A stretch of 45,164 nucleotides of DNA from an uncultured Halobacteriales archaeon (GTDB lineage Archaea > Thermoplasmatota > E2 > JACPAO01 > JAHWKR01). Location of the stretch: contig CAYVRY010000002.1 of the NCBI GenBank assembly GCA_964452895.1, positions 18,155 to 63,318 on the forward strand. The letters are read 5' to 3'. The position numbers and the translations under genes were made by a program. The notes beneath the pieces were generated by a model. It worked only from the letters and a program-made list of their open reading frames with translations. It did no database searches and was not told the origin of the DNA. Positions 1 through 45,164 of the stretch are shown one piece after another (positions within the stretch are counted from its first letter, which is position 1; every line of letters starts with the position of its first letter).

Positions 1-114
1 AGAAGCGCGCCGCGAAGAAGAGGCGTGGCAAGAAGCGCGCGGCCAAGAAGCGCGGTAAGAAGCGCGCCGCGAAGAAGAGGCGTGGCAAGAAGCGCGCGGC
101 CAAGAAGCGCGGCA
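1..114 (+). repeat. 57-bp near-perfect coding tandem repeat
   Basis: 1-57 is repeated at 58-114 with one synonymous change (ggt/ggc). Degenerate aagaagcgc units continue to about 190. Confidence 0.85.
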
Positions 115-200
115 AGAAGCGGACCGCGAAGAAGCGCGGCAAGAAGCGCGCGGCCAAGAAGCGCCGCGGCAAGAAACGCACCGCGAAGAAAACCGCGTAG
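1..200 (+). CDS. 3' end of a histone H1-like, Lys/Arg-rich repeat protein (partial; 5' end outside window)
   Basis: Frame 3 reads KRAAKKRRGKKRAAKKRGK x2 then KRTAKKRGKKRAAKKRRGKKRTAKKTA, with TAG at 198-200. 43 of 65 residues are K/R and none are acidic. A hairpin and pyrimidine tract follow. This frame is not in the ORF track. Confidence 0.8.
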   Translation, partial: KRAAKKRRGKKRAAKKRGKKRAAKKRRGKKRAAKKRGKKRTAKKRGKKRAAKKRRGKKRTAKKTA

Positions 201-212
201 CCGTAGGGTCGT

Positions 213-280
213 TCACCGGGGCTCCCGGTGATCGGTCGCTGTCTTTCCCCTTCCTCTCCCCATTTTCATCCTTTTTTCCG
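213..280 (+). terminator. Putative terminator of the basic repeat gene
   Basis: Hairpin tcaccggg/cccggtga (213-230) followed by a long C/T tract ending in cttttttc. Confidence 0.6.
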
Positions 281-522
281 GATCAAGCCAGCGTGGGAGG
301 CTCCAGCGGGGCGTTCTGGTCCGTCATGCCGGGGCCGCGCCCGGGCATCTACCAGTGCGTTTCCGACCGATGCAGGAAGCCCGGAGTAGTCTTTTGTAAC
401 GCGCCCAGGACGAGCGCCGGTCCGCGCGATCAGGCCGAGAATCCGCCAACGGCATGCCGCACCCTAAGCCTTACATATAGGGCCCCGGTACGCCGGAAAC
501 GGCCCCATCCGGGCCCATCGGG

Positions 523-1287
523 GTGAACAGACTGAAGTCTTCGACCAGGTTCCAGGCCCTCGTCGCCGTCGGCTTATTGATCGTCGTGGCTCTCGCCGGC
601 TTGAGCGCCGCCAGGATGAACGGAATCCTCGAGGAGGAGCAGGCCGGGGTGCGGCAGACGGGCCCCGCCCAACCGGGCTGTCACGCTCCGGACGCGTCGG
701 CGAACGTGCAGGCGGTGCTCGAGGGGGTCCCCGGCAATTACACGCTCATGCCCGGGGGAGGGGAATACGCTCCCCAGGAGTTCAACCTGAGCGTGCGGAT
801 CGAAGGCGGTCCCGGGGGGGACGTCGGCGGGTTCAACCTTTGGGCCTCCGGCGGCACGCTGGCTGCGGCCCAGGGCGAAGAGGACCGCCTGCGGCTCTCG
901 GAAGACTCCGACGAAGCGACCCACACAACAGACGGCCGCACGGGCCGCTCGTGGAATCTCACTTGGACCTCCCCGGAGGAGCCGGACGAATCGGTGGTCT
1001 TCCAGCTCATCGTCAACGCGATCGACCCGGATTCCCAGGCGCCGAGCCCGACGGACGAGTGGAACCGGGACACCCGGGTCTCGGCGGGCGACAGCGGCGT
1101 CCAGGTCGCCGGAGAGGAACATGCAGTCCGTGTGGAGGAGATCGGCGTGGGCTGGTTCGCCTACTGGGTGGGCATCATCAGTTTCGCGTTCCTCATCGTG
1201 ATCCTGCTCGTCTATTTCGTGGTCTTCCGGTACGGGGAGACCTCCAAGGCGACGGATCATCGGTCGCGCAAAGGAAAGTCGAAGTAA
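523..1287 (+). CDS. Exported Reeler/choice-of-anchor-V-like beta-sandwich protein with C-terminal membrane anchor and a single-Cys 'GCH' motif
   Basis: N-terminal hydrophobic signal; motifs GCH, GGFNL, EATH, WNLTWTSP, NAID and DEWN; C-terminal TM helix with basic tail; first gene of the Rieske/cytb cluster. Confidence 0.65.
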   Translation: MNRLKSSTRFQALVAVGLLIVVALAGLSAARMNGILEEEQAGVRQTGPAQPGCHAPDASANVQAVLEGVPGNYTLMPGGGEYAPQEFNLSVRIEGGPGGDVGGFNLWASGGTLAAAQGEEDRLRLSEDSDEATHTTDGRTGRSWNLTWTSPEEPDESVVFQLIVNAIDPDSQAPSPTDEWNRDTRVSAGDSGVQVAGEEHAVRVEEIGVGWFAYWVGIISFAFLIVILLVYFVVFRYGETSKATDHRSRKGKSK

Positions 1288-1310
1288 GACCCGCACAGCG
1301 AGGTGATTGA

Positions 1311-1616
1311 TTGGCCAAGCAGATGGGCGACATCGTTCGTTTCGAACCCGCATCCCAAGCAGCGTTCGCGGCGCTCCTGATCGTCGTGACCACACTCGTA
1401 GTGGTCGTCAACGCGGTGATGTTCATCGTGGGGCTCCAGCTCGGCTGGAACGCACCTCTGCAGCAGACGCAGTTGGGGGTCTGGCTGGCGAACACGATGT
1501 TCGGCCTGGCCTTGATCCTGATCCTTTACCGTCGCTTCTTCGTCGACGACATGCTCATCGTCAAGAAGCGCCATCCCAAGTACGAGGATTTCCTGGAGAA
1601 GTACGACATTGACTGA
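1311..1616 (+). CDS. Small 2-TM membrane protein, possible accessory subunit of the Rieske/cytb complex
   Basis: 101-aa ORF (TTG start; ATG alternative at 1323) with two hydrophobic helices and an SD-like gaggtg upstream. Lies between the exported protein and the Rieske gene. Confidence 0.7.
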   Translation: MAKQMGDIVRFEPASQAAFAALLIVVTTLVVVVNAVMFIVGLQLGWNAPLQQTQLGVWLANTMFGLALILILYRRFFVDDMLIVKKRHPKYEDFLEKYDID

Positions 1617-1669
1617 GGCTCCCGCGCTCCATCTTTCCCCCCGAAACGACCCCATCAGAAAGTGATTCC

Positions 1670-2494
1670 ATGCCCGAATACGAGGATTCCGTGCTCCCGG
1701 AGGAAGAAGAAGGCGTCGACCGCCGCCGGTTCGTCAAAGGCGCCATGGGTGCTGCGACGCTCGGTGTGGCGGGGGCGGCGGGTTTCGGGATGTTCAAGCA
1801 GATCGCGGTCCCCGGCGACACGATCGTTTCCTTTATAGACTACTTCGGGGCCCGCGCCATGCCCGGCAGCCCCGCGCCGCGAGGATTGCCGCTGATTCCG
1901 GTGCGTGTCAACGATGAGGGGTTCGTGGAGGGCGTCCCGGAGAAAGAGAGGAACGGCGTCATGGTCAACTACTTGGACCGGCTGCGCTACTGCGGTTATC
2001 AGAGCGCGCCGAACCTGAAGGACCCTTCCAGCGGGGACAACGTGTTCCGTTATTTCCTCACGGAGGAGAAGATCCACCAGGCCGCCGACCCGGAAGGCAC
2101 CTGGTTCTTCCTGGACAAGATCGGCGATCGGGTGCGTGCCGATGACTTCGCGGACCTGGACTACAACACGGGCGCGGCGGTGCGTTGGCGCAGTGAGGAC
2201 GCGCGGCCCAGCGACATCGTGACCATGATGGTCCTCAAGCTGGACCCGGACCGGTTCGAAGGGCCCAATGCCGGGGAGTTGGAGCACTTCATGGACAACG
2301 ACCACAACCTGGTCGGGTTGTCCGCGATCTGCACCCATTTTTGTTGCGTGCCCGGCTACAAGGAGGCCAGGACGAAGGCGGAGTCGTTCGGTGCCTGGGA
2401 GATGGCGTTCTGCACGTGCCACAATTCCCGCTTCAACCCGTACGAGATCACCGGCTACAACTTCATGCTCCGGGAGAAGGTCGAGGAGGATTGA
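1670..2494 (+). CDS. Rieske [2Fe-2S] subunit of a Rieske/cytochrome b complex
   Basis: Tat signal DRRRFVKG plus hydrophobic helix; Rieske boxes CTHFCC and CTCHNSRF; directly upstream of cytochrome b. Confidence 0.93.
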   Translation: MPEYEDSVLPEEEEGVDRRRFVKGAMGAATLGVAGAAGFGMFKQIAVPGDTIVSFIDYFGARAMPGSPAPRGLPLIPVRVNDEGFVEGVPEKERNGVMVNYLDRLRYCGYQSAPNLKDPSSGDNVFRYFLTEEKIHQAADPEGTWFFLDKIGDRVRADDFADLDYNTGAAVRWRSEDARPSDIVTMMVLKLDPDRFEGPNAGELEHFMDNDHNLVGLSAICTHFCCVPGYKEARTKAESFGAWEMAFCTCHNSRFNPYEITGYNFMLREKVEED

Positions 2495-2555
2495 CCAGAT
2501 GATGGATGACGAGGCGGCGTGCACTCGACCCGGTGGATCGGAGGCGACGGTCTAG

Positions 2556-3380
2556 ATGGCGAGGGTGCAAGGGCGGCCCACCAAGGGCGCGGACACAACG
2601 ATCTCAGGCAAGGGGAAGGCGAGCCGGGGCCAGCGCGCCGCGCTGCGCACGTTCGCCTGGCTCGAAGACCGGTTCCTGCTGCGTCAGTTCCGCACCCAGA
2701 CGCGGGAGTTCATGTACCGCATCAACATGCAGATGCCGGTCTCCCACACGGAGCGCTACAACCTGCGTGTGATCTGGTATTGGTATCCGCTCTACACGCT
2801 GGGAAGCCTGGCGTTGCTCTCTTTCCTGATCGCCGCGATCAGCGGCACGCTCCTGGCGCTCTACTATGTCCCTTCCGCCGCGGCCACCTCGCTCCGGCCC
2901 TACGGCGACCTGCCCACGGAGGCGTGGGTCTCCGTGGCGGTGACGATCACGCAGGAGATCCCGTTCGGGTTCATGTTGCGCCAGATGCATTTCTGGTCCG
3001 CGATGGTCATGGTGGCCGCCGTGATCCTGCACACCTGCCGGATCTATTTCACGCAGAGCTACAAGAAGCCGCGTGAGGTGAACTACTTCATCGGCATCAC
3101 CTTGCTGGTGCTCACGCTCGGCCTGGGTTACACCGGATACCTGCTGCCTTGGAGCCAGCTCTCCTATTGGGCCGGCCAGATCGGCCTCCAGATGGCGCTG
3201 ATCACGCCCATGATCGGGCAGTGGGCGGCGGCTCTTGTCTTCGGCGGTGCCACGCTGGGCCAGGAGACCTTGACCCGCATGTACATCCTGCATGTGTTCA
3301 TCCTCCCCATCATCACGTTCCTGGTGATCGTCGTGCACATCATGCTCGTCTGGATCCAGGGCATCACGGAACCCCACTGA
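2556..3380 (+). CDS. petB: Cytochrome b6-like subunit (N-terminal half of split cytochrome b)
   Basis: Heme-ligand His pairs in QMHFWSAMVMVAAVILH and LHVFILPIITFLVIVVH; GYTGYLLPW; TLTRMYILH; ends QGITEPH as in b6. Confidence 0.95.
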   Translation: MARVQGRPTKGADTTISGKGKASRGQRAALRTFAWLEDRFLLRQFRTQTREFMYRINMQMPVSHTERYNLRVIWYWYPLYTLGSLALLSFLIAAISGTLLALYYVPSAAATSLRPYGDLPTEAWVSVAVTITQEIPFGFMLRQMHFWSAMVMVAAVILHTCRIYFTQSYKKPREVNYFIGITLLVLTLGLGYTGYLLPWSQLSYWAGQIGLQMALITPMIGQWAAALVFGGATLGQETLTRMYILHVFILPIITFLVIVVHIMLVWIQGITEPH

Positions 3381-3398
3381 ACCACGGAAACGGATACC

Positions 3399-4118
3399 AT
3401 GCCGACCACGAAAGATATGATCCGGTCCTACATGGACGAGGTGGACCGCCTCGAAGAGGAGGCCCGCTCGAAAAAGCGCTTCCGTGCCGTGGAAGGGTTC
3501 CCGTTCTGGCCCCACGAGTTCCTGCGTGACATGGCGCTCGTGTTGATCTTCGTCGCCGGTATGATCTACCTCTCCGCGTTCATCCCGTACTACTTGGAGG
3601 CGCCGGCGGACCCGGCCGGTCAACCGGAAGTGATCCTGCCGGATTGGTACCTGCTCTGGTCGTACGGGCTCTTGAAGATCGCCGTGTCGGTGAAGATCTT
3701 CGGGGTGGAGCTCATGACCGGGGACCTTGCGGGTGTGCTCCTGAACGGGGTCGTCGTGGGTTTCATGATCATCGTGCCGTTCATCTCCCGCGGTGTGGCG
3801 CGGCGGCCCACCCAGGCGGCCGCCATGGCGGGCTTCGGTGTCTTCGGGATGCTGTTGGGGATCACGTTGTCCGTGTATTCCGTGGATGTGCTCCTGATGG
3901 AGGAATGGCCGTGGTTGGCCACGGACCTCTGGGTCCAGCAGGGGCTCTCCGAGTTCCTGCATCTGCTGCAGACGAACATCCTGAGCATCCTCACGCTGGG
4001 GGTCCCGGTGTTGGGCGCCATCGTCACCTATTTCTTCTTGAAGTGGCGCGGTGCGATCAAGGACGGGACGCCGGGTTACGAGCACAAGCTCTCGGCGAGC
4101 TATTACAAGATCCGGTAA
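3399..4118 (+). CDS. petD: Cytochrome b6f subunit IV-like protein (C-terminal half of cytochrome b)
   Basis: PFWP motif, PADP...ILPDWY (Qo-site PEWY variant), several TM helices; follows petB. Confidence 0.92.
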   Translation: MPTTKDMIRSYMDEVDRLEEEARSKKRFRAVEGFPFWPHEFLRDMALVLIFVAGMIYLSAFIPYYLEAPADPAGQPEVILPDWYLLWSYGLLKIAVSVKIFGVELMTGDLAGVLLNGVVVGFMIIVPFISRGVARRPTQAAAMAGFGVFGMLLGITLSVYSVDVLLMEEWPWLATDLWVQQGLSEFLHLLQTNILSILTLGVPVLGAIVTYFFLKWRGAIKDGTPGYEHKLSASYYKIR

Positions 4119-4212
4119 GCGGCCGGCGCGGCGTGGGTGGCAAGTCTTATCGCCCGGCCGGGCTGCTGCCGGAGGTGTGCAGAGCACGCAGGACACCACG
4201 TCCAAGCGCGCC

Positions 4213-4689
4213 ATGGGCCGTAGCGACTGGCGGGAGGTCACCCTGGCGCGTTACCGCCGTTACACGACGGTCTCCAGCCTGCTCGGTGTCGCGCTGTTGG
4301 CGTGGGGCTTGTGGCGATTGGCGCATGCGCAGTTCATCACGGGGCTCCTGCTGATCGTCGCGGGCTTCGTGGCGGGGCTTTGGACCGTCTTGTTGCGCAT
4401 CGAGGGGACGCCGGCCCCGCTCTATGAACCCAAGCCGCAGGGTCGCGAGGAATGGGCGCCGCGGGTGCTGCACTTCTACACCCGCAGACAATGCACGCTC
4501 TGCGACGAGGCCAGGACGCGCTTGGAGCCGGTGATGCGGGCCAAGGGGATCACGATCGTGGCGCACGACGTGGACAAGGACCCCGTCCTTGAGAAGCGCT
4601 ACGGGGCGCGGGTCCCCGTGGCGGTCTACGAAGGGGACGAGGTGTTCGCCTTGCAGTACGACGACCAGGCGGTGCGGGTGCTGCGATGA
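4213..4689 (+). CDS. Membrane-anchored glutaredoxin-like (DUF836-like) protein
   Basis: Two N-terminal TM helices, then YTRRQCTLCDEA ... DVDKDP ... YGARVPV (thioredoxin fold, CxxC, cis-Pro). ATG at 4213 chosen as start. Confidence 0.8.
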   Translation: MGRSDWREVTLARYRRYTTVSSLLGVALLAWGLWRLAHAQFITGLLLIVAGFVAGLWTVLLRIEGTPAPLYEPKPQGREEWAPRVLHFYTRRQCTLCDEARTRLEPVMRAKGITIVAHDVDKDPVLEKRYGARVPVAVYEGDEVFALQYDDQAVRVLR

Positions 4690-4775
4690 GGCGGCCTCCA
4701 TGCGATCGCCGGGGACGAGCCGGCCGCTGAGCGCCTCAACGGTTTTATGCCCGACGGGGGGTCCCTGGAGCGGAT

Positions 4776-5531
4776 ATGGCCCTTTTGTCCAAACCGGACG
4801 AGAACCGCCTCTGGCTCGTGATCGCCGCGCTGTTGGGCGTGAGCATGGTCCTGCTTTTTGCTTCATTCCAGGTCCCTTGGTACATGGCGACCTTGACCAC
4901 GGGGAATGTGGAGTTCCAGGGTGAGTTCGATTTCAACGAGGCGGACGTGGAGGTCTATTCGGGCGGTCAATTGCTGGATTCCCATACGTTGGCGTACGGG
5001 GACCCGAGCGCGTTCGGGGACCTCATGGACCGTGTGGGTGTGCTCATGGGGCTCGGCACGTTCGCCGTTCTGGGTCTGGCGGCGCTCTTGTTCTCGCATT
5101 ATCGCGGCTGGTTCTCCCATTCCAAGCTCATTGCGTTGGCCTGGATCCTTGGCGTGGGAGGGATCGCGGCGGGTCTCACGAGTTTCACGTTGGGCGCGGG
5201 GAGTGCAGGCGCGGACGAGATCTCCCGGTTGCTGGCCATCTACGCTCCGGGGGAGTCGGACCAGCTGGGTCGTCCCGACCCGCTGTTCTGGGGCACGCAG
5301 ACCTATGCCGGCGGGGAGCTCGTCTCGGCACCCGGAGTGGGTTGGTTGCTGGCGATCCTGGCGCTCTTGAACCTGGGCGCCGCGACGCTCTTGTTGTACC
5401 AGTTCCCGGCGGGCACGAGCGAGCCGGACGAGGGGGAGCTGGAGTCTTTCCGGCCCGTCGGGGAGGAGACCGGCGACCGGGAAGTGCGTGAGGCCCCCTT
5501 GGGGGCCCAGGAACCATGGAGTCGGGGCTGA
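4776..5531 (+). CDS. Hypothetical 4-TM membrane protein
   Basis: Four hydrophobic segments, PWY after TM1, GVGW before TM4, acidic tail; ttttat upstream. Confidence 0.7.
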   Translation: MALLSKPDENRLWLVIAALLGVSMVLLFASFQVPWYMATLTTGNVEFQGEFDFNEADVEVYSGGQLLDSHTLAYGDPSAFGDLMDRVGVLMGLGTFAVLGLAALLFSHYRGWFSHSKLIALAWILGVGGIAAGLTSFTLGAGSAGADEISRLLAIYAPGESDQLGRPDPLFWGTQTYAGGELVSAPGVGWLLAILALLNLGAATLLLYQFPAGTSEPDEGELESFRPVGEETGDREVREAPLGAQEPWSRG

Positions 5532-5616
5532 GTCTCTCATCCGTGGCAGCCCACAGGCCATGGATGGCAAACGGTTTATCCAATTGGCACCGTCGGCGTC
5601 GTCGTCGGAGGCACTC

Positions 5617-7095
5617 ATGGAGTCGTTCGAACTCGTGTTATGGGTCTTCTCTTCGCCGGAGCTTGCGGCCTCGTTGCAAGGGTTCGGTCGGCGCGTGGTG
5701 GCGGGGCTGGTGGTCGGCAGCATCTTCGCGCTCGCCGGCGTCGGTCTGACCTTGGTCTATGGGATCCTCCGGCTGGCGAATTTCGCCCACGGCGATTTCC
5801 TGACACTGGGGACGTACCTGGCGCTCTATTTTGTGGCGTTGATCACGTTGCCTGCGACCCTGAGGTGGGGCCTGGGCGCGGCGTTGCTGCTCATTCTCCT
5901 GGTGGCCGCGGACCGCTACCTTCGTCCCTGGTGGGTCCGAAGGCGGGGCTCGGGCGAAGGGGCCGTTTTGCACAAGCTCTCGGCCACGGAGTCCGCGCTG
6001 GTGCTCTATGCGGCTGCGGCATTGGTCGCCCTGGTGGCCGGGAACCGCTTCCCGGTCGGGGTCCCTTCCGCGTGGGTGGCGTTCATCGTCGCTCTGGCCG
6101 CGGCCGGCGTCCTGGTGTGGCGTCTTCTCTCCAGTGCGCGGGACCAGGCGGCAGGCGGCAGGCAGCTTCTGGCCTGGGTGGGGTTCGCCGTTGTCGCGGT
6201 GGCGGCGGCTCATTTCCTTGTCCCGCTGCAGACCGGGCCGGGCGGTTTCTCGTTTCCCGGCGAGATCGCCATCGGCCTGGTCGTGCTCGCGGTGGGCGCG
6301 CTCCGGTCGAAGCGGGATGCCGGCGAGGACCCGGCGGTGCTCGGGGTCCTGGGATTGACGGGTCTGGTCGCGCTCTACTTGTTGGCCACACCGATCCTGT
6401 TGGCGGTCACGTTGGCGTTGGCGATCGTCGCTGCGGTGAGTGTGGTCTTGGACCTTGTCATGTGGCGGCGCGCCCGCGCCATGGGGGCGGGTCTGGTCAC
6501 GCTGATCATCATGGCGATCGGGTTGGCGCTGGTGATCCGCAATTCGATCATCGTCTTGTGGGGGGGCGGTCTGAAAGGGTTCCCGGGCGTCCTGCGTCGC
6601 GGGGAGGAGATCCTCGGCACCGGCGTCTTGATCACTCCGAACCAGGCCATCGTGATCGGCGTGACGGTGCTCGTCGCGCTTCTGCTTCATTTCCTCCTTC
6701 AGCATACCCGGGTGGGTAAGGCCATGCGGGCGTTGTCGGACGACATGGAGCTGGCGCGGGTATCCGGGATCGACGTGGACCGGGTGGTCTTGTATGTCTG
6801 GATCGTCGGCGGGGTCCTCGTGGCTTTGGCGGGGATCTTGTACGGGATGACGCGGGCGTTCACGCCGAGCCTGGGCTGGCATCAGCTTCTGCCCATCTTC
6901 GCTGCGGTGATCCTGGGCGGGATCGGCAGCGCGTACGGGGCCATGGTGGGCGGTTTCGCGATCGGGCTGGCCATGGAGACGAGCGTCTTTTTCGGGGTGC
7001 CTTCGGAGTACCGCCTCGCCGTGGGCTTCGGGATCTTGATCCTGGTGATGATCTTCCGGCCCCGGGGGATCTTCGGGAGGTCGGCGGTCCGATGA
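5617..7095 (+). CDS. livH: Branched-chain amino acid ABC transporter permease, LivH-like, with a large internal TM insertion
   Basis: ALAGVGLTLVYGILRLANFAHG; TRVGKAMRALSDD..LARVSGID; FAAVILGGIGS. ATG 5617 has ggagg upstream. Confidence 0.9.
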   Translation: MESFELVLWVFSSPELAASLQGFGRRVVAGLVVGSIFALAGVGLTLVYGILRLANFAHGDFLTLGTYLALYFVALITLPATLRWGLGAALLLILLVAADRYLRPWWVRRRGSGEGAVLHKLSATESALVLYAAAALVALVAGNRFPVGVPSAWVAFIVALAAAGVLVWRLLSSARDQAAGGRQLLAWVGFAVVAVAAAHFLVPLQTGPGGFSFPGEIAIGLVVLAVGALRSKRDAGEDPAVLGVLGLTGLVALYLLATPILLAVTLALAIVAAVSVVLDLVMWRRARAMGAGLVTLIIMAIGLALVIRNSIIVLWGGGLKGFPGVLRRGEEILGTGVLITPNQAIVIGVTVLVALLLHFLLQHTRVGKAMRALSDDMELARVSGIDVDRVVLYVWIVGGVLVALAGILYGMTRAFTPSLGWHQLLPIFAAVILGGIGSAYGAMVGGFAIGLAMETSVFFGVPSEYRLAVGFGILILVMIFRPRGIFGRSAVR

Positions 7096-8564
7096 CGCAA
7101 GATGAGCCGCGGCAGGCGACCCTATGGCGACGCCACGGGCGATGGGCAGTGGGGATCGGTGTGCTGCTCTCGTTCCTGGCGTGGTTGACGTGGAGTGTCC
7201 ATCCGGATTTCTCGCTGCTCGTCTATGTGGGGGCGCTGGCCGGGATCCATCGGTGGGTGGTGACGAGCCGGCGGTTCACGCCCCGGGTGCGGGAGAACCT
7301 CGTCTTTTTGGTCCTGGGGGTCGGGCTGCTGGGCATGCTCTGGATGCTCACCGGGTTGAACAACCAGGCCATGGCGGGGATCATCCTCGTCATGGCGATC
7401 TACGCGCTGTTCGGTCTGGGTCTGAACCTTCAGTTCGGGTATACGGGGATCATCAATTTCGGGCATGTGGCCTTCCTGGGGATCGGTGCGTATGCGGTGG
7501 CGGTGATGACGTTCCGTTATCCGCATTGGGCCGGCGTGCTCCAAGACCCGGGGGGATGGAGCCTGCTCGCCGTGGTGCTTTCTGCCCTGCTTCTTTTCCT
7601 CCTCGTCGGTTTCTTCTTCAGCCTGGTCGTGGAGTGGGTGTTCACCATGATCGACATCCCGTTCGAGTGGCGGCGACGTTCGCAGATCATCGCCGGGACG
7701 GGCGGGGGGCTCCTGGCGGTGCTGGTCCTGTTGTGGGTGGTGCCGTACCCGCTTTCACCCATGTGGGCGATGACCTTCTTCCTCGCCGCGGCGGCCGTCG
7801 TGGGGATGATCGTCGCCGCCTTCGCCGGCCTGCTTCTGGGGCTGCCTACGCTCCGGCTGCGCGCGGATTACCTGGCCATCGTGACGATCGGTGCCGCGGA
7901 GATCCTGCGGCGCGCCTGGTTGAACGAGGCCTGGTTGACCAACGGCGCCCTGGGGCTTTCGGTGAGCCGCGGCCAGCGGCCGTTCGACGTGGCGTTCCGG
8001 GAGTGGCAGTGGCCGGGCCATCTGGCCGGGTGGTTGGACGTGGGTTCGGTGAGCACGCTTCTTTTGCTCCTGATGGTGGTCATCGTGGTGATGGTCGTGT
8101 TCGCAGGCTACGAGGTGCTTTCGCGTTCTCCGTACGGCCGGGTGCTGCGCGCGGTGCGCGAGGACGAGGACCTCGCGACGGCCCTGGGCAAGAACGTGTT
8201 CGCGTACAAGCTCCAGGTCTTGGCCATCGGGGGCGCCGTGGCGGCGCTGGCCGGGGCGTTTCTGTTGTGGCAGCAGCAGTTCATCGAGCCCAACGATTTC
8301 CACCCGCTGATCACGTTCTACGCCTGGATCATCGTGGTCGTGGGCGGGGCCGGGAACAACAAGGGCACGCTCCTGGGAGCGGTGGTCTTGTGGACCTTCT
8401 TCGAAGCGACCCGGTTCCTGAACATGGACGCCAACCTGGGCCTGAGCGGGACGCAGGCGGGCGCGTTGCGGGTCGCGCTGATCGGCCTCATGTTGATCCT
8501 TCTCATGTTGTTCAAACCGGAAGGGCTTCTGGGCAAGCGGGAGGAGTTGGTGCTTGGTGATTGA
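7092..8564 (+). CDS. livM: Branched-chain amino acid ABC transporter permease, LivM-like
   Basis: LGLNLQFGYTGIINFGH; LRLRADYLAIVTIG; SPYGRVLRAVREDE; KPEGLLG; ATGA overlap with livH. Confidence 0.92.
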   Translation: MTQDEPRQATLWRRHGRWAVGIGVLLSFLAWLTWSVHPDFSLLVYVGALAGIHRWVVTSRRFTPRVRENLVFLVLGVGLLGMLWMLTGLNNQAMAGIILVMAIYALFGLGLNLQFGYTGIINFGHVAFLGIGAYAVAVMTFRYPHWAGVLQDPGGWSLLAVVLSALLLFLLVGFFFSLVVEWVFTMIDIPFEWRRRSQIIAGTGGGLLAVLVLLWVVPYPLSPMWAMTFFLAAAAVVGMIVAAFAGLLLGLPTLRLRADYLAIVTIGAAEILRRAWLNEAWLTNGALGLSVSRGQRPFDVAFREWQWPGHLAGWLDVGSVSTLLLLLMVVIVVMVVFAGYEVLSRSPYGRVLRAVREDEDLATALGKNVFAYKLQVLAIGGAVAALAGAFLLWQQQFIEPNDFHPLITFYAWIIVVVGGAGNNKGTLLGAVVLWTFFEATRFLNMDANLGLSGTQAGALRVALIGLMLILLMLFKPEGLLGKREELVLGD

Positions 8565-9405
8565 TGACCAGGAAGGCCGGCAGGCCGTGGCCCAGGTGGA
8601 GAAGGCCCGCCAGCAGGGCCGAAGGGGAAAGCGACCCGCACCGATCCTGGAGGCGAAAGGGGTGCGCAAGCATTTCGGGGGGATCAAGGCGGTGGACGGC
8701 ATGGACCTCAGCGTGATGAAGGGGGAGATGGTGGGGCTGATCGGGCCGAACGGCGCGGGCAAGACCACGTTCTTCAACGTGCTCGCCGGCTGGTATCCGC
8801 CGGACGGGGGGACGGTCCGGTTCCAGGGCAAGCCGATCCACAGCCTTTGGTCGCACCGGGTGGCACGACGCGGCCTGGTGCGCACGTTCCAGATCACCCG
8901 GACGCTATCCCGCATGAGTGTGTTGGAGAACATGATGCTCGTGCCGCAGCATCAGCTCGGGGAACATGTCTGGGCCCCGTTTCTGCCGGTCTTGGGACGT
9001 CCCCGCCTGGCCACCCAGGAACAGGAAGTGGCAAAGAAGGCGCACCGGTTGCTGGAGTTTTTCCAGCTCGACCACTTGGCGCAGGAATACGCCGGGGCGC
9101 TTTCGGGGGGCCAGCGCAAGTTGTTGGAACTGGCGCGTGTGCTCATGTTGGACCCGCGGATGATCCTGTTGGACGAGCCCACGGCGGGGGTGAACCCGAC
9201 CTTGGCGCGGCGCATCATGACCCGGTTGCAGGAGATCCGCGAGAAGCAGGGCATCACGATCCTGTTGATCGAGCACGACATGGAGACGGTGATGGCGAAC
9301 TGCAAACGGATCGTGGTGATGGCGGCGGGGCGACAGCTTGCGCAGGGCACGCCGGAGGAGATCCAGTCGAACAAACAGGTCATAGACGCCTACCTGGGGG
9401 GATGA
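8554..9405 (+). CDS. livG: ABC transporter ATP-binding protein, LivG-like
   Basis: GPNGAGKTT, RTFQ, LSGGQ, LLDEP, IEHDM, AYLG. Confidence 0.93.
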   Translation: MVIDDQEGRQAVAQVEKARQQGRRGKRPAPILEAKGVRKHFGGIKAVDGMDLSVMKGEMVGLIGPNGAGKTTFFNVLAGWYPPDGGTVRFQGKPIHSLWSHRVARRGLVRTFQITRTLSRMSVLENMMLVPQHQLGEHVWAPFLPVLGRPRLATQEQEVAKKAHRLLEFFQLDHLAQEYAGALSGGQRKLLELARVLMLDPRMILLDEPTAGVNPTLARRIMTRLQEIREKQGITILLIEHDMETVMANCKRIVVMAAGRQLAQGTPEEIQSNKQVIDAYLGG

Positions 9406-10118
9406 TGGTGGGGGACGTGCTCGAGGTCAAGGATCTGGTGGTGGGGTATGTGGAGGAGCTGGACATCCTTCATGGGGTGTCCATGCGGGTAGCGGACGGC
9501 GAGACGGTCTGCATCATCGGCCCGAACGGGGCGGGAAAGAGCACATTGATCAAGAGCGTCTTCGGTCTCTTGCCCCCCAAACGTGGCCAGATCCGGTTCC
9601 GGCAGGAGGAGGTCGCGGGGCTGCCTCCCGAAGAGATCGTGCGGCGGGGCATGGGGTACGTCCCACAGATGGGCAACGTGTTCCCGCAGATGAGCGTGGA
9701 GGAGAACCTGGAGATGGGGGCGTGGACCCGGCGCTCGGGGTACCAGGATGCCCTGGAGCGTGTGGAGGCCATGTTCCCCGTGCTGAAGAAAAGACGGCGT
9801 CAACGCGTGGGGACCATGAGCGGTGGCGAACGGCAGATGGTGGCCATGGGCCGTGCGCTGATGGTGAGTCCGCAGCTTCTTCTTCTGGATGAGCCGTCCG
9901 CGGGTCTCGCTCCGAACCTGGTGGACGATGTCTTCGCGAACGTGGAAAGGATCGCCCAGCAGGGCATCCCGATCCTCCTGGTGGAGCAGAACGCGAAAAA
10001 GGGGCTCGCGGCGAGCGACCGGGGGTACGTGCTGGACATGGGGAAAAACCGGTTCGAGGGCACGGGCCGGGAGTTGTTGGAGAACCCGGACGTGGGCAAG
10101 CTCTACCTGGGTGGCTGA
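9402..10118 (+). CDS. livF: ABC transporter ATP-binding protein, LivF-like
   Basis: GPNGAGKST, MSGGERQMVAMGRAL, LLDEPS, LVEQN, LYLGG; ATGA overlap with livG. Confidence 0.93.
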   Translation: MMVGDVLEVKDLVVGYVEELDILHGVSMRVADGETVCIIGPNGAGKSTLIKSVFGLLPPKRGQIRFRQEEVAGLPPEEIVRRGMGYVPQMGNVFPQMSVEENLEMGAWTRRSGYQDALERVEAMFPVLKKRRRQRVGTMSGGERQMVAMGRALMVSPQLLLLDEPSAGLAPNLVDDVFANVERIAQQGIPILLVEQNAKKGLAASDRGYVLDMGKNRFEGTGRELLENPDVGKLYLGG

Positions 10119-10134
10119 AGCACGCCCGGACCAG

Positions 10135-10175
10135 GGACAAAAAGAGGGGCGGGGAGAAGAAGGGAAGAGGGTGCG
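10135..10175 (-). terminator. Pyrimidine-rich terminator of the substrate-binding protein gene
   Basis: Minus strand reads ctcttcccttcttctcccc...ctctttttgtc just past the stop, between convergent genes. Confidence 0.5.
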
Positions 10176-10181
10176 TTCGCG

Positions 10182-11447
10182 CTAGAAGAGGTCTTCCATG
10201 CGGATCCCCGATTCCCGCACGGTGATCTCTCCGTCGTCGATCTCCCAGATCGAGAAGAGGGCGAACTCGTCGTCCATGTCGCCCGCGTCGTCCCATTCCA
10301 TGGGGCCCGCGGCGCCGGTCCATACGATCTCTTGGCCGTCACGGATCAACTCGAGGGCCCGACCGGCATCGTAGACCACTTCTTCCCCGGGGGAGTTCTG
10401 CACGGAGCGAAGCGAGGATTTCAGCTCCTCGCCGCCGGTGCAGTTGCAGTGCTCGGCGGCGAGCATGAGCAGCATGGCCGCGTCGTAGGTGCGGTCCGAG
10501 AACAACTCGGGGCCCGAGCCGTATTCGGCTTCGAAGTCCGAAAGAAACTCCTCGGTCTCGACCTGTTGGGGTTCGGTCCCCCAGAAACCGTCCAGGATGT
10601 TCTCCCCGGCGTCATCGTGGAATTCGGTGACGAACTCCTGGTCCCGCATCCCCTCCGAGAAGTACCAGGGTGTGGGGTCGTCGCCTTCGAAGAGGCCTTG
10701 CGCCAGGGCGTTTTCAAGCACGACCTGCCCCGTGTCCGGGTAACCGATCAAAACGATCGCGTCGGCGTCGGCGTCCGCGGCCTGCTGGACGTCCGTCGTG
10801 AAGTCCGCGCCTTCGGGGTCGTAGGGGACTTCCTCCACGACGGTCCCCCCGTTCTCTTCGAATGCTTGCTCGAGCGCCTCGCCGAAGCCCTGGCCGTAGT
10901 CGTTGTTCAGCAGGATCACCGCGATCTCCTCGTGGCCGTGGTCCAGGACCAGGTCCGCCATGACGGGTCCCTGCAAGGCGTCGGATGGGACGGTGCGGAA
11001 GTACCAGTCGTCGTCGTCGAGGTCGGTGAACCGCGGCGCGGTGTTCGACGGGCTGATGATCGGGATCTGGGCATCGATCACTGATTCCACGAATGCGGAT
11101 GTGACGCCGGAACCCATGGCGCCGACGATGGCGTGCACGCGTTCGACGTCGATCAGGTTCTCGGCGGCGCTGCGCGCGGCCTCCCCACGGGTCTCCGAGT
11201 CCGCTTCCACGTGGACCACGTCTTGACCGTTGACGCCGCCGTTCTCGTTGACGTGCTTCACGGCGAGGTTCAAGGCGTTCTGCGCGGACGGGCCGAACGG
11301 GCTGAGGTCGCCGGTAAGCGGCAGGACGCTGCCGATCTTGAACTGGTCGTCATCCGTGTCGGATTCGTGGCAACCGGCCAGTGCGACGCTTGCAAGCGTC
11401 AAGGTGGCGAGGACGACAAGGATTTGCGTGCTTTTGGTGTGTGTCAT
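10182..11447 (-). CDS. livK: ABC transporter substrate-binding lipoprotein, LivK/LivJ family
   Basis: Lipobox LAGC; KIGSVLPLTG, NENGGVNG, ISPSNT, FRTVPSD, YDAA; strongly acidic. ATG 11447 has an SD-like ggagg upstream. Confidence 0.92.
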   Translation of the reverse strand: MTHTKSTQILVVLATLTLASVALAGCHESDTDDDQFKIGSVLPLTGDLSPFGPSAQNALNLAVKHVNENGGVNGQDVVHVEADSETRGEAARSAAENLIDVERVHAIVGAMGSGVTSAFVESVIDAQIPIISPSNTAPRFTDLDDDDWYFRTVPSDALQGPVMADLVLDHGHEEIAVILLNNDYGQGFGEALEQAFEENGGTVVEEVPYDPEGADFTTDVQQAADADADAIVLIGYPDTGQVVLENALAQGLFEGDDPTPWYFSEGMRDQEFVTEFHDDAGENILDGFWGTEPQQVETEEFLSDFEAEYGSGPELFSDRTYDAAMLLMLAAEHCNCTGGEELKSSLRSVQNSPGEEVVYDAGRALELIRDGQEIVWTGAAGPMEWDDAGDMDDEFALFSIWEIDDGEITVRESGIRMEDLF

Positions 11448-11633
11448 GAGGACCCTCCGTTTTGCCCTGCGGGCGGGAGCCCCGACTTTGCCAGTGGATA
11501 AAAGGGTTTCTCGCAGTGCCTGCACACGCTTCGCGACACAAGGCGGTTGTCGTTTTCACCGTCTCTCGTTTTCCGCTTGTTTCCCCGCGCCAGCTTTTTT
11601 AAGGGGACCCTCGTACCGGCGCCCGGCCCCCTA

Positions 11634-11641
11634 CTTAAAGT
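11634..11641 (+). promoter_or_regulatory. Putative archaeal TATA box
   Basis: cttaaagt about 25-30 bp upstream of ATG 11665, consistent with a leaderless transcript. Confidence 0.5.
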
Positions 11642-11664
11642 AACGGGGCGGCGGAGGCGCGCGG

Positions 11665-14433
11665 ATGTTCATGAATCGCGACGACAGGCGGGTGTTGAGG
11701 GCTCTTTTCGGTCACCGGGTGAGTTTCCACGAAGCGGAACGGCGGCTTTACGAGACGGATCTTTGGCGCCCGCCCGTCGGCGTGCGTCGGTTCGTACGAT
11801 CCATGCCGGAGGCGGTGGTGTTGCCGGAGAACGAGACGGAACTCGTGGAGCTGGTGGGTTTCGCCAATGAAGTGGGGATCCCGTTGGTCCCGCGCGGCGG
11901 CGGCACGGCCCTCAACGGCGGCTCCATGCCGGTTCGTGGCGGGATCGTGGTGGATTTCGCGCACATGGACCAGCGCTTCGAGCCCAGCGCGCAGGGCAGC
12001 GAGGTCCTGGTGGGGGCGGGGATGACGTTCGCGTCGCTCTCGGCGCGCCTGGCGGCGATCGGGCAGGCGCCCCTTGTGGAACCGGTCTTCCCGGAGACCA
12101 CCGTGGGCGGTTGGTTGGCCACGGGGGGCCCGGGGTTCGGGTCGAACCGGTTCGGTTTTTTCGAGGATACGGTGCGTTTTGCCCGCGTGGTCCTTCCGGA
12201 CGGCACTCGGCGTGTGTTCTCGGGCAGTGAGTTGGAGGTGGTCTCGTCCCTTTGTGGGTCTACGGGTCTGATCAGTTCCGTCACGTTGCGCACCCGGGCG
12301 CTTGAGCGACCGGTGCCGTTTTTGGCGTCCTTTGCGGACCTGGGGTCTTTGGACGGGGCGTTCGACGAGGTCCGTAACGCCACCCGGTGGTGGTCTTTGA
12401 GTGTGGAGCCTCCGGAGACCGCGGCAATGAAGGCGGAGGCATTGGGTCAAAAGGCTCCCGCCCGCAACGCGTTTTTGCTCATGGGTGCGGCTTTGCCGGG
12501 GGATTGGGACGAGGCCGGTCAGCAGGCGGTCACCAAGATCGTGGAGAAGGCCGGGGGGAAAGTGGTCGACGCGAAGAAGACGAAGACCTGGTGGGACGCG
12601 CACGATCGGGTGTACCAGGCGAAGTCGTTGGGGCCGAGCATGCACACGGGCTCCGTGCTTGTGCCGTCGAACGTCCTCCCCCAGGCCATCGCGCGCCTCC
12701 ACCGCGCCGTGAAGGCCCCGCACTGGTTGATGAGTGCGTTGGTCGCCGGCGACCAGACGCTGTTGACCGGTTACGCCCTGGATGACGAGCGGCGCCCGCC
12801 GCATGAGGTGGGTTACGGGGCCGTTCTTGCCATGGAGCATGCGCTGAAAAAGCTCGGCGGCCGCCCGGTCTCGTTGGGCGTGAAGGCGGCGGGTCAGGCG
12901 TCGCGGTTCATGAACGAGGACCGCTTGGACCGGGTGATCGAGTTCAAGAACGCCGTGGACCACAACGGGATCATGAATCCGGGCAAGGTCTTCGGGACGC
13001 CGATCGCGCGATTGAAGCCGTCTTGGGCGCCGGGTCCTTCCGTGCAGGCGGCACTGCGGCCCGGGGAGCCCTTGTTGCGGGCGATGCACGGTTCGACCTA
13101 TGTTCGTTATCAGCGCCGGGAGGAGGCACGCGCCCCGTACAAGGCGGGACTCTCGGCGGCGTTGGGGGCGGCCGGCGCGGGAGGGTTCGGGGCGAAGTGG
13201 GCGTGGCCCGTGATCGCTTCCGACGTGGACACGGGACTGCGTCATGCCAGTGCGAGTGCGCGCGCGTTCGGTTCCCTGGGTTCCAGCCCGCTGGGTTGGC
13301 TGGGTTGGGTAGGGCGCTACATCAGCGGGGACGCCACGTTCTCGGAGTACCAGTACCGGGCCCTGGCGGGGGAAGGGATCGCCGCGGAGGCGGAGGTAAG
13401 GAGCCGGTTCGGTCTCGCGTTCGCGGACCTCTTGATGGAACTGAAGGCACAGATGCTCGAGGAGGGTTTCCGTCCTCTCAAGGAGCACCGCGCGATCAGG
13501 GATGCCTGCTTGGAGCACCACAACGAGTACGGCCGGGACAACGTGGATCGAACGGCGTGGGCCGATGGGCTGGAACTCGCCGACAAGAGCGAGACCCTGG
13601 TCTTTGTGGACGACACGGTGAGTTTCGAGGCGCCCCGTTTTGCGAACCTGTGCGTGCGTCTTCTTCAAGGGGCCGGGCAGAACGTGACGTACTTGGGGGA
13701 GAAAGAGCACGCATCGGGTCAGGTGCTCTTGGCTTCCGGCCAAATGGAGGCCGCCGAGACGCTGTTCGAGCACAACGCGAAGGCGGTCAAGGAGTCCGGT
13801 GCGAAGGTCGTGATCACGCTCGACCCGTGGACCCATCATGTGCTCTCGCGCCTCTATCCGCGGATGGCGTCCCGTCTGGGAGTGCAGTGGGACGTGGAGG
13901 TGCGTCATGTCTACGAGGTCTTGGCGAAGCACGCGGACGCCGGCAAGATCTCGGCGCCGAAGGAGCAGGCGGGGATGGTCCTGCATCATCCACCGGTCTT
14001 CCTGCTCCACGGCATCGACGAGGCGATGGCGGCCACCGCGCTGGGTCTCATGGGGATCAAGGCGACGCCGCTGGTCCATCATGGCGAACAAGCCATGGAC
14101 GTGGGCGCAAGCGGTGCGGTGCGCCTGGTCTATCCGGAGATCGCCACCCTGGCCAGCCGGCGGGTCTTGCGTGACGCCGCCAGCTCGGACGCGGGTCACC
14201 TGGTTTCATCGGACCCGGCCAGCGGGTTGATCCTGGCCGCCAGCCGTGACCGGTTGGACGAGAACCAGACCGAGGGGGTCCCGGCGGTTTTCCTTCTGGG
14301 GGCCGACGTGCCTGCGCAGGCCGCAAAAGAGGCAGGCGCGAACAACGAGGATGAAGGCGAAGGGGACGAGACCGAAAGCGGGTCTTCGAAGGACGAGGAT
14401 GAGGCGGAGCAGGCCGCCCAGCAGGCGGCTTGA
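11665..14433 (+). CDS. FAD-binding (GlcD/D-lactate dehydrogenase-like) + ferredoxin + 2xCCG fusion homologue with degenerate Fe-S motifs
   Basis: PEAVVLP, PRGGGT..GG, TVGGWLATGG.G and DHNGIMNPGK define the FAD_binding_4/FAD-oxidase_C module. The C-terminal half follows the GlcF/HdrD layout but lacks the cysteines. Confidence 0.85.
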   Translation: MFMNRDDRRVLRALFGHRVSFHEAERRLYETDLWRPPVGVRRFVRSMPEAVVLPENETELVELVGFANEVGIPLVPRGGGTALNGGSMPVRGGIVVDFAHMDQRFEPSAQGSEVLVGAGMTFASLSARLAAIGQAPLVEPVFPETTVGGWLATGGPGFGSNRFGFFEDTVRFARVVLPDGTRRVFSGSELEVVSSLCGSTGLISSVTLRTRALERPVPFLASFADLGSLDGAFDEVRNATRWWSLSVEPPETAAMKAEALGQKAPARNAFLLMGAALPGDWDEAGQQAVTKIVEKAGGKVVDAKKTKTWWDAHDRVYQAKSLGPSMHTGSVLVPSNVLPQAIARLHRAVKAPHWLMSALVAGDQTLLTGYALDDERRPPHEVGYGAVLAMEHALKKLGGRPVSLGVKAAGQASRFMNEDRLDRVIEFKNAVDHNGIMNPGKVFGTPIARLKPSWAPGPSVQAALRPGEPLLRAMHGSTYVRYQRREEARAPYKAGLSAALGAAGAGGFGAKWAWPVIASDVDTGLRHASASARAFGSLGSSPLGWLGWVGRYISGDATFSEYQYRALAGEGIAAEAEVRSRFGLAFADLLMELKAQMLEEGFRPLKEHRAIRDACLEHHNEYGRDNVDRTAWADGLELADKSETLVFVDDTVSFEAPRFANLCVRLLQGAGQNVTYLGEKEHASGQVLLASGQMEAAETLFEHNAKAVKESGAKVVITLDPWTHHVLSRLYPRMASRLGVQWDVEVRHVYEVLAKHADAGKISAPKEQAGMVLHHPPVFLLHGIDEAMAATALGLMGIKATPLVHHGEQAMDVGASGAVRLVYPEIATLASRRVLRDAASSDAGHLVSSDPASGLILAASRDRLDENQTEGVPAVFLLGADVPAQAAKEAGANNEDEGEGDETESGSSKDEDEAEQAAQQAA

Positions 14434-14452
14434 GCCGTGTAGGGTTTGGGTC

Positions 14453-16078
14453 TCAATCCTCGTCTCGCCCGGGCGTGCCGTCCCAGTGCAGCGATTTCCA
14501 TTGTGGGCCCAGTGTCCAGGAACCATGCACGTGCTGGCTGTGGGGGTCGAGCCCGCGTGATAGGTTGTGGTAGTATTGCGCTTCCACGTTGAGTTCGTAA
14601 TCCGCCAGGGCTCCGGTCATCAGCCGGACCTCGATCTGGATCTCGTCTTCCACCCAGTAGGAGAGGGGGCCGCGCCATACGGGGACGCCGGCCGTCTGCA
14701 GGTCGTGCGGCCCGTTTTTCGTGTCCACGGTCTGGAAGTGCCCGCTGGACACACGCAACCGGGTGCTCTGGACTCCGGCCAGGTCCCCGCCGAGGGGGTC
14801 TTGACTGGTGAGCTGCACACGATAACCTCCCAGGTGCAAGGCGCCGTCGTCCAGTTCGTACGGGAAGGAGAAGGCATGGTCTCTTGAATCATGGTCGGAG
14901 TCCGCCGGGAGGTCGCTGGTGCCCAGGAGCAGTTGTCCCTCGGCGCCCTCGGTGCGGGTCTTGACCGCCTGTTCCGCGTTGTAGGGCACGAAGAGGCTCA
15001 CGTGGTCGCGGGCGATGTTGCCGTTGTCGTCACGGACCGTGAGGGTCACGTCGAACATGCCGCCTTTCGTGTAGTTCTTGATCACCTTGGCTCCTGTCAT
15101 GGTGGTGCCGTCGCCGAAGTCCCAGCGGTGCTCCACGATGGGCACGCGGAGCGCGGTGCCTTGTTCGCGGTCCGGTCGGATGTAGTTGGAGGCCGACCGG
15201 GAGGCGTCGAAGCGCAGGTCCTGGGTGAGGCCCACGGCTTGGCTCACGCGTTTGTTCGGCTGGGTCCGGTCGAAGTAGAGCCGGGCGTCCGTCTCGGGGT
15301 CCATGATCTCGAGCGTGGTGGACGGGGGGGTGCCGCGCCCTTCCTTTTTCAGGGAGCCGTCGCCGGACCCGTTGTCGGGCATTTGCGAGGCGCCGCCGTC
15401 CATGGGGTGGTAGTCGACTTTCTTGTTGTCGACGTGCACGGCGATCCCTGCGGGAACGGTGGAATGCGCGAAGGCACCGCCGTCGTTGCGGTAAAACGAG
15501 CGTTGCAGGTCGATCTCGATGAACAGGTCGGTGGTCCGCCCGCCGAAGACGACGTGCACGGCACGCAGCGTGATGACGTTGCCGCTGTGTTCGAGAGGGG
15601 TCTCCTGGATCTCGGTGACCGCCCGCCCGTTCTTGCTGCCCACGACCCGTTCCACGCCCACGCTGGCTTGATCGATCTGGAAGGCGAACCCGGAGTATTC
15701 GCCATCGGGGACGACGGTGCGCGCCACTTGCACGGTCTTGCGTTGCTGCTCCAGCTCGACCAGGTCCACTTGGGTGTTCACCGCCCTCATGGTCTCGAGG
15801 TCCTCGAGCAGGATGTCGCGCGCATGCCAGACGTGGCCGAACGTGAGGTTGTAATGGACGAACTCATTGCTGATCGCACCGGGTCGTGCGGCGACCCAGA
15901 TGCGCAACTCCCCGTCCTCCGGCGTCTCGACCACTTCTTCCCGTTGCGGGAAGACCACGTCCAGGCAGCCGGAGAGAAGGCTGCTGCTGACCAGCAGCAG
16001 GACCAGGCCTGCCGCGCTCATGCGGCGTCGCCTGGTGCGGTTTGGGCGGTTGCGCTTCGTCGCCGTTGGTTGGTCCAT
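14453..16078 (-). CDS. Surface lipoprotein with DUF4382-like and PKD domains
   Basis: Basic N-terminus, hydrophobic stretch and lipobox LSGC; PDGEYSG..F and IEIDLQRSF (DUF4382-like); FDASRS...WDFGDG...GMFDVTLTVRDDNG (PKD). Start may be 16022. Confidence 0.8.
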   Translation of the reverse strand: MDQPTATKRNRPNRTRRRRMSAAGLVLLLVSSSLLSGCLDVVFPQREEVVETPEDGELRIWVAARPGAISNEFVHYNLTFGHVWHARDILLEDLETMRAVNTQVDLVELEQQRKTVQVARTVVPDGEYSGFAFQIDQASVGVERVVGSKNGRAVTEIQETPLEHSGNVITLRAVHVVFGGRTTDLFIEIDLQRSFYRNDGGAFAHSTVPAGIAVHVDNKKVDYHPMDGGASQMPDNGSGDGSLKKEGRGTPPSTTLEIMDPETDARLYFDRTQPNKRVSQAVGLTQDLRFDASRSASNYIRPDREQGTALRVPIVEHRWDFGDGTTMTGAKVIKNYTKGGMFDVTLTVRDDNGNIARDHVSLFVPYNAEQAVKTRTEGAEGQLLLGTSDLPADSDHDSRDHAFSFPYELDDGALHLGGYRVQLTSQDPLGGDLAGVQSTRLRVSSGHFQTVDTKNGPHDLQTAGVPVWRGPLSYWVEDEIQIEVRLMTGALADYELNVEAQYYHNLSRGLDPHSQHVHGSWTLGPQWKSLHWDGTPGRDED

Positions 16079-16315
16079 CGCCGCGACCCGACCGGAAAGA
16101 CGTTTCCGGGTACATAACGGGTCATCACGCGCGATGGGTTCGCCGGCCCCGTTTTGTGCGCCAAGCCCCGCCTTGGCGCCATAGCCTGGGTTTGTACGCG
16201 CGTCTTTCGTTTTGCGGTCCAGTCGCCATGGGGTCGAAAAGCGACGGTTTTCAGGGGCCTGTGTCCGGGGTGCCCGCGCACCAGCCTTTTATGGTCCCGG
16301 GGTGAGCGGTGTGGC

Positions 16316-16513
16316 ATGGCGGAAGCCTTCGTCGTCGTCGTGCTCGTGTTGGCGGCGCTCGTGTTGCTCGCGAACGTGCTTTTGTGGGTCCCGTTCGTCG
16401 GCAAGGTGTTCTGGGCGATCGGGAAGGTCCTGGGGTGGGTCGGATTCATCGTGGGTCTGTTGTGCCTCTGGGCGGTGGGGGTCCTGCTGGGATGGCTGCC
16501 GGCGCCGTTTTGA
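16316..16513 (+). CDS. Small hydrophobic membrane protein (65 aa)
   Basis: MAEAFVVVVLV... is almost entirely hydrophobic; cttttat about 25-30 bp upstream. Confidence 0.6.
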   Translation: MAEAFVVVVLVLAALVLLANVLLWVPFVGKVFWAIGKVLGWVGFIVGLLCLWAVGVLLGWLPAPF

Positions 16514-16583
16514 CAGGGTCGCTGCAGCGGCTGCCTGCTGGGCAAACCTTAACCGAAAAAGCGCGTGGGACGCCTCGTCGCTC

Positions 16584-17537
16584 ATGTCCCGGAAACCGGA
16601 TGCTCCTCCTGCACCGCAGGGTGCGGGGGCCGCCAATCAGGAAGACGATGCGAAGCAGGACGCCGGGCCGTCGCGCCCCATGGACCCGCGGATCCAGCAG
16701 CGCCAGCAACTCGTCGCGAAGCGATTGAAGGACATCGACCGCGTGCTCGTCGTGATGAGCGGCAAGGGCGGGGTCGGGAAGTCCAGCGTGGCGGCGTCCT
16801 TGGCCGTCAAGCTCGCGAAGGAGGGCAAACGCGTGGGTCTGTTGGACATGGACCTCACCGGGCCCGACCTGCCCCGCTTCATGGGCGTCGAAAAAGCGGA
16901 GATCAAGAACAGCGGCGACGGGATGGCGCCCGTGCAGGTGGACAAGAACCTCGTGATGATGAGCATCCAGTTCCTGCTCCCGGACCCCCATGCGGCGGTG
17001 GTCTGGCGGGGCCCCATGAAGATGGGCGCCATTCGTCAGCTCATCATGGACGTGGACTGGGGCAAGCTGGACCGTCTGGTGATCGACCTGCCGCCTGGGA
17101 CCAGCGACGAGCCGCTCTCCGTGGCGCAATCGATCCCGGACGCGGACGGCGTGGTGATCGTGACGACGCCGCATACGGTCTCCATTCTTGATGTGAGAAA
17201 GAGCATCGGCTTCGCCCGGCAGGTGGGGATGCACGTGTTGGGGGTCGTGGAGAACATGAGCGGCTTGGACTGCCCGCACTGCGGGAAAGGCATCTCGCTT
17301 TATGGGGCCGGCATGGGCGAGGACATGGCCAACGAGTTGGACATTCCGTTCTTGGGCCGGATCCCCATGGATCCGGAGGCCGCAGGGAGCGGCGACCAGT
17401 CCACGCCGGCCATGCTACGAAAGGGCCCGACGGCTGATGCGTTCGACAAGGTGGTCGTCCAGGTGGAGAAGGTGCTCGCGCTGCGCCCGCCGCGAAAGCG
17501 CCCGGAGCCCGGTGAAGGCCCGCTGAAGATGGCGTAA
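16584..17537 (+). CDS. mrp: Mrp/ApbC/Nbp35 family Fe-S cluster carrier ATPase
   Basis: SGKGGVGKS, WRGPM, WGKLDRLVIDLPPGTSD, VENMS..CPHC. Confidence 0.95.
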   Translation: MSRKPDAPPAPQGAGAANQEDDAKQDAGPSRPMDPRIQQRQQLVAKRLKDIDRVLVVMSGKGGVGKSSVAASLAVKLAKEGKRVGLLDMDLTGPDLPRFMGVEKAEIKNSGDGMAPVQVDKNLVMMSIQFLLPDPHAAVVWRGPMKMGAIRQLIMDVDWGKLDRLVIDLPPGTSDEPLSVAQSIPDADGVVIVTTPHTVSILDVRKSIGFARQVGMHVLGVVENMSGLDCPHCGKGISLYGAGMGEDMANELDIPFLGRIPMDPEAAGSGDQSTPAMLRKGPTADAFDKVVVQVEKVLALRPPRKRPEPGEGPLKMA

Positions 17538-17592
17538 ACCGACCAGCGAGTTGCCACGAACCCTTTTCACGCCCCGCCGGTGTGCGCCGCCT

Positions 17593-20178
17593 ATGCCTCC
17601 CGCGCCCCGTCGCAGCCCGCACCAAGCGGGTTCGGCCGCCGGTGAAGAATCCGCGGCAACGGACGGTTTCGTCTCCGCGGCGGACCTGGTGGACAGCGCG
17701 AAGGAGGCTCCGGTCCGCAAGCCGGCCAAGCGGCGCAAGCAGGCGGCGAAAAGTAGCGAGAAACCCAAGGGTGCCCCTCCCAAGGAGCCGTCGGCACCCG
17801 AGACGGTGCCGTTTCCCGACGGCTTGGACCCGCGTGTGGTGGCGGCGGTGAAGAAGACCGGGATCGGTTCGCTCTATCCGCCGCAACGCGAGGCGATGGA
17901 CGCGGTGCTCACCGGACGCAACGTGCTCGTGGCGGTGCCCACGGCGAGCGGGAAGAGCCTGGTGGCGCATCAGGCCATTCTGCACACGCTCTTGGATCGC
18001 GGCGGCAAGGCGATCTACATCGTACCGCTTCGTGCGTTGGCCACGGAGAAGTTCGAGGAGTTGCGGGAGCTCACGGCGAACCTGGAGGGCCGGAAGCTGC
18101 GTGTCGCGCTGGCCACGGGGGACCTGGACGAGGCGGACACCCGGTTGGGTGATTACGACATCGTGGTGACCACGAGCGAGAAGGCGGATTCCCTGGTCCG
18201 CCATGGCGCGGGATGGTTCCGGGAGCTCACGGTGGCCGTCGCGGACGAGGTCCATCTGATCGGCGACCCGGGGCGCGGGCCCACGTTGGAGGTCACGCTG
18301 GCGCGGCTCTTGGGGGTCACTGAGGGCGTGCGACTGGTGGCGCTCTCGGCGACCATCGCGAACGCCCACGAGGTGGCTGATTGGTTGGGGGCGAGCCTGG
18401 TCCAGAGCGACTGGCGCCCGGTGCCGCTTCGTGAAGGGGTGTTCCTGGGTGATGAGATCGTGTTCGCCGACGGCGGGACGAGCCCGGTGGACCCGGGTAG
18501 CGATGCGGTGGTCCGCCTGGTCGCGGACGCGGCGAAGAAGGAAGGTCAGGCATTGGTCTTCGTCTCCACGAGGCGGTCCACGGAGGCCACGGCGAAGAAG
18601 ATCGCGCAGTACACGAAGGACCACCTGAAGCCGGAGCAGAAGGAGGCGCTGGAGCAGGCGGCGAAAGGCCTGGAGACCCAGGACGGGGAGACGAGCCGGT
18701 TGGGCACCCGGTTGGGACAGGCGATCCGGGGCGGGGCGGCGTTCCACAATGCGGGCCTGTCGGGGCCGCAGCGTCGCATCGTGGAGACGCTCTTCAAGGC
18801 GGGTCACCTGCGCGCCATCGTGGCGACACCCACGTTGGCCGCCGGCGTGAACCTGCCGGCGCGGCGCGTGGTGGTGCGCGACCTGAAACGTTTCTCGCCG
18901 GAGCAGGGCAGCGCGCCGCTCCCGGTCTTGGAGGTCAAGCAGATGACGGGCCGCGCCGGGCGTCCACGCTATGACCCGTACGGCGAGGCGGTGCTCGTGG
19001 CGCGCTCCCCGGCGGATCTGGAGGAGTACATGGAGGTCTACCTGCACGGCGAGGTGGAGCCGGTGCGCAGTGCGTTGGCGCAGGAGTCCGCGCTGCGGAT
19101 CCATCTGCTGGCGGGGGTGGCCGCGGGGCTCACGAAGGACCGCGAGGCCGTGATGGGTTTCATGGCGGCGACGTTCCTCGCGCGCGACCCGTATGCCGGT
19201 GCACAGGCGATATTGGCCCCGCGTGTGGAGAAGGTGCTCGCGTTCCTGGTCGATGAGGGCTTCATCGTGGAGGAGGGCTCGGGGGATCTGGTGGCGACGC
19301 GGTTCGGGGCGCGGGTCTCCTCGCTCTATGTGGACCCAATGAGCGCGATCATCATCCGGGACGGCTTGGCCATGACGCGGCTCGTGCCGCAGGTGCGCGA
19401 CCTGGCCTTGCTGGCGTTGGTCGCAGGGACACCGGATGTACCGGCACTCTGGTTGCGCCGGGGCGACGAATGGGTGGAGGCGATCGCCGAGGAGTGGGAA
19501 GGCCGCTGGTTGCATCAGGGCGTGCAGGATCCCCGGGACCAGGAACGCTTCTTGAGTGATTTGAAGACGGCGCTTCTTCTCAAGGACTGGATCGACGAGG
19601 CGCGCCTGGAGGCTTTGGAGGATCGCTACGGGATGGGGCCGGGGGACATCCAGAACCGGATCCAGATCGCGGCGTGGCTTTTGTATGCGGCGGAGGAGAT
19701 CGCACGCTTGGAGGGCCACGACGCGGCGTCCCAGTTGAACCGGTTGAAACGCCGCGTGCAGGCGGGGGTGCGCGAGGACCTCCTGCCGCTTCTTGCCCTG
19801 CAAGGCGTGGGGCGCTACCGCGCACGGGTGCTCGCCAAGGCGGGCCTTCGTACGATGGACCGCTTGCGCAAGGCCCCGGTGGAGCGCCTGTTGGGACTCT
19901 CCGGTTTCGGGGTGCGCCTCGTCGCCCAGTTGCTCGCGCAGGTGGGCCGGCAGGAGTCGCTCGAGGAGGTCCAGCAGGTCGCCCAGGGGCGCACGCCCAG
20001 CAAGAGGCAGTCTCGCGTCAAGAAGAAGGGCAGCACGGCCAAGGACGCGAAGGAAAAGGATTCCCGGCCCGAGCAGGACGACGGGAAGCCGGAAAGCAGC
20101 AAGGGCCAAAAGCGGAGCAAGAGGTCGGAGTCCGCAGACCAGACCCGGTTGTCGTCGTTCGGGGAGGGGGATTCATGA
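17593..20178 (+). CDS. hel308: Hel308/Hjm Ski2-like SF2 DNA helicase
   Basis: PTASGKS, TSEK, DEVH, SAT, TPTLAAGVNLPA, QMTGRAGRP, HhH (LQGVGRYRAR); C-terminal PIP-like QTRLSSF. Confidence 0.95.
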   Translation: MPPAPRRSPHQAGSAAGEESAATDGFVSAADLVDSAKEAPVRKPAKRRKQAAKSSEKPKGAPPKEPSAPETVPFPDGLDPRVVAAVKKTGIGSLYPPQREAMDAVLTGRNVLVAVPTASGKSLVAHQAILHTLLDRGGKAIYIVPLRALATEKFEELRELTANLEGRKLRVALATGDLDEADTRLGDYDIVVTTSEKADSLVRHGAGWFRELTVAVADEVHLIGDPGRGPTLEVTLARLLGVTEGVRLVALSATIANAHEVADWLGASLVQSDWRPVPLREGVFLGDEIVFADGGTSPVDPGSDAVVRLVADAAKKEGQALVFVSTRRSTEATAKKIAQYTKDHLKPEQKEALEQAAKGLETQDGETSRLGTRLGQAIRGGAAFHNAGLSGPQRRIVETLFKAGHLRAIVATPTLAAGVNLPARRVVVRDLKRFSPEQGSAPLPVLEVKQMTGRAGRPRYDPYGEAVLVARSPADLEEYMEVYLHGEVEPVRSALAQESALRIHLLAGVAAGLTKDREAVMGFMAATFLARDPYAGAQAILAPRVEKVLAFLVDEGFIVEEGSGDLVATRFGARVSSLYVDPMSAIIIRDGLAMTRLVPQVRDLALLALVAGTPDVPALWLRRGDEWVEAIAEEWEGRWLHQGVQDPRDQERFLSDLKTALLLKDWIDEARLEALEDRYGMGPGDIQNRIQIAAWLLYAAEEIARLEGHDAASQLNRLKRRVQAGVREDLLPLLALQGVGRYRARVLAKAGLRTMDRLRKAPVERLLGLSGFGVRLVAQLLAQVGRQESLEEVQQVAQGRTPSKRQSRVKKKGSTAKDAKEKDSRPEQDDGKPESSKGQKRSKRSESADQTRLSSFGEGDS

Positions 20179-20744
20179 CGGACGATCAAGCGCTCGGCAA
20201 GCGCGAGCGCTGGGGACCCGAGCTTGACGATCCTGGCATGCGCGCGTTCACGCTGGACGGGTGGGGGCCCGATCTGGTGGCACGGGTGAAGAAGGTGGAA
20301 GCGGAACTGGGGATCCCCGTGCAGGCGCTTCGCGGCGACCGGGTGTTGTCGTTCAAGCATTTGTTGATGGCGTTCGAGCATCAGTCGCGCGCCCATACAT
20401 CGGGGCGCTCGGGCCCCCAGGACGCCGGTGTCGGTTTCTTGCGGTTCATGGCGGCCGAGAAGCAGATCACGAAGGCGCTCCAAGCCATGGGCGTGCCGCT
20501 TGGTGGCGACGAGCATCCGCCGGTCTTGTTGGTCGCGTTGGGGCCGGTGGAGCCGCACCCTTTTCGCGCGGCCGTCGCGTCAGCGGGACTGAACATAGAT
20601 GAGGAGGTGGGAAGCGGGATGCCCGTTCGCGATGCGGCGCGCCGCTACTGGGATGCGCGTTTTTCCCTGCCTGGTCAATGCAGTGACACCGATCGCGAGG
20701 CGAGACTCTTCGCCGCGATGGCGCTTTTGGCTTTGGAGGCATGA
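20175..20744 (+). CDS. cgi121: KEOPS complex subunit Cgi121
   Basis: HLLMAFEH...FLRFMAAEKQITKAL..MG...AMALL; ATGA overlap with hel308, a known euryarchaeal pairing. Confidence 0.75.
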   Translation: MTDDQALGKRERWGPELDDPGMRAFTLDGWGPDLVARVKKVEAELGIPVQALRGDRVLSFKHLLMAFEHQSRAHTSGRSGPQDAGVGFLRFMAAEKQITKALQAMGVPLGGDEHPPVLLVALGPVEPHPFRAAVASAGLNIDEEVGSGMPVRDAARRYWDARFSLPGQCSDTDREARLFAAMALLALEA

Positions 20745-20798
20745 CCGGGCTACGATGCCCATAAATAGGAGGGGTTGATAGCCGCGGCGGACCCGTTT

Positions 20799-20872
20799 GC
20801 CCGGATGGGGTAGCCTGGATATCCTGAGAGCTTGCGGAGCTCCCGACCCGTGTTCGAATCGCGGTCCGGGCA
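20799..20872 (+). tRNA. tRNA-Arg (GCG)
   Basis: Acceptor GCCCGGA/TCCGGGC, anticodon arm GAGC-TTGCGGA-GCTC, T arm CCGTG-TTCGAAT-CGCGG; no encoded CCA; ataaata upstream. Confidence 0.95.
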
Positions 20873-20879
20873 TCGCGTT

Positions 20880-20916
20880 GGGGACCGTCTCGTCTTTTGA
20901 TCGGTCCCCTTTTTTT
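20880..20916 (+). terminator. Hairpin + T7 terminator after tRNA-Arg
   Basis: ggggaccg/cggtcccc stem followed immediately by ttttttt. Confidence 0.7.
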
Positions 20917-20930
20917 GCCCAGCGGAGGCG

Positions 20931-21527
20931 CTATTCGGGCTTGCCGACGAGCCGGAACCCGATGTCGGAGCCCATCCCCTGCTTCATGCCCAGCGTGATG
21001 TTCAGGTAGCCGAGGGCTTCCAGGTAGCGGGCGTTCATCAGGGGGCCGGCGTCCACGGGTTCGAAGCCCATGTCCTTGCCCAGTTGTTCAACCATGTGGC
21101 GGCTTTTCTCGTCGTCGCCGGCGACGAACAGACTGAGCGGGTCCCCGTTGGCTTCACCGGTGGCCATGTTCGGCGCGAAGACCGTGTTGAAGGCTTTGAC
21201 CACCGTGGCGCCTTCCGCCATGGACTGCAGCTCTTCCGCCTTGCTCTGGTTCATGTCGCCCGCGAACTCCTTGTCGTCGGTGAGCACGTTCGACACGTCG
21301 ATCAGGATCTTTCCCTTGTAGGCGCCGTTGCATTCTTCGAGCACGTTGCGCATCTCGTTGCTGGGCACGGCGAGAACGAGCATGTCGCTGTCCTTGGCGA
21401 CCTTTTCCACGCTCGCGGGGTCCGAACCGGACATCTCCACGGCGTAGCCGGCCCGTTCAAGTCCTTTCTTGATGTTTGATCCCACGTTGCCTTTTCCGAT
21501 GATCCCGATCGTCGTGTCCTTCGCCAT
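20931..21527 (-). CDS. NAD(P)-binding F420-oxidoreductase-family protein (NpdG/STEAP-oxidoreductase-like)
   Basis: IGIIGKGNVG, LAVP, IDVSN, VVKAFNT, VAGDD, GFEPVDAGPL. Confidence 0.88.
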   Translation of the reverse strand: MAKDTTIGIIGKGNVGSNIKKGLERAGYAVEMSGSDPASVEKVAKDSDMLVLAVPSNEMRNVLEECNGAYKGKILIDVSNVLTDDKEFAGDMNQSKAEELQSMAEGATVVKAFNTVFAPNMATGEANGDPLSLFVAGDDEKSRHMVEQLGKDMGFEPVDAGPLMNARYLEALGYLNITLGMKQGMGSDIGFRLVGKPE

Positions 21528-21635
21528 CGTTTTCTCTCCTGCGTCCAGGCGACCGCTTCCCGGTTCGCCCGGCGGCAGGGAGGCTCCCGCTTTGTGCCAG
21601 TTAAAACAATGGTCGACCGGATATGTCGCGCCGGG

Positions 21636-21995
21636 CTAGAAGATGTCGATGGTCTCCGGCACGAGTTTCCGCTTGGAGAGGTGGATCGCCTGGGTGCGCG
21701 TGTACCGGTAGCGCACGTCGCACTTGTCGTCCTGGATGTCCCAGGGTTTCACGATGAGCAGGTCACCGGCGCGGATCCACATGCGGCGCTTCATCTTGCC
21801 ACGGATCCGTCCCAGGCGGGTGCGGCCGTCTTCGCAGTTCACGACGATCCGGGAGCCCCCCACGAGCTGGTCCGCGATGCCGTACATCTCCTTGTCGCGG
21901 GGGTTCGGGACGCGGACGCGGATGTTCGCTTCCGCTTCATCGTCGTCGCTTTCGGGGTTTCGCCCTTGGTTTCCTTCTTCCGAGACGGCTGCCAA
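21636..21995 (-). CDS. eif1A: Translation initiation factor aIF-1A
   Basis: CEDGRTRLGRIRGKMKRRMWIRAGDLLIVKPW...RYT; cttaaa TATA-like element upstream. Confidence 0.95.
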   Translation of the reverse strand: MAAVSEEGNQGRNPESDDDEAEANIRVRVPNPRDKEMYGIADQLVGGSRIVVNCEDGRTRLGRIRGKMKRRMWIRAGDLLIVKPWDIQDDKCDVRYRYTRTQAIHLSKRKLVPETIDIF

Positions 21996-22038
21996 ATTTC
22001 GGCCTCGCGGGCGCCCAGGGGGGCCGCTCCTTTAAGCG

Positions 22039-22533
22039 TTATGATGGACCGCGCCCGCGCTTGCGCCCCTTGATGGGATCGGTTTCCAGGGTTTCTGCTT
22101 CCCCGTCGGTGCCGCCTTCGCCGGGGGCACGGGGCGGTTCGAGACCCTTGAGGTCTTTGTCCGGCAGTTCGCCGTACAGGTAGGACTCCAGTTCCTGCGG
22201 CACCACGTGCTCCATCTTGCATCCCCATTCATGGGCTTCCTCCTTTTCCATGCCGAGCACTTGCTCGAGGAATGCCTGCACGATGCGATGGCGCCGCAGC
22301 AGGCGCGTGGCGTGGTCGCGTCCTTTTTTCGAAAGCCGGACGCCCTTGTAGGGGACGTATTCCACGTAGCCGCGTTCTTGCAGTCGTTTCGTCATCTCGG
22401 TGACGCTGGGTGGTGAGAGGTCCAACTGCTCGGCGATCTCCCCGGTCTTCGCCATGGGTTGTTTCACGGTGATCCGGAAGATCGTCTCCAGGTACTCCTC
22501 GACGTTCTCGGAGAGTTCCCGTTCGTGCCGCAC
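22039..22533 (-). CDS. DtxR/MntR family metal-dependent transcriptional regulator
   Basis: EEYLETI, SPPSVTEM, Y.PYKGV.L, RRHR..FL, MEH. GTG at 22533 chosen as start. Confidence 0.9.
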   Translation of the reverse strand: MRHERELSENVEEYLETIFRITVKQPMAKTGEIAEQLDLSPPSVTEMTKRLQERGYVEYVPYKGVRLSKKGRDHATRLLRRHRIVQAFLEQVLGMEKEEAHEWGCKMEHVVPQELESYLYGELPDKDLKGLEPPRAPGEGGTDGEAETLETDPIKGRKRGRGPS

Positions 22534-22679
22534 ACCTGAGTGACCCCGGTTGGCTACTTGAGCCTCCCGGTGGCCGTCGCGGCCGCGGTGGGCGCCGGTG
22601 GGTCGCAAAGGGATCGGATGCCGGGCCTGCGGGCAACCCTTTGTAGGGGACCCGGCGTCTGAGCGCTGCGGGTGGGTGA

Positions 22680-23405
22680 TTGGAACTCCTTTGGATGCTG
22701 GGCACGGTGGCGCTGTTGGCGCTCTTCGCCGTGGTGGGCCACCGGTTCGGTGCGTTGGACCTGGCGGGGAGCCTCCTGGCGTTCGCCATGGGGGTCGTCG
22801 TGGTCGTTGCCACGGAGCCTGCTTGGGTCGTTTTGTTGCTGCTTTTCGCGGGGGGCGGTTCCTTGGTCACGCGCGTCGGACGCCGACGCCGGGGCGGGTC
22901 GGTTGTGGGGGACGAGGCGGGGCCTCGGGGCTGGCGCAATGTGTTCGGCAACGGGGCGGCGGCCGTCGCGGTGGCGTCGCTGGGGTTCTTCCTGCCGGGG
23001 CGGCTCCTGGCGGTCCCGTTCGCGGTGGCGGTGGCGGTGGCGGCTGCGGATACGTTCGCCAGCGAGGTGGGGTGTTTGTCGTCGCGCGCGGTCCTGGTGA
23101 CGCACCCGTCATCCCGGGTGCCGCCGGGCACGAACGGCGGGGTCTCCTGGTTGGGCACGATGAGCGGTCTGCTCGCAGCGGGCGGGATCGCGCTGGCGGG
23201 GGTGTGGGTACTGCCCGTTTCCTGGGGCCTTGTGCCGTGGGTCGTATTGGCCGGTGCGTTGGGGAGCCTGCTGGATTCCTGGTTGGGTGCCACCTGGGAG
23301 TTCTCCGGGCACAACCCGACAGGGATCCTGTCCAAGACCCATGTGAACCTGCTTGCCACCACGATCCCCACCGCCTTGGCGTTCGCAGCGGTCGTCTTCT
23401 TCTAG
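22680..23405 (+). CDS. DUF92 (TMEM19/VTE6) family membrane protein
   Basis: RGWRNVFGNG, AADTFASEVG, VPPGTNGGVS..GT, GSLLDSWLGAT, VNLLAT. Confidence 0.9.
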   Translation: MELLWMLGTVALLALFAVVGHRFGALDLAGSLLAFAMGVVVVVATEPAWVVLLLLFAGGGSLVTRVGRRRRGGSVVGDEAGPRGWRNVFGNGAAAVAVASLGFFLPGRLLAVPFAVAVAVAAADTFASEVGCLSSRAVLVTHPSSRVPPGTNGGVSWLGTMSGLLAAGGIALAGVWVLPVSWGLVPWVVLAGALGSLLDSWLGATWEFSGHNPTGILSKTHVNLLATTIPTALAFAAVVFF

Positions 23406-23417
23406 GATGATGGATCG

Positions 23418-24440
23418 GTGGCCCGTCCGGTCGAAAGGGTTGAATGGGGTGGCCGTGTAGCGACGCCCGAGATGCGCGACCGGTTCGGTCTGAAGCGGGA
23501 ATTGGACTTGGTGGAGGGGCTGCTTGAGCAGGCGGTGCGTGCCGAGGACCCGCTTCTCGACGAGATGGCGCATTACGTGGTGAACGCGGGCGGCAAGCGG
23601 CTGCGGCCGCTTTCGGCCATACTGGCGTACCGGGCGGTGGGTGGCGGGGACGCCAGGTTGGGCGAGATCCTGGACATATCCACGGGGCTCGAGTTGATCC
23701 ATACCGCCACCTTGGTGCATGATGACATCAATGACGGCGCCCGGCTGCGGCGGGGGCGCCTGTCTTGCCACGCGAAGTATGGAGCGGCCAGGGCTTTGAT
23801 CGTGGGCGATTTCCTGTTCACGAAGGGGTTCCAGATCTCCGGCCGGTTCGACCAGCGCGTGGTGGACTGGACGGCGGACGCATGCGGGAAACTCGCCGAG
23901 GGCGAGATCCTGCAGTCGCGCTTCCTGAACAACCCGGAGCTCTCCATCGAGGAGTACCTGGAACTGGTGCGGCGCAAGACCGCCTGCTTCATCGGGACCG
24001 GGATCCAGATCGGGGCGTATCTGGGTGGCGCGGATGAAGAGACCGTGTCCGCCTTGGGTCAATACGGGACGGATCTGGGGATCGCGTTCCAGATCGTGGA
24101 CGATGTGCTGGACGTGGTGGGGGACGGGGAGAAGACGGGGAAGCGGGTCGGGATCGACATCCGCGACGGCAATCCCACATTGCCGAGCATTCTCACGCTG
24201 CGTGCCGGGGCCCAGGGCTCGCCGCGCTTGTTGCAGATCCTCAGGACGCCGCAGCGGGGCGAAGGGGACGTGGACGCGGCGCTGGAGATCATTCGGTCGT
24301 CGGGGGCTTTGGACGAGGCGCGGTCCTTGGCGCGCGAGTACGGCGATCGGGCGCGGCGGTCGGTGGATGTGGTCGAGGACCCGGTATATCGGGCCCATCT
24401 GCTTCGCCTGGTGGACATGGTCTTGGAGCGCGAGGTCTAG
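23418..24440 (+). CDS. trans-Polyprenyl diphosphate synthase, probably long-chain type
   Basis: GGKRLRP, ELIHTATLVHDDIND...RRG, KTA, GIAFQIVDDVLD, GK..G.D. Confidence 0.93.
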   Translation: MARPVERVEWGGRVATPEMRDRFGLKRELDLVEGLLEQAVRAEDPLLDEMAHYVVNAGGKRLRPLSAILAYRAVGGGDARLGEILDISTGLELIHTATLVHDDINDGARLRRGRLSCHAKYGAARALIVGDFLFTKGFQISGRFDQRVVDWTADACGKLAEGEILQSRFLNNPELSIEEYLELVRRKTACFIGTGIQIGAYLGGADEETVSALGQYGTDLGIAFQIVDDVLDVVGDGEKTGKRVGIDIRDGNPTLPSILTLRAGAQGSPRLLQILRTPQRGEGDVDAALEIIRSSGALDEARSLAREYGDRARRSVDVVEDPVYRAHLLRLVDMVLEREV

Positions 24441-24482
24441 ACGCCGCCTTGACGGATAGGTGGGCGCCTCGCCCGGTGTCCA

Positions 24483-24980
24483 TCACCGGCTGAGTCGGAT
24501 ACGGTAGCGGCCGGTGTGCTGGTCGTCGGATTCCAGTTCCTCGATGGCCGCGTGCCGGTCGCGCAGCAGGAGCGCGCGGCGCATCACGGCAACGTCGAAG
24601 CGGGTCGGCGCGGCTTCACCGTGTTCCGCGATCCGGTTGAACTGGATCACGGCGTCAATGCCGTTCGCGGCGGGTTCCATGTTCTCCACATGGATGCGGC
24701 CGCGGTGGTGGATCTCGAAGAGCGCCGCGATCTCCGTGATCAGGACGCTCGGGTCGCTTGCGTGCAGGTATGGCGCTACGAAGTGCTCGGCGAAGCGGTT
24801 CCCCGCTTCGTCCAGGATCGCCGGGTCCGTCTCCGGGTCGTTGGCGGCCAGGTCGATGAGGTTGAAGTAGCCGGTTTCATCGTTCGTTGCGGGCCGGTCG
24901 CCGCTGTCGGAATCCAACTCTCGCATCAGGCGGTTGAAGTGTTCGGATATTGCGTCCGGGCGTCTTGGCGGTGCGGACAT
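24483..24980 (-). CDS. Hypothetical protein
   Basis: 165-aa ORF filling the gap between the synthase and HxlR genes, with plausible composition and a gatataac element about 25-30 bp upstream. Confidence 0.65.
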   Translation of the reverse strand: MSAPPRRPDAISEHFNRLMRELDSDSGDRPATNDETGYFNLIDLAANDPETDPAILDEAGNRFAEHFVAPYLHASDPSVLITEIAALFEIHHRGRIHVENMEPAANGIDAVIQFNRIAEHGEAAPTRFDVAVMRRALLLRDRHAAIEELESDDQHTGRYRIRLSR

Positions 24981-25052
24981 GCCGTTCGGTTAGGAGTGGC
25001 CGTGTTATATCTTGAATTTTACGGTGGAGGGCCGCTCCTTGTCCGAAAGGGG

Positions 25053-25469
25053 TTAGGGTTCCTGATGGCTTGTGGAGTCCACGCGCGAGTCGCAGACGCC
25101 GTTGCGCAGGCCCCAATCCCGCAGCACGTCGAAGATCCCCGCCAGGTCACGCGCCTTTTCGGTCAGATGATAACAGACGCGCAGGGGCCGTTCGGTCACG
25201 ATGTCGCGCAGCACAAGGCCTTCGTGCTCCAGTCCGGACAGGCTCTGTGAGAGCATTTTCGCGCTGATTCCGCCGGCGCGTTCCTTGAGTTCGTTGAAGC
25301 CACCCGGTTCTTTGGAAAGTTCCCAGAGCAGGATCAAATACCACTTGCGCCCGATGAGGCGGATCGTTTCCTGCACGGGACAGAGGTCCTGGGGAAGGAT
25401 TCCGGGGGCTTCGGTGGTGCTCTGTTGGGGCTCCACGGGAACCGCCTCGGTGCTCGTGGTCGCTTCCAT
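25053..25469 (-). CDS. HxlR family winged-helix transcriptional regulator
   Basis: CPVQETIRLIGRKW..IL, FNEL, GISAKMLSQSL..LE..GLV.R, Y.LTEK, WG. Confidence 0.92.
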   Translation of the reverse strand: MEATTSTEAVPVEPQQSTTEAPGILPQDLCPVQETIRLIGRKWYLILLWELSKEPGGFNELKERAGGISAKMLSQSLSGLEHEGLVLRDIVTERPLRVCYHLTEKARDLAGIFDVLRDWGLRNGVCDSRVDSTSHQEP

Positions 25470-25610
25470 GCCCAAGCGCGAAAGAGCCGTCCCGCTTTGA
25501 ACCCTTGGCTCGTACTCACCCGAGGGTCAAGGTTTCTGCATCCACCCATGGATGGATGTTTTTACCTCATCTTCCGTACGCGATGCGGCTGCGACGCGGC
25601 GGTCCGCGGC

Positions 25611-26279
25611 TTAGGCGTCGTGTTCGGCGGGCGCGGAGCCCGGCGGAGGCGGCACCTGGGCTTGCATCCTGGCGACCTCTTCCTCGTCGTTCTCGCCGTA
25701 GGTGAGGAGGATGCGGTGGCCGTCACGCGCCTGGAAGCCCAGCATGTCGCCGATGTCCTTCTTTGTCCAATTGCCGTCTTCGTACAGGTACATCTCGAGG
25801 GTCTTGTTGCCTTCTTCCTTGTAGGTGCCTGCTTGGCCGAGTTGTTCATGGACGCCCTCAAGGACGATCTGCTTTTCCGAGAGGCCCACGTGGAGTTCCC
25901 GGAAGGCCTTCTCGATGTCCGTGCAGCCGCCTTCCAAGTGCCAGACCTCATCGTCGGACTGGTGCAGGTGGAACCGCATCCGCATGTCGCCGTTCAGGTC
26001 CAATTGGGGATGCTGGAAACTGATCCGTTCCCCGTCGACGTACGTATGCATGGTGGCATGATCGTGGGCGGGGCATTTTTCCTCGATGACGTTCTCGTTG
26101 ATGTAGATCGCCGCAGCGAAACCGGCGATGACCAACACGACGATGGCGGGGATCGCGGCGCGTTTCGCGAACTGGCGGCTCGACTCGGCCAGGCTGGTGG
26201 CCTCTTTCTTTTTTTCTTTTTCACGCAGGGCACGCCGCTCTCGCGGTGTGAGATCCCCCTCGGGACGCTCCGCCATCAA
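25611..26279 (-). CDS. Membrane-anchored exported His-rich protein of unknown function
   Basis: Basic N-terminus, one TM helix, then CPAHDH, FHLH and WHLEGGC motifs. Confidence 0.75.
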   Translation of the reverse strand: MMAERPEGDLTPRERRALREKEKKKEATSLAESSRQFAKRAAIPAIVVLVIAGFAAAIYINENVIEEKCPAHDHATMHTYVDGERISFQHPQLDLNGDMRMRFHLHQSDDEVWHLEGGCTDIEKAFRELHVGLSEKQIVLEGVHEQLGQAGTYKEEGNKTLEMYLYEDGNWTKKDIGDMLGFQARDGHRILLTYGENDEEEVARMQAQVPPPPGSAPAEHDA

Positions 26280-26298
26280 CCGGTTATGCGGAGGTCTT

Positions 26299-27867
26299 CT
26301 ATAGAAGAATTTTGCTCTTGTGGTCCGTGGTGGCTGCCGTTCTTGCCGTGGTCTTTCTCATGGCGTCCTCCTGTCGGTGCTTATAAGTCGCCCCATGCGG
26401 GTTCGGGGGCGTCGGCGGGTCGTCCATGCAGGTCCCGCGTGAGTCCAGCACGGGGGGGACCGGTCGCGCCCGCCGGCCGTCGAGATCTCGCGCAGCCGGG
26501 AGGCCTTCCAGGGGGGGCAGCAAGTGACCGCGTACGGCGTCGGGAACTTGGAACCGGGCGCCTGCGTGCAGGGGCGCGGGGTCCAGGGTGAGGCGGGGGC
26601 GGTCGTGTTCCGGGAAGCGGGTGCGGCATCGGGGGCAGCGGTAGCCGGCGTCGCGGCCGCGGCTTTTTGTGGCGCCTACACATTGAGGGCAACGTGGATT
26701 GGGGCCGGCTTGATGGCGGGGCACCAGGTGGTCGACGCGCAGGGCTTCCAAGGCGAGAACGTGTGGGTCGTCGCCCGTGCGCGCGAGCACCGTAAGCCGG
26801 TCTCCGGGTGCCGTCGCTTGCAGCGCAAGCCGCAGGCTTTTGGTGGGTTCGTAGGCGGCCAGGGTGAATCCGCTTGTCTTGGAGCGCGCCGGGACGAAGA
26901 GGTGGCCGCCCGCGTGGCGTGCCCCCGGGCCCGTGATCGTGACCGGACACACGACCACTCCATGGCGCTTCTCGTGGGCCGACGCCCAGCGCGCGTGGTC
27001 GCCGGTGGCTTGGTTCGATCGGACCAGCCAGCCGCCGCATGGGGTTGCGTCTTGGTCCAGGTCGTGGTCCAGCTGATCGACCAGGGCGTCCGGGTCGAGC
27101 CCGCGCGCGGCGAAGCGCACGGGGCAGGGCGTGCGCGGTACCGCCCGGATGCGTCCGGTGGCGCGGTCCACGTTGTCGAAGCCGCCGGGGATCGCTTCCA
27201 GCCGGGCGGTGAATCCGGGCGGCAGGTCCCGCGCCCGCTTGGTGTCTGTGGGTTCCCGGTACGCGATGAACTCCCAGCTCCAGCGGGCATTGGGGTATGA
27301 GGAGGAGCCGGCCGGCCAGGCGGCGGCGCCCAGGGCGCCGATCTCTCCACGGCGGCCCGCCGGCGTCAGCCGCCGGGTCCCCCGTGGCGCATGGTGCCAC
27401 GCCTCGTCCAGGGTGAGGGTACGGACGACGGCCCGCTCATAGAGCCGGGCGGGAGGGGGCCGCTCCAGCAGGAGCGCCGCGGGTTGCGGGTCGTGCCCGG
27501 CGGGCCCGGCTGGAGGCAGGAGGTCGAGAACGAGGCGCCCGAGCGCCTGGAGGGCCGGTGCGGGGGGCGGGCTTCGGTCGGTTGGTGGCTGCGCGGGGAC
27601 GCCGATTGCGTCTCCGTTTTCCGTGCTGCCGATCCGTTTCATGATCGCTGCGGAGTCGCGTCGGCCGAGGGGCAAGGCGATGGCGCCGTTGCCGCGCGTG
27701 CGATGCTCGGCGGCGGGGTTCAACCGGACCAGGCGGGCGGGGCCCACCAGCCCCCAGCCGGCGAGCGCGCCCTGGGCTTGTTCGATCGCCTGGGCGATTT
27801 GGTAGGCGGTGTGCGTCGTGCAGCCCTGGTGGCGGGTGTCCGTGTCGTCCAGTGCGAGAAGGAGCAC
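26299..27867 (-). CDS. tiaS: tRNA(Ile2) 2-agmatinylcytidine synthetase
   Basis: LDDTD...GCTT, RLVRLNP...TRGNG, SNQATGDH, GGH, AAYEPT, Zn ribbon CPQC...CPRC. Start estimated (GTG 27867). Confidence 0.88.
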   Translation of the reverse strand: MLLLALDDTDTRHQGCTTHTAYQIAQAIEQAQGALAGWGLVGPARLVRLNPAAEHRTRGNGAIALPLGRRDSAAIMKRIGSTENGDAIGVPAQPPTDRSPPPAPALQALGRLVLDLLPPAGPAGHDPQPAALLLERPPPARLYERAVVRTLTLDEAWHHAPRGTRRLTPAGRRGEIGALGAAAWPAGSSSYPNARWSWEFIAYREPTDTKRARDLPPGFTARLEAIPGGFDNVDRATGRIRAVPRTPCPVRFAARGLDPDALVDQLDHDLDQDATPCGGWLVRSNQATGDHARWASAHEKRHGVVVCPVTITGPGARHAGGHLFVPARSKTSGFTLAAYEPTKSLRLALQATAPGDRLTVLARTGDDPHVLALEALRVDHLVPRHQAGPNPRCPQCVGATKSRGRDAGYRCPRCRTRFPEHDRPRLTLDPAPLHAGARFQVPDAVRGHLLPPLEGLPAARDLDGRRARPVPPVLDSRGTCMDDPPTPPNPHGATYKHRQEDAMRKTTARTAATTDHKSKILL

Positions 27868-27931
27868 GCGCTGCGCAAGAGGCGGCTTCGCTTGAAGGTG
27901 CTGCGTATGGGATGCGCGAGGGAGGCCTTGG

Positions 27932-27939
27932 GTTAAATG
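27932..27939. promoter_or_regulatory. TATA-like element in the short divergent tiaS/rio1 intergenic region
   Basis: gttaaatg about 25-30 bp upstream of the rio1 GTG; the only AT-rich patch between the two divergent genes. Confidence 0.45.
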
Positions 27940-27962
27940 GGAGGCCGTGGGTTGGCGGGGCC

Positions 27963-28922
27963 GTGAAGTCCCGCGGCGCCAAAGGGGGGCGCAAGGCCGG
28001 CAAGCAGCCCACGGCGGCGGAACCCGCCACCTCGAAGGAGGGGGAGGAGGCGGTGGACACGGGGGATCTGGAGGAGGATGCGGAGGCCTGGCAGGAGCCG
28101 GGGCTCGGCCTGGAATCAAAAAAGGGCGCCCGGGATACGGATGAGCGTTGGTACGAGCTCGTGGAACGAAAGCTCTCGAAGCTTCCGCAGCCGGAAGGCA
28201 AGGACCGGCGGACGTGGGACGGGGTGTTCGACAACCGCACCCTGATGACGCTGTACCGGTTGTTCTCCGGTGGGGTCTTGGACGCCATGGATTTCCCCAT
28301 CTCCACGGGCAAGGAGGCGGACGTGTTCCGCGCGTCCACGCCGGAGGGGACGCGTCTTTGTGTGAAGATCTACCGGGTGGCCAAGGCGACGTTCCACAAC
28401 ATGTTGCCGTACATCCAGGGGGACCCGCGCTTCCACGGGGTCAAGAAGGACAAGTTGAGCATGGTCACCGTGTGGGCGCAAAAGGAATACCGCAACCTGG
28501 GCCGCGCCATGGAGGTCGGCGTGCGGGTGCCGCAACCCGTTTTGTGCTCGAACAACGTCTTGGTCATGGAATACATCGGCACGTCGGAGGGCCCCTACCC
28601 GCTCTTGAAGGACGTGGAGTTCGAGCGGGAGGATTGGCAGGCGGTCGCCACGGAGCTGATCGCGGCGTACAACAAGCTGCTCGTCAAGGGCCACCTGGTC
28701 CACGCGGACCTCTCGGAGTACAACGTGATCATGACGCCGGACGGCCCGGTGATCATCGACATCGGTCAGGCGGTGGTCCTGGAGCACCCCATGGCGCGGG
28801 AGTTCTTCGACAAGGACGTGCGCAATCTCGCCAGGTTCTTCACCCGGTGCGGCGTGAAGCTCGAAGAGGAGGAGGTCCGGGACGGGATCCTGGAGGGCAA
28901 GGCGTTCGAGGATCACCTTTGA
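27963..28922 (+). CDS. rio1: RIO1 family Ser/Thr kinase
   Basis: ISTGKEA.V, VKIY, W..KEYRNL, LVMEYIG, LVHADLSEYN, IDIGQAV. Confidence 0.95.
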   Translation: MKSRGAKGGRKAGKQPTAAEPATSKEGEEAVDTGDLEEDAEAWQEPGLGLESKKGARDTDERWYELVERKLSKLPQPEGKDRRTWDGVFDNRTLMTLYRLFSGGVLDAMDFPISTGKEADVFRASTPEGTRLCVKIYRVAKATFHNMLPYIQGDPRFHGVKKDKLSMVTVWAQKEYRNLGRAMEVGVRVPQPVLCSNNVLVMEYIGTSEGPYPLLKDVEFEREDWQAVATELIAAYNKLLVKGHLVHADLSEYNVIMTPDGPVIIDIGQAVVLEHPMAREFFDKDVRNLARFFTRCGVKLEEEEVRDGILEGKAFEDHL

Positions 28923-29018
28923 TCGCGCGGACCCGCTCCCCGTTCCAGGGGCACCACAGGCCGCTTTGGCATGCTGGGACCGTCAACCCCATCAAGGGGA
29001 GCCCGCCTCGCCACCCCG

Positions 29019-29558
29019 ATGCGCCATTTCAAGGTGCCCAAGGAACGGATCGGGGTGCTCATCGGCCCGGAGGGCCGGACGAAGGAGGACCTGGAGAAGC
29101 AGTTGGGCGTGGAGTTCCTGGTGGATTCCAAGACGGGGGACGTGGAAGTGGACGACCGGCAGGCCGAGGACCCACTGGCGCAGTTGAAGGCGGGCAACAT
29201 CGTGCAGGCCATCGCGCGGGGGTTCGCGCCGCAGGTGGCGCGCAAGCTCGTATCCGACGAGATGTACCTCACGGTCCTGGACATCCATGATTTCGTCGGC
29301 AAGAACAAGGCGCATGTGCGGCGCGTGACGGCGCGGATCGTGGGGACCGAAGGGAAGACGCGGCGCCACATCGAGGAGCTCACCGGGGCGAACATCGTGG
29401 TCTACGGGCACACCGTGGCGATTCTGGGCCCGCTGGAAGGCCACGACGTGGCGCGCGAGGCGTGCGCGATGATCCTTTCAGGCAGCGAGCATGCCTCCGT
29501 CTACAAGTTCCTGGAAGCCAAGCGGCGCGCGGCCCGGATGGCGGAGTACGGGTTCTGA
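29019..29558 (+). CDS. dim2: KH-domain rRNA-processing protein (Dim2/Pno1/Krr1-like)
   Basis: RIGVLIG..G, AIARGF, RIVGTEGKTR, YGHTV, G.EH..VY; follows rio1. Confidence 0.92.
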   Translation: MRHFKVPKERIGVLIGPEGRTKEDLEKQLGVEFLVDSKTGDVEVDDRQAEDPLAQLKAGNIVQAIARGFAPQVARKLVSDEMYLTVLDIHDFVGKNKAHVRRVTARIVGTEGKTRRHIEELTGANIVVYGHTVAILGPLEGHDVAREACAMILSGSEHASVYKFLEAKRRAARMAEYGF

Positions 29559-29575
29559 ACCGATCGCAGACGGCT

Positions 29576-29752
29576 TCAACCGGTGGCCCAGGTGATGGCG
29601 AGGATCACGAGCACGACCACGGCCGCGAGGATGAACGGCGACGCGATCACCCAACCGGGGTGGATCCGGATGTTCTTGCGTTCGTCCACCTCGAAGTTGC
29701 GCACCAGGCCGGCGGAGCTCTGGAATCCGGGGCCTTCCTTCTGCTTGGCCAT
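29576..29752 (-). CDS. secG: Preprotein translocase subunit Sec61beta
   Basis: FQSSAGLVRNFE....IRIHP..V followed by a C-terminal TM helix. Confidence 0.88.
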   Translation of the reverse strand: MAKQKEGPGFQSSAGLVRNFEVDERKNIRIHPGWVIASPFILAAVVVLVILAITWATG

Positions 29753-29857
29753 ACGATACAAGACGAGGGGTGCGGTAAATAGGTTGGCTCGGGTCCCCTG
29801 GGAAGGTTTACAAGGGGTGTTTCGTTGAGACGCCCGTTCTTTTCTGGGCCAGTGCCC

Positions 29858-30028
29858 TTATGATTTGATGATCGCGAGGATGAACGCGAGCAGGATCAGG
29901 AGCAGGATCGGCACCAGGACCATCAGCGAAGGATGGATCTTGAACGGCTTTTTTTCCTCCACGTCGTCGTCGGTGACGAGGTCGATCGAGGGTGGCGGAC
30001 CGGGCTCGGTCTCTCCCTCCTGGGTCAT
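29858..30028 (-). CDS. Small tail-anchored membrane protein, possible Sec61beta paralogue
   Basis: 56 aa: acidic N-terminus, KKPFKIHPSLMV, then a single C-terminal TM helix. Confidence 0.6.
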   Translation of the reverse strand: MTQEGETEPGPPPSIDLVTDDDVEEKKPFKIHPSLMVLVPILLLILLAFILAIIKS

Positions 30029-30174
30029 GAAAGGACCATGGAGCCAGGGGATTTGGTTTTTTTGGGCGTCACGCGCAAGGCCTCTTCGTAGCTTGGGTCT
30101 TCCGGAAACAGCCGTCCCCATAAGGGGGCCCTGCACGTGCGCACGGGAACGCAAAGGCGATCACGGGGGCGGGT

Positions 30175-30771
30175 TCAAAACGAGGGCATGAGCAGGTGAA
30201 AGAGGGCGTCTTCCAGGTTGTCCGTGTGGGACCATTTCCCGTCGGTCCCGGATCCTCTCCAAGCGGTGAACTCGGTGGGGTGGACGCCCGATCCGCTGCT
30301 GTACCAGGCTTCGCAATGCCCGTTGTACGCGGTGACCGTTTCCTGTTCCCAGTCGACGAGCGCCAGGCTCTGGGGTTCGCAGTCGACGCTGAGGAACGTG
30401 AACCAGACCCCGCTGTTGATCACGTCGACGCCACAGGCCTCCAGGCAACGCAATGCGGTGTAATGGATTCCGAACCGCAGGTACGATGGATTGGAAGGAC
30501 ACGGGCCGTTCGGGGTCCCTTCGCGGGACCATTGGGTCCCGCCGAAGGTCGCATCACATCCGGCGTCGTTGCCGAACAGGCCCGATGTCGGGGTGTTCAA
30601 CGTGGGCAGACCCAGGGCCTTTTCCGCCGGTGCGACCTCCACGAGCCAGACCGGGTCTTGTTCAACGCTTGGCGGTTCAGCATGGCGGCCCGGCTCGAGG
30701 CCGGCTTCCGCGGTGGCGGCCGCGGTGGCAAGCAGCAGGATCGTCGCGAACAGCCCAAGGTGTCGTGCCAT
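30175..30771 (-). CDS. Secreted hypothetical protein with six cysteines
   Basis: Signal peptide MARHLGLFATILLLATAAATAEA; atatatt upstream. Confidence 0.65.
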   Translation of the reverse strand: MARHLGLFATILLLATAAATAEAGLEPGRHAEPPSVEQDPVWLVEVAPAEKALGLPTLNTPTSGLFGNDAGCDATFGGTQWSREGTPNGPCPSNPSYLRFGIHYTALRCLEACGVDVINSGVWFTFLSVDCEPQSLALVDWEQETVTAYNGHCEAWYSSGSGVHPTEFTAWRGSGTDGKWSHTDNLEDALFHLLMPSF

Positions 30772-30948
30772 GCGGAATACTCCCACCCCACCCGCGCGGG
30801 TGGTCTGGTGGCGTGAACCGTGCTTGGTCAATATATGTTTCGCCCATTGTGCCGGGGTTTCCGGCTTTTTCGGCTTTTCTTTGGGATAGGGGAGGGGCGG
30901 GGCGTGGCGTGGTGCCCGCTGCACGTGCGGTCGTCGTGTCGCTGCCCG

Positions 30949-31725
30949 CTAGTCCGATTCCAGGTCCTCGCTGGCCAGGAACGTGTCCTGGACGGTCTGG
31001 TAGATGTCTTCGACGCCTTCGCCGCTGGCGCCGCTGGTCTGGATCAACCCGGGCACGGCGCCGAGGCCGGTGAGCACCTTCACGATGTCGGCGCTGAGTT
31101 TCATCTCGAAGTTGCCTTCCTCGGCCTGCAGGGCGTCCCAGAGTACGTCGTGGTCTTCGGACCATTGTTGGATCTTTTCCAGGTCGTCGAAGCTCAACAC
31201 GTCGGCCTTGGACAAGACGTGCGCCACGGGGACCTGCATGCGGAACTCGGTAGTGGCGCCCAGGAGCAGTTGGGAGACGAACCCGTTCGGCGTGCGGGCC
31301 AGGTAGGGGTCGGTGAGGTAGACCACGAGGCTGCGGCCGGGGTTCAGGTTCTGGACGACGTAGCGGCCGGCCTCCCGGAACACGAACAGTTCGATCTGGC
31401 CGGGGGTGTCGATGAGGACGTAGTCGCTGCGGAAGGAGCCGATCGCTTCGCGCAGGTCGTCCAGTTGCACGGCGATCAGGTCCGCGGCGGCCACTTGCGC
31501 GCCGTTGGGTCCCAGTTCGTGTTCGTCCATGACGTCGGTGAGCCGGATCCAGTCCCGGATGTCCACGTCCGGTGTGTACGGGATCTTTTCGGCGCCCGGG
31601 TCGAGGTTCACGGTGATCGCGTCGAGCCCGCGCATGTCGAAGTAACGGTCGAAGGCCTGGGTGAGCGTGCTTTTGCCGGCGCCTGCGGTGCCGGTGAAGT
31701 AGCAGTGGATGTCCTCTTTGGTCAA
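30949..31725 (-). CDS. GPN-loop GTPase
   Basis: GTAGAGKST, VNLDPG, LGPNGA, DTPGQIE, SKAD. Confidence 0.95.
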   Translation of the reverse strand: MTKEDIHCYFTGTAGAGKSTLTQAFDRYFDMRGLDAITVNLDPGAEKIPYTPDVDIRDWIRLTDVMDEHELGPNGAQVAAADLIAVQLDDLREAIGSFRSDYVLIDTPGQIELFVFREAGRYVVQNLNPGRSLVVYLTDPYLARTPNGFVSQLLLGATTEFRMQVPVAHVLSKADVLSFDDLEKIQQWSEDHDVLWDALQAEEGNFEMKLSADIVKVLTGLGAVPGLIQTSGASGEGVEDIYQTVQDTFLASEDLESD

Positions 31726-31780
31726 TTCGTTGGCTCCTGGGGGTTCAAAGGGATCGATGGAGGGTCAAGTTCGGGGGGTC

Positions 31781-33121
31781 TCATGCGGCGCGCAGGGTGC
31801 GCATGTGTTCGATGCGGCTTTGGATCAGGTCTTTGGTGCCGATGTCGTGTCGGATGAACACGTGGTCGCTGGAGACGGCGCGCAGCCCGGCCTCGCATAC
31901 GTCGTTCGCCTCGCTCAGGGTCTCGCCCGTGCCGAGTACGGCCAGGGCGCGCGACGTGGTGGTCTTCAACCCGGTGTCGGTCTGGTTCACGGCGGCGTAG
32001 TAGAGACGCGCCCCTGATTCTTCGAGCAGGTCCGCGTCCACAAAAAGCGGCACGTCGCTTTTCGGCTTCGAGCCGTATCCTTCGGGCACGATGTATTTCA
32101 CGACGGTGGATTTCTCTGCGAAGTGGACCTTCACGTCCTCCAGGGTGCCGTGCGCCATGGCTTCGCAGACGCTGAGGAAGTCGCCCTCCAGCAGCGCGAG
32201 CACGTTCATCGCCTCCGGGTCGCCGTAGCGGGCGTTGATCTCGATCACGCGCGGGCCGGTGGGCGTGATGATGAACTGGCCGTAGATCGCGCCGCGGTAT
32301 TCGTGGCCTTCGCGCTTGAGCGCGCCGACGATCCCTTTCAGGATGCCCAGGGCGTCTTCGTATTCGCTTTGCGTGAGAAACGGCAGCAGGTGGTCGCTTT
32401 GGCTGTAGGCCCCCATGCCCCCGGTGTTCGGCCCTTCGTCGCCCGGCAGAAGGCGCTTGTGGTCCTGGACGGCGGGCATGGGAAGCAGGCGCACGCCGTC
32501 GCAGAAGGCCTGCAGGGTGAATTCTTCCCCTTCCAGTTTCTCTTCGATCACGATGCGCGCCTGCCCGCCGATCTTCTGCTCCAGCACCTCGTGGACGTAC
32601 TCCATGGCGCCGTCGGTGTCCTGGAAGTGGTCGCCGTGGACCTTGACCCCTTTGCCGCCGGTGAGGCCCACGGGTTTCAGGGCGACGTGGGCATCCATTT
32701 CCTCGATGAACGCACGCGCGCTCTCCGGTCCATCGTGGACTTGATGGGCCACTTGCCCTTCCAGCGCGTGGCGGGACATGAGGCTGCGCATCCATGCCTT
32801 GTCCGTCTCCACGCGCGCGGCCCCTTGCGTGGGGGAGGCGACGCCGATCCCGGCCGCTTTGAGGGCGTCACCGAGCCCGGCCGCGAGGGGGGCCTCGGGA
32901 CCGATGACAGCGAGTTCAATTCCAGTCTCTTGGGCCCAGTCCAGGATTTCTTGGACGTGGGTCTCCTTGCTGATCAGGTGGTCCTCGGCCAGGCCCAGGA
33001 TGCCGGGGTTCTGGTTCGCGAGCACGGCGAAAAGACGCGGGCCTTGTGGTGAAGCCCGCAGCGCGGCTGCGATCGCGTGTTCACGGGCTCCGCCCCCTAC
33101 CACGAGCACCTTGCGGGTCAT
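31781..33121 (-). CDS. purD: Phosphoribosylamine-glycine ligase
   Basis: GGGAREHA, NPG, IGPEAPL, GGKGV, QDHKR, GPNTGGMG, EINARYGDPE. Confidence 0.97.
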   Translation of the reverse strand: MTRKVLVVGGGAREHAIAAALRASPQGPRLFAVLANQNPGILGLAEDHLISKETHVQEILDWAQETGIELAVIGPEAPLAAGLGDALKAAGIGVASPTQGAARVETDKAWMRSLMSRHALEGQVAHQVHDGPESARAFIEEMDAHVALKPVGLTGGKGVKVHGDHFQDTDGAMEYVHEVLEQKIGGQARIVIEEKLEGEEFTLQAFCDGVRLLPMPAVQDHKRLLPGDEGPNTGGMGAYSQSDHLLPFLTQSEYEDALGILKGIVGALKREGHEYRGAIYGQFIITPTGPRVIEINARYGDPEAMNVLALLEGDFLSVCEAMAHGTLEDVKVHFAEKSTVVKYIVPEGYGSKPKSDVPLFVDADLLEESGARLYYAAVNQTDTGLKTTTSRALAVLGTGETLSEANDVCEAGLRAVSSDHVFIRHDIGTKDLIQSRIEHMRTLRAA

Positions 33122-33229
33122 GTCCGAATCCTCATGGGCTTGGCCTGGGCAAGCCGCGAGGGCGCGCCTAGCGGGTCCCGTATGAAAGGCTTTCCCGCTT
33201 GAAGGGGTCTTCCCGCCACCGGTCCCGGG

Positions 33230-34267
33230 TCAAGGGGATCGGGGTTCCGCCGGCACGTCGTGGGTCTCCCAGAGGCCGCGGCGCAAGCGGGGGATCAACG
33301 CGGCTTCCACGGCTTGCTCGGTGAGGCGGGTGCGGTCCAGTACGCCGTCGGTGAGCCAGCCGACGGCGCCTTCGTATTGCCCGATGCGGGGGTCCTGGGT
33401 GAGCGGTTCGAAGGCCTGGCTCACGGTGATCCCTTCGTCGAGGATCCGCTTCGTGATCCCGGGGGGGTAGGCGAAGCCGCTGCCGTGCCCATGGGTGGTA
33501 TAACCGGTGATGTCGGTGATCATGCAGTGCTGCACGTCGAAGACGACCTTGGAGTAGGGGTCCTGCACGATGCCCGCTTCCACGCCCACGCCGTATTCGG
33601 CGCCTTGGCTCTGACCGCTTTCGAGCGCGTCGTGGGCGCGCTTCTCGGCGCCTTGGGCGGCTTGCGGGCCGTGCGGTTGGGAGGGGACCCCGGAGTCGAT
33701 GGCCGTGGGGAGGATGTTCAGGTGGATATGCGGGATGTAACGGCGCATGGCGTGCGCCACGGCGCGTAGTTTCACGGGGTTCGTGGAACCGACGCTGATC
33801 TTCAGGGGGGTGAGCCTTTTCCCGTTCGCGTCGATGAGCCCGGCGGCGATCCGGGTCGCGCTCACCGGCAGCAGGTCTTCTCCGAGTACGTAGGGCACCA
33901 CTTCCAGGCGCAGCGGGGTCAGGTTCCGCCGCCGGCGTTCCTCGTTGACCTTGTTGGCGGTGTGGGCGGTCTCCACGCTGGCGACCATCACGTCAAAGTC
34001 CCCGGTGGCACTGGGGCCGAAGGGGTCCTCCAGCGCGTTGATCGTGACGGACTCCGCTTTGCCGTGCTTTTGGAACCAGTCCCGCAAACGGCGTTCGCGT
34101 TCTTCCCAGGGGGTGATCGCGCGGTCCCGTTTTTCCTTCGAGTACCGGTCGGTCACAAGCCCGATGTGGATCGTGCCCTCTTCGCCGGCCAGACGCAAGG
34201 CATGCTCCAGCAGGCTCAGGTGACCGGCGTGAAGCGGGTCGAAGGTGCCTCCGAGGACGACGCGCAC
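33230..34267 (-). CDS. coaD: Bifunctional archaeal phosphopantetheine adenylyltransferase / YjjX-type inosine-xanthosine triphosphatase
   Basis: N-terminal GGTFDPLHAGH...VSATRI; C-terminal GSTNPVK, SGVPSQP, GVEAG, GAVGWLT...R. Start estimated. Confidence 0.9.
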   Translation of the reverse strand: MRVVLGGTFDPLHAGHLSLLEHALRLAGEEGTIHIGLVTDRYSKEKRDRAITPWEERERRLRDWFQKHGKAESVTINALEDPFGPSATGDFDVMVASVETAHTANKVNEERRRRNLTPLRLEVVPYVLGEDLLPVSATRIAAGLIDANGKRLTPLKISVGSTNPVKLRAVAHAMRRYIPHIHLNILPTAIDSGVPSQPHGPQAAQGAEKRAHDALESGQSQGAEYGVGVEAGIVQDPYSKVVFDVQHCMITDITGYTTHGHGSGFAYPPGITKRILDEGITVSQAFEPLTQDPRIGQYEGAVGWLTDGVLDRTRLTEQAVEAALIPRLRRGLWETHDVPAEPRSP

Positions 34268-34397
34268 AACGCGGCGAGACCCCTCCTTGTGATAGGCGTT
34301 TCGCGGGGTCCCCGCCATGCGGCGCATTTATGGGTCGCGTCCGCGTGGGTCCGATCGTGCATCCTGGAGGGATCGCCTGAGCGGTTTCCGTCCCACG

Positions 34398-35498
34398 GTG
34401 GCGAGCCATCGTCCGGGGGCCCGTACCCTGACGGGCGGCGAATACACGGACCGGGAGATCTTTGGACTGGAGCAGGAACGGATTTTCCGTCGGTCGTGGG
34501 TCTGTGCGGGACGGGCTGCCCGTCTGGCGTCGCCGGGGGATTATTTTCTCTTCGACCTGGCCGGTGAATCGGTCATCGTCCTTCGCGAGACGCCCGACCG
34601 GCTGCGGGCGTTTTTCAACACGTGCCGTCACCGGGGGACCCGTTTGTTGGACCGACCGGAAGGCTCGGTGTCCGGATCGATCCGTTGTCCCTATCATGGT
34701 TGGTGTTACGCGGGCGACGGCCGCTTGGTCGCGGCGCCGCACATGGACCGGTTGCCCGACTTTGACCGGGCCGATTACCCGCTCCATGAGGCTTCGATCA
34801 GGCAGTGGGAGGGGTTCGTTTTCATCAACATGGGGGAAGACGCCGAGCCTTTCGAATCCGCGTGGCGCCCCATGGGAACGCGTCTGGCCCGCTTCGGCCT
34901 GCAGGACCTGGTGGTGGGCCACACGCAGCATTACGACATCCGGGCGAACTGGAAGTTGGTGTTCCAGAACTACAACGAGTGCATCCATTGCCCGGTGATC
35001 CATCCGGAGCTGGACCGGGTGATCCCGTATGACAGCGGGGCGAACGATCTGGTCGAGGGCCCGTTCTTGGGCGGGTACATGTCGATCCGGGAGCCGCACG
35101 AGAGCGCGACCATGAGCGGTCGCCGGTGCGCCCGGTTCGTGTCCGCGAGCGTGCGCGAAGAAGACAAGAGAAGGGCGTATTTTTATTCGCTGATGCCGAA
35201 TCTGTGTTTGAGCATCCATCCGGATTATGTGCTCAGTTTCGTGTTGCACCCAGTGGCCGTGGACCGGACGCGGTTGACGGCGCAGTGGCTTTTTCATCCC
35301 GAGAGCCCCCGCGACGAAGGGTTCGACCCGGACGACGCGGTGCGGTTCTGGGATGCGACGAACCGGCAGGATTGGCGCGTTGTGGAGCTGGGCCAGAAAG
35401 GGGTCGCTTCGTCCCGCTACACGCCGGGGCCGTATTCCCCGCGCGAGAGCGTCCCGGCGGCCTGGGATGCGGAGTACCGGCGGCGCATGGGGCGTTGA
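34398..35498 (+). CDS. Rieske non-heme iron oxygenase alpha subunit (GbcA/choline monooxygenase/Stc2-like)
   Basis: NTCRHRG...CPYHGW Rieske site; ANWK...NYNECIHC..IHP mononuclear Fe site; QD....E.GQKG. Confidence 0.92.
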   Translation: MASHRPGARTLTGGEYTDREIFGLEQERIFRRSWVCAGRAARLASPGDYFLFDLAGESVIVLRETPDRLRAFFNTCRHRGTRLLDRPEGSVSGSIRCPYHGWCYAGDGRLVAAPHMDRLPDFDRADYPLHEASIRQWEGFVFINMGEDAEPFESAWRPMGTRLARFGLQDLVVGHTQHYDIRANWKLVFQNYNECIHCPVIHPELDRVIPYDSGANDLVEGPFLGGYMSIREPHESATMSGRRCARFVSASVREEDKRRAYFYSLMPNLCLSIHPDYVLSFVLHPVAVDRTRLTAQWLFHPESPRDEGFDPDDAVRFWDATNRQDWRVVELGQKGVASSRYTPGPYSPRESVPAAWDAEYRRRMGR

Positions 35499-35569
35499 TT
35501 CCCCCCGCAGGGAGGGCGCGGGGTCCGGGCCCCCGGGGGTTTATGTGGCGCCTTCGTGTGCTTGGAGGT

Positions 35570-36430
35570 GTGGAGTCGAAACGGATTGCCGTGATCGGGG
35601 CCGGAAACATGGGGTCTGCCCTGGTGGAAGGGTTCCTGGCGGCGAAATGGGGCCGTGCGGCGAACGTGACCGTGACGAATCCGCACCGGCGCCGGCTGGA
35701 TGAGCTGAAGAAGCGGTTCGGGGTGAAGGGGACAAAGATGAACCGGAAGGCGGTGGCGGGGGCCCACATCGTGATCCTGGCGGTCAAGCCGCAGATCCTC
35801 GACACGGTGTTGGAGGAGTTGGGGCCGATCCTCACGGCGGATCATCTGGTGGTCTCCATCGCGGCGGGCGTCACCACGGGCCACATCGAGGCGTTTCTGG
35901 AACCCGGTGTGCCGGTGGTGCGCAGCATGCCCAACGTCTGCGCGACGGTCCAGGAGGGCGCCACGGCGGTCTGTCCGGGGGCCCATGCGGGCCGTGAGCA
36001 CATGGACACGGCGCGCGCTCTTTTCGAGGCGGTGGGGTTGGCCGTGGAGGTCCCGGAGCATCTGATGGACAGCGTGACGGGGCTTTCCGGGACCGGGCCC
36101 ATGTATGTGTTCCAGATCATCGAGGGCCTCTCCGATGCGGGTGTGAAAGTGGGTCTTTCACGCGCCGTCTCTTCCGCCTTGGCGGTGCAGACGGTGCTGG
36201 GGGCGGCGCAATTGGCGAAGACGAGCCGGATGCATCCGGCGGCGCTCAAGGACCTGGTGACGTCCCCGGGGGGGACGGGGATCACGGCGCTTCACAGCCT
36301 GGAGCGCAACCGGCTGCGGGCGATCTTGATGGATGCGGTGGAGGCGGCGGCGGATCGTTCCAGGGCGTTGGGGGAGATGCAGGTCGAGCCGCGGCCGAAG
36401 AAGCTGGATGAACGGGAACGGGTCCCTTGA
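35570..36430 (+). CDS. proC: Pyrroline-5-carboxylate reductase
   Basis: IGAGNMG, LAVKP, SIAAG, RSMPN, LSGTGP, VTSPGGT. Confidence 0.95.
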   Translation: MESKRIAVIGAGNMGSALVEGFLAAKWGRAANVTVTNPHRRRLDELKKRFGVKGTKMNRKAVAGAHIVILAVKPQILDTVLEELGPILTADHLVVSIAAGVTTGHIEAFLEPGVPVVRSMPNVCATVQEGATAVCPGAHAGREHMDTARALFEAVGLAVEVPEHLMDSVTGLSGTGPMYVFQIIEGLSDAGVKVGLSRAVSSALAVQTVLGAAQLAKTSRMHPAALKDLVTSPGGTGITALHSLERNRLRAILMDAVEAAADRSRALGEMQVEPRPKKLDERERVP

Positions 36431-36485
36431 AGGGGTGGCGGGACCGAAAAGGATAGGACCGGTCTGGGGTTCGCGCCGGCTACGC

Positions 36486-36557
36486 GCCGTCGTAGCACAG
36501 GGGTAGTGCGGCAGTTTTGTAAACTGCAGGTCGGGGGTTCGAATCCCTCCGACGGCT
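36486..36557 (+). tRNA. tRNA-Thr (TGT)
   Basis: Acceptor GCCGTCG/CGACGGC, anticodon arm GCAGT-TTTGTAA-ACTGC, T arm GGGGG-TTCGAAT-CCCTC. Confidence 0.95.
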
Positions 36558-36714
36558 TGTTGCGTTCCATGGGGCTTGCCCTCGCATCGGATGGCACTGT
36601 CTGGGGGCGGGTGGGTCTGGATGCGTTCAGCAGCGCCGCCTTCTCGCCGGGGCCCGTTCTCGGGCGTTTGGACCGACGACGGGGCGGGCGCAGGCTGATT
36701 GAAGAAACGTCGGC

Positions 36715-36776
36715 TCACAAAAAAACGTCGGGTCGCAAAAGAGAAGGGGGTGGGGGCCTCGAAAGGCCCCGCACCC
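36715..36776 (-). terminator. UUCG hairpin + T-tract terminator
   Basis: Minus strand GGGTG-C-GGGGCCT-TTCG-AGGCCCC-CACCC followed by TTCTCTTTT and TTTTTTT. Confidence 0.65.
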
Positions 36777-36939
36777 GGGGTAGGATGGATCGGCACCACT
36801 GCCTCGCAACCAGCCACGCACATCATGGGGGGATCAGATGGGAAGAGGAACCCCCCGAGGTCCGGGTGGGAGCCGGTGCCTCGGGGGCCGATGGTGTTGG
36901 GAACCACCATCGGTGGTGGCCGTTTCGGGACCGTTGATC

Positions 36940-38028
36940 CTAGGGGAGAAGATGTTCGAGCGCTTCTTCGAGGTCGTCGAAGGCACCGGTCCCGAGACCG
37001 TCGGAGATCACGAGGAACCGCACCGATTCTTCCCCGATGTTCCCGTTCTTGTCGGTGGCGCGCACGGTGAATTCGTGGTAGCCGAAGTCCAGGACGGTGG
37101 TGTCGAGCGTCCAGTTCGTCTCATAGCCCGTCAGGGTGGTCCGGCTGCCGGGCACGTATTCGCCGTCCACGTAGAGCCGGGCGTTGTCGACTCCGGCTCC
37201 CGCGTCAAGGACGTCGGCGCCCAGGGTGAGCTCTCCGAGCACGATGGCCGGGCCGCCCGTAAAGAGGGTGGACATGGCCATGTCGTTGATGTAGAACGTG
37301 TTGTTCACGGGGCGGAAGATGTCCACCTCGGGCGGTGCGATGTCGAAGACCTGGTAGATGATCTCCTGCGCGTGGATGCTTGTGCCGGTCTGCGCAGCGA
37401 GTCCGAAGTGCCCTTTGGCGGTGCTGGGCAGTTCCGTGGTGAGCAACTTGGCTCCGTTGATCAGTACGTTCACGGTGGTCCCTTGCACCTGCAGGTTGTA
37501 TCGCAGGCGTTGGTCGACGCCGTCGTCTTTGCGTTGGTCCGGGATGTTCGGCACGCGGTCCCAGTCTGCGGCGGTGATGTCCTGCTCGTAGACCAGGGTC
37601 ATCGCGGAGTCTGTGACGTCGACCACGAAGAACCGGTCGCTTTCGAATCCGGCGATATAGAATCCGCCGTCGCTTTCCCCGAAGGAGAATCCGAACCAGC
37701 CGGGGCTGCCTCCTCCGTAGCTCGGGTCGCGTTCCAGGATCCCGGTGAGTTCATAGCCGGTGAAGCTGGTGTCCACGATTTCGGGGTCCACATGGACGCG
37801 GGCGAAGTCCAGGTCGCCCGAACCGTCGCCGTCCAGTTGCAGGTAACTCAGAAGCCGGCCGCCGGAGCCGTGGGTCTGGGTCACCGTGGCGTCGCCGGCC
37901 ACTTCGATCCAATCCGTGCTCTCGGCGTCCGTGAAGCGTTCGCGATACTCCGCTGATGCGTTCCCTGCCCCCGCCGAGGCGGCGAGGAGCACCAGGCATA
38001 CAATCCATCCTACCCATTTCCTGGTCAT
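36940..38028 (-). CDS. Secreted acidic protein with a beta-rich (possibly lectin/ConA-like) N-domain and a C-terminal Ig-like domain
   Basis: Signal peptide ending ASA; DIAPPEVDIFRP...GVDNARLYVDG...GYHEFTVRATDKNGN (bacterial Ig-like pattern); SD ggaggt. Confidence 0.8.
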   Translation of the reverse strand: MTRKWVGWIVCLVLLAASAGAGNASAEYRERFTDAESTDWIEVAGDATVTQTHGSGGRLLSYLQLDGDGSGDLDFARVHVDPEIVDTSFTGYELTGILERDPSYGGGSPGWFGFSFGESDGGFYIAGFESDRFFVVDVTDSAMTLVYEQDITAADWDRVPNIPDQRKDDGVDQRLRYNLQVQGTTVNVLINGAKLLTTELPSTAKGHFGLAAQTGTSIHAQEIIYQVFDIAPPEVDIFRPVNNTFYINDMAMSTLFTGGPAIVLGELTLGADVLDAGAGVDNARLYVDGEYVPGSRTTLTGYETNWTLDTTVLDFGYHEFTVRATDKNGNIGEESVRFLVISDGLGTGAFDDLEEALEHLLP

Positions 38029-38433
38029 GTTCAGACCTCCATCACCTGCCAAAGACCAGAACCCCGTAACACACGGTGTCTGGCCAATTTCGACAAGTGC
38101 AAACTGTAGAGGGACGGATGACCTTCTAAACTGTTTTGGTGCGCTTAATAAGGGCGTCCAGCAACCTCCGCGATTTTGGCAAGTCTACGGTAGTCAATGG
38201 GGTGGTCTGTGTACATTGGAGGGCCGCACAGGGTCCCGCAGGTGCAGGAAATTCACTTTTTCGCACCTCAACGGCCCGCAGTGCACTTTTGCCTGTGGTC
38301 CGGATTGCTCGCACCCAAGTGCACCCCGGGGTGAGGGGGCCCTCCAGGAGCCATGCTCGGGGACCGTCCAGTCCGTGTTCCCGCATGGGCCTCGGCGCCA
38401 AGGATGAAGTGCAGGCGCCGGGCTCGTTCCTTC

Positions 38434-38793
38434 GTGTCTCCGGAAACCGGTTCCTATTCCCCCCCGGCGAGCCCGGTCCAGGTGGACCCCGAAGATGCCC
38501 GCGCGATGCTCGAGAAAGGGGCTCTCCTGGTCGATGTGCGTGAACCCTGGGAGCTGGAGCAGTTGCGTGTCCCCGGGGCGGTCCACATCCCCCTGATGGA
38601 GCTCCCCACCCGGCTGCAGGAGCTTCCCACGGATCGGACGCTGGTCTGCTTGTGCAAGAGCGGGGCGCGCAGTGACCATGCCGCCCGGATGCTCCTTGCC
38701 GCGGGGGCACCGGACGTCTTGAACCTCACCGGCGGGATCCTGGCCTGGCACCGTGCCGGTCTGCCCACCTCGAGCGGCCCGCTCGAAGGATGA
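38434..38793 (+). CDS. Single-domain rhodanese
   Basis: LVDVREPWE, VPGAVHIPL, active-site loop CKSGARS, LTGGILAW. Start estimated. Confidence 0.9.
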   Translation: MSPETGSYSPPASPVQVDPEDARAMLEKGALLVDVREPWELEQLRVPGAVHIPLMELPTRLQELPTDRTLVCLCKSGARSDHAARMLLAAGAPDVLNLTGGILAWHRAGLPTSSGPLEG

Positions 38794-38898
38794 GTCGGCA
38801 TCCGCAAAGGCCACGCTTCGGCCACATGTTTATCCGCCGGGCCGGTCTCGGGCGCTCGTGTCGTGCATCCCTTACGGGGCACGCCACGGGGCCGGAAC

Positions 38899-40041
38899 AT
38901 GCTGATCAAGCTCACCGAGGAACAAGAGCTCGTGCGCAGGATGGTGCAGGAGTTCATGGACCAGGAAGTCGCACCCGTTGCCGCCCAGATCGACCAGACG
39001 GGCACCTTCCCGGAGAAGACCGTGCGTCGCATGGGGGAGCTGGGGTTGATGGGCATCAACGTCCCCTCCGAATATGGGGGAGCGGGAGCGGACACGGTGA
39101 CCTTTGCATTGGTCGCGGAGGAACTGACGCGGGTCTGCGCCACGCACGCGGTGATCTACGGCGCGAACAATTCGCTCACCTGCGGTCCGCTCAACGCCTT
39201 CGGCACACCCGATCAAAAGGCGGAGTTCCTCCGACCCTTGGCCCAGGGCGAACACTATGGGGCTTATGCGCTTACGGAACCCGGGGCTGGAAGCGACGCG
39301 GCGGGGCTCAAGACGAAGGCCGACAAGGACGGCGACGAGTACGTCATAAGCGGCTCGAAGGTGTTCATCTCGAACGGGTCCGTGGCCGACACGATGATCG
39401 TGTTCGCGCGCACGGGTGGGCCCGGCCCGAAAGGCGTCAGTGCGTTCATCGTGCCCGCCAAATCCACCAAGGGGGTCAGCGCGGGGCCCAACGAGAAGAA
39501 ACTCGGCCTGCGCGGCTCGGCGACGAACCAGATGTTCTTCGAGGACGCCCGGGTGCCGCAGGAGAACATGCTGGGAAAGGAAGGCGAGGGCTTCCGGATC
39601 GCGATGGCCACCCTGGACACGGGGCGGATCATGGCGGCAAGCGGCTCCACGGGGATCATCCGGGCGTGCCGCGAAGAGAGTGTGGCCTATGCGAACGAAC
39701 GCAAGCAGTTCGGCAAGAAGATCGGGTCGTTCCAGGGGGTCCAGTGGAAGATCGCGGACATGCGCACCCACGAGGAGGCCGCCCGCATGCTCTACATGGA
39801 CGCCGCCTGGCGCAAGGACCAGGGTTTGCCGTTCACCAAGGAAGCCTCCATGGCGAAGCTCTTCGCCAGCGAGAAGGCGATGGACGCCACCATCGAGAAC
39901 ATCCAGGTGCACGGCGGGGCGGGCTACGTCTCGGACTACCCGGCCGAGCGGCACTTCCGCGACATCAAGGTGTTCGAGATCTTCGAGGGGACCAGTGAGA
40001 TCCAGCGCATGGTGATCGCGCGTCACCTGTTGCAGGCGTGA
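38899..40041 (+). CDS. Acyl-CoA dehydrogenase (short/branched-chain type)
   Basis: PSEYGG, YALTEPGAGSD, GSKVFISNG, KLGLRGS, RKQFG, QVHGGAGY, IFEGTSEIQR. Confidence 0.96.
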   Translation: MLIKLTEEQELVRRMVQEFMDQEVAPVAAQIDQTGTFPEKTVRRMGELGLMGINVPSEYGGAGADTVTFALVAEELTRVCATHAVIYGANNSLTCGPLNAFGTPDQKAEFLRPLAQGEHYGAYALTEPGAGSDAAGLKTKADKDGDEYVISGSKVFISNGSVADTMIVFARTGGPGPKGVSAFIVPAKSTKGVSAGPNEKKLGLRGSATNQMFFEDARVPQENMLGKEGEGFRIAMATLDTGRIMAASGSTGIIRACREESVAYANERKQFGKKIGSFQGVQWKIADMRTHEEAARMLYMDAAWRKDQGLPFTKEASMAKLFASEKAMDATIENIQVHGGAGYVSDYPAERHFRDIKVFEIFEGTSEIQRMVIARHLLQA

Positions 40042-40084
40042 TGGCCGTCCTCGTGCATGGCGGCCCGGGGGACGTGGCGGTGGC

Positions 40085-40420
40085 TCAACTGCGCACGATG
40101 GCGTCCCTTTGGCGCAGTCCGGGACTGGTGGGCTGGAATTCCACGGTGAGTCGACCGTCTTGGACGTGGTGGGCGAACAGGTGCTGGGCGATGTGTTCCG
40201 GCAGGTCGACATGGAACGTAAGGCGACACTTGCCGGGCCGGCTCGGGAGCTTATCCTCGTCTTCGTCGTCATCGACGTTGTATTCGATCCAGTCCATGAC
40301 GACCTGGGTCTCGATGATCGTGGGGTCGTCTTCACCCGTGGGTTCGTCGTCGTCCTCCTGAAGGATGTAGACGTCTTGATCCGGGTCGTGTTTCGGGTCC
40401 TGCTTTGCGGGTCTGGCCAT
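40085..40420 (-). CDS. Small acidic hypothetical protein
   Basis: 111-aa ORF with a ggag SD-like element upstream; fills the gap between flanking genes. Confidence 0.6.
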   Translation of the reverse strand: MARPAKQDPKHDPDQDVYILQEDDDEPTGEDDPTIIETQVVMDWIEYNVDDDEDEDKLPSRPGKCRLTFHVDLPEHIAQHLFAHHVQDGRLTVEFQPTSPGLRQRDAIVRS

Positions 40421-40749
40421 GGGGGGTCTCCTTGCCGGGGTGCTCGCCGGGGCAAGCCTGAATCCGTTGGACGTAGGAGGCTTTGAGGCTATTGTTACGA
40501 TGTTCTGGTGGCCACCACCTGGCTTTATCAGGCCGATTTGAAGGGGTCTGCTCCTTATGAAGCGACGTGGCTGGGCGCGCGCACCGGGCGCCAGGCGCGC
40601 CATCGTTTGCCAGGCGGGAAGGGGATGGGACCGGTCTCGTCGTGCCGATTGTGGACGGCCCGTCGAATAACGCCCGACAACTGGCCAAATAACGAATTGC
40701 TACGTAGATAGTCTCCTGGGACCATACACAAGGTTCATGAAGGTGACCT

Positions 40750-41184
40750 TTGTTCGACAAGTTGGTGCATTTCGTGAAAGTGGCAACCACCCTAATCATC
40801 GCAAGCCTGTTCGTGATCGCTCTCGTGACCCCCGTCTCGGCCTCCGAGCACGGGATCGAGGAGGAGGGCTCCATTCTGTTCGGGGTCCCTGTGGCCGTCC
40901 AGAACGCGGCGGATCCGTGCAACCCCGACTCGGAGTTGAACGGCCTCTTCAGTGCCTGGTATGACGTCTCGGAGCTCCAGGGAGAATCCTTCGAGATCCT
41001 TGTGTCCGAGAACCTCGACATCGACCCGCTCCTGTGGGATGCAGACTGTGAGTTCATCGACTACGGCGGGGCCCCGCTCGGCTTCCTGGGTGCCGACGAG
41101 TCCGGTACCATCAGCGAAGGATCCCACTTCCTGCTCGTGCAGGGCTACGTGGGCTCCGGCGACTACACGCTGACCGTCGGATAG
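40750..41184 (+). CDS. Small secreted acidic protein (beta-sandwich, possibly PPC-like)
   Basis: Signal peptide ending PVSA; two Cys; DIDPLLWD...FLLVQGYVG..DYTLTV; followed by a strong T-tract. Confidence 0.75.
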   Translation: MFDKLVHFVKVATTLIIASLFVIALVTPVSASEHGIEEEGSILFGVPVAVQNAADPCNPDSELNGLFSAWYDVSELQGESFEILVSENLDIDPLLWDADCEFIDYGGAPLGFLGADESGTISEGSHFLLVQGYVGSGDYTLTVG

Positions 41185-41198
41185 ACCCACGGCGATCC

Positions 41199-41260
41199 GT
41201 CTTTTTCCTTGCTTCTTCTCCTTTCCCTTTTGTTTATTTTGTCTATTTTGTCTTTTTTGG
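41199..41260 (+). terminator. Long oligo-T terminator
   Basis: About 60 bp of almost pure T/C directly after the stop codon. Confidence 0.7.
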
Positions 41261-41262
41261 AT

Positions 41263-42339
41263 TCACTGTGAGCGGCGCAGCACGTAGTAACTGCGGGTGA
41301 GGCTTTTGTGCACGCGCACGTCGAAGTGTTTTTCCTCGCTGAAACCCAACCCGGGTGCCGGTGCCAGCCAATCCGGGTCTGGGGTCCCGATCACCAACCG
41401 GTGCCCGGGCGGCAGCAGCCGGGCGGCGCTCGCCAGGGTCCAATGTGCCACCTCGACGGGTTCGGCCCCGCGGGTCGGGCTGGATTGGCCGTAGGGGAGG
41501 TCGGTCACCACGGCGTCCGGGTGGGCGCGGCCCGTGACCAACAGGAACCGTTGTGGGGCCTCGCGCACGTCGGCGAGGAACAGCGCGGCGGGTTCGATGC
41601 CATGGCGTTGCAGGTTCTCGCGCGTCCCCTGCACCATGCCCGGGTCGTTGTCGCTGCCGGCGACCTGAAGCCCGGCCAGGGCGCCTTCGAGCAGGATCCC
41701 GCCGGTGCCGGAAAGCGGGTCGTAGACCAGGCCGCCCGCGGGCACCCGGGCGAGATTCACCACGGCGCGCATGAGTGCCGGTTGTCCGGAGACCGGGCTG
41801 AAGTAGGGGCGGTTCTTGGGTGCGCGGTCCTGATAACCGGCCGCGTCGTGCTTCCACATCTGCAGGCCCACGACGACCCGGTCGCGCGCGATCCACGCCC
41901 GCACCCGGATCTCGGGGTCGTGCAGGTCGACCTGTGCGGTGGCGCCCAACGCCTGCCCGAGCACGCGCTGTGTCTCCACGCGGCCCATGCCGCTTTCCTG
42001 CAGGCCCGGCTCGGTGTACTCCGCGCGCACCACGAACCGCGGCGCGGCCCCTTCAGCATCCGAGGGGAGAGGGTGGTCGCGCCCGGTCTGCAAAAGCGCT
42101 TCCGGCTCCCGCCTTGCCTCGAACAGGAACCGGTCCACTTCGCGGGTCAACGCAAGACGCCGCAGGGCGGGCGGCAGCGCGTGCGCCAACCGGCCTGCTT
42201 CATGATTGCACGCACCGAGCCGCACCCGGCCGTAGCGTTTGGTTTCGACCCACGTGAGGGCGCTTGCAGCGAAGGTGGCCTCCACTTCCGCGTCGGGCAG
42301 GCTGGGATGGATGCCGGAACCATGCAGGATCAGCCGCAC
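41263..42339 (-). CDS. trm11: THUMP-domain tRNA (guanine-N2) methyltransferase, Trm11/TrmG10-like
   Basis: VDLHDP, RPYFSPVS..P.L.RA.VNL, YDPLSGTGGILLE, TDLPYG, VHKSLTR. Start estimated. Confidence 0.88.
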   Translation of the reverse strand: MRLILHGSGIHPSLPDAEVEATFAASALTWVETKRYGRVRLGACNHEAGRLAHALPPALRRLALTREVDRFLFEARREPEALLQTGRDHPLPSDAEGAAPRFVVRAEYTEPGLQESGMGRVETQRVLGQALGATAQVDLHDPEIRVRAWIARDRVVVGLQMWKHDAAGYQDRAPKNRPYFSPVSGQPALMRAVVNLARVPAGGLVYDPLSGTGGILLEGALAGLQVAGSDNDPGMVQGTRENLQRHGIEPAALFLADVREAPQRFLLVTGRAHPDAVVTDLPYGQSSPTRGAEPVEVAHWTLASAARLLPPGHRLVIGTPDPDWLAPAPGLGFSEEKHFDVRVHKSLTRSYYVLRRSQ

Positions 42340-42421
42340 ACCCGGGCCGAGGCCGGTGAGGGGAAAACGGTGTCGCCGAAACAAGAAAGGCTTAACCCAC
42401 GCGGGCCCAGGCAGCCCCGTT

Positions 42422-43690
42422 ATGAGCCTCCGCGGCCCGCTGCCCATGGCCCAGCCGCCTGTGGACCCGGCCCTTTGTGTGCGCTGCAAGGGAGGCCGGG
42501 CCCTTTGCGGCAAGCCGTGTTATCTGATGGCGGACATCCAACGGCGGATCCCGGCCGTGCAACTGCGCAAGGCGGAATGGGACGGTCCGTCGCCGCCGGC
42601 GCTTTTTGTCGGCCGGTACGGCTACCCGGACGTCCGGTTGGGCCCCTTGGTGGCGCCGGTGGACACGCCGGGCGATCAGTTGCAGATGCTCGGCGACACC
42701 CGCGCCTGGTTCGGCCGGGGGATCGAGGAGTTGGTGGCCGCCCGCTCGGGGCTCGTCAACGGCCACAAACGCGTGCACGTGCATGATGCGTCAAGGCGGG
42801 ACCCGGGGCGGGTGCTCCAGGTGACCCGGGAGCTCGCCATGGCGGACCGGGCTGCGGATACCCAGCTCGTTTTCAACAAGGCGCCGGGCCGGTCGTTGGC
42901 CCCGCGCCTCGGGGACGTGGTCCCGCCCATGGGGCCCGGCGTGGAGACCCGGCGGGCGAGTCTCAGCGAGAACCCGCACGTGCCGCGTGCGGTGGACCGC
43001 CTGGTGGGGGACACGGACGTCTTGGCGGCGGACTCCTTGGTCGAGCTGACGAAGAGCGGGGTGAACCAGGACCATGGCACCCGTTTGTTGTCCGCAGGGC
43101 TCCTGGGCACACAAAAGCGGCGCCGACTCGTGCCCACCCGCTGGGCGATCACGGCCACGGACGATACGTTGTCCAAGGCGCTTCTTGAACGCGTTCGCGA
43201 GCAGTCCGTGCTGGACGCCGTGCAGCTGCACGAGGGGGAGTACAACGGGAACCATTTCCTGGTGTTGTTTCTGCCGCGGCCTTGGGGTTTTGAGATGCAG
43301 GAGACCTGGGGTGCCGGGAGCGCGTGGGCGCCGAAGCAGGTCACGATGATGGACTGGGAGGAGCATGGGGGTCGTACGACCTATGCGGACCGGGTCACGG
43401 GGGCGTATTACGCGGCGCGGCTCGCCGTGGCTGAGCATTTGTCGAAGGTGAACCGTCAAGCCACCGCCTTGGTCGTGCGTCACGTCTCGGACCTTTATTG
43501 GGCGCCGTTGGGGGTCTGGTTGATCCGGGAGAGCATCCGGGACGCGCTCGCTCGTCGTCCGCTTGTGTTCGGCGACCTGCAGGCGGCCATGCGCCACATG
43601 GATCGACGCACGCGGGTGCCCCGGTGGCGCGACCACAGTCATTTCTTGGGCCGGGGATACCAGTCCACGCTCACCGAGTTCGTCGCGTGA
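42422..43690 (+). CDS. nreA: Nre family (DUF650/DUF651) PCNA-interacting DNA repair protein
   Basis: LCVRCKG...CGKPC, SPP..FVGRYGYP, RRLVPTRWAITATDD, GAYYAARL, APLGVW.IRE, C-terminal PIP QSTLTEF. Confidence 0.93.
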   Translation: MSLRGPLPMAQPPVDPALCVRCKGGRALCGKPCYLMADIQRRIPAVQLRKAEWDGPSPPALFVGRYGYPDVRLGPLVAPVDTPGDQLQMLGDTRAWFGRGIEELVAARSGLVNGHKRVHVHDASRRDPGRVLQVTRELAMADRAADTQLVFNKAPGRSLAPRLGDVVPPMGPGVETRRASLSENPHVPRAVDRLVGDTDVLAADSLVELTKSGVNQDHGTRLLSAGLLGTQKRRRLVPTRWAITATDDTLSKALLERVREQSVLDAVQLHEGEYNGNHFLVLFLPRPWGFEMQETWGAGSAWAPKQVTMMDWEEHGGRTTYADRVTGAYYAARLAVAEHLSKVNRQATALVVRHVSDLYWAPLGVWLIRESIRDALARRPLVFGDLQAAMRHMDRRTRVPRWRDHSHFLGRGYQSTLTEFVA

Positions 43691-43783
43691 ATGATCGTTG
43701 ATGGCTGTGGTGGAGGCGGGGCGGGCTGGCCGCATTTTGCCCCCCAACCGTTAAAAGGTCTCTCGGGGTCCGCCGCCACGCAG

Positions 43784-45025
43784 ATGCCGAACCCGGTGAC
43801 TCACATGGACCAGAAGACCGCGACAGAGGAAACGGAGATCCCGAAACCGACGAAACGGGCGGCGGATTTGGACAATTACAAGACCGGCTCCACGGGGCGG
43901 GTCGACTCCACGAAAGACCTGACCCGGAAGAAGATGGAAGATCTTCTGGATGATGTCCTGCCTGCCCTGCCGCAGGCGCAGACGTTCCAATGGGACGCGG
44001 ACATCAATGGGATCGTGGTCCGGTTGGTCACGAACTCCCGTCATCAGTTCGATTTCTGGGTGGAGAACTGGTTGCCGGCACCCACCAGCGTGAAGCCGCA
44101 CGGGTTCCTGTACAGTGTAAGCGGGGTCTCGTCCCATGAGCCCCATGCGTATTATTGTCCGGAGTTGGACACGGCGCTTTTTGTGAACACGGAGTATTAC
44201 GGTCAGTGCAAGTCCTGGGCGTTGGGGATCGCGGCCGCGGTCCTGGAACGCAAGTTCGAGACGCACAGCATCCATGGGGCCGCGGCGGAGGTCGCCGGCA
44301 AGGGGATCGTCCTGATCGCGCCCACGGGCACGGGCAAGACGACGCAGGTCAACCGGCTCATGCAGCACGAGAAGGGCAAGGTGATCGGGGACGACTGGGT
44401 CTACATCACGGTCCCGAAGGACCATCCGGAAGGCGAGAAGCTGACGGTGTACCAGCCGGAGCAGGCGCTCTACGTGAGAACGGAGAACGCAGAGTCGGAG
44501 CCCTGGTTGATCCCGATCTTCGACAACTGCCGGCTGGAGAACGTGGTCACCGATCGAAGCGGGTGCGAGTCGCCGTCGTGCGAGAAAGGGCACTGCATGT
44601 TCGAATTCGGTTACGATTACTGTTACTGGGGGTTCGGGAACGCGCGGGCCCTGTTGCCGCGCGAATGGATGAAGGGGGCCGAGAAGGTGGCGGACACGAC
44701 CCCCATCGACCTTTTTGTGCTGCTTCGACGCGACGACGAATCGCCGGCCTGCGTGGACTTGGAGCCGGATGAACTGGTGGACCTCCTGAAAAAAGGGCGT
44801 ACCATGATCCGTCCCGGTGCGGGCCCGCGCGAAAAATGGGGCACCTACGGTTCCGAGCCGTGGTACAACCCCTACCTGCTGGTCCCGGATGCGAAGAAGC
44901 AGGAGTACTTCTTCCGCGAGGAGGCCAAGCGCGCGCAGGCGATCGTGGTGAACACCGGGCTGGAGTCGGAGACCATCGAGCGGACCTTCCAGCGGATCGT
45001 GGAGCGTCTGGGCGTCGACGAGTAG
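43784..45025 (+). CDS. HPr kinase/PEP carboxykinase-like P-loop protein, uncharacterised archaeal family
   Basis: IHGAA, APTGTGKTT, IGDDW, YNPYL; ttaaaa about 30 bp upstream. Confidence 0.8.
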   Translation: MPNPVTHMDQKTATEETEIPKPTKRAADLDNYKTGSTGRVDSTKDLTRKKMEDLLDDVLPALPQAQTFQWDADINGIVVRLVTNSRHQFDFWVENWLPAPTSVKPHGFLYSVSGVSSHEPHAYYCPELDTALFVNTEYYGQCKSWALGIAAAVLERKFETHSIHGAAAEVAGKGIVLIAPTGTGKTTQVNRLMQHEKGKVIGDDWVYITVPKDHPEGEKLTVYQPEQALYVRTENAESEPWLIPIFDNCRLENVVTDRSGCESPSCEKGHCMFEFGYDYCYWGFGNARALLPREWMKGAEKVADTTPIDLFVLLRRDDESPACVDLEPDELVDLLKKGRTMIRPGAGPREKWGTYGSEPWYNPYLLVPDAKKQEYFFREEAKRAQAIVVNTGLESETIERTFQRIVERLGVDE

Positions 45026-45164
45026 CCCGTTCTACTCCTCGAAGACGGGGGCGTTGTACGCCAGGTGACCACGACGGTCGCGCTCAGGATCGTAGCCCGT
45101 TCTACGCCTCGAAGACGGGGGCGTTGTAACGCCAGGTGACCACGACGGTCGCGCTCAGGATCGT
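45022..45164. repeat. 70/71-bp tandem repeat, truncated by the window end
   Basis: Unit 1 is 45022-45091. Unit 2 is 45092-45162 (one substitution, one 1-bp insertion). The last two bases match the start of a third unit. Confidence 0.9.

Follow-up and report, generated by a model that had tools for sequence, protein, structure and literature searches.

Rieske/cytochrome b complexes require an acceptor for the electrons of the Rieske protein, and in many archaea none has been named. A stretch of 45,164 nucleotides from a Thermoplasmatota archaeon (hereafter the window) carries an operon for such a complex. We consider it probable that the first gene of the operon encodes a cytochrome-f-like c-type cytochrome subunit of a b6f-like complex, with its candidate haem held on one thioether; one of the two haem-binding cysteines has been kept, and the protein is therefore probably an unusual electron-passing subunit. 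The locus offers a testable acceptor candidate in a widespread archaeal group.

The operon and its first gene

The genes lie on one strand in the order candidate, DUF7318, Rieske, cytochrome b6-like and subunit IV-like, with downstream gaps of 19–62 nt (Table 1). No CxxCH cytochrome or cupredoxin family match was found among the operon ORFs with Pfam and NCBIfam, in agreement with the gene content given in the initial annotation of this DNA (Rieske, b6-like and subunit IV-like genes, and neither a CxxCH cytochrome nor a blue-copper gene). All 26 aligned rows share the four haem-ligand histidines of the cytochrome b6-like subunit (H145, H159, H246 and H261), and the P-D-W-Y quinol-site motif of the subunit IV-like protein (P81, D82, W83 and Y84) is invariant in 25 rows. 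Attachment of a haem ci to this cytochrome b was considered and rejected, because the protein has no Cys at all. DUF7318 is similar to the membrane portion at the N-terminus of actinobacterial QcrA (NF050121, E 4.4e-5, profile positions 26–98), and its gene follows the first gene in relatives too. The ORF for the glutaredoxin-like protein overlaps the subunit IV gene, so that its true start is probably later than 4051; related families retain a gene of this kind after the operon, and BLASTP places it downstream of subunit IV in genomes G001, G002, G004 and G006.

The position of the first gene is kept across relatives. In 25 of the 31 genomes with a cytochrome b match, a Reeler-like orthologue shares the strand of cytochrome b and lies 1.2–2 kb upstream of it; a cupredoxin occupies the slot in one of the remainder, and in the other five the genes are at contig ends or on separate contigs. 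The linkage to Rieske/cytb genes, on which the initial annotation had made its proposal depend, is thus retained.

The GTG start at 523 is backed by homologues, which have in common an N-terminal MNRLK... and the hydrophobic stretch that follows; the existing gene call, P0001 (223 aa), begins at M32 and is therefore without the signal. A twin-arginine motif is absent from the N-terminus of the candidate, and a Sec-type signal was assumed for this reason. Cleavage after LSAA (residue 30) would, by counting, make H54 residue 24 of the mature chain. In the AlphaFold model (mean pLDDT 86.1), a helix at residues 6–25 is followed by a beta-sandwich at 62–189 and a second helix at 211–238. The NCBIfam model NF041895 (choice-of-anchor V) matches residues 21–181 with 49.8 bits against a cut-off of 42 (50.7 bits when the genome itself was searched), and a Pfam search of the protein gave nothing significant. 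No function is recorded for NF041895 in the NCBIfam information examined. The layout first read from the ORF (a signal peptide, a lone Cys in PAQPGCH, a beta-rich Reeler-like domain and a C-terminal TM helix) is upheld by the ORF itself, the NF041895 match and the AlphaFold model.

Table 1. Features of the operon and of the product of its first gene; positions are those of the window, and residue numbers those of the 254-aa protein.
Feature	Position	Strand	Evidence or remark
TATA-box-like A/T-rich stretch, possible archaeal promoter element	468..483	+	about 45 nt 5′ of the GTG, as read from ccttacatataggg
254-aa candidate gene, first of the operon	523..1287	+	GTG start; Reeler/cytochrome-f-like, choice-of-anchor V family
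N-terminal export signal, residues 1–30	523..612	+	basic start, hydrophobic core, ..LSAA; segment kept in homologues
Conserved N-terminal segment N33-G34-I35 and next residues	619..633	+	G34 near-invariant in the family
Pro51, at the family's first-Cys position; makes the site single-Cys	673..675	+	C in 132 of 138 other rows
Cys53-His54, proposed single-thioether Cys and proximal haem ligand	679..684	+	invariant in 12 of 12 close homologues
Beta-sandwich domain, residues 55–192, Reeler-like and cytochrome f large-domain-like	685..1098	+	
E131-A-T-H134-T135 motif	913..927	+	His134 is the candidate distal haem ligand
C-terminal anchor module, residues 208–254	1144..1284	+	TM helix 211–238 and conserved cytoplasmic tail (..RYGET.KATDHR.RK..)
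DUF7318 small membrane protein	1311..1616	+	PF24002 E 3.4e-20
Rieske iron-sulfur protein, TAT-type signal, cluster boxes CTHFCC and CTCHNS	1670..2494	+	TIGR01416 E 1.6e-7; TIGR01409 E 0.027
Cytochrome b6-like subunit	2556..3380	+	PF13631 E 1.5e-37; PF00033 E 9.7e-37
Subunit IV-like protein	3399..4118	+	PF00032 E 2.9e-7; TIGR01156 E 1e-8
Membrane glutaredoxin-like protein, CxxC motif	4051..4689	+	PF05768 E 4.6e-13

The Cys53-His54 site and its variants in the family

C53 (tgt, nt 679–681) is the only Cys of the protein and directly precedes H54 (cac, nt 682–684) in the context PAQPGCH. Conservation of the pair is beyond chance, since it is invariant in all 12 close homologues and since C53 and H54 are found in 134 and 135, respectively, of the 138 other family rows of the alignment; both are present in all six rows of the window's clade. 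The candidate therefore has the adjacent Cys-His of a c-type cytochrome and, having a single Cys, lacks the two-cysteine CXnCH motif. It also departs, with Pro51 at the first Cys, from the G-C-x-C-H segment that is common to most NF041895 members (not a curated criterion of that family). C53 was also considered as a lipobox cysteine, a reading rejected because it sits 23 residues past the hydrophobic core.

The loss is confined to one position. In the six rows tallied from the window's clade (47–67% identical to the window protein), the first-Cys column of the alignment (column 115) reads P, A, gap, A, A, A. Among the 23 positions with at least 80% agreement in the other 138 rows, 15 are kept in all six clade rows (G34, C53, H54, G103, F104, H134, W144 and W148 among others), and the first Cys alone is missing from all six. 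G34 is found in 94% of the other 138 rows; H134 is found in 93% of them and is invariant in the 12 close homologues. In the tree, the window protein falls inside an eight-row clade (SH-aLRT 99) of seven single-Cys rows and one CxCH row, nested in a 22-row clade (95), the rest of which is CxCH. As judged from these sequences, the window's clade has lost only the first Cys and has retained the remaining site. Loss of the first Cys seems to have occurred repeatedly inside the clade and on separate occasions elsewhere in the family, in each case without loss of the C-H.

A regular-expression tally of 160 family proteins gave CxCH in 127, Cx4CH in ten, CxxCH in five, Cx5CH in one, a single CH in 13 and none in four; C-H-C-H stands in two of the 13 'single CH' rows, and P0020 was scored separately as Cx6CH. 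The spacing between the cysteines is thus 1, 2, 4, 5 or 6 residues across the family, whilst C-H adjacency is constant. A variable Cys-Cys spacing with a fixed C-H is known for haem-c motifs. In the operon orthologues of the sister family f3, a canonical CxxCH is present in all 23 loci with a complete N-terminus; 24 loci were looked at, and the other is cut by a contig end. Homologues of the candidate hence carry the two-cysteine motif that the initial annotation had suggested looking for, as CxCH in the closer relatives and as CxxCH in 23 of the 24 operon loci.

The sixth ligand had initially been sought at the N-terminus or at the residue after it ('Met2'). Met32, the latter, is not conserved among the 12 close homologues. 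The near-invariant His134 is a better candidate than the N-terminus, because the spacing from the conserved N-terminal Gly to the motif His varies from 9 to 25 residues among the CxCH relatives.

Fold, membrane anchor and haem maturation

The predicted fold resembles both cytochrome f and Reeler domains, the two comparisons proposed at the outset, and in structural alignment the candidate matches cytochrome f as well as it does the Reeler domains. The top Foldseek ranks are Reeler domains, with the copper-binding Ig-like protein YcnI (8um6) far down the list; cytochrome f was absent among the Foldseek matches listed and appeared only with VIA-align. About 140 residues align out of cytochrome f chains of about 250 residues. 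The cytochrome f alignments begin at model residue 33, opposite cytochrome f residue 1, whereas those with Reeler domains begin at model residues 38–43. The model has the beta-sandwich of the cytochrome f large domain, with the N-terminal haem-motif segment packed on it, and the C-terminal anchor (helix 211–238) is accompanied by the linkage to a Rieske gene in the operon; the inserted small domain of cytochrome f is lacking, and a single sandwich is modelled.

Kinship to cytochrome f was not found at the level of sequence. The Pfam cytochrome f models (Apocytochr_F) gave no match to the window protein up to E 1, nor up to E 10 in six relatives (the L009 orthologue, P0060, P0065, P0051, P0100 and P0130). 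An hhalign comparison with 50 cyanobacterial cytochromes f returned a probability of 6.2–6.3% (E 0.006); at this low probability, C53-H54 falls opposite the C-H in the haem motif of cytochrome f. The Reeler model PF02014 likewise had no match to the window protein up to E 1, and its cut-off of 21 is passed by the relatives P0020 (31.4 bits), P0030 (22.8) and P0102 (23.6). Searched against PDB sequences, the family profile matched only Spondin-1 (E 0.002–0.004) and, weakly, a 'Cytochrome C' (E 0.52). As the Reeler scores equal those of cytochrome f, an ancient fold common to both, rather than direct descent, may account for the likeness.

In the sister family f2, the first gene of the operon encodes a cupredoxin (PF00127, 42.4 bits, cut-off 21.2; E 5e-13 to 9e-10 against amicyanin/halocyanin models) that ends in the C-terminal anchor of the candidate (hmmsearch E 2e-28 and 5e-29; profile positions 176/180–254). 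Since this cupredoxin keeps the anchor, the Reeler-like domain is replaceable and the anchor is the constant part. Co-folding places the anchor against cytochrome b and subunit IV with an ipSAE of 0.81 (runs 0.82, 0.80 and 0.81), compared with 0.00 for the best of three controls; the ipSAE mark is reached by 58 of 80 solved complexes and by 2 of 110 mismatched pairs. At least 57% of the contacts agree between runs, and the partner pLDDT is at least 67. The predicted interface comprises residues 208–244, which would face cytochrome b, subunit IV and DUF7318. The co-fold partner has no sequence likeness to any solved subunit, although cytochrome b and subunit IV resemble those of solved b6f, so that part of the pass may reflect such structures already known to the predictor. 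The candidate accordingly has two marks of a complex subunit, a conserved gene position and an interface that passes controls, the latter being a prediction and not binding.

In addition to the predicted signal peptide of the candidate, the genome has a haem-c maturation system encoded by ccmA, B, C, E and F, clustered on contig C41. Its CcmE ends C-S-S-K-Y and is of the archaeal CxxxY type (described in the accessible part of PMC9084895). Among 251 genomes of the phylum searched, 94 have a family match at E <= 1e-6, and every one of these also has a PF01578 (CcmC/F-type) match; the six family matches in genomes without CcmC/F-type genes are all weak (E 1e-5 to 8e-4). This co-occurrence is confounded by lifestyle and kinship, and at least one other CxxCH candidate in the window's genome would alone explain the retention of Ccm. 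A PF00034 search of this genome, which is 70% complete, gave no match. Eight cupredoxin-domain matches elsewhere in it are possible alternative electron acceptors.

The family is found in 106 of the 251 genomes, and at least 1,512 clusters (50% identity) match its profile. Fusions of the domain occur in P0117, with cytochrome oxidase subunit I, and in P0028, with a plastocyanin-like domain. No Reeler domain fused to CoxI was seen in the window's genome; there the COX1 match is preceded by a frame of non-coding appearance, and a contig end truncates the gene. A 791-aa protein with AxxCH/CAxCH motifs, a possible parallel case of Cys loss, gave no orthologues in 40 relatives when used as the query.

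Proposed mechanism, alternatives and known systems

In the mechanism that we favour, the candidate would be the subunit that accepts electrons on the extracytoplasmic side of a b6f-type Rieske/cytochrome b complex. A Sec-type signal would export it, with the beta-sandwich domain on the outer face, and its C-terminal helix would dock between cytochrome b and subunit IV. Ancestrally, the archaeal Ccm system would attach a c-type haem to C-x(1–2)-C-H, some 20–25 residues from the mature N-terminus; the first Cys has been replaced in this lineage (by Pro51 here), so that the haem would hang on one thioether, to Cys53. His54 would be the proximal ligand and the near-invariant His134, most likely, its distal counterpart. 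Quinol at the PDWY site would give its electrons to the Rieske cluster, which would hand them to the haem of the candidate for onward transfer to a cupredoxin or the terminal oxidase. The sequence data establish the gene, its motif and family, the kept operon position, the series of motifs and the Ccm genes, and fold and interface stand as predictions; that haem is bound, that it is bound through one thioether, which residue is the distal ligand and which way electrons flow are inferred. The idea at the core of the initial annotation, an anchored acceptor resembling cytochrome f that would hold haem through one Cys, has strong comparative support from the CxxCH orthologues, the fold, the cupredoxin swap and the Ccm genes; a ligand role for Met32 and sequence kinship to cytochrome f found no support.

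The single Cys could instead mark a degenerate cytochrome, the lineage having lost covalent haem, or all haem, and the protein serving through its anchor as a structural or assembly subunit whilst the Rieske protein passes electrons to the cupredoxins of the genome. The absence of the first Cys and the eight cupredoxin-domain matches would fit this, as would the f2 operons, in which the domain was swapped for a cupredoxin and the anchor kept. We also know of no natural single-cysteine substrate of a Ccm system, and that of E. coli is, to our knowledge, reported not to mature single-Cys variants. A dead site should drift, however, and C53, H54, H134 and 12 further family-conserved positions are present in all six clade rows; the orthologue in G001 has both the C-H pair and the EATH motif intact, and the C-H was retained in every one of the seemingly repeated losses of the first Cys. 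We regard degeneration as unlikely. A little less likely again is a non-haem site throughout the family, in which C-x-C-H (here C-H) and His134 would bind copper or iron, or form a redox disulfide, in a non-haem electron carrier or metallochaperone. CxCH departs from the canonical haem motif, the Reeler domains (the closest relatives with a solved structure) are not haem proteins, copper-binding YcnI appears in the Foldseek list, and a Cys with two His is also a ligand set of copper sites. Yet a single metal ion is seldom bound by neighbouring Cys and His side chains, and a Cys-Cys spacing that varies whilst C-H stays adjacent is in keeping with haem attachment but not with a fixed metal chelate; the canonical CxxCH of the 23 operon orthologues, the CcmC/F-type genes that accompany every strong family match (94 of 94 genomes), and the contracted CXCH that reportedly binds haem point the same way.

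The family is also found on a wide variety of anchors and as part of long surface proteins that contain CARDB, PKD, Big_5 and fn3 domains, as would be expected if the candidate were a Reeler-like or adhesin-type surface protein, merely co-transcribed with the respiratory genes and outside the complex. We consider this highly improbable given the place before Rieske/cytochrome b kept in 25 of 31 genomes, the anchor in common with the cupredoxin of the same operon slot, and the predicted interface with cytochrome b and subunit IV that passes controls (0.81 against 0.00).

The cytochrome-f-like reading may be extended. The choice-of-anchor V/Reeler-like C-x(1–2)-C-H proteins could form a large undescribed class of beta-sandwich c-type cytochromes and the prokaryotic kin from which cytochrome f arose, with the window's lineage as a single-thioether cytochrome c made by archaeal Ccm and kept by selection; we offer this extension tentatively, as possible rather than probable. 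The grounds named for kin of cytochrome f are the fold, the distance of the motif from the mature N-terminus, the C-terminal anchor and the Rieske/cytochrome b6/subunit IV neighbourhood. If the protein does bind haem, a prokaryote with a Ccm system would have a natural c-type cytochrome with a single cysteine, and one that bridges Reeler domains and cytochrome f in structure. The natural series of CxxCH, CxCH, single CH and cupredoxin swap on one anchor is usable for studying the evolution of haem motifs and carrier domains. What is new here is the single-Cys form, the CxxCH orthologues, the likeness to cytochrome f and the cupredoxin swap. A literature search for a link between Reeler domains and cytochrome f or haem, for a Poseidoniales b6f, and for homologues or the origin of cytochrome-f-like proteins found nothing, within a coverage that excluded most subscription journals and supplements. 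The supplementary operon figures of PMC5600118 may include the first gene of the operon, and in its accessible part that paper describes cytochrome f as structurally unrelated to cytochrome c1.

Among the closest known systems is cytochrome f (PetA) of the cyanobacterial and chloroplast b6f complex, from which the candidate differs in having no inserted small domain, a soluble part of about 160 residues, and one Cys instead of two. The sixth ligand of cytochrome f is its N-terminal amino group (cf. Martinez et al. 1994), whereas the candidate has the near-invariant His134 available as distal ligand. From the NF041895 consensus G-C-x-C-H it differs in that the first Cys is a Pro, and eukaryotic Reeler domains (PF02014; F-spondin reeler, PDB 3coo/2zou/2zot) are without its N-terminal motif segment. 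The membrane-anchored cupredoxin of f2 has the same operon slot and a homologous C-terminal anchor, but its extracytoplasmic domain is a type-1 copper fold (PF00127) in place of the Reeler-like sandwich. A haloarchaeal halocyanin is similarly encoded with a split-cytochrome-b Rieske/cytb cluster and, in the accessible part of PMC3509893, is proposed as the electron acceptor of that cluster.

Single-thioether haem proteins include the euglenozoan cytochromes c/c1 (AxxCH/FxxCH), haem ci of b6f and SfmD, the last combining one thioether with bis-His ligation (accessible parts of PMC8262978, PMC5526843 and PMC8179489); as far as these sources go, all resemble the proposed site in that a single Cys-vinyl bond lies beside a His ligand or close to it. 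Their folds and maturation systems differ from those of the candidate. We know of none that is a Ccm substrate in an archaeon. For C-x-C-H, the commonest form in the candidate's family, an anammox multihaem cytochrome provides a precedent as a motif holding haem c: its contracted CXCH is said to bind haem, reportedly in work by Ferousi et al. 2019 (J Biol Chem). With its several haems and helical fold, the anammox protein differs from the beta-sandwich family to which the candidate belongs.

The operon and its first gene

As the initial annotation had described, the first gene of the Rieske/cytochrome b operon encodes a protein with a signal sequence, a single cysteine in a C-H pair, a beta-rich centre and a hydrophobic C-terminus. 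The N-terminus is basic and hydrophobic and ends in LSAA; H54 directly follows the sole cysteine, C53 (nt 679-684). A Pfam search with this candidate gave no significant match, and the NCBIfam choice-of-anchor V model NF041895 matches at 49.8 bits (cut-off 42). The public gene call of the locus (P0001, 223 aa) begins at Met32, without the signal peptide (window 523-615); we prefer the start at 523 because the longer N-terminus is common to homologues, and automated annotation from the later start would miss export of the protein.

Features of the operon, its relatives and the C61 locus (window positions unless a contig, C, or locus, L, is given; G000 is the window's own genome, f2 a sister family)
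Feature	Position	Strand	Basis or remark
Candidate ORF	523-1287	+	GTG start, 254 residues
DUF7318 small membrane protein	1311-1616	+	Pfam/NCBIfam profile searches
Rieske protein, TAT-type signal	1670-2494	+	Pfam/NCBIfam profile searches
Cytochrome b6-like protein	2556-3380	+	Pfam/NCBIfam profile searches
Subunit IV-like protein	3399-4118	+	Pfam/NCBIfam profile searches
Membrane glutaredoxin-like CxxC protein	4051-4689	+	3' of subunit IV-like gene
791-aa secreted protein	G000 C61:5584-7956 = L025:285-2657		beside cupredoxin at C61:4733-4993
f2 cupredoxin with candidate's C-terminal anchor, first operon gene	L029:3042-3662	-	profile search
f2 cupredoxin with candidate's C-terminal anchor, first operon gene	L027:4034-4447	-	profile search
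Larger f2 CxxCH-bearing protein (CSGCH/CGGCH among the two loci), 3' of subunit IV	L030:779-2110	-	matches part of family profile
Larger f2 CxxCH-bearing protein (CSGCH/CGGCH among the two loci), 3' of subunit IV	L033:2071-3000	+	CxxCH motif

The operon genes after the candidate share its strand, spaced 19-62 nt apart. The four histidine ligands of cytochrome b and the P-D-W-Y motif of subunit IV are kept (25-26 relatives), so the complex looks functional; as the window's cytochrome b contains no cysteine, it has no haem ci site. Elsewhere in the window are genes for a branched-chain amino-acid ABC transporter and for housekeeping functions, and no further respiratory genes. The window starts within a Lys/Arg/Ala-rich repeat frame (KKRAAKKRGKK..., window 1-231, ending at about nt 200), possibly the end of a strongly basic protein that might bind nucleic acids.

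For the DUF7318 protein there is a weak match (NF050121, E 4.4e-5) to the membrane portion at the N-terminus of actinobacterial QcrA. The DUF7318 gene comes after the first gene in the operons of the window's own family (f1) and of both sister families (f2, f3), and in the co-fold its product is predicted to touch the candidate's anchor. The glutaredoxin-like protein, which might be a thiol-redox helper for exported subunits, is also encoded 3' of subunit IV in the related genomes G001, G002, G004 and G006; in G004 it occupies a single open frame together with a CxxCH-bearing protein for which the candidate family profile gives a partial match, but a masked run of N lies between them.

Putative haem motifs in the family

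A word-indexed protein search with the candidate returned 12 homologues, all of which retain C53, H54 and E131-A-T-H134-T135, the remoter members carrying G-C-x-C-H. The full profile search reached 1,512 cluster representatives at E <= 0.001 (466 at E <= 1e-10; 51 at E <= 1e-30). In 160 family proteins a regular-expression tally gave CxCH in 127, Cx4CH in 10, CxxCH in five, Cx5CH in one, a single CH in 13 and none in four; two of the 13 are C-H-C-H and another, P0020, was scored Cx6CH elsewhere, leaving 10 true single-cysteine rows, six of them within the window's clade, counting the candidate's own gene call. Positions at least 90% conserved in a 144-row alignment include the glycine before the first cysteine, both cysteines, H54, G103, F104, H134, W144 and W148.

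In a maximum-likelihood tree (92 rows, quick search, LG+G4) the window falls in an eight-row clade (SH-aLRT 99) of seven single-cysteine rows and one CxCH row, nested within a 22-row clade (SH-aLRT 95) that is otherwise CxCH; the CxxCH proteins of f3 form a separate clade (100). Of 23 positions at which 80% or more of the remaining 138 rows agree, 15 are kept in all six window-clade rows scored, including G34, C53, H54, G103, F104, H134, W144 and W148, and the first cysteine is the sole position lost in all six (P, A, gap, A, A, A). This makes the loss a specific one, with the remainder of the site apparently under constraint.

Some family members pass the Pfam Reeler cut-off, and in two metagenome proteins the choice-of-anchor V domain is found N-terminally fused to cytochrome c oxidase subunit I (P0117, 776 aa) and fused to CARDB and plastocyanin-like domains (P0028, 647 aa). 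Certain families of the phylum carry 4-10 domain copies per genome (f12, 20/20 genomes; f27, 37/37; f24, 8/8), many in open frames of 650-950 aa; judged from these sequences, the module is expanded well beyond the respiratory operon.

Genomic linkage, maturation genes and co-folding

The family profile matches 36/41 related genomes (f1 1/1, f2 4/4, f3 30/32, other families of the class 0/3). The initial annotation proposed to see whether homologues carry CxnCH and stay beside the Rieske/cytochrome b genes. CxxCH is present in 23/23 f3 orthologues with a complete N-terminus (24 loci examined, one cut), and among the 31 of 41 genomes with a cytochrome b match, 25 have the Reeler-like orthologue on the cytochrome b strand, 1.2-2 kb upstream of that gene. 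In a further genome, G008, a cupredoxin occupies this slot, and in the other five the genes are split between contigs or lie at the end of one. In G001, the other f1 genome besides the window's, the orthologue reads A-T-C-H.

BLASTP with the window's Rieske protein matches Rieske proteins of f1 and f2 only (three loci past the coverage filter and a contig-cut fragment in L028) and did not find those of f3 (L044-L063; CKHLGCT...CPCH type), although f3 cytochrome b is still 38-47% identical to the window's; between the two operon types the Rieske subunits have diverged far or differ in origin.

G000 encodes ccmA, ccmB, ccmC, ccmE and ccmF together on one contig. Its CcmE ends in C-S-S-K-Y, the archaeal CxxxY type, which PMC9084895 places in a streamlined archaeal system without CcmD, H and I. 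PF01578 is present in 38/38 genomes of the order versus 1/3 from other families, and in a phylum survey (251 genomes of at least 85% completeness, plus the window's own) it accompanies all 94 with a family match at E <= 1e-6, occurs alone in 22 and is absent together with the family from 123, six weak family matches (E 1e-5 to 8e-4) lacking it; related genomes are not independent samples in these counts, which aerobic lifestyle confounds.

The 791-aa protein on contig C61 carries a canonical G-C-A-x-C-H motif, has no Pfam family match and gave only weak PDB matches to c-type cytochromes, which fall at the canonical site; with this query no orthologue was found in 40 relatives. About 170 residues before that motif lies S-A-[IV]-M-C-H, kept in 6/6 homologues, which may be a second single-cysteine haem site in G000.

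Candidate residues 31-254 were co-folded with cytochrome b, subunit IV and DUF7318, with an alignment for each. The score was 0.81 (runs 0.82, 0.80 and 0.81; best of three controls 0.00), a mark reached by 58/80 solved complexes and 2/110 mismatched pairs, the b6f-like core resembling solved complexes and the candidate partner not. Runs share at least 57% of contacts, with partner pLDDT of at least 67, and the confident predicted contacts join candidate residues 208-244 to cytochrome b 74-85 and 147-158, subunit IV 34-64 and 78-86, and DUF7318 10-15 and 71-82. As a prediction, the co-fold supports but does not prove binding of the candidate to this complex.

Competing readings and known systems

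We read the candidate as probably a cytochrome-f-like c-type cytochrome subunit, in which a single thioether would hold the haem. The acceptor role proposed by the initial annotation is partly supported, by the motif series, operon linkage, Ccm genes and co-fold. Sequence kinship with cytochrome f is not established. Pfam cytochrome f models matched neither the candidate nor the relatives searched. Against 50 aligned cytochromes f (from 80 cyanobacterial petA loci found by a short degenerate pattern), hhalign gave the family a probability of 6.2-6.3% (E 0.006, 46-49 columns); this low-probability alignment is in register with the structural one, pairing C-H with C-H, and the two strands that follow and the G-G-F-N-L turn with the corresponding cytochrome f segments. 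The family profile also matches Spondin-1 (E 0.002-0.004), and we therefore take the candidate as working like cytochrome f rather than as a member of the cytochrome f family. Beside the operon linkage and predicted contacts, an unrelated surface protein is very improbable.

A degenerate, haem-free subunit is unlikely. Several points count against the cytochrome reading. E. coli Ccm reportedly fails on single-cysteine variants, and we know of no natural single-cysteine Ccm substrate; the canonical CAxCH protein on C61 would alone suffice to account for the retention of Ccm. The G000 assembly, 70% complete, has eight cupredoxin-domain matches, and its terminal oxidase carries no fused domain, so electrons could bypass the candidate. 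A look for RNA sequencing runs that contain the locus found none. Against degeneration stands the restriction of the loss to the first cysteine. A metal site in place of haem, with C53, H54 and H134 all retained, is quite unlikely beside the motif series and the Ccm genes.

A comparison comes from f2 (G006, G008), where the first operon gene encodes a cupredoxin (PF00127, 42.4 bits, cut-off 21.2; amicyanin and halocyanin models, E 5e-13 to 9e-10) whose C-terminus matches candidate profile positions 176/180-254 (E 5e-29 and 2e-28). This family also has CxxCH-bearing proteins 3' of the operon that partially match the family profile; the L033 ORF gave no family-profile or NCBIfam match and nothing significant in Pfam. 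In f2, on sequence grounds, the anchor has stayed constant and the domain it carries has been swapped. In haloarchaea, according to PMC3509893, halocyanin is encoded with the split-cytochrome-b Rieske/cytochrome b cluster and is its proposed acceptor; the f2 protein thus sets a known kind of electron carrier, a cupredoxin, on the candidate's anchor and in its slot.

Follow-up and report, generated by a model that had tools for sequence, protein, structure and literature searches.

The window analysed here, a 45,164-nucleotide stretch of contig CAYVRY010000002.1 (GCA_964452895.1) from an uncultured Halobacteriales archaeon, encodes a protein (P0001) that appears to descend from a fused FAD / 2x[4Fe-4S] / 2xCCG oxidoreductase, built like YdiJ and the GlcD-GlcF/HdrD-type fusions, and to have become cluster-free. 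On our preferred reading, to which we attach a probability of roughly 0.6, P0001 is a predicted active flavoenzyme that has abandoned its internal Fe-S relay, has kept the relic scaffold, and would release its electrons by another route.

The open reading frame is intact, as the original prediction had described, with only three Cys in 922 residues (positions 197, 615, and 663), none of them conserved or at a ligand position, and its start coincides with that of the orthologues in the alignment with homologues (Table 1). The Cys content (0.33%, compared to ~0.84% for the proteome) places P0001 at the 22nd percentile among 1054 rough ORFs; what is unusual is which positions have lost Cys, not the low Cys content. 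A TATA-like sequence upstream (CTTAAAGTAA) is a possible archaeal promoter element for a leaderless mRNA.

Table 1. Features of the P0001 gene and protein (positions in the window).
Feature	Position	Strand	Details
TATA-like CTTAAAGTAA	11634..11643	+	Centre ~26 nt upstream of the ATG; sequence reading
P0001 CDS	11665..14433	+	922-aa protein, stop codon included; uninterrupted ORF
FAD_binding_4	11806..12213	+	Residues 48-183; Pfam 101.3 bits, cut-off 26.4, E 4.6e-29
FAD-oxidase_C (cap/substrate)	12451..12990	+	Residues 263-442; Pfam 22.5 bits, cut-off 21.2 (marginal)
Linker	13000..13179	+	Residues 446-505; insert common to archaeal relatives; pLDDT 52-86
Relic two-[4Fe-4S] ferredoxin-like domain	13180..13584	+	Residues 506-640; pLDDT >93 from ~residue 510
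Relic CCG domain 1	13585..13944	+	Residues 641-760; ligand columns D650 A683 S684 D720 T723
Relic CCG domain 2	13945..14274	+	Residues 761-870; ligand columns P777 D812 V813 D850 A852 S853
Acidic tail	14275..14430	+	Residues 871-922; mean identity 0.25; pLDDT <50 for residues 886-922

The N-terminal half qualifies as a VAO/PCMH-type flavoprotein, with both Pfam domains above their gathering cut-offs (the second marginally). The glycine-rich motifs of FAD_binding_4 are invariant in 77 aligned sequences, and every residue of this half that is invariant or nearly so over the same sequences is present in P0001 (e.g., G149, G157, G159, W310, K320, D374, R376, D432, and N438). Judging from this conservation, P0001 would bind flavin and carry out catalysis. 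The full-length model aligns with mouse LDHD (8jdv) at a TM of 0.84 and an rmsd of 3.2 Å, and LctD of the Ldh-EtfAB complex (7qh2_C; E 1.8e-19 against the FAD half) is among the closest structural neighbours. Mouse LDHD, human D2HGDH, and LctD share the fold of the FAD half but have no C-terminal module; they pass their flavin electrons to an external carrier, ETF, a type of route like the one suggested for P0001.

These enzymes also have a His/His/Glu metal site for 2-hydroxyacids, whereas the subfamily of P0001 as a whole lacks the metal-binding His/Glu of 2-hydroxyacid dehydrogenases. In an alignment to 8jdb, the metal-binding E and H of the "(G)EHG" motif are not conserved in P0001. Because the Cys-intact relatives are equally without them, reading "STG" at the motif, this loss is common to the whole subfamily and unrelated to the cluster-loss event; the original prediction correctly noted the absence of E and H but had listed it with the lost cluster ligands. 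P0001 scored 63.3 bits against the GlcD equivalog (TIGR00387; cut-off 567.9) and 41.5 bits, over the N-terminal 143 residues only, against the YdiJ equivalog (NF049975; cut-off 1350), falling well below both.

Homology of the C-terminal half to Fer4/CCG modules, the lack of which would have counted against the original prediction, is supported by profile, tblastn, and fold matches. Full-length matches to Cys-intact proteins cover 92–97% of the query (E 1e-80 to 3e-91), residues 446–922 match the canonical CCG protein of the same genome by tblastn (9.6e-10), and language-model features grouped P0001 with CCG/Fer4_17 clusters (0.91). A family profile matched EtfD (9ojn, 4e-55) and HdrB (2e-16) in the PDB; phmmer with the C-terminal half alone returned nothing meaningful there, and the family profile was needed. 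No Pfam Fer4 match was found in P0001, and the Pfam CCG model (PF02754) gave 15.7 bits on residues 656–721, short of its cut-off of 20.6, whereas the orthologues P0007 and P0009 reach 38.1 and 31.8 bits. The NCBIfam TfrB model aligned to residues 592–868 (E 1.1e-6) with 27.6 bits against a cut-off of 385, and LdhH (17.1 bits, cut-off 800) and GlpC (14.3 bits, cut-off 278) were likewise below, such that P0001 reaches none of the HdrD, TfrB, GlpC, or LdhH Fe-S subunit equivalog cut-offs.

Ligand columns were defined in an alignment (A3) of 77 rows, comprising ten members of the P0001 clade and 67 other sequences, as those where 60% or more of the 67 have Cys. All 19 such columns are Cys in 54 of the 67, and P0001 has Cys in none: zero of eight in the two CxxCxxCxxxC motifs (Fer4_8/Fer4_17 type), where the columns read S519, D522, L525, and S529, and E570, A573, A576, and S580, and zero of 11 in the two relics of the five-Cys CXnCCGXnCXXC motif. 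Every motif replacement listed from the sequence beforehand was seen again in alignments with Cys-intact homologues (A1 and A3). The two CxxCxxCxxxC replacements are located by D520 (nt 13222) and E570 (nt 13372), and the others are FVDD (residues 647–650), EHASG (681–685), TLDPWT (718–723), HHPPV (774–778), DVGASG (812–817), and SSDPAS (848–853).

The predicted structure indicates that this module is still folded as a scaffold. The full-length model (pLDDT 91.5, pTM 0.90) aligned with EtfD (Z 29.3, rmsd 3.1 Å over 373 residues), LutA (Z 22.6), and HdrB (Z 20.5–21.2); Cys-intact relatives make up most of the alignments behind the models (67 of 77 rows; 11 of 13 rows), which favours the ancestral fold. 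The acidic tail, which is probably disordered in P0001 according to the model, occupies the position where relatives have a linker to an appended ferredoxin domain.

P0001 belongs to a clade of ten proteins (40–62% identity; intact ORFs of 909–1051 aa) that nests in a ~900-aa branch of unnamed FAD/(Fe-S) fusion proteins. Its members agree in their replacements, which are nearly invariant and change Cys to Asp at five positions (522, 650, 720, 812, and 850) and to Glu at one (570), and 187 of the 190 ligand cells (ten members by 19 columns) are not Cys. Within the clade, the three relic domains have mean identities of 0.52, 0.53, and 0.42, compared to 0.57 and 0.48 in the FAD domains; between the clade and Cys-intact forms, identity falls to 0.16–0.29 in the module. 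The most conserved stretch is the linker (mean identity 0.58), which contains an insert present in the f2 and f3 families and the partial-loss clade and absent in Cys-intact forms. A scan of genomes and metagenomes with generic GlcD peptide patterns recovered one clade locus (L036).

Strain variants from four soil-metagenome runs point the same way. Among the 40 best-supported of 331 variant sites, 28 lie at third codon positions and 28 are synonymous vs. 12 non-synonymous; within these 40, residues 446–870 carry 12 synonymous and two non-synonymous changes (D634E and E643D, both conservative; pN/pS ~0.06), and the FAD half carries 16 and eight, respectively (pN/pS 0.17). The indels among the variants listed are all compensating pairs or a 3-nt insert, and none is frame-breaking. 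The dN/dS between P0001 and P0009 (42% identity) is 0.38–0.67, with the CCG part at 0.67, and is uninformative since it is saturated. The module has been kept by purifying selection within this small clade of archaea. The proposal that the loss was concerted and non-random, with the scaffold retained, is borne out by the ten-protein clade, the conservation of the module, and the mostly synonymous variants; close orthologues, rather than keeping the cysteines beside a relaxed copy, are without them too.

Elsewhere in this aerobic archaeal order and its phylum, sister lineages have undergone stepwise cluster loss, with intermediate stages that keep 16, nine, and six to seven of the 19 Cys. C-terminal ferredoxin domains have been gained in several of these lineages, including 7Fe-type, two-cluster 4Fe-4S, 2Fe-2S, and single-cluster forms. 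Twenty-three of the 25 f3-family loci of the order have a C-terminal ferredoxin domain (CxxCxxCxxxCP plus CxxDxxCxxxCP), confirmed by Pfam in all four proteins tested, and no CCG module, which makes the relic dispensable for the core reaction. A Fer2 domain occurs in P0127 (0/19 Cys), P0150, and the G143 protein, and a Fer4_13 domain in P0122. Within the P0001 clade, P0009 has a two-cluster Fer4 domain, and the other nine members, including P0001, have no ferredoxin domain. The new electron route suggested originally is the favoured explanation, with ferredoxin domains appended in relatives with degraded clusters, but it is directly seen only in those relatives and not in P0001 or most of its clade.

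The genome encodes three ETF alpha-beta pairs (ETF genes on contigs C15 and C19), a free 7Fe-type ferredoxin (contig C4, 3084–3368), and a heme-copper oxidase. Of the 38 genomes of the order, 36 have this oxidase, as do five of five further genomes of the phylum, one of which encodes a protein that keeps 16 of the 19 Cys. The oxidase therefore does not discriminate, and oxygen alone does not explain the cluster loss, given that relatives still at 16 of 19 Cys also respire aerobically. No conserved gene suggesting a redox partner was found near P0001 when the window, the L036 locus, and f3 loci were compared; cytochrome b genes lie upstream in both the window and L036, with a PKD protein and an Mrp gene downstream in both, and the f3 loci are flanked by genes for DnaJ and an LPG_synthase_TM protein.

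On the preferred reading, with the internal Fe-S relay gone, the flavin would have to use another acceptor. In the relatives, this acceptor would be the ferredoxin domain tethered at the C-terminus; P0001 has the acidic tether alone, and a diffusible acceptor seems most likely, with the free 7Fe-type ferredoxin, one of the three ETFs, a quinone, or O2 as candidates. The former cluster cavities would be filled by the new conserved Asp, Glu, Ala, Ser, and Pro residues together with nearby Trp, Arg, and Phe, and the relic module may contribute to the structure of the enzyme or to docking. Electron hopping via the new conserved Trp was discarded on chemical reasoning, as a ground-state flavin cannot oxidise Trp.

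An alternative, which we regard as unlikely, is that the cluster sites were rebuilt as carboxylate- and His-lined sites for a non-Fe-S metal or small ligand, making the module catalytic, regulatory, or sensing. The five (near-)invariant Asp and one Glu at former ligand positions, adjoined by the new invariant D649, would suit such sites, as would the continued conservation of H748, H774, and H805, the strong purifying selection on the module, and the recurrence of Asp at columns 650 and 720 in P0150, P0151, P0137, and the G143 protein (another clade). Replacement of Cys by Asp in a CCG motif is tolerated in DsrK (available text of PMC10861901), and the paired alpha/beta domains with a cleft weakly resemble small-ligand binders (Asp/Glu racemases, Z ≤7.6). 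However, the racemase matches do not rise above noise, the residues are grouped together by their homology to positions in HdrB and EtfD, Asp may be just the best-tolerated polar filler, and f3 relatives have deleted the CCG part wholly. That the cysteine-free EtfD/HdrD-like module of P0001 is an iron-sulfur domain re-purposed wholesale, with the conserved D522, E570, D649, D650, D720, D812, D850, H748, H774, and H805 lining the four former cluster sites and forming new non-Fe-S metal or small-ligand sites and a second catalytic or regulatory site, seems rather unlikely. We find it distinctly unlikely that the whole of P0001 is a non-catalytic pseudoenzyme, scaffold, or flavin-based sensor: the electron relay is gone with no evident acceptor, the E and H of the GlcD "EHG" are missing, and no family model is matched at its curated cut-off, but Cys-intact relatives equally lack the "EHG" residues, the (near-)invariant residues of the FAD half are all kept, and this half is itself under purifying selection (16 synonymous vs. 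eight non-synonymous among the variants listed). Ferredoxin domains appended in relatives also make sense only if the flavin is redox-active.

The remaining two explanations fare worse. GlcD-type enzymes are often found in multi-subunit complexes (e.g., GlcDEF), in line with the suggestion that P0001 forms a heteromer with a Cys-intact paralogue and is its inactive half, but the search for that partner makes this very improbable. No second FAD_binding_4 gene and no Cys-intact paralogue were found in this genome (70% complete), and, among the matching relatives of the order, 34 of 35 gave a single match (E 1e-20 or better), including G037 (90% completeness), with two matches in G030 and no Cys-intact paralogue. 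The lone canonical CCG protein of the genome is a membrane EtfD-like protein with all Cys present and no FAD domain. Least credible of all is that P0001 is an incipient pseudogene or has its C-terminal half under relaxed selection; the low identity of the clade to Cys-intact forms in the module (0.16–0.29) and the saturated dN/dS of 0.67 against P0009 in the CCG part could be taken this way, but the replacements recur in ten intact ORFs at 40–62% identity, conservation within the clade is as high in the module as in the FAD domain, the variants listed for the module are 12 synonymous vs. two conservative, and no frame-breaking indel was listed.

Several known systems resemble P0001 in part. 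Mycobacterial EtfD (9ojn) and HdrD/HdrBC resemble the C-terminal module in fold and in arrangement, with two CCG domains after a ferredoxin-like domain of the two-cluster type. In EtfD, Cys residues ligate two [4Fe-4S] clusters together with one linear [3Fe-4S] and one noncubane [4Fe-4S] cluster (available text of PMC13083937), whereas P0001 has none of the 19 ligand Cys and, instead of a membrane domain, has the N-terminal FAD domain. YdiJ, which in E. coli is a D-2-hydroxyglutarate dehydrogenase (according to the accessible part of PMC9504171), and unnamed ~900–1030-aa "FAD-binding and (Fe-S)-binding domain-containing proteins" share the full architecture; the latter align over 92–97% of the query at 26–31% identity but keep 18–19 of the 19 Cys. 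Given that no relative tested reaches any curated family cut-off, even the Cys-intact family is uncharacterised. Precedent for partial ligand loss comes from DsrK, HmcF, and TmcB, which have a single CCG motif, many DsrK with a conserved Asp replacing the last Cys, and which retain a noncubane cluster, the two [4Fe-4S] clusters, and a catalytic Cys of the lost motif (as described in the available sections of PMC10861901); P0001, in contrast, has lost everything. Our literature search turned up no report of a CCG/HdrD module entirely free of Cys, and the available text of an ANME genomics paper (PMC9012536) does not mention the family.

CCG/HdrD modules are defined by their Cys-ligated clusters, the noncubane type included, and P0001 represents a type that has been naturally kept with none of its 19 ligands. 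Together with the stages at 16, nine, and six to seven Cys and the alternative solutions of appended ferredoxins or CCG deletion, it forms an unusually complete natural series that bears on how multi-cluster redox enzymes are re-wired in aerobic archaea, on what replaces clusters structurally, and on which parts of the fold do more than hold iron. The finding further draws attention to an entire family of FAD/Fe-S oxidoreductases that is so far uncharacterised.

The original prediction held that P0001, the protein under study, had lost all Fe-S cysteine ligands of a FAD/ferredoxin/CCG oxidoreductase, and the motif replacements it listed are genuine in alignments to cysteine-intact homologues (A1; A3, 77 rows). 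Ligand columns were defined as A3 columns where 60% or more of the 67 sequences outside the cysteine-free clade have cysteine, giving 19 columns; all 19 cysteines are present in 54/67 of these sequences and 0/19 in P0001, whose three cysteines are residues 197, 615, and 663. The replaced ferredoxin motifs initially placed at nt 13222 and nt 13372 correspond to D520 and E570, respectively. With a cysteine content of 0.33%, P0001 sits at the 22nd percentile among 1054 rough ORFs of the genome (mean 0.84%), and the anomaly is the positions that lost cysteine, not the cysteine count. The E and H of the GlcD 'EHG' motif are also missing in P0001, as had been noted, but they are missing too in cysteine-intact relatives, which read 'STG'; this absence is a subfamily trait, separate from the loss of cluster ligands.

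Features of the P0001 gene, its product, and its neighborhood (window nucleotides unless residues are stated)
Feature	Position	Strand	Remarks
DUF7318, split cytochrome b, and glutaredoxin-like protein	1311-4686	+	Conserved block, syntenic with L036, the locus of the P0009 orthologue
Cytochrome b, N-terminal b/b6 part	2556-3377	+	Upstream of P0001 gene
Cytochrome b, C-terminal petD-like part	3381-4115	+	Upstream of P0001 gene
Liv-type branched-chain amino-acid ABC transporter cluster	5488-11525		Two permeases, ATPase, periplasmic binding protein
Periplasmic binding protein	10182-11525	-	Liv-type cluster; divergently oriented
P0001 CDS	11665-14433	+	Uninterrupted open reading frame, 922 aa
FAD_binding_4	residues 48-183		Pfam, 101.3 bits
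FAD-oxidase_C			Pfam, 22.5 bits, marginally above cut-off
Ferredoxin motif 1 columns	S519, D522, L525, S529		A1/A3 alignment
Ferredoxin motif 2 columns	E570, A573, A576, S580		A1/A3 alignment
CCG domain 1 columns	D650, A683, S684, D720, T723		A1/A3 alignment
CCG match	residues 656-721		Pfam, 15.7 bits, sub-threshold (cut-off 20.6)
CCG domain 2 columns	P777, D812, V813, D850, A852, S853		A1/A3 alignment
PKD/DUF4382 surface-type protein	14453-16078	-	Convergent to P0001 gene, 20 nt between stops
Mrp/NBP35 Fe-S carrier ATPase	16212-17537	+	Next after PKD/DUF4382 gene

The homology of the C-terminal half to Fer4/CCG domains, on which this reading depends, is borne out by sequence, profile, and fold matches. 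Cysteine-intact proteins of ~900-1050 aa cover 92-97% of P0001 (E 1e-80 to 3e-91), and by tblastn the C-terminal half of one such relative matches the C-terminal region of P0001 at 1.4e-21, while residues 446-922 match the sole canonical CCG protein of the source genome at 9.6e-10. Across 401 sampled phylum genomes, residues 446-878 match CCG-type genes (E ≤ 1e-8) in 199, with a strong match to the full cysteine-free module only in the source genome and the related genome G037 (E 5.7e-100; next best, 2.6e-27). In NCBIfam, GlcD covers residues 51-441 and TfrB (E 1.1e-6), LdhH, and GlpC match ~590-870, all sub-threshold, and none of P0001 and five relatives tested reached the curated family cut-offs. 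The Pfam CCG cut-off is passed by the cysteine-free orthologues P0007 (38.1 bits) and P0009 (31.8 bits). Residues 446-880 group with CCG/Fer4_17 clusters at 0.91 using language-model features, and a profile of C-terminal halves (A4) picks up EtfD (9ojn; 4e-55) and HdrB chains (2e-16 to 5e-5).

For the C-terminal half, the AlphaFold model (pLDDT 80-97 in the CCG part and 71.4 as a whole) matches EtfD (Foldseek E 8.8e-13, Z 29.3, rmsd 3.1 Å over 373 residues), LutA (Z 22.6), and HdrB (Z 20.5-21.2), with unrelated folds at Z ≤ 7.6. The full-length model (mean pLDDT 91.5, pTM 0.90) exceeds pLDDT 93 over ~510-880, has its sole predicted disordered part in the tail (886-922), and superimposes its FAD half on mouse LDHD with a TM of 0.84; both model alignments consist mostly of cysteine-intact relatives, which biases prediction in favor of the ancestral fold. 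PDB 3kwl, a 498-aa 'hypothetical protein from Helicobacter pylori', matches residues 71-461 of the C-terminal model (Z 20.1, 327 residues), covering the whole module and as good a match as HdrB.

Orthologues with the same substitutions do exist, forming with P0001 a clade of ten. A word-based search returned P0002-P0008, seven proteins with lengths of 909-942 aa that share 44-61% identity with P0001, and the 1051-aa P0009 at 41%. When 1.84 billion representatives were searched exhaustively, one further 50%-identity cluster emerged (P0121, 42%), the rest being at ≤35%. Each member has 1-3 cysteines at non-conserved positions (excluding the appended ferredoxin domain of P0009), and 187/190 cells in their ligand columns are non-cysteine. 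D522, E570, A573, A576, S580, D650, S684, D720, D812, and S853 are held in 10/10 members, and D850 and P777 in 9/10. In pairwise comparisons among clade members, the ferredoxin-like relic averages 0.52 identity, CCG1 0.53, and CCG2 0.42, compared to 0.57 and 0.48 for the FAD domains, and module identity to the other A3 rows drops to 0.16-0.29; this is the pattern left when rapid change gives way once more to constraint.

DNA near-identical to the P0001 gene is present in seven soil-metagenome runs from two studies, one run possibly being the source. Comparison with four of these runs, at a likeness of at least 85%, yielded strain variants at 331 sites. Among the 40 listed, 28 are synonymous and 12 non-synonymous (pN/pS ~0.14), with 16 and 8 in the FAD half (pN/pS 0.17), 12 and 2 (D634E and E643D) in residues 446-870 (pN/pS 0.06), and 0 and 2 in the tail; the listed indels are compensating pairs or a 3-nt tail insert only. 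Nei-Gojobori values against L036 (42% identity; FAD 0.49, linker and ferredoxin-like part 0.38, CCG 0.67) were given no weight because they are saturated (dS 1.1-1.5). Clade-wide replacements, FAD-like conservation of the module, and its mostly synonymous variants support the proposal of a non-random loss, and show that P0001 is not decaying: selection acts on the module, with the scaffold kept and the ligands gone. In this window of ~65% G+C, an antisense 854-aa open frame (11635-14199, - strand) was rejected as a gene, as the strain variants track the + frame, 28/40 of those listed falling on its third codon positions; the antisense frame is a shadow ORF of the usual high-GC kind.

The evolutionary setting was explored with a quick IQ-TREE analysis of the FAD half (SH-aLRT support only) with 49 rows: 10 from the clade, 7 partial-loss, 17 intact, 11 of 28 order loci, and 4 short GlcD-like outgroup rows, which did not group on one side. 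The cysteine-free clade is monophyletic (support 100), its sister being homologues from the other two families of the order (93), and a partial-loss archaeal clade, with record names of Methanobacteriota, Thermoplasmatota, and Halobacteriales archaeon, branches next (95), all nested in a ~900-aa cysteine-intact branch (100). One sister family (f2) retains no more than a single CxxCxxC...C set, its CCG part being lost; the other (f3) has lost both internal cysteines and the CCG part (Pfam Fer4 present and CCG absent in 4/4 tested), and 23/25 loci carry a C-terminal ferredoxin domain (CxxCxxCxxxCP and CxxDxxCxxxCP), the remaining two ending at contig edges. The ~75 C-terminal residues of f3 (L011-L035) read CIVCNGCxxACP and CIADGxCFDACP, near-invariant in 23 loci, with Asp where the second cysteine of the second motif would stand, a pattern seen in 7Fe or Asp-ligated ferredoxins.

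Within the partial-loss clade, P0126 and P0137 retain 16/19 cysteines. P0122 (L228, genome G105) retains 9/19 and has a Fer4_13 tail, a single-cluster ferredoxin domain; P0150 and a G143 protein (L231) retain 6/19 with a Fer2 tail; and P0127 (L229, genome G094) retains 0/19, also with a Fer2 tail. The Fer2 tails of the P0127 and G143 homologues, from the same phylum as P0001, are of the plant-type 2Fe-2S kind. P0127, with replacement residues unlike those of the P0001 clade, represents an independent complete loss, and loss of all ligands thus occurred at least twice. P0009 ends in an acidic linker and a two-cluster Fer4 domain, and P0001 and the eight other clade members in an acidic, weakly conserved tail, predicted to be disordered, without a ferredoxin domain. 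Several ferredoxin-domain types were attached where internal clusters decayed.

No cysteine-intact paralogue of P0001 was found in the source genome (2.45 Mb, 262 contigs, 70% complete), whose only FAD_binding_4 gene is that of P0001. A homologue occurs in 36/38 species genomes of the order, the source genome included, and 34/35 matching relatives have exactly one, G030 having two. The one canonical CCG protein of the source genome is a membrane EtfD-like protein with the full cysteine set (contig C37, L001), showing transmembrane helices, a pair of CxxCxxCxxxC motifs, and two CCG motifs, both complete. Fe-S protein production is evident from the genome's ferredoxins and the Mrp/NBP35 gene two genes downstream of P0001. 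The source genome has a heme-copper oxidase fragment, and such oxidases occur in 36/38 order genomes and 5/5 further phylum genomes; since these include one whose homologue retains 16/19 cysteines, aerobiosis is background and insufficient as a cause of the loss.

The neighborhood, compared with L036, suggests no dedicated partner gene. The upstream conserved block, whose cytochrome b parts share 70-78% identity with those of L036, looks like a complex-III-like respiratory module, and PKD/DUF4382 (33% identity) and Mrp (66%) genes lie downstream in L036 too. Since the Liv-type cluster sits between these syntenic blocks and is absent at the matching place in L036, it was inserted in the window lineage or lost in that of L036.

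The relic module would most simply be a structural or docking part. Its former cluster sites carry a conserved run of Asp/Glu/His that recurs in another clade, and DsrK, which like HmcF and TmcB has one CCG motif and a Cys-to-Asp change, offers a precedent (PMC10861901); both would allow for a new site that binds a metal or ligand. Cluster types are altered in EtfD (PMC13083937). These four are only partial precedents, whereas the P0001 module is fully cysteine-free; the literature searched held no description of such a CCG/HdrD module, although supplementary alignments might bear on this.

Without cysteines, the four clusters could not be held in the known way, and the FAD-to-cluster relay would be gone. 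Since the FAD half keeps residues invariant or nearly so over the 77 A3 sequences, P0001 is probably still a dehydrogenase. LDHD, D2HGDH, and LctD, the cluster-free enzymes closest to it in structure, pass electrons to ETF, a candidate route for P0001 as well. The genome encodes several acceptor candidates: a free 7Fe-type ferredoxin, and three ETF pairs with the EtfD-like quinone reductase; quinone or O2 may also accept electrons from the flavin. The three ETF alpha/beta pairs lie on contigs C19 and C15 (L201-L206). The presence of the EtfD-like protein and three ETF pairs in one genome suggests a large ETF-based electron input into the quinone pool, and where relatives carry a tethered ferredoxin, P0001 would probably rely on a diffusible acceptor.
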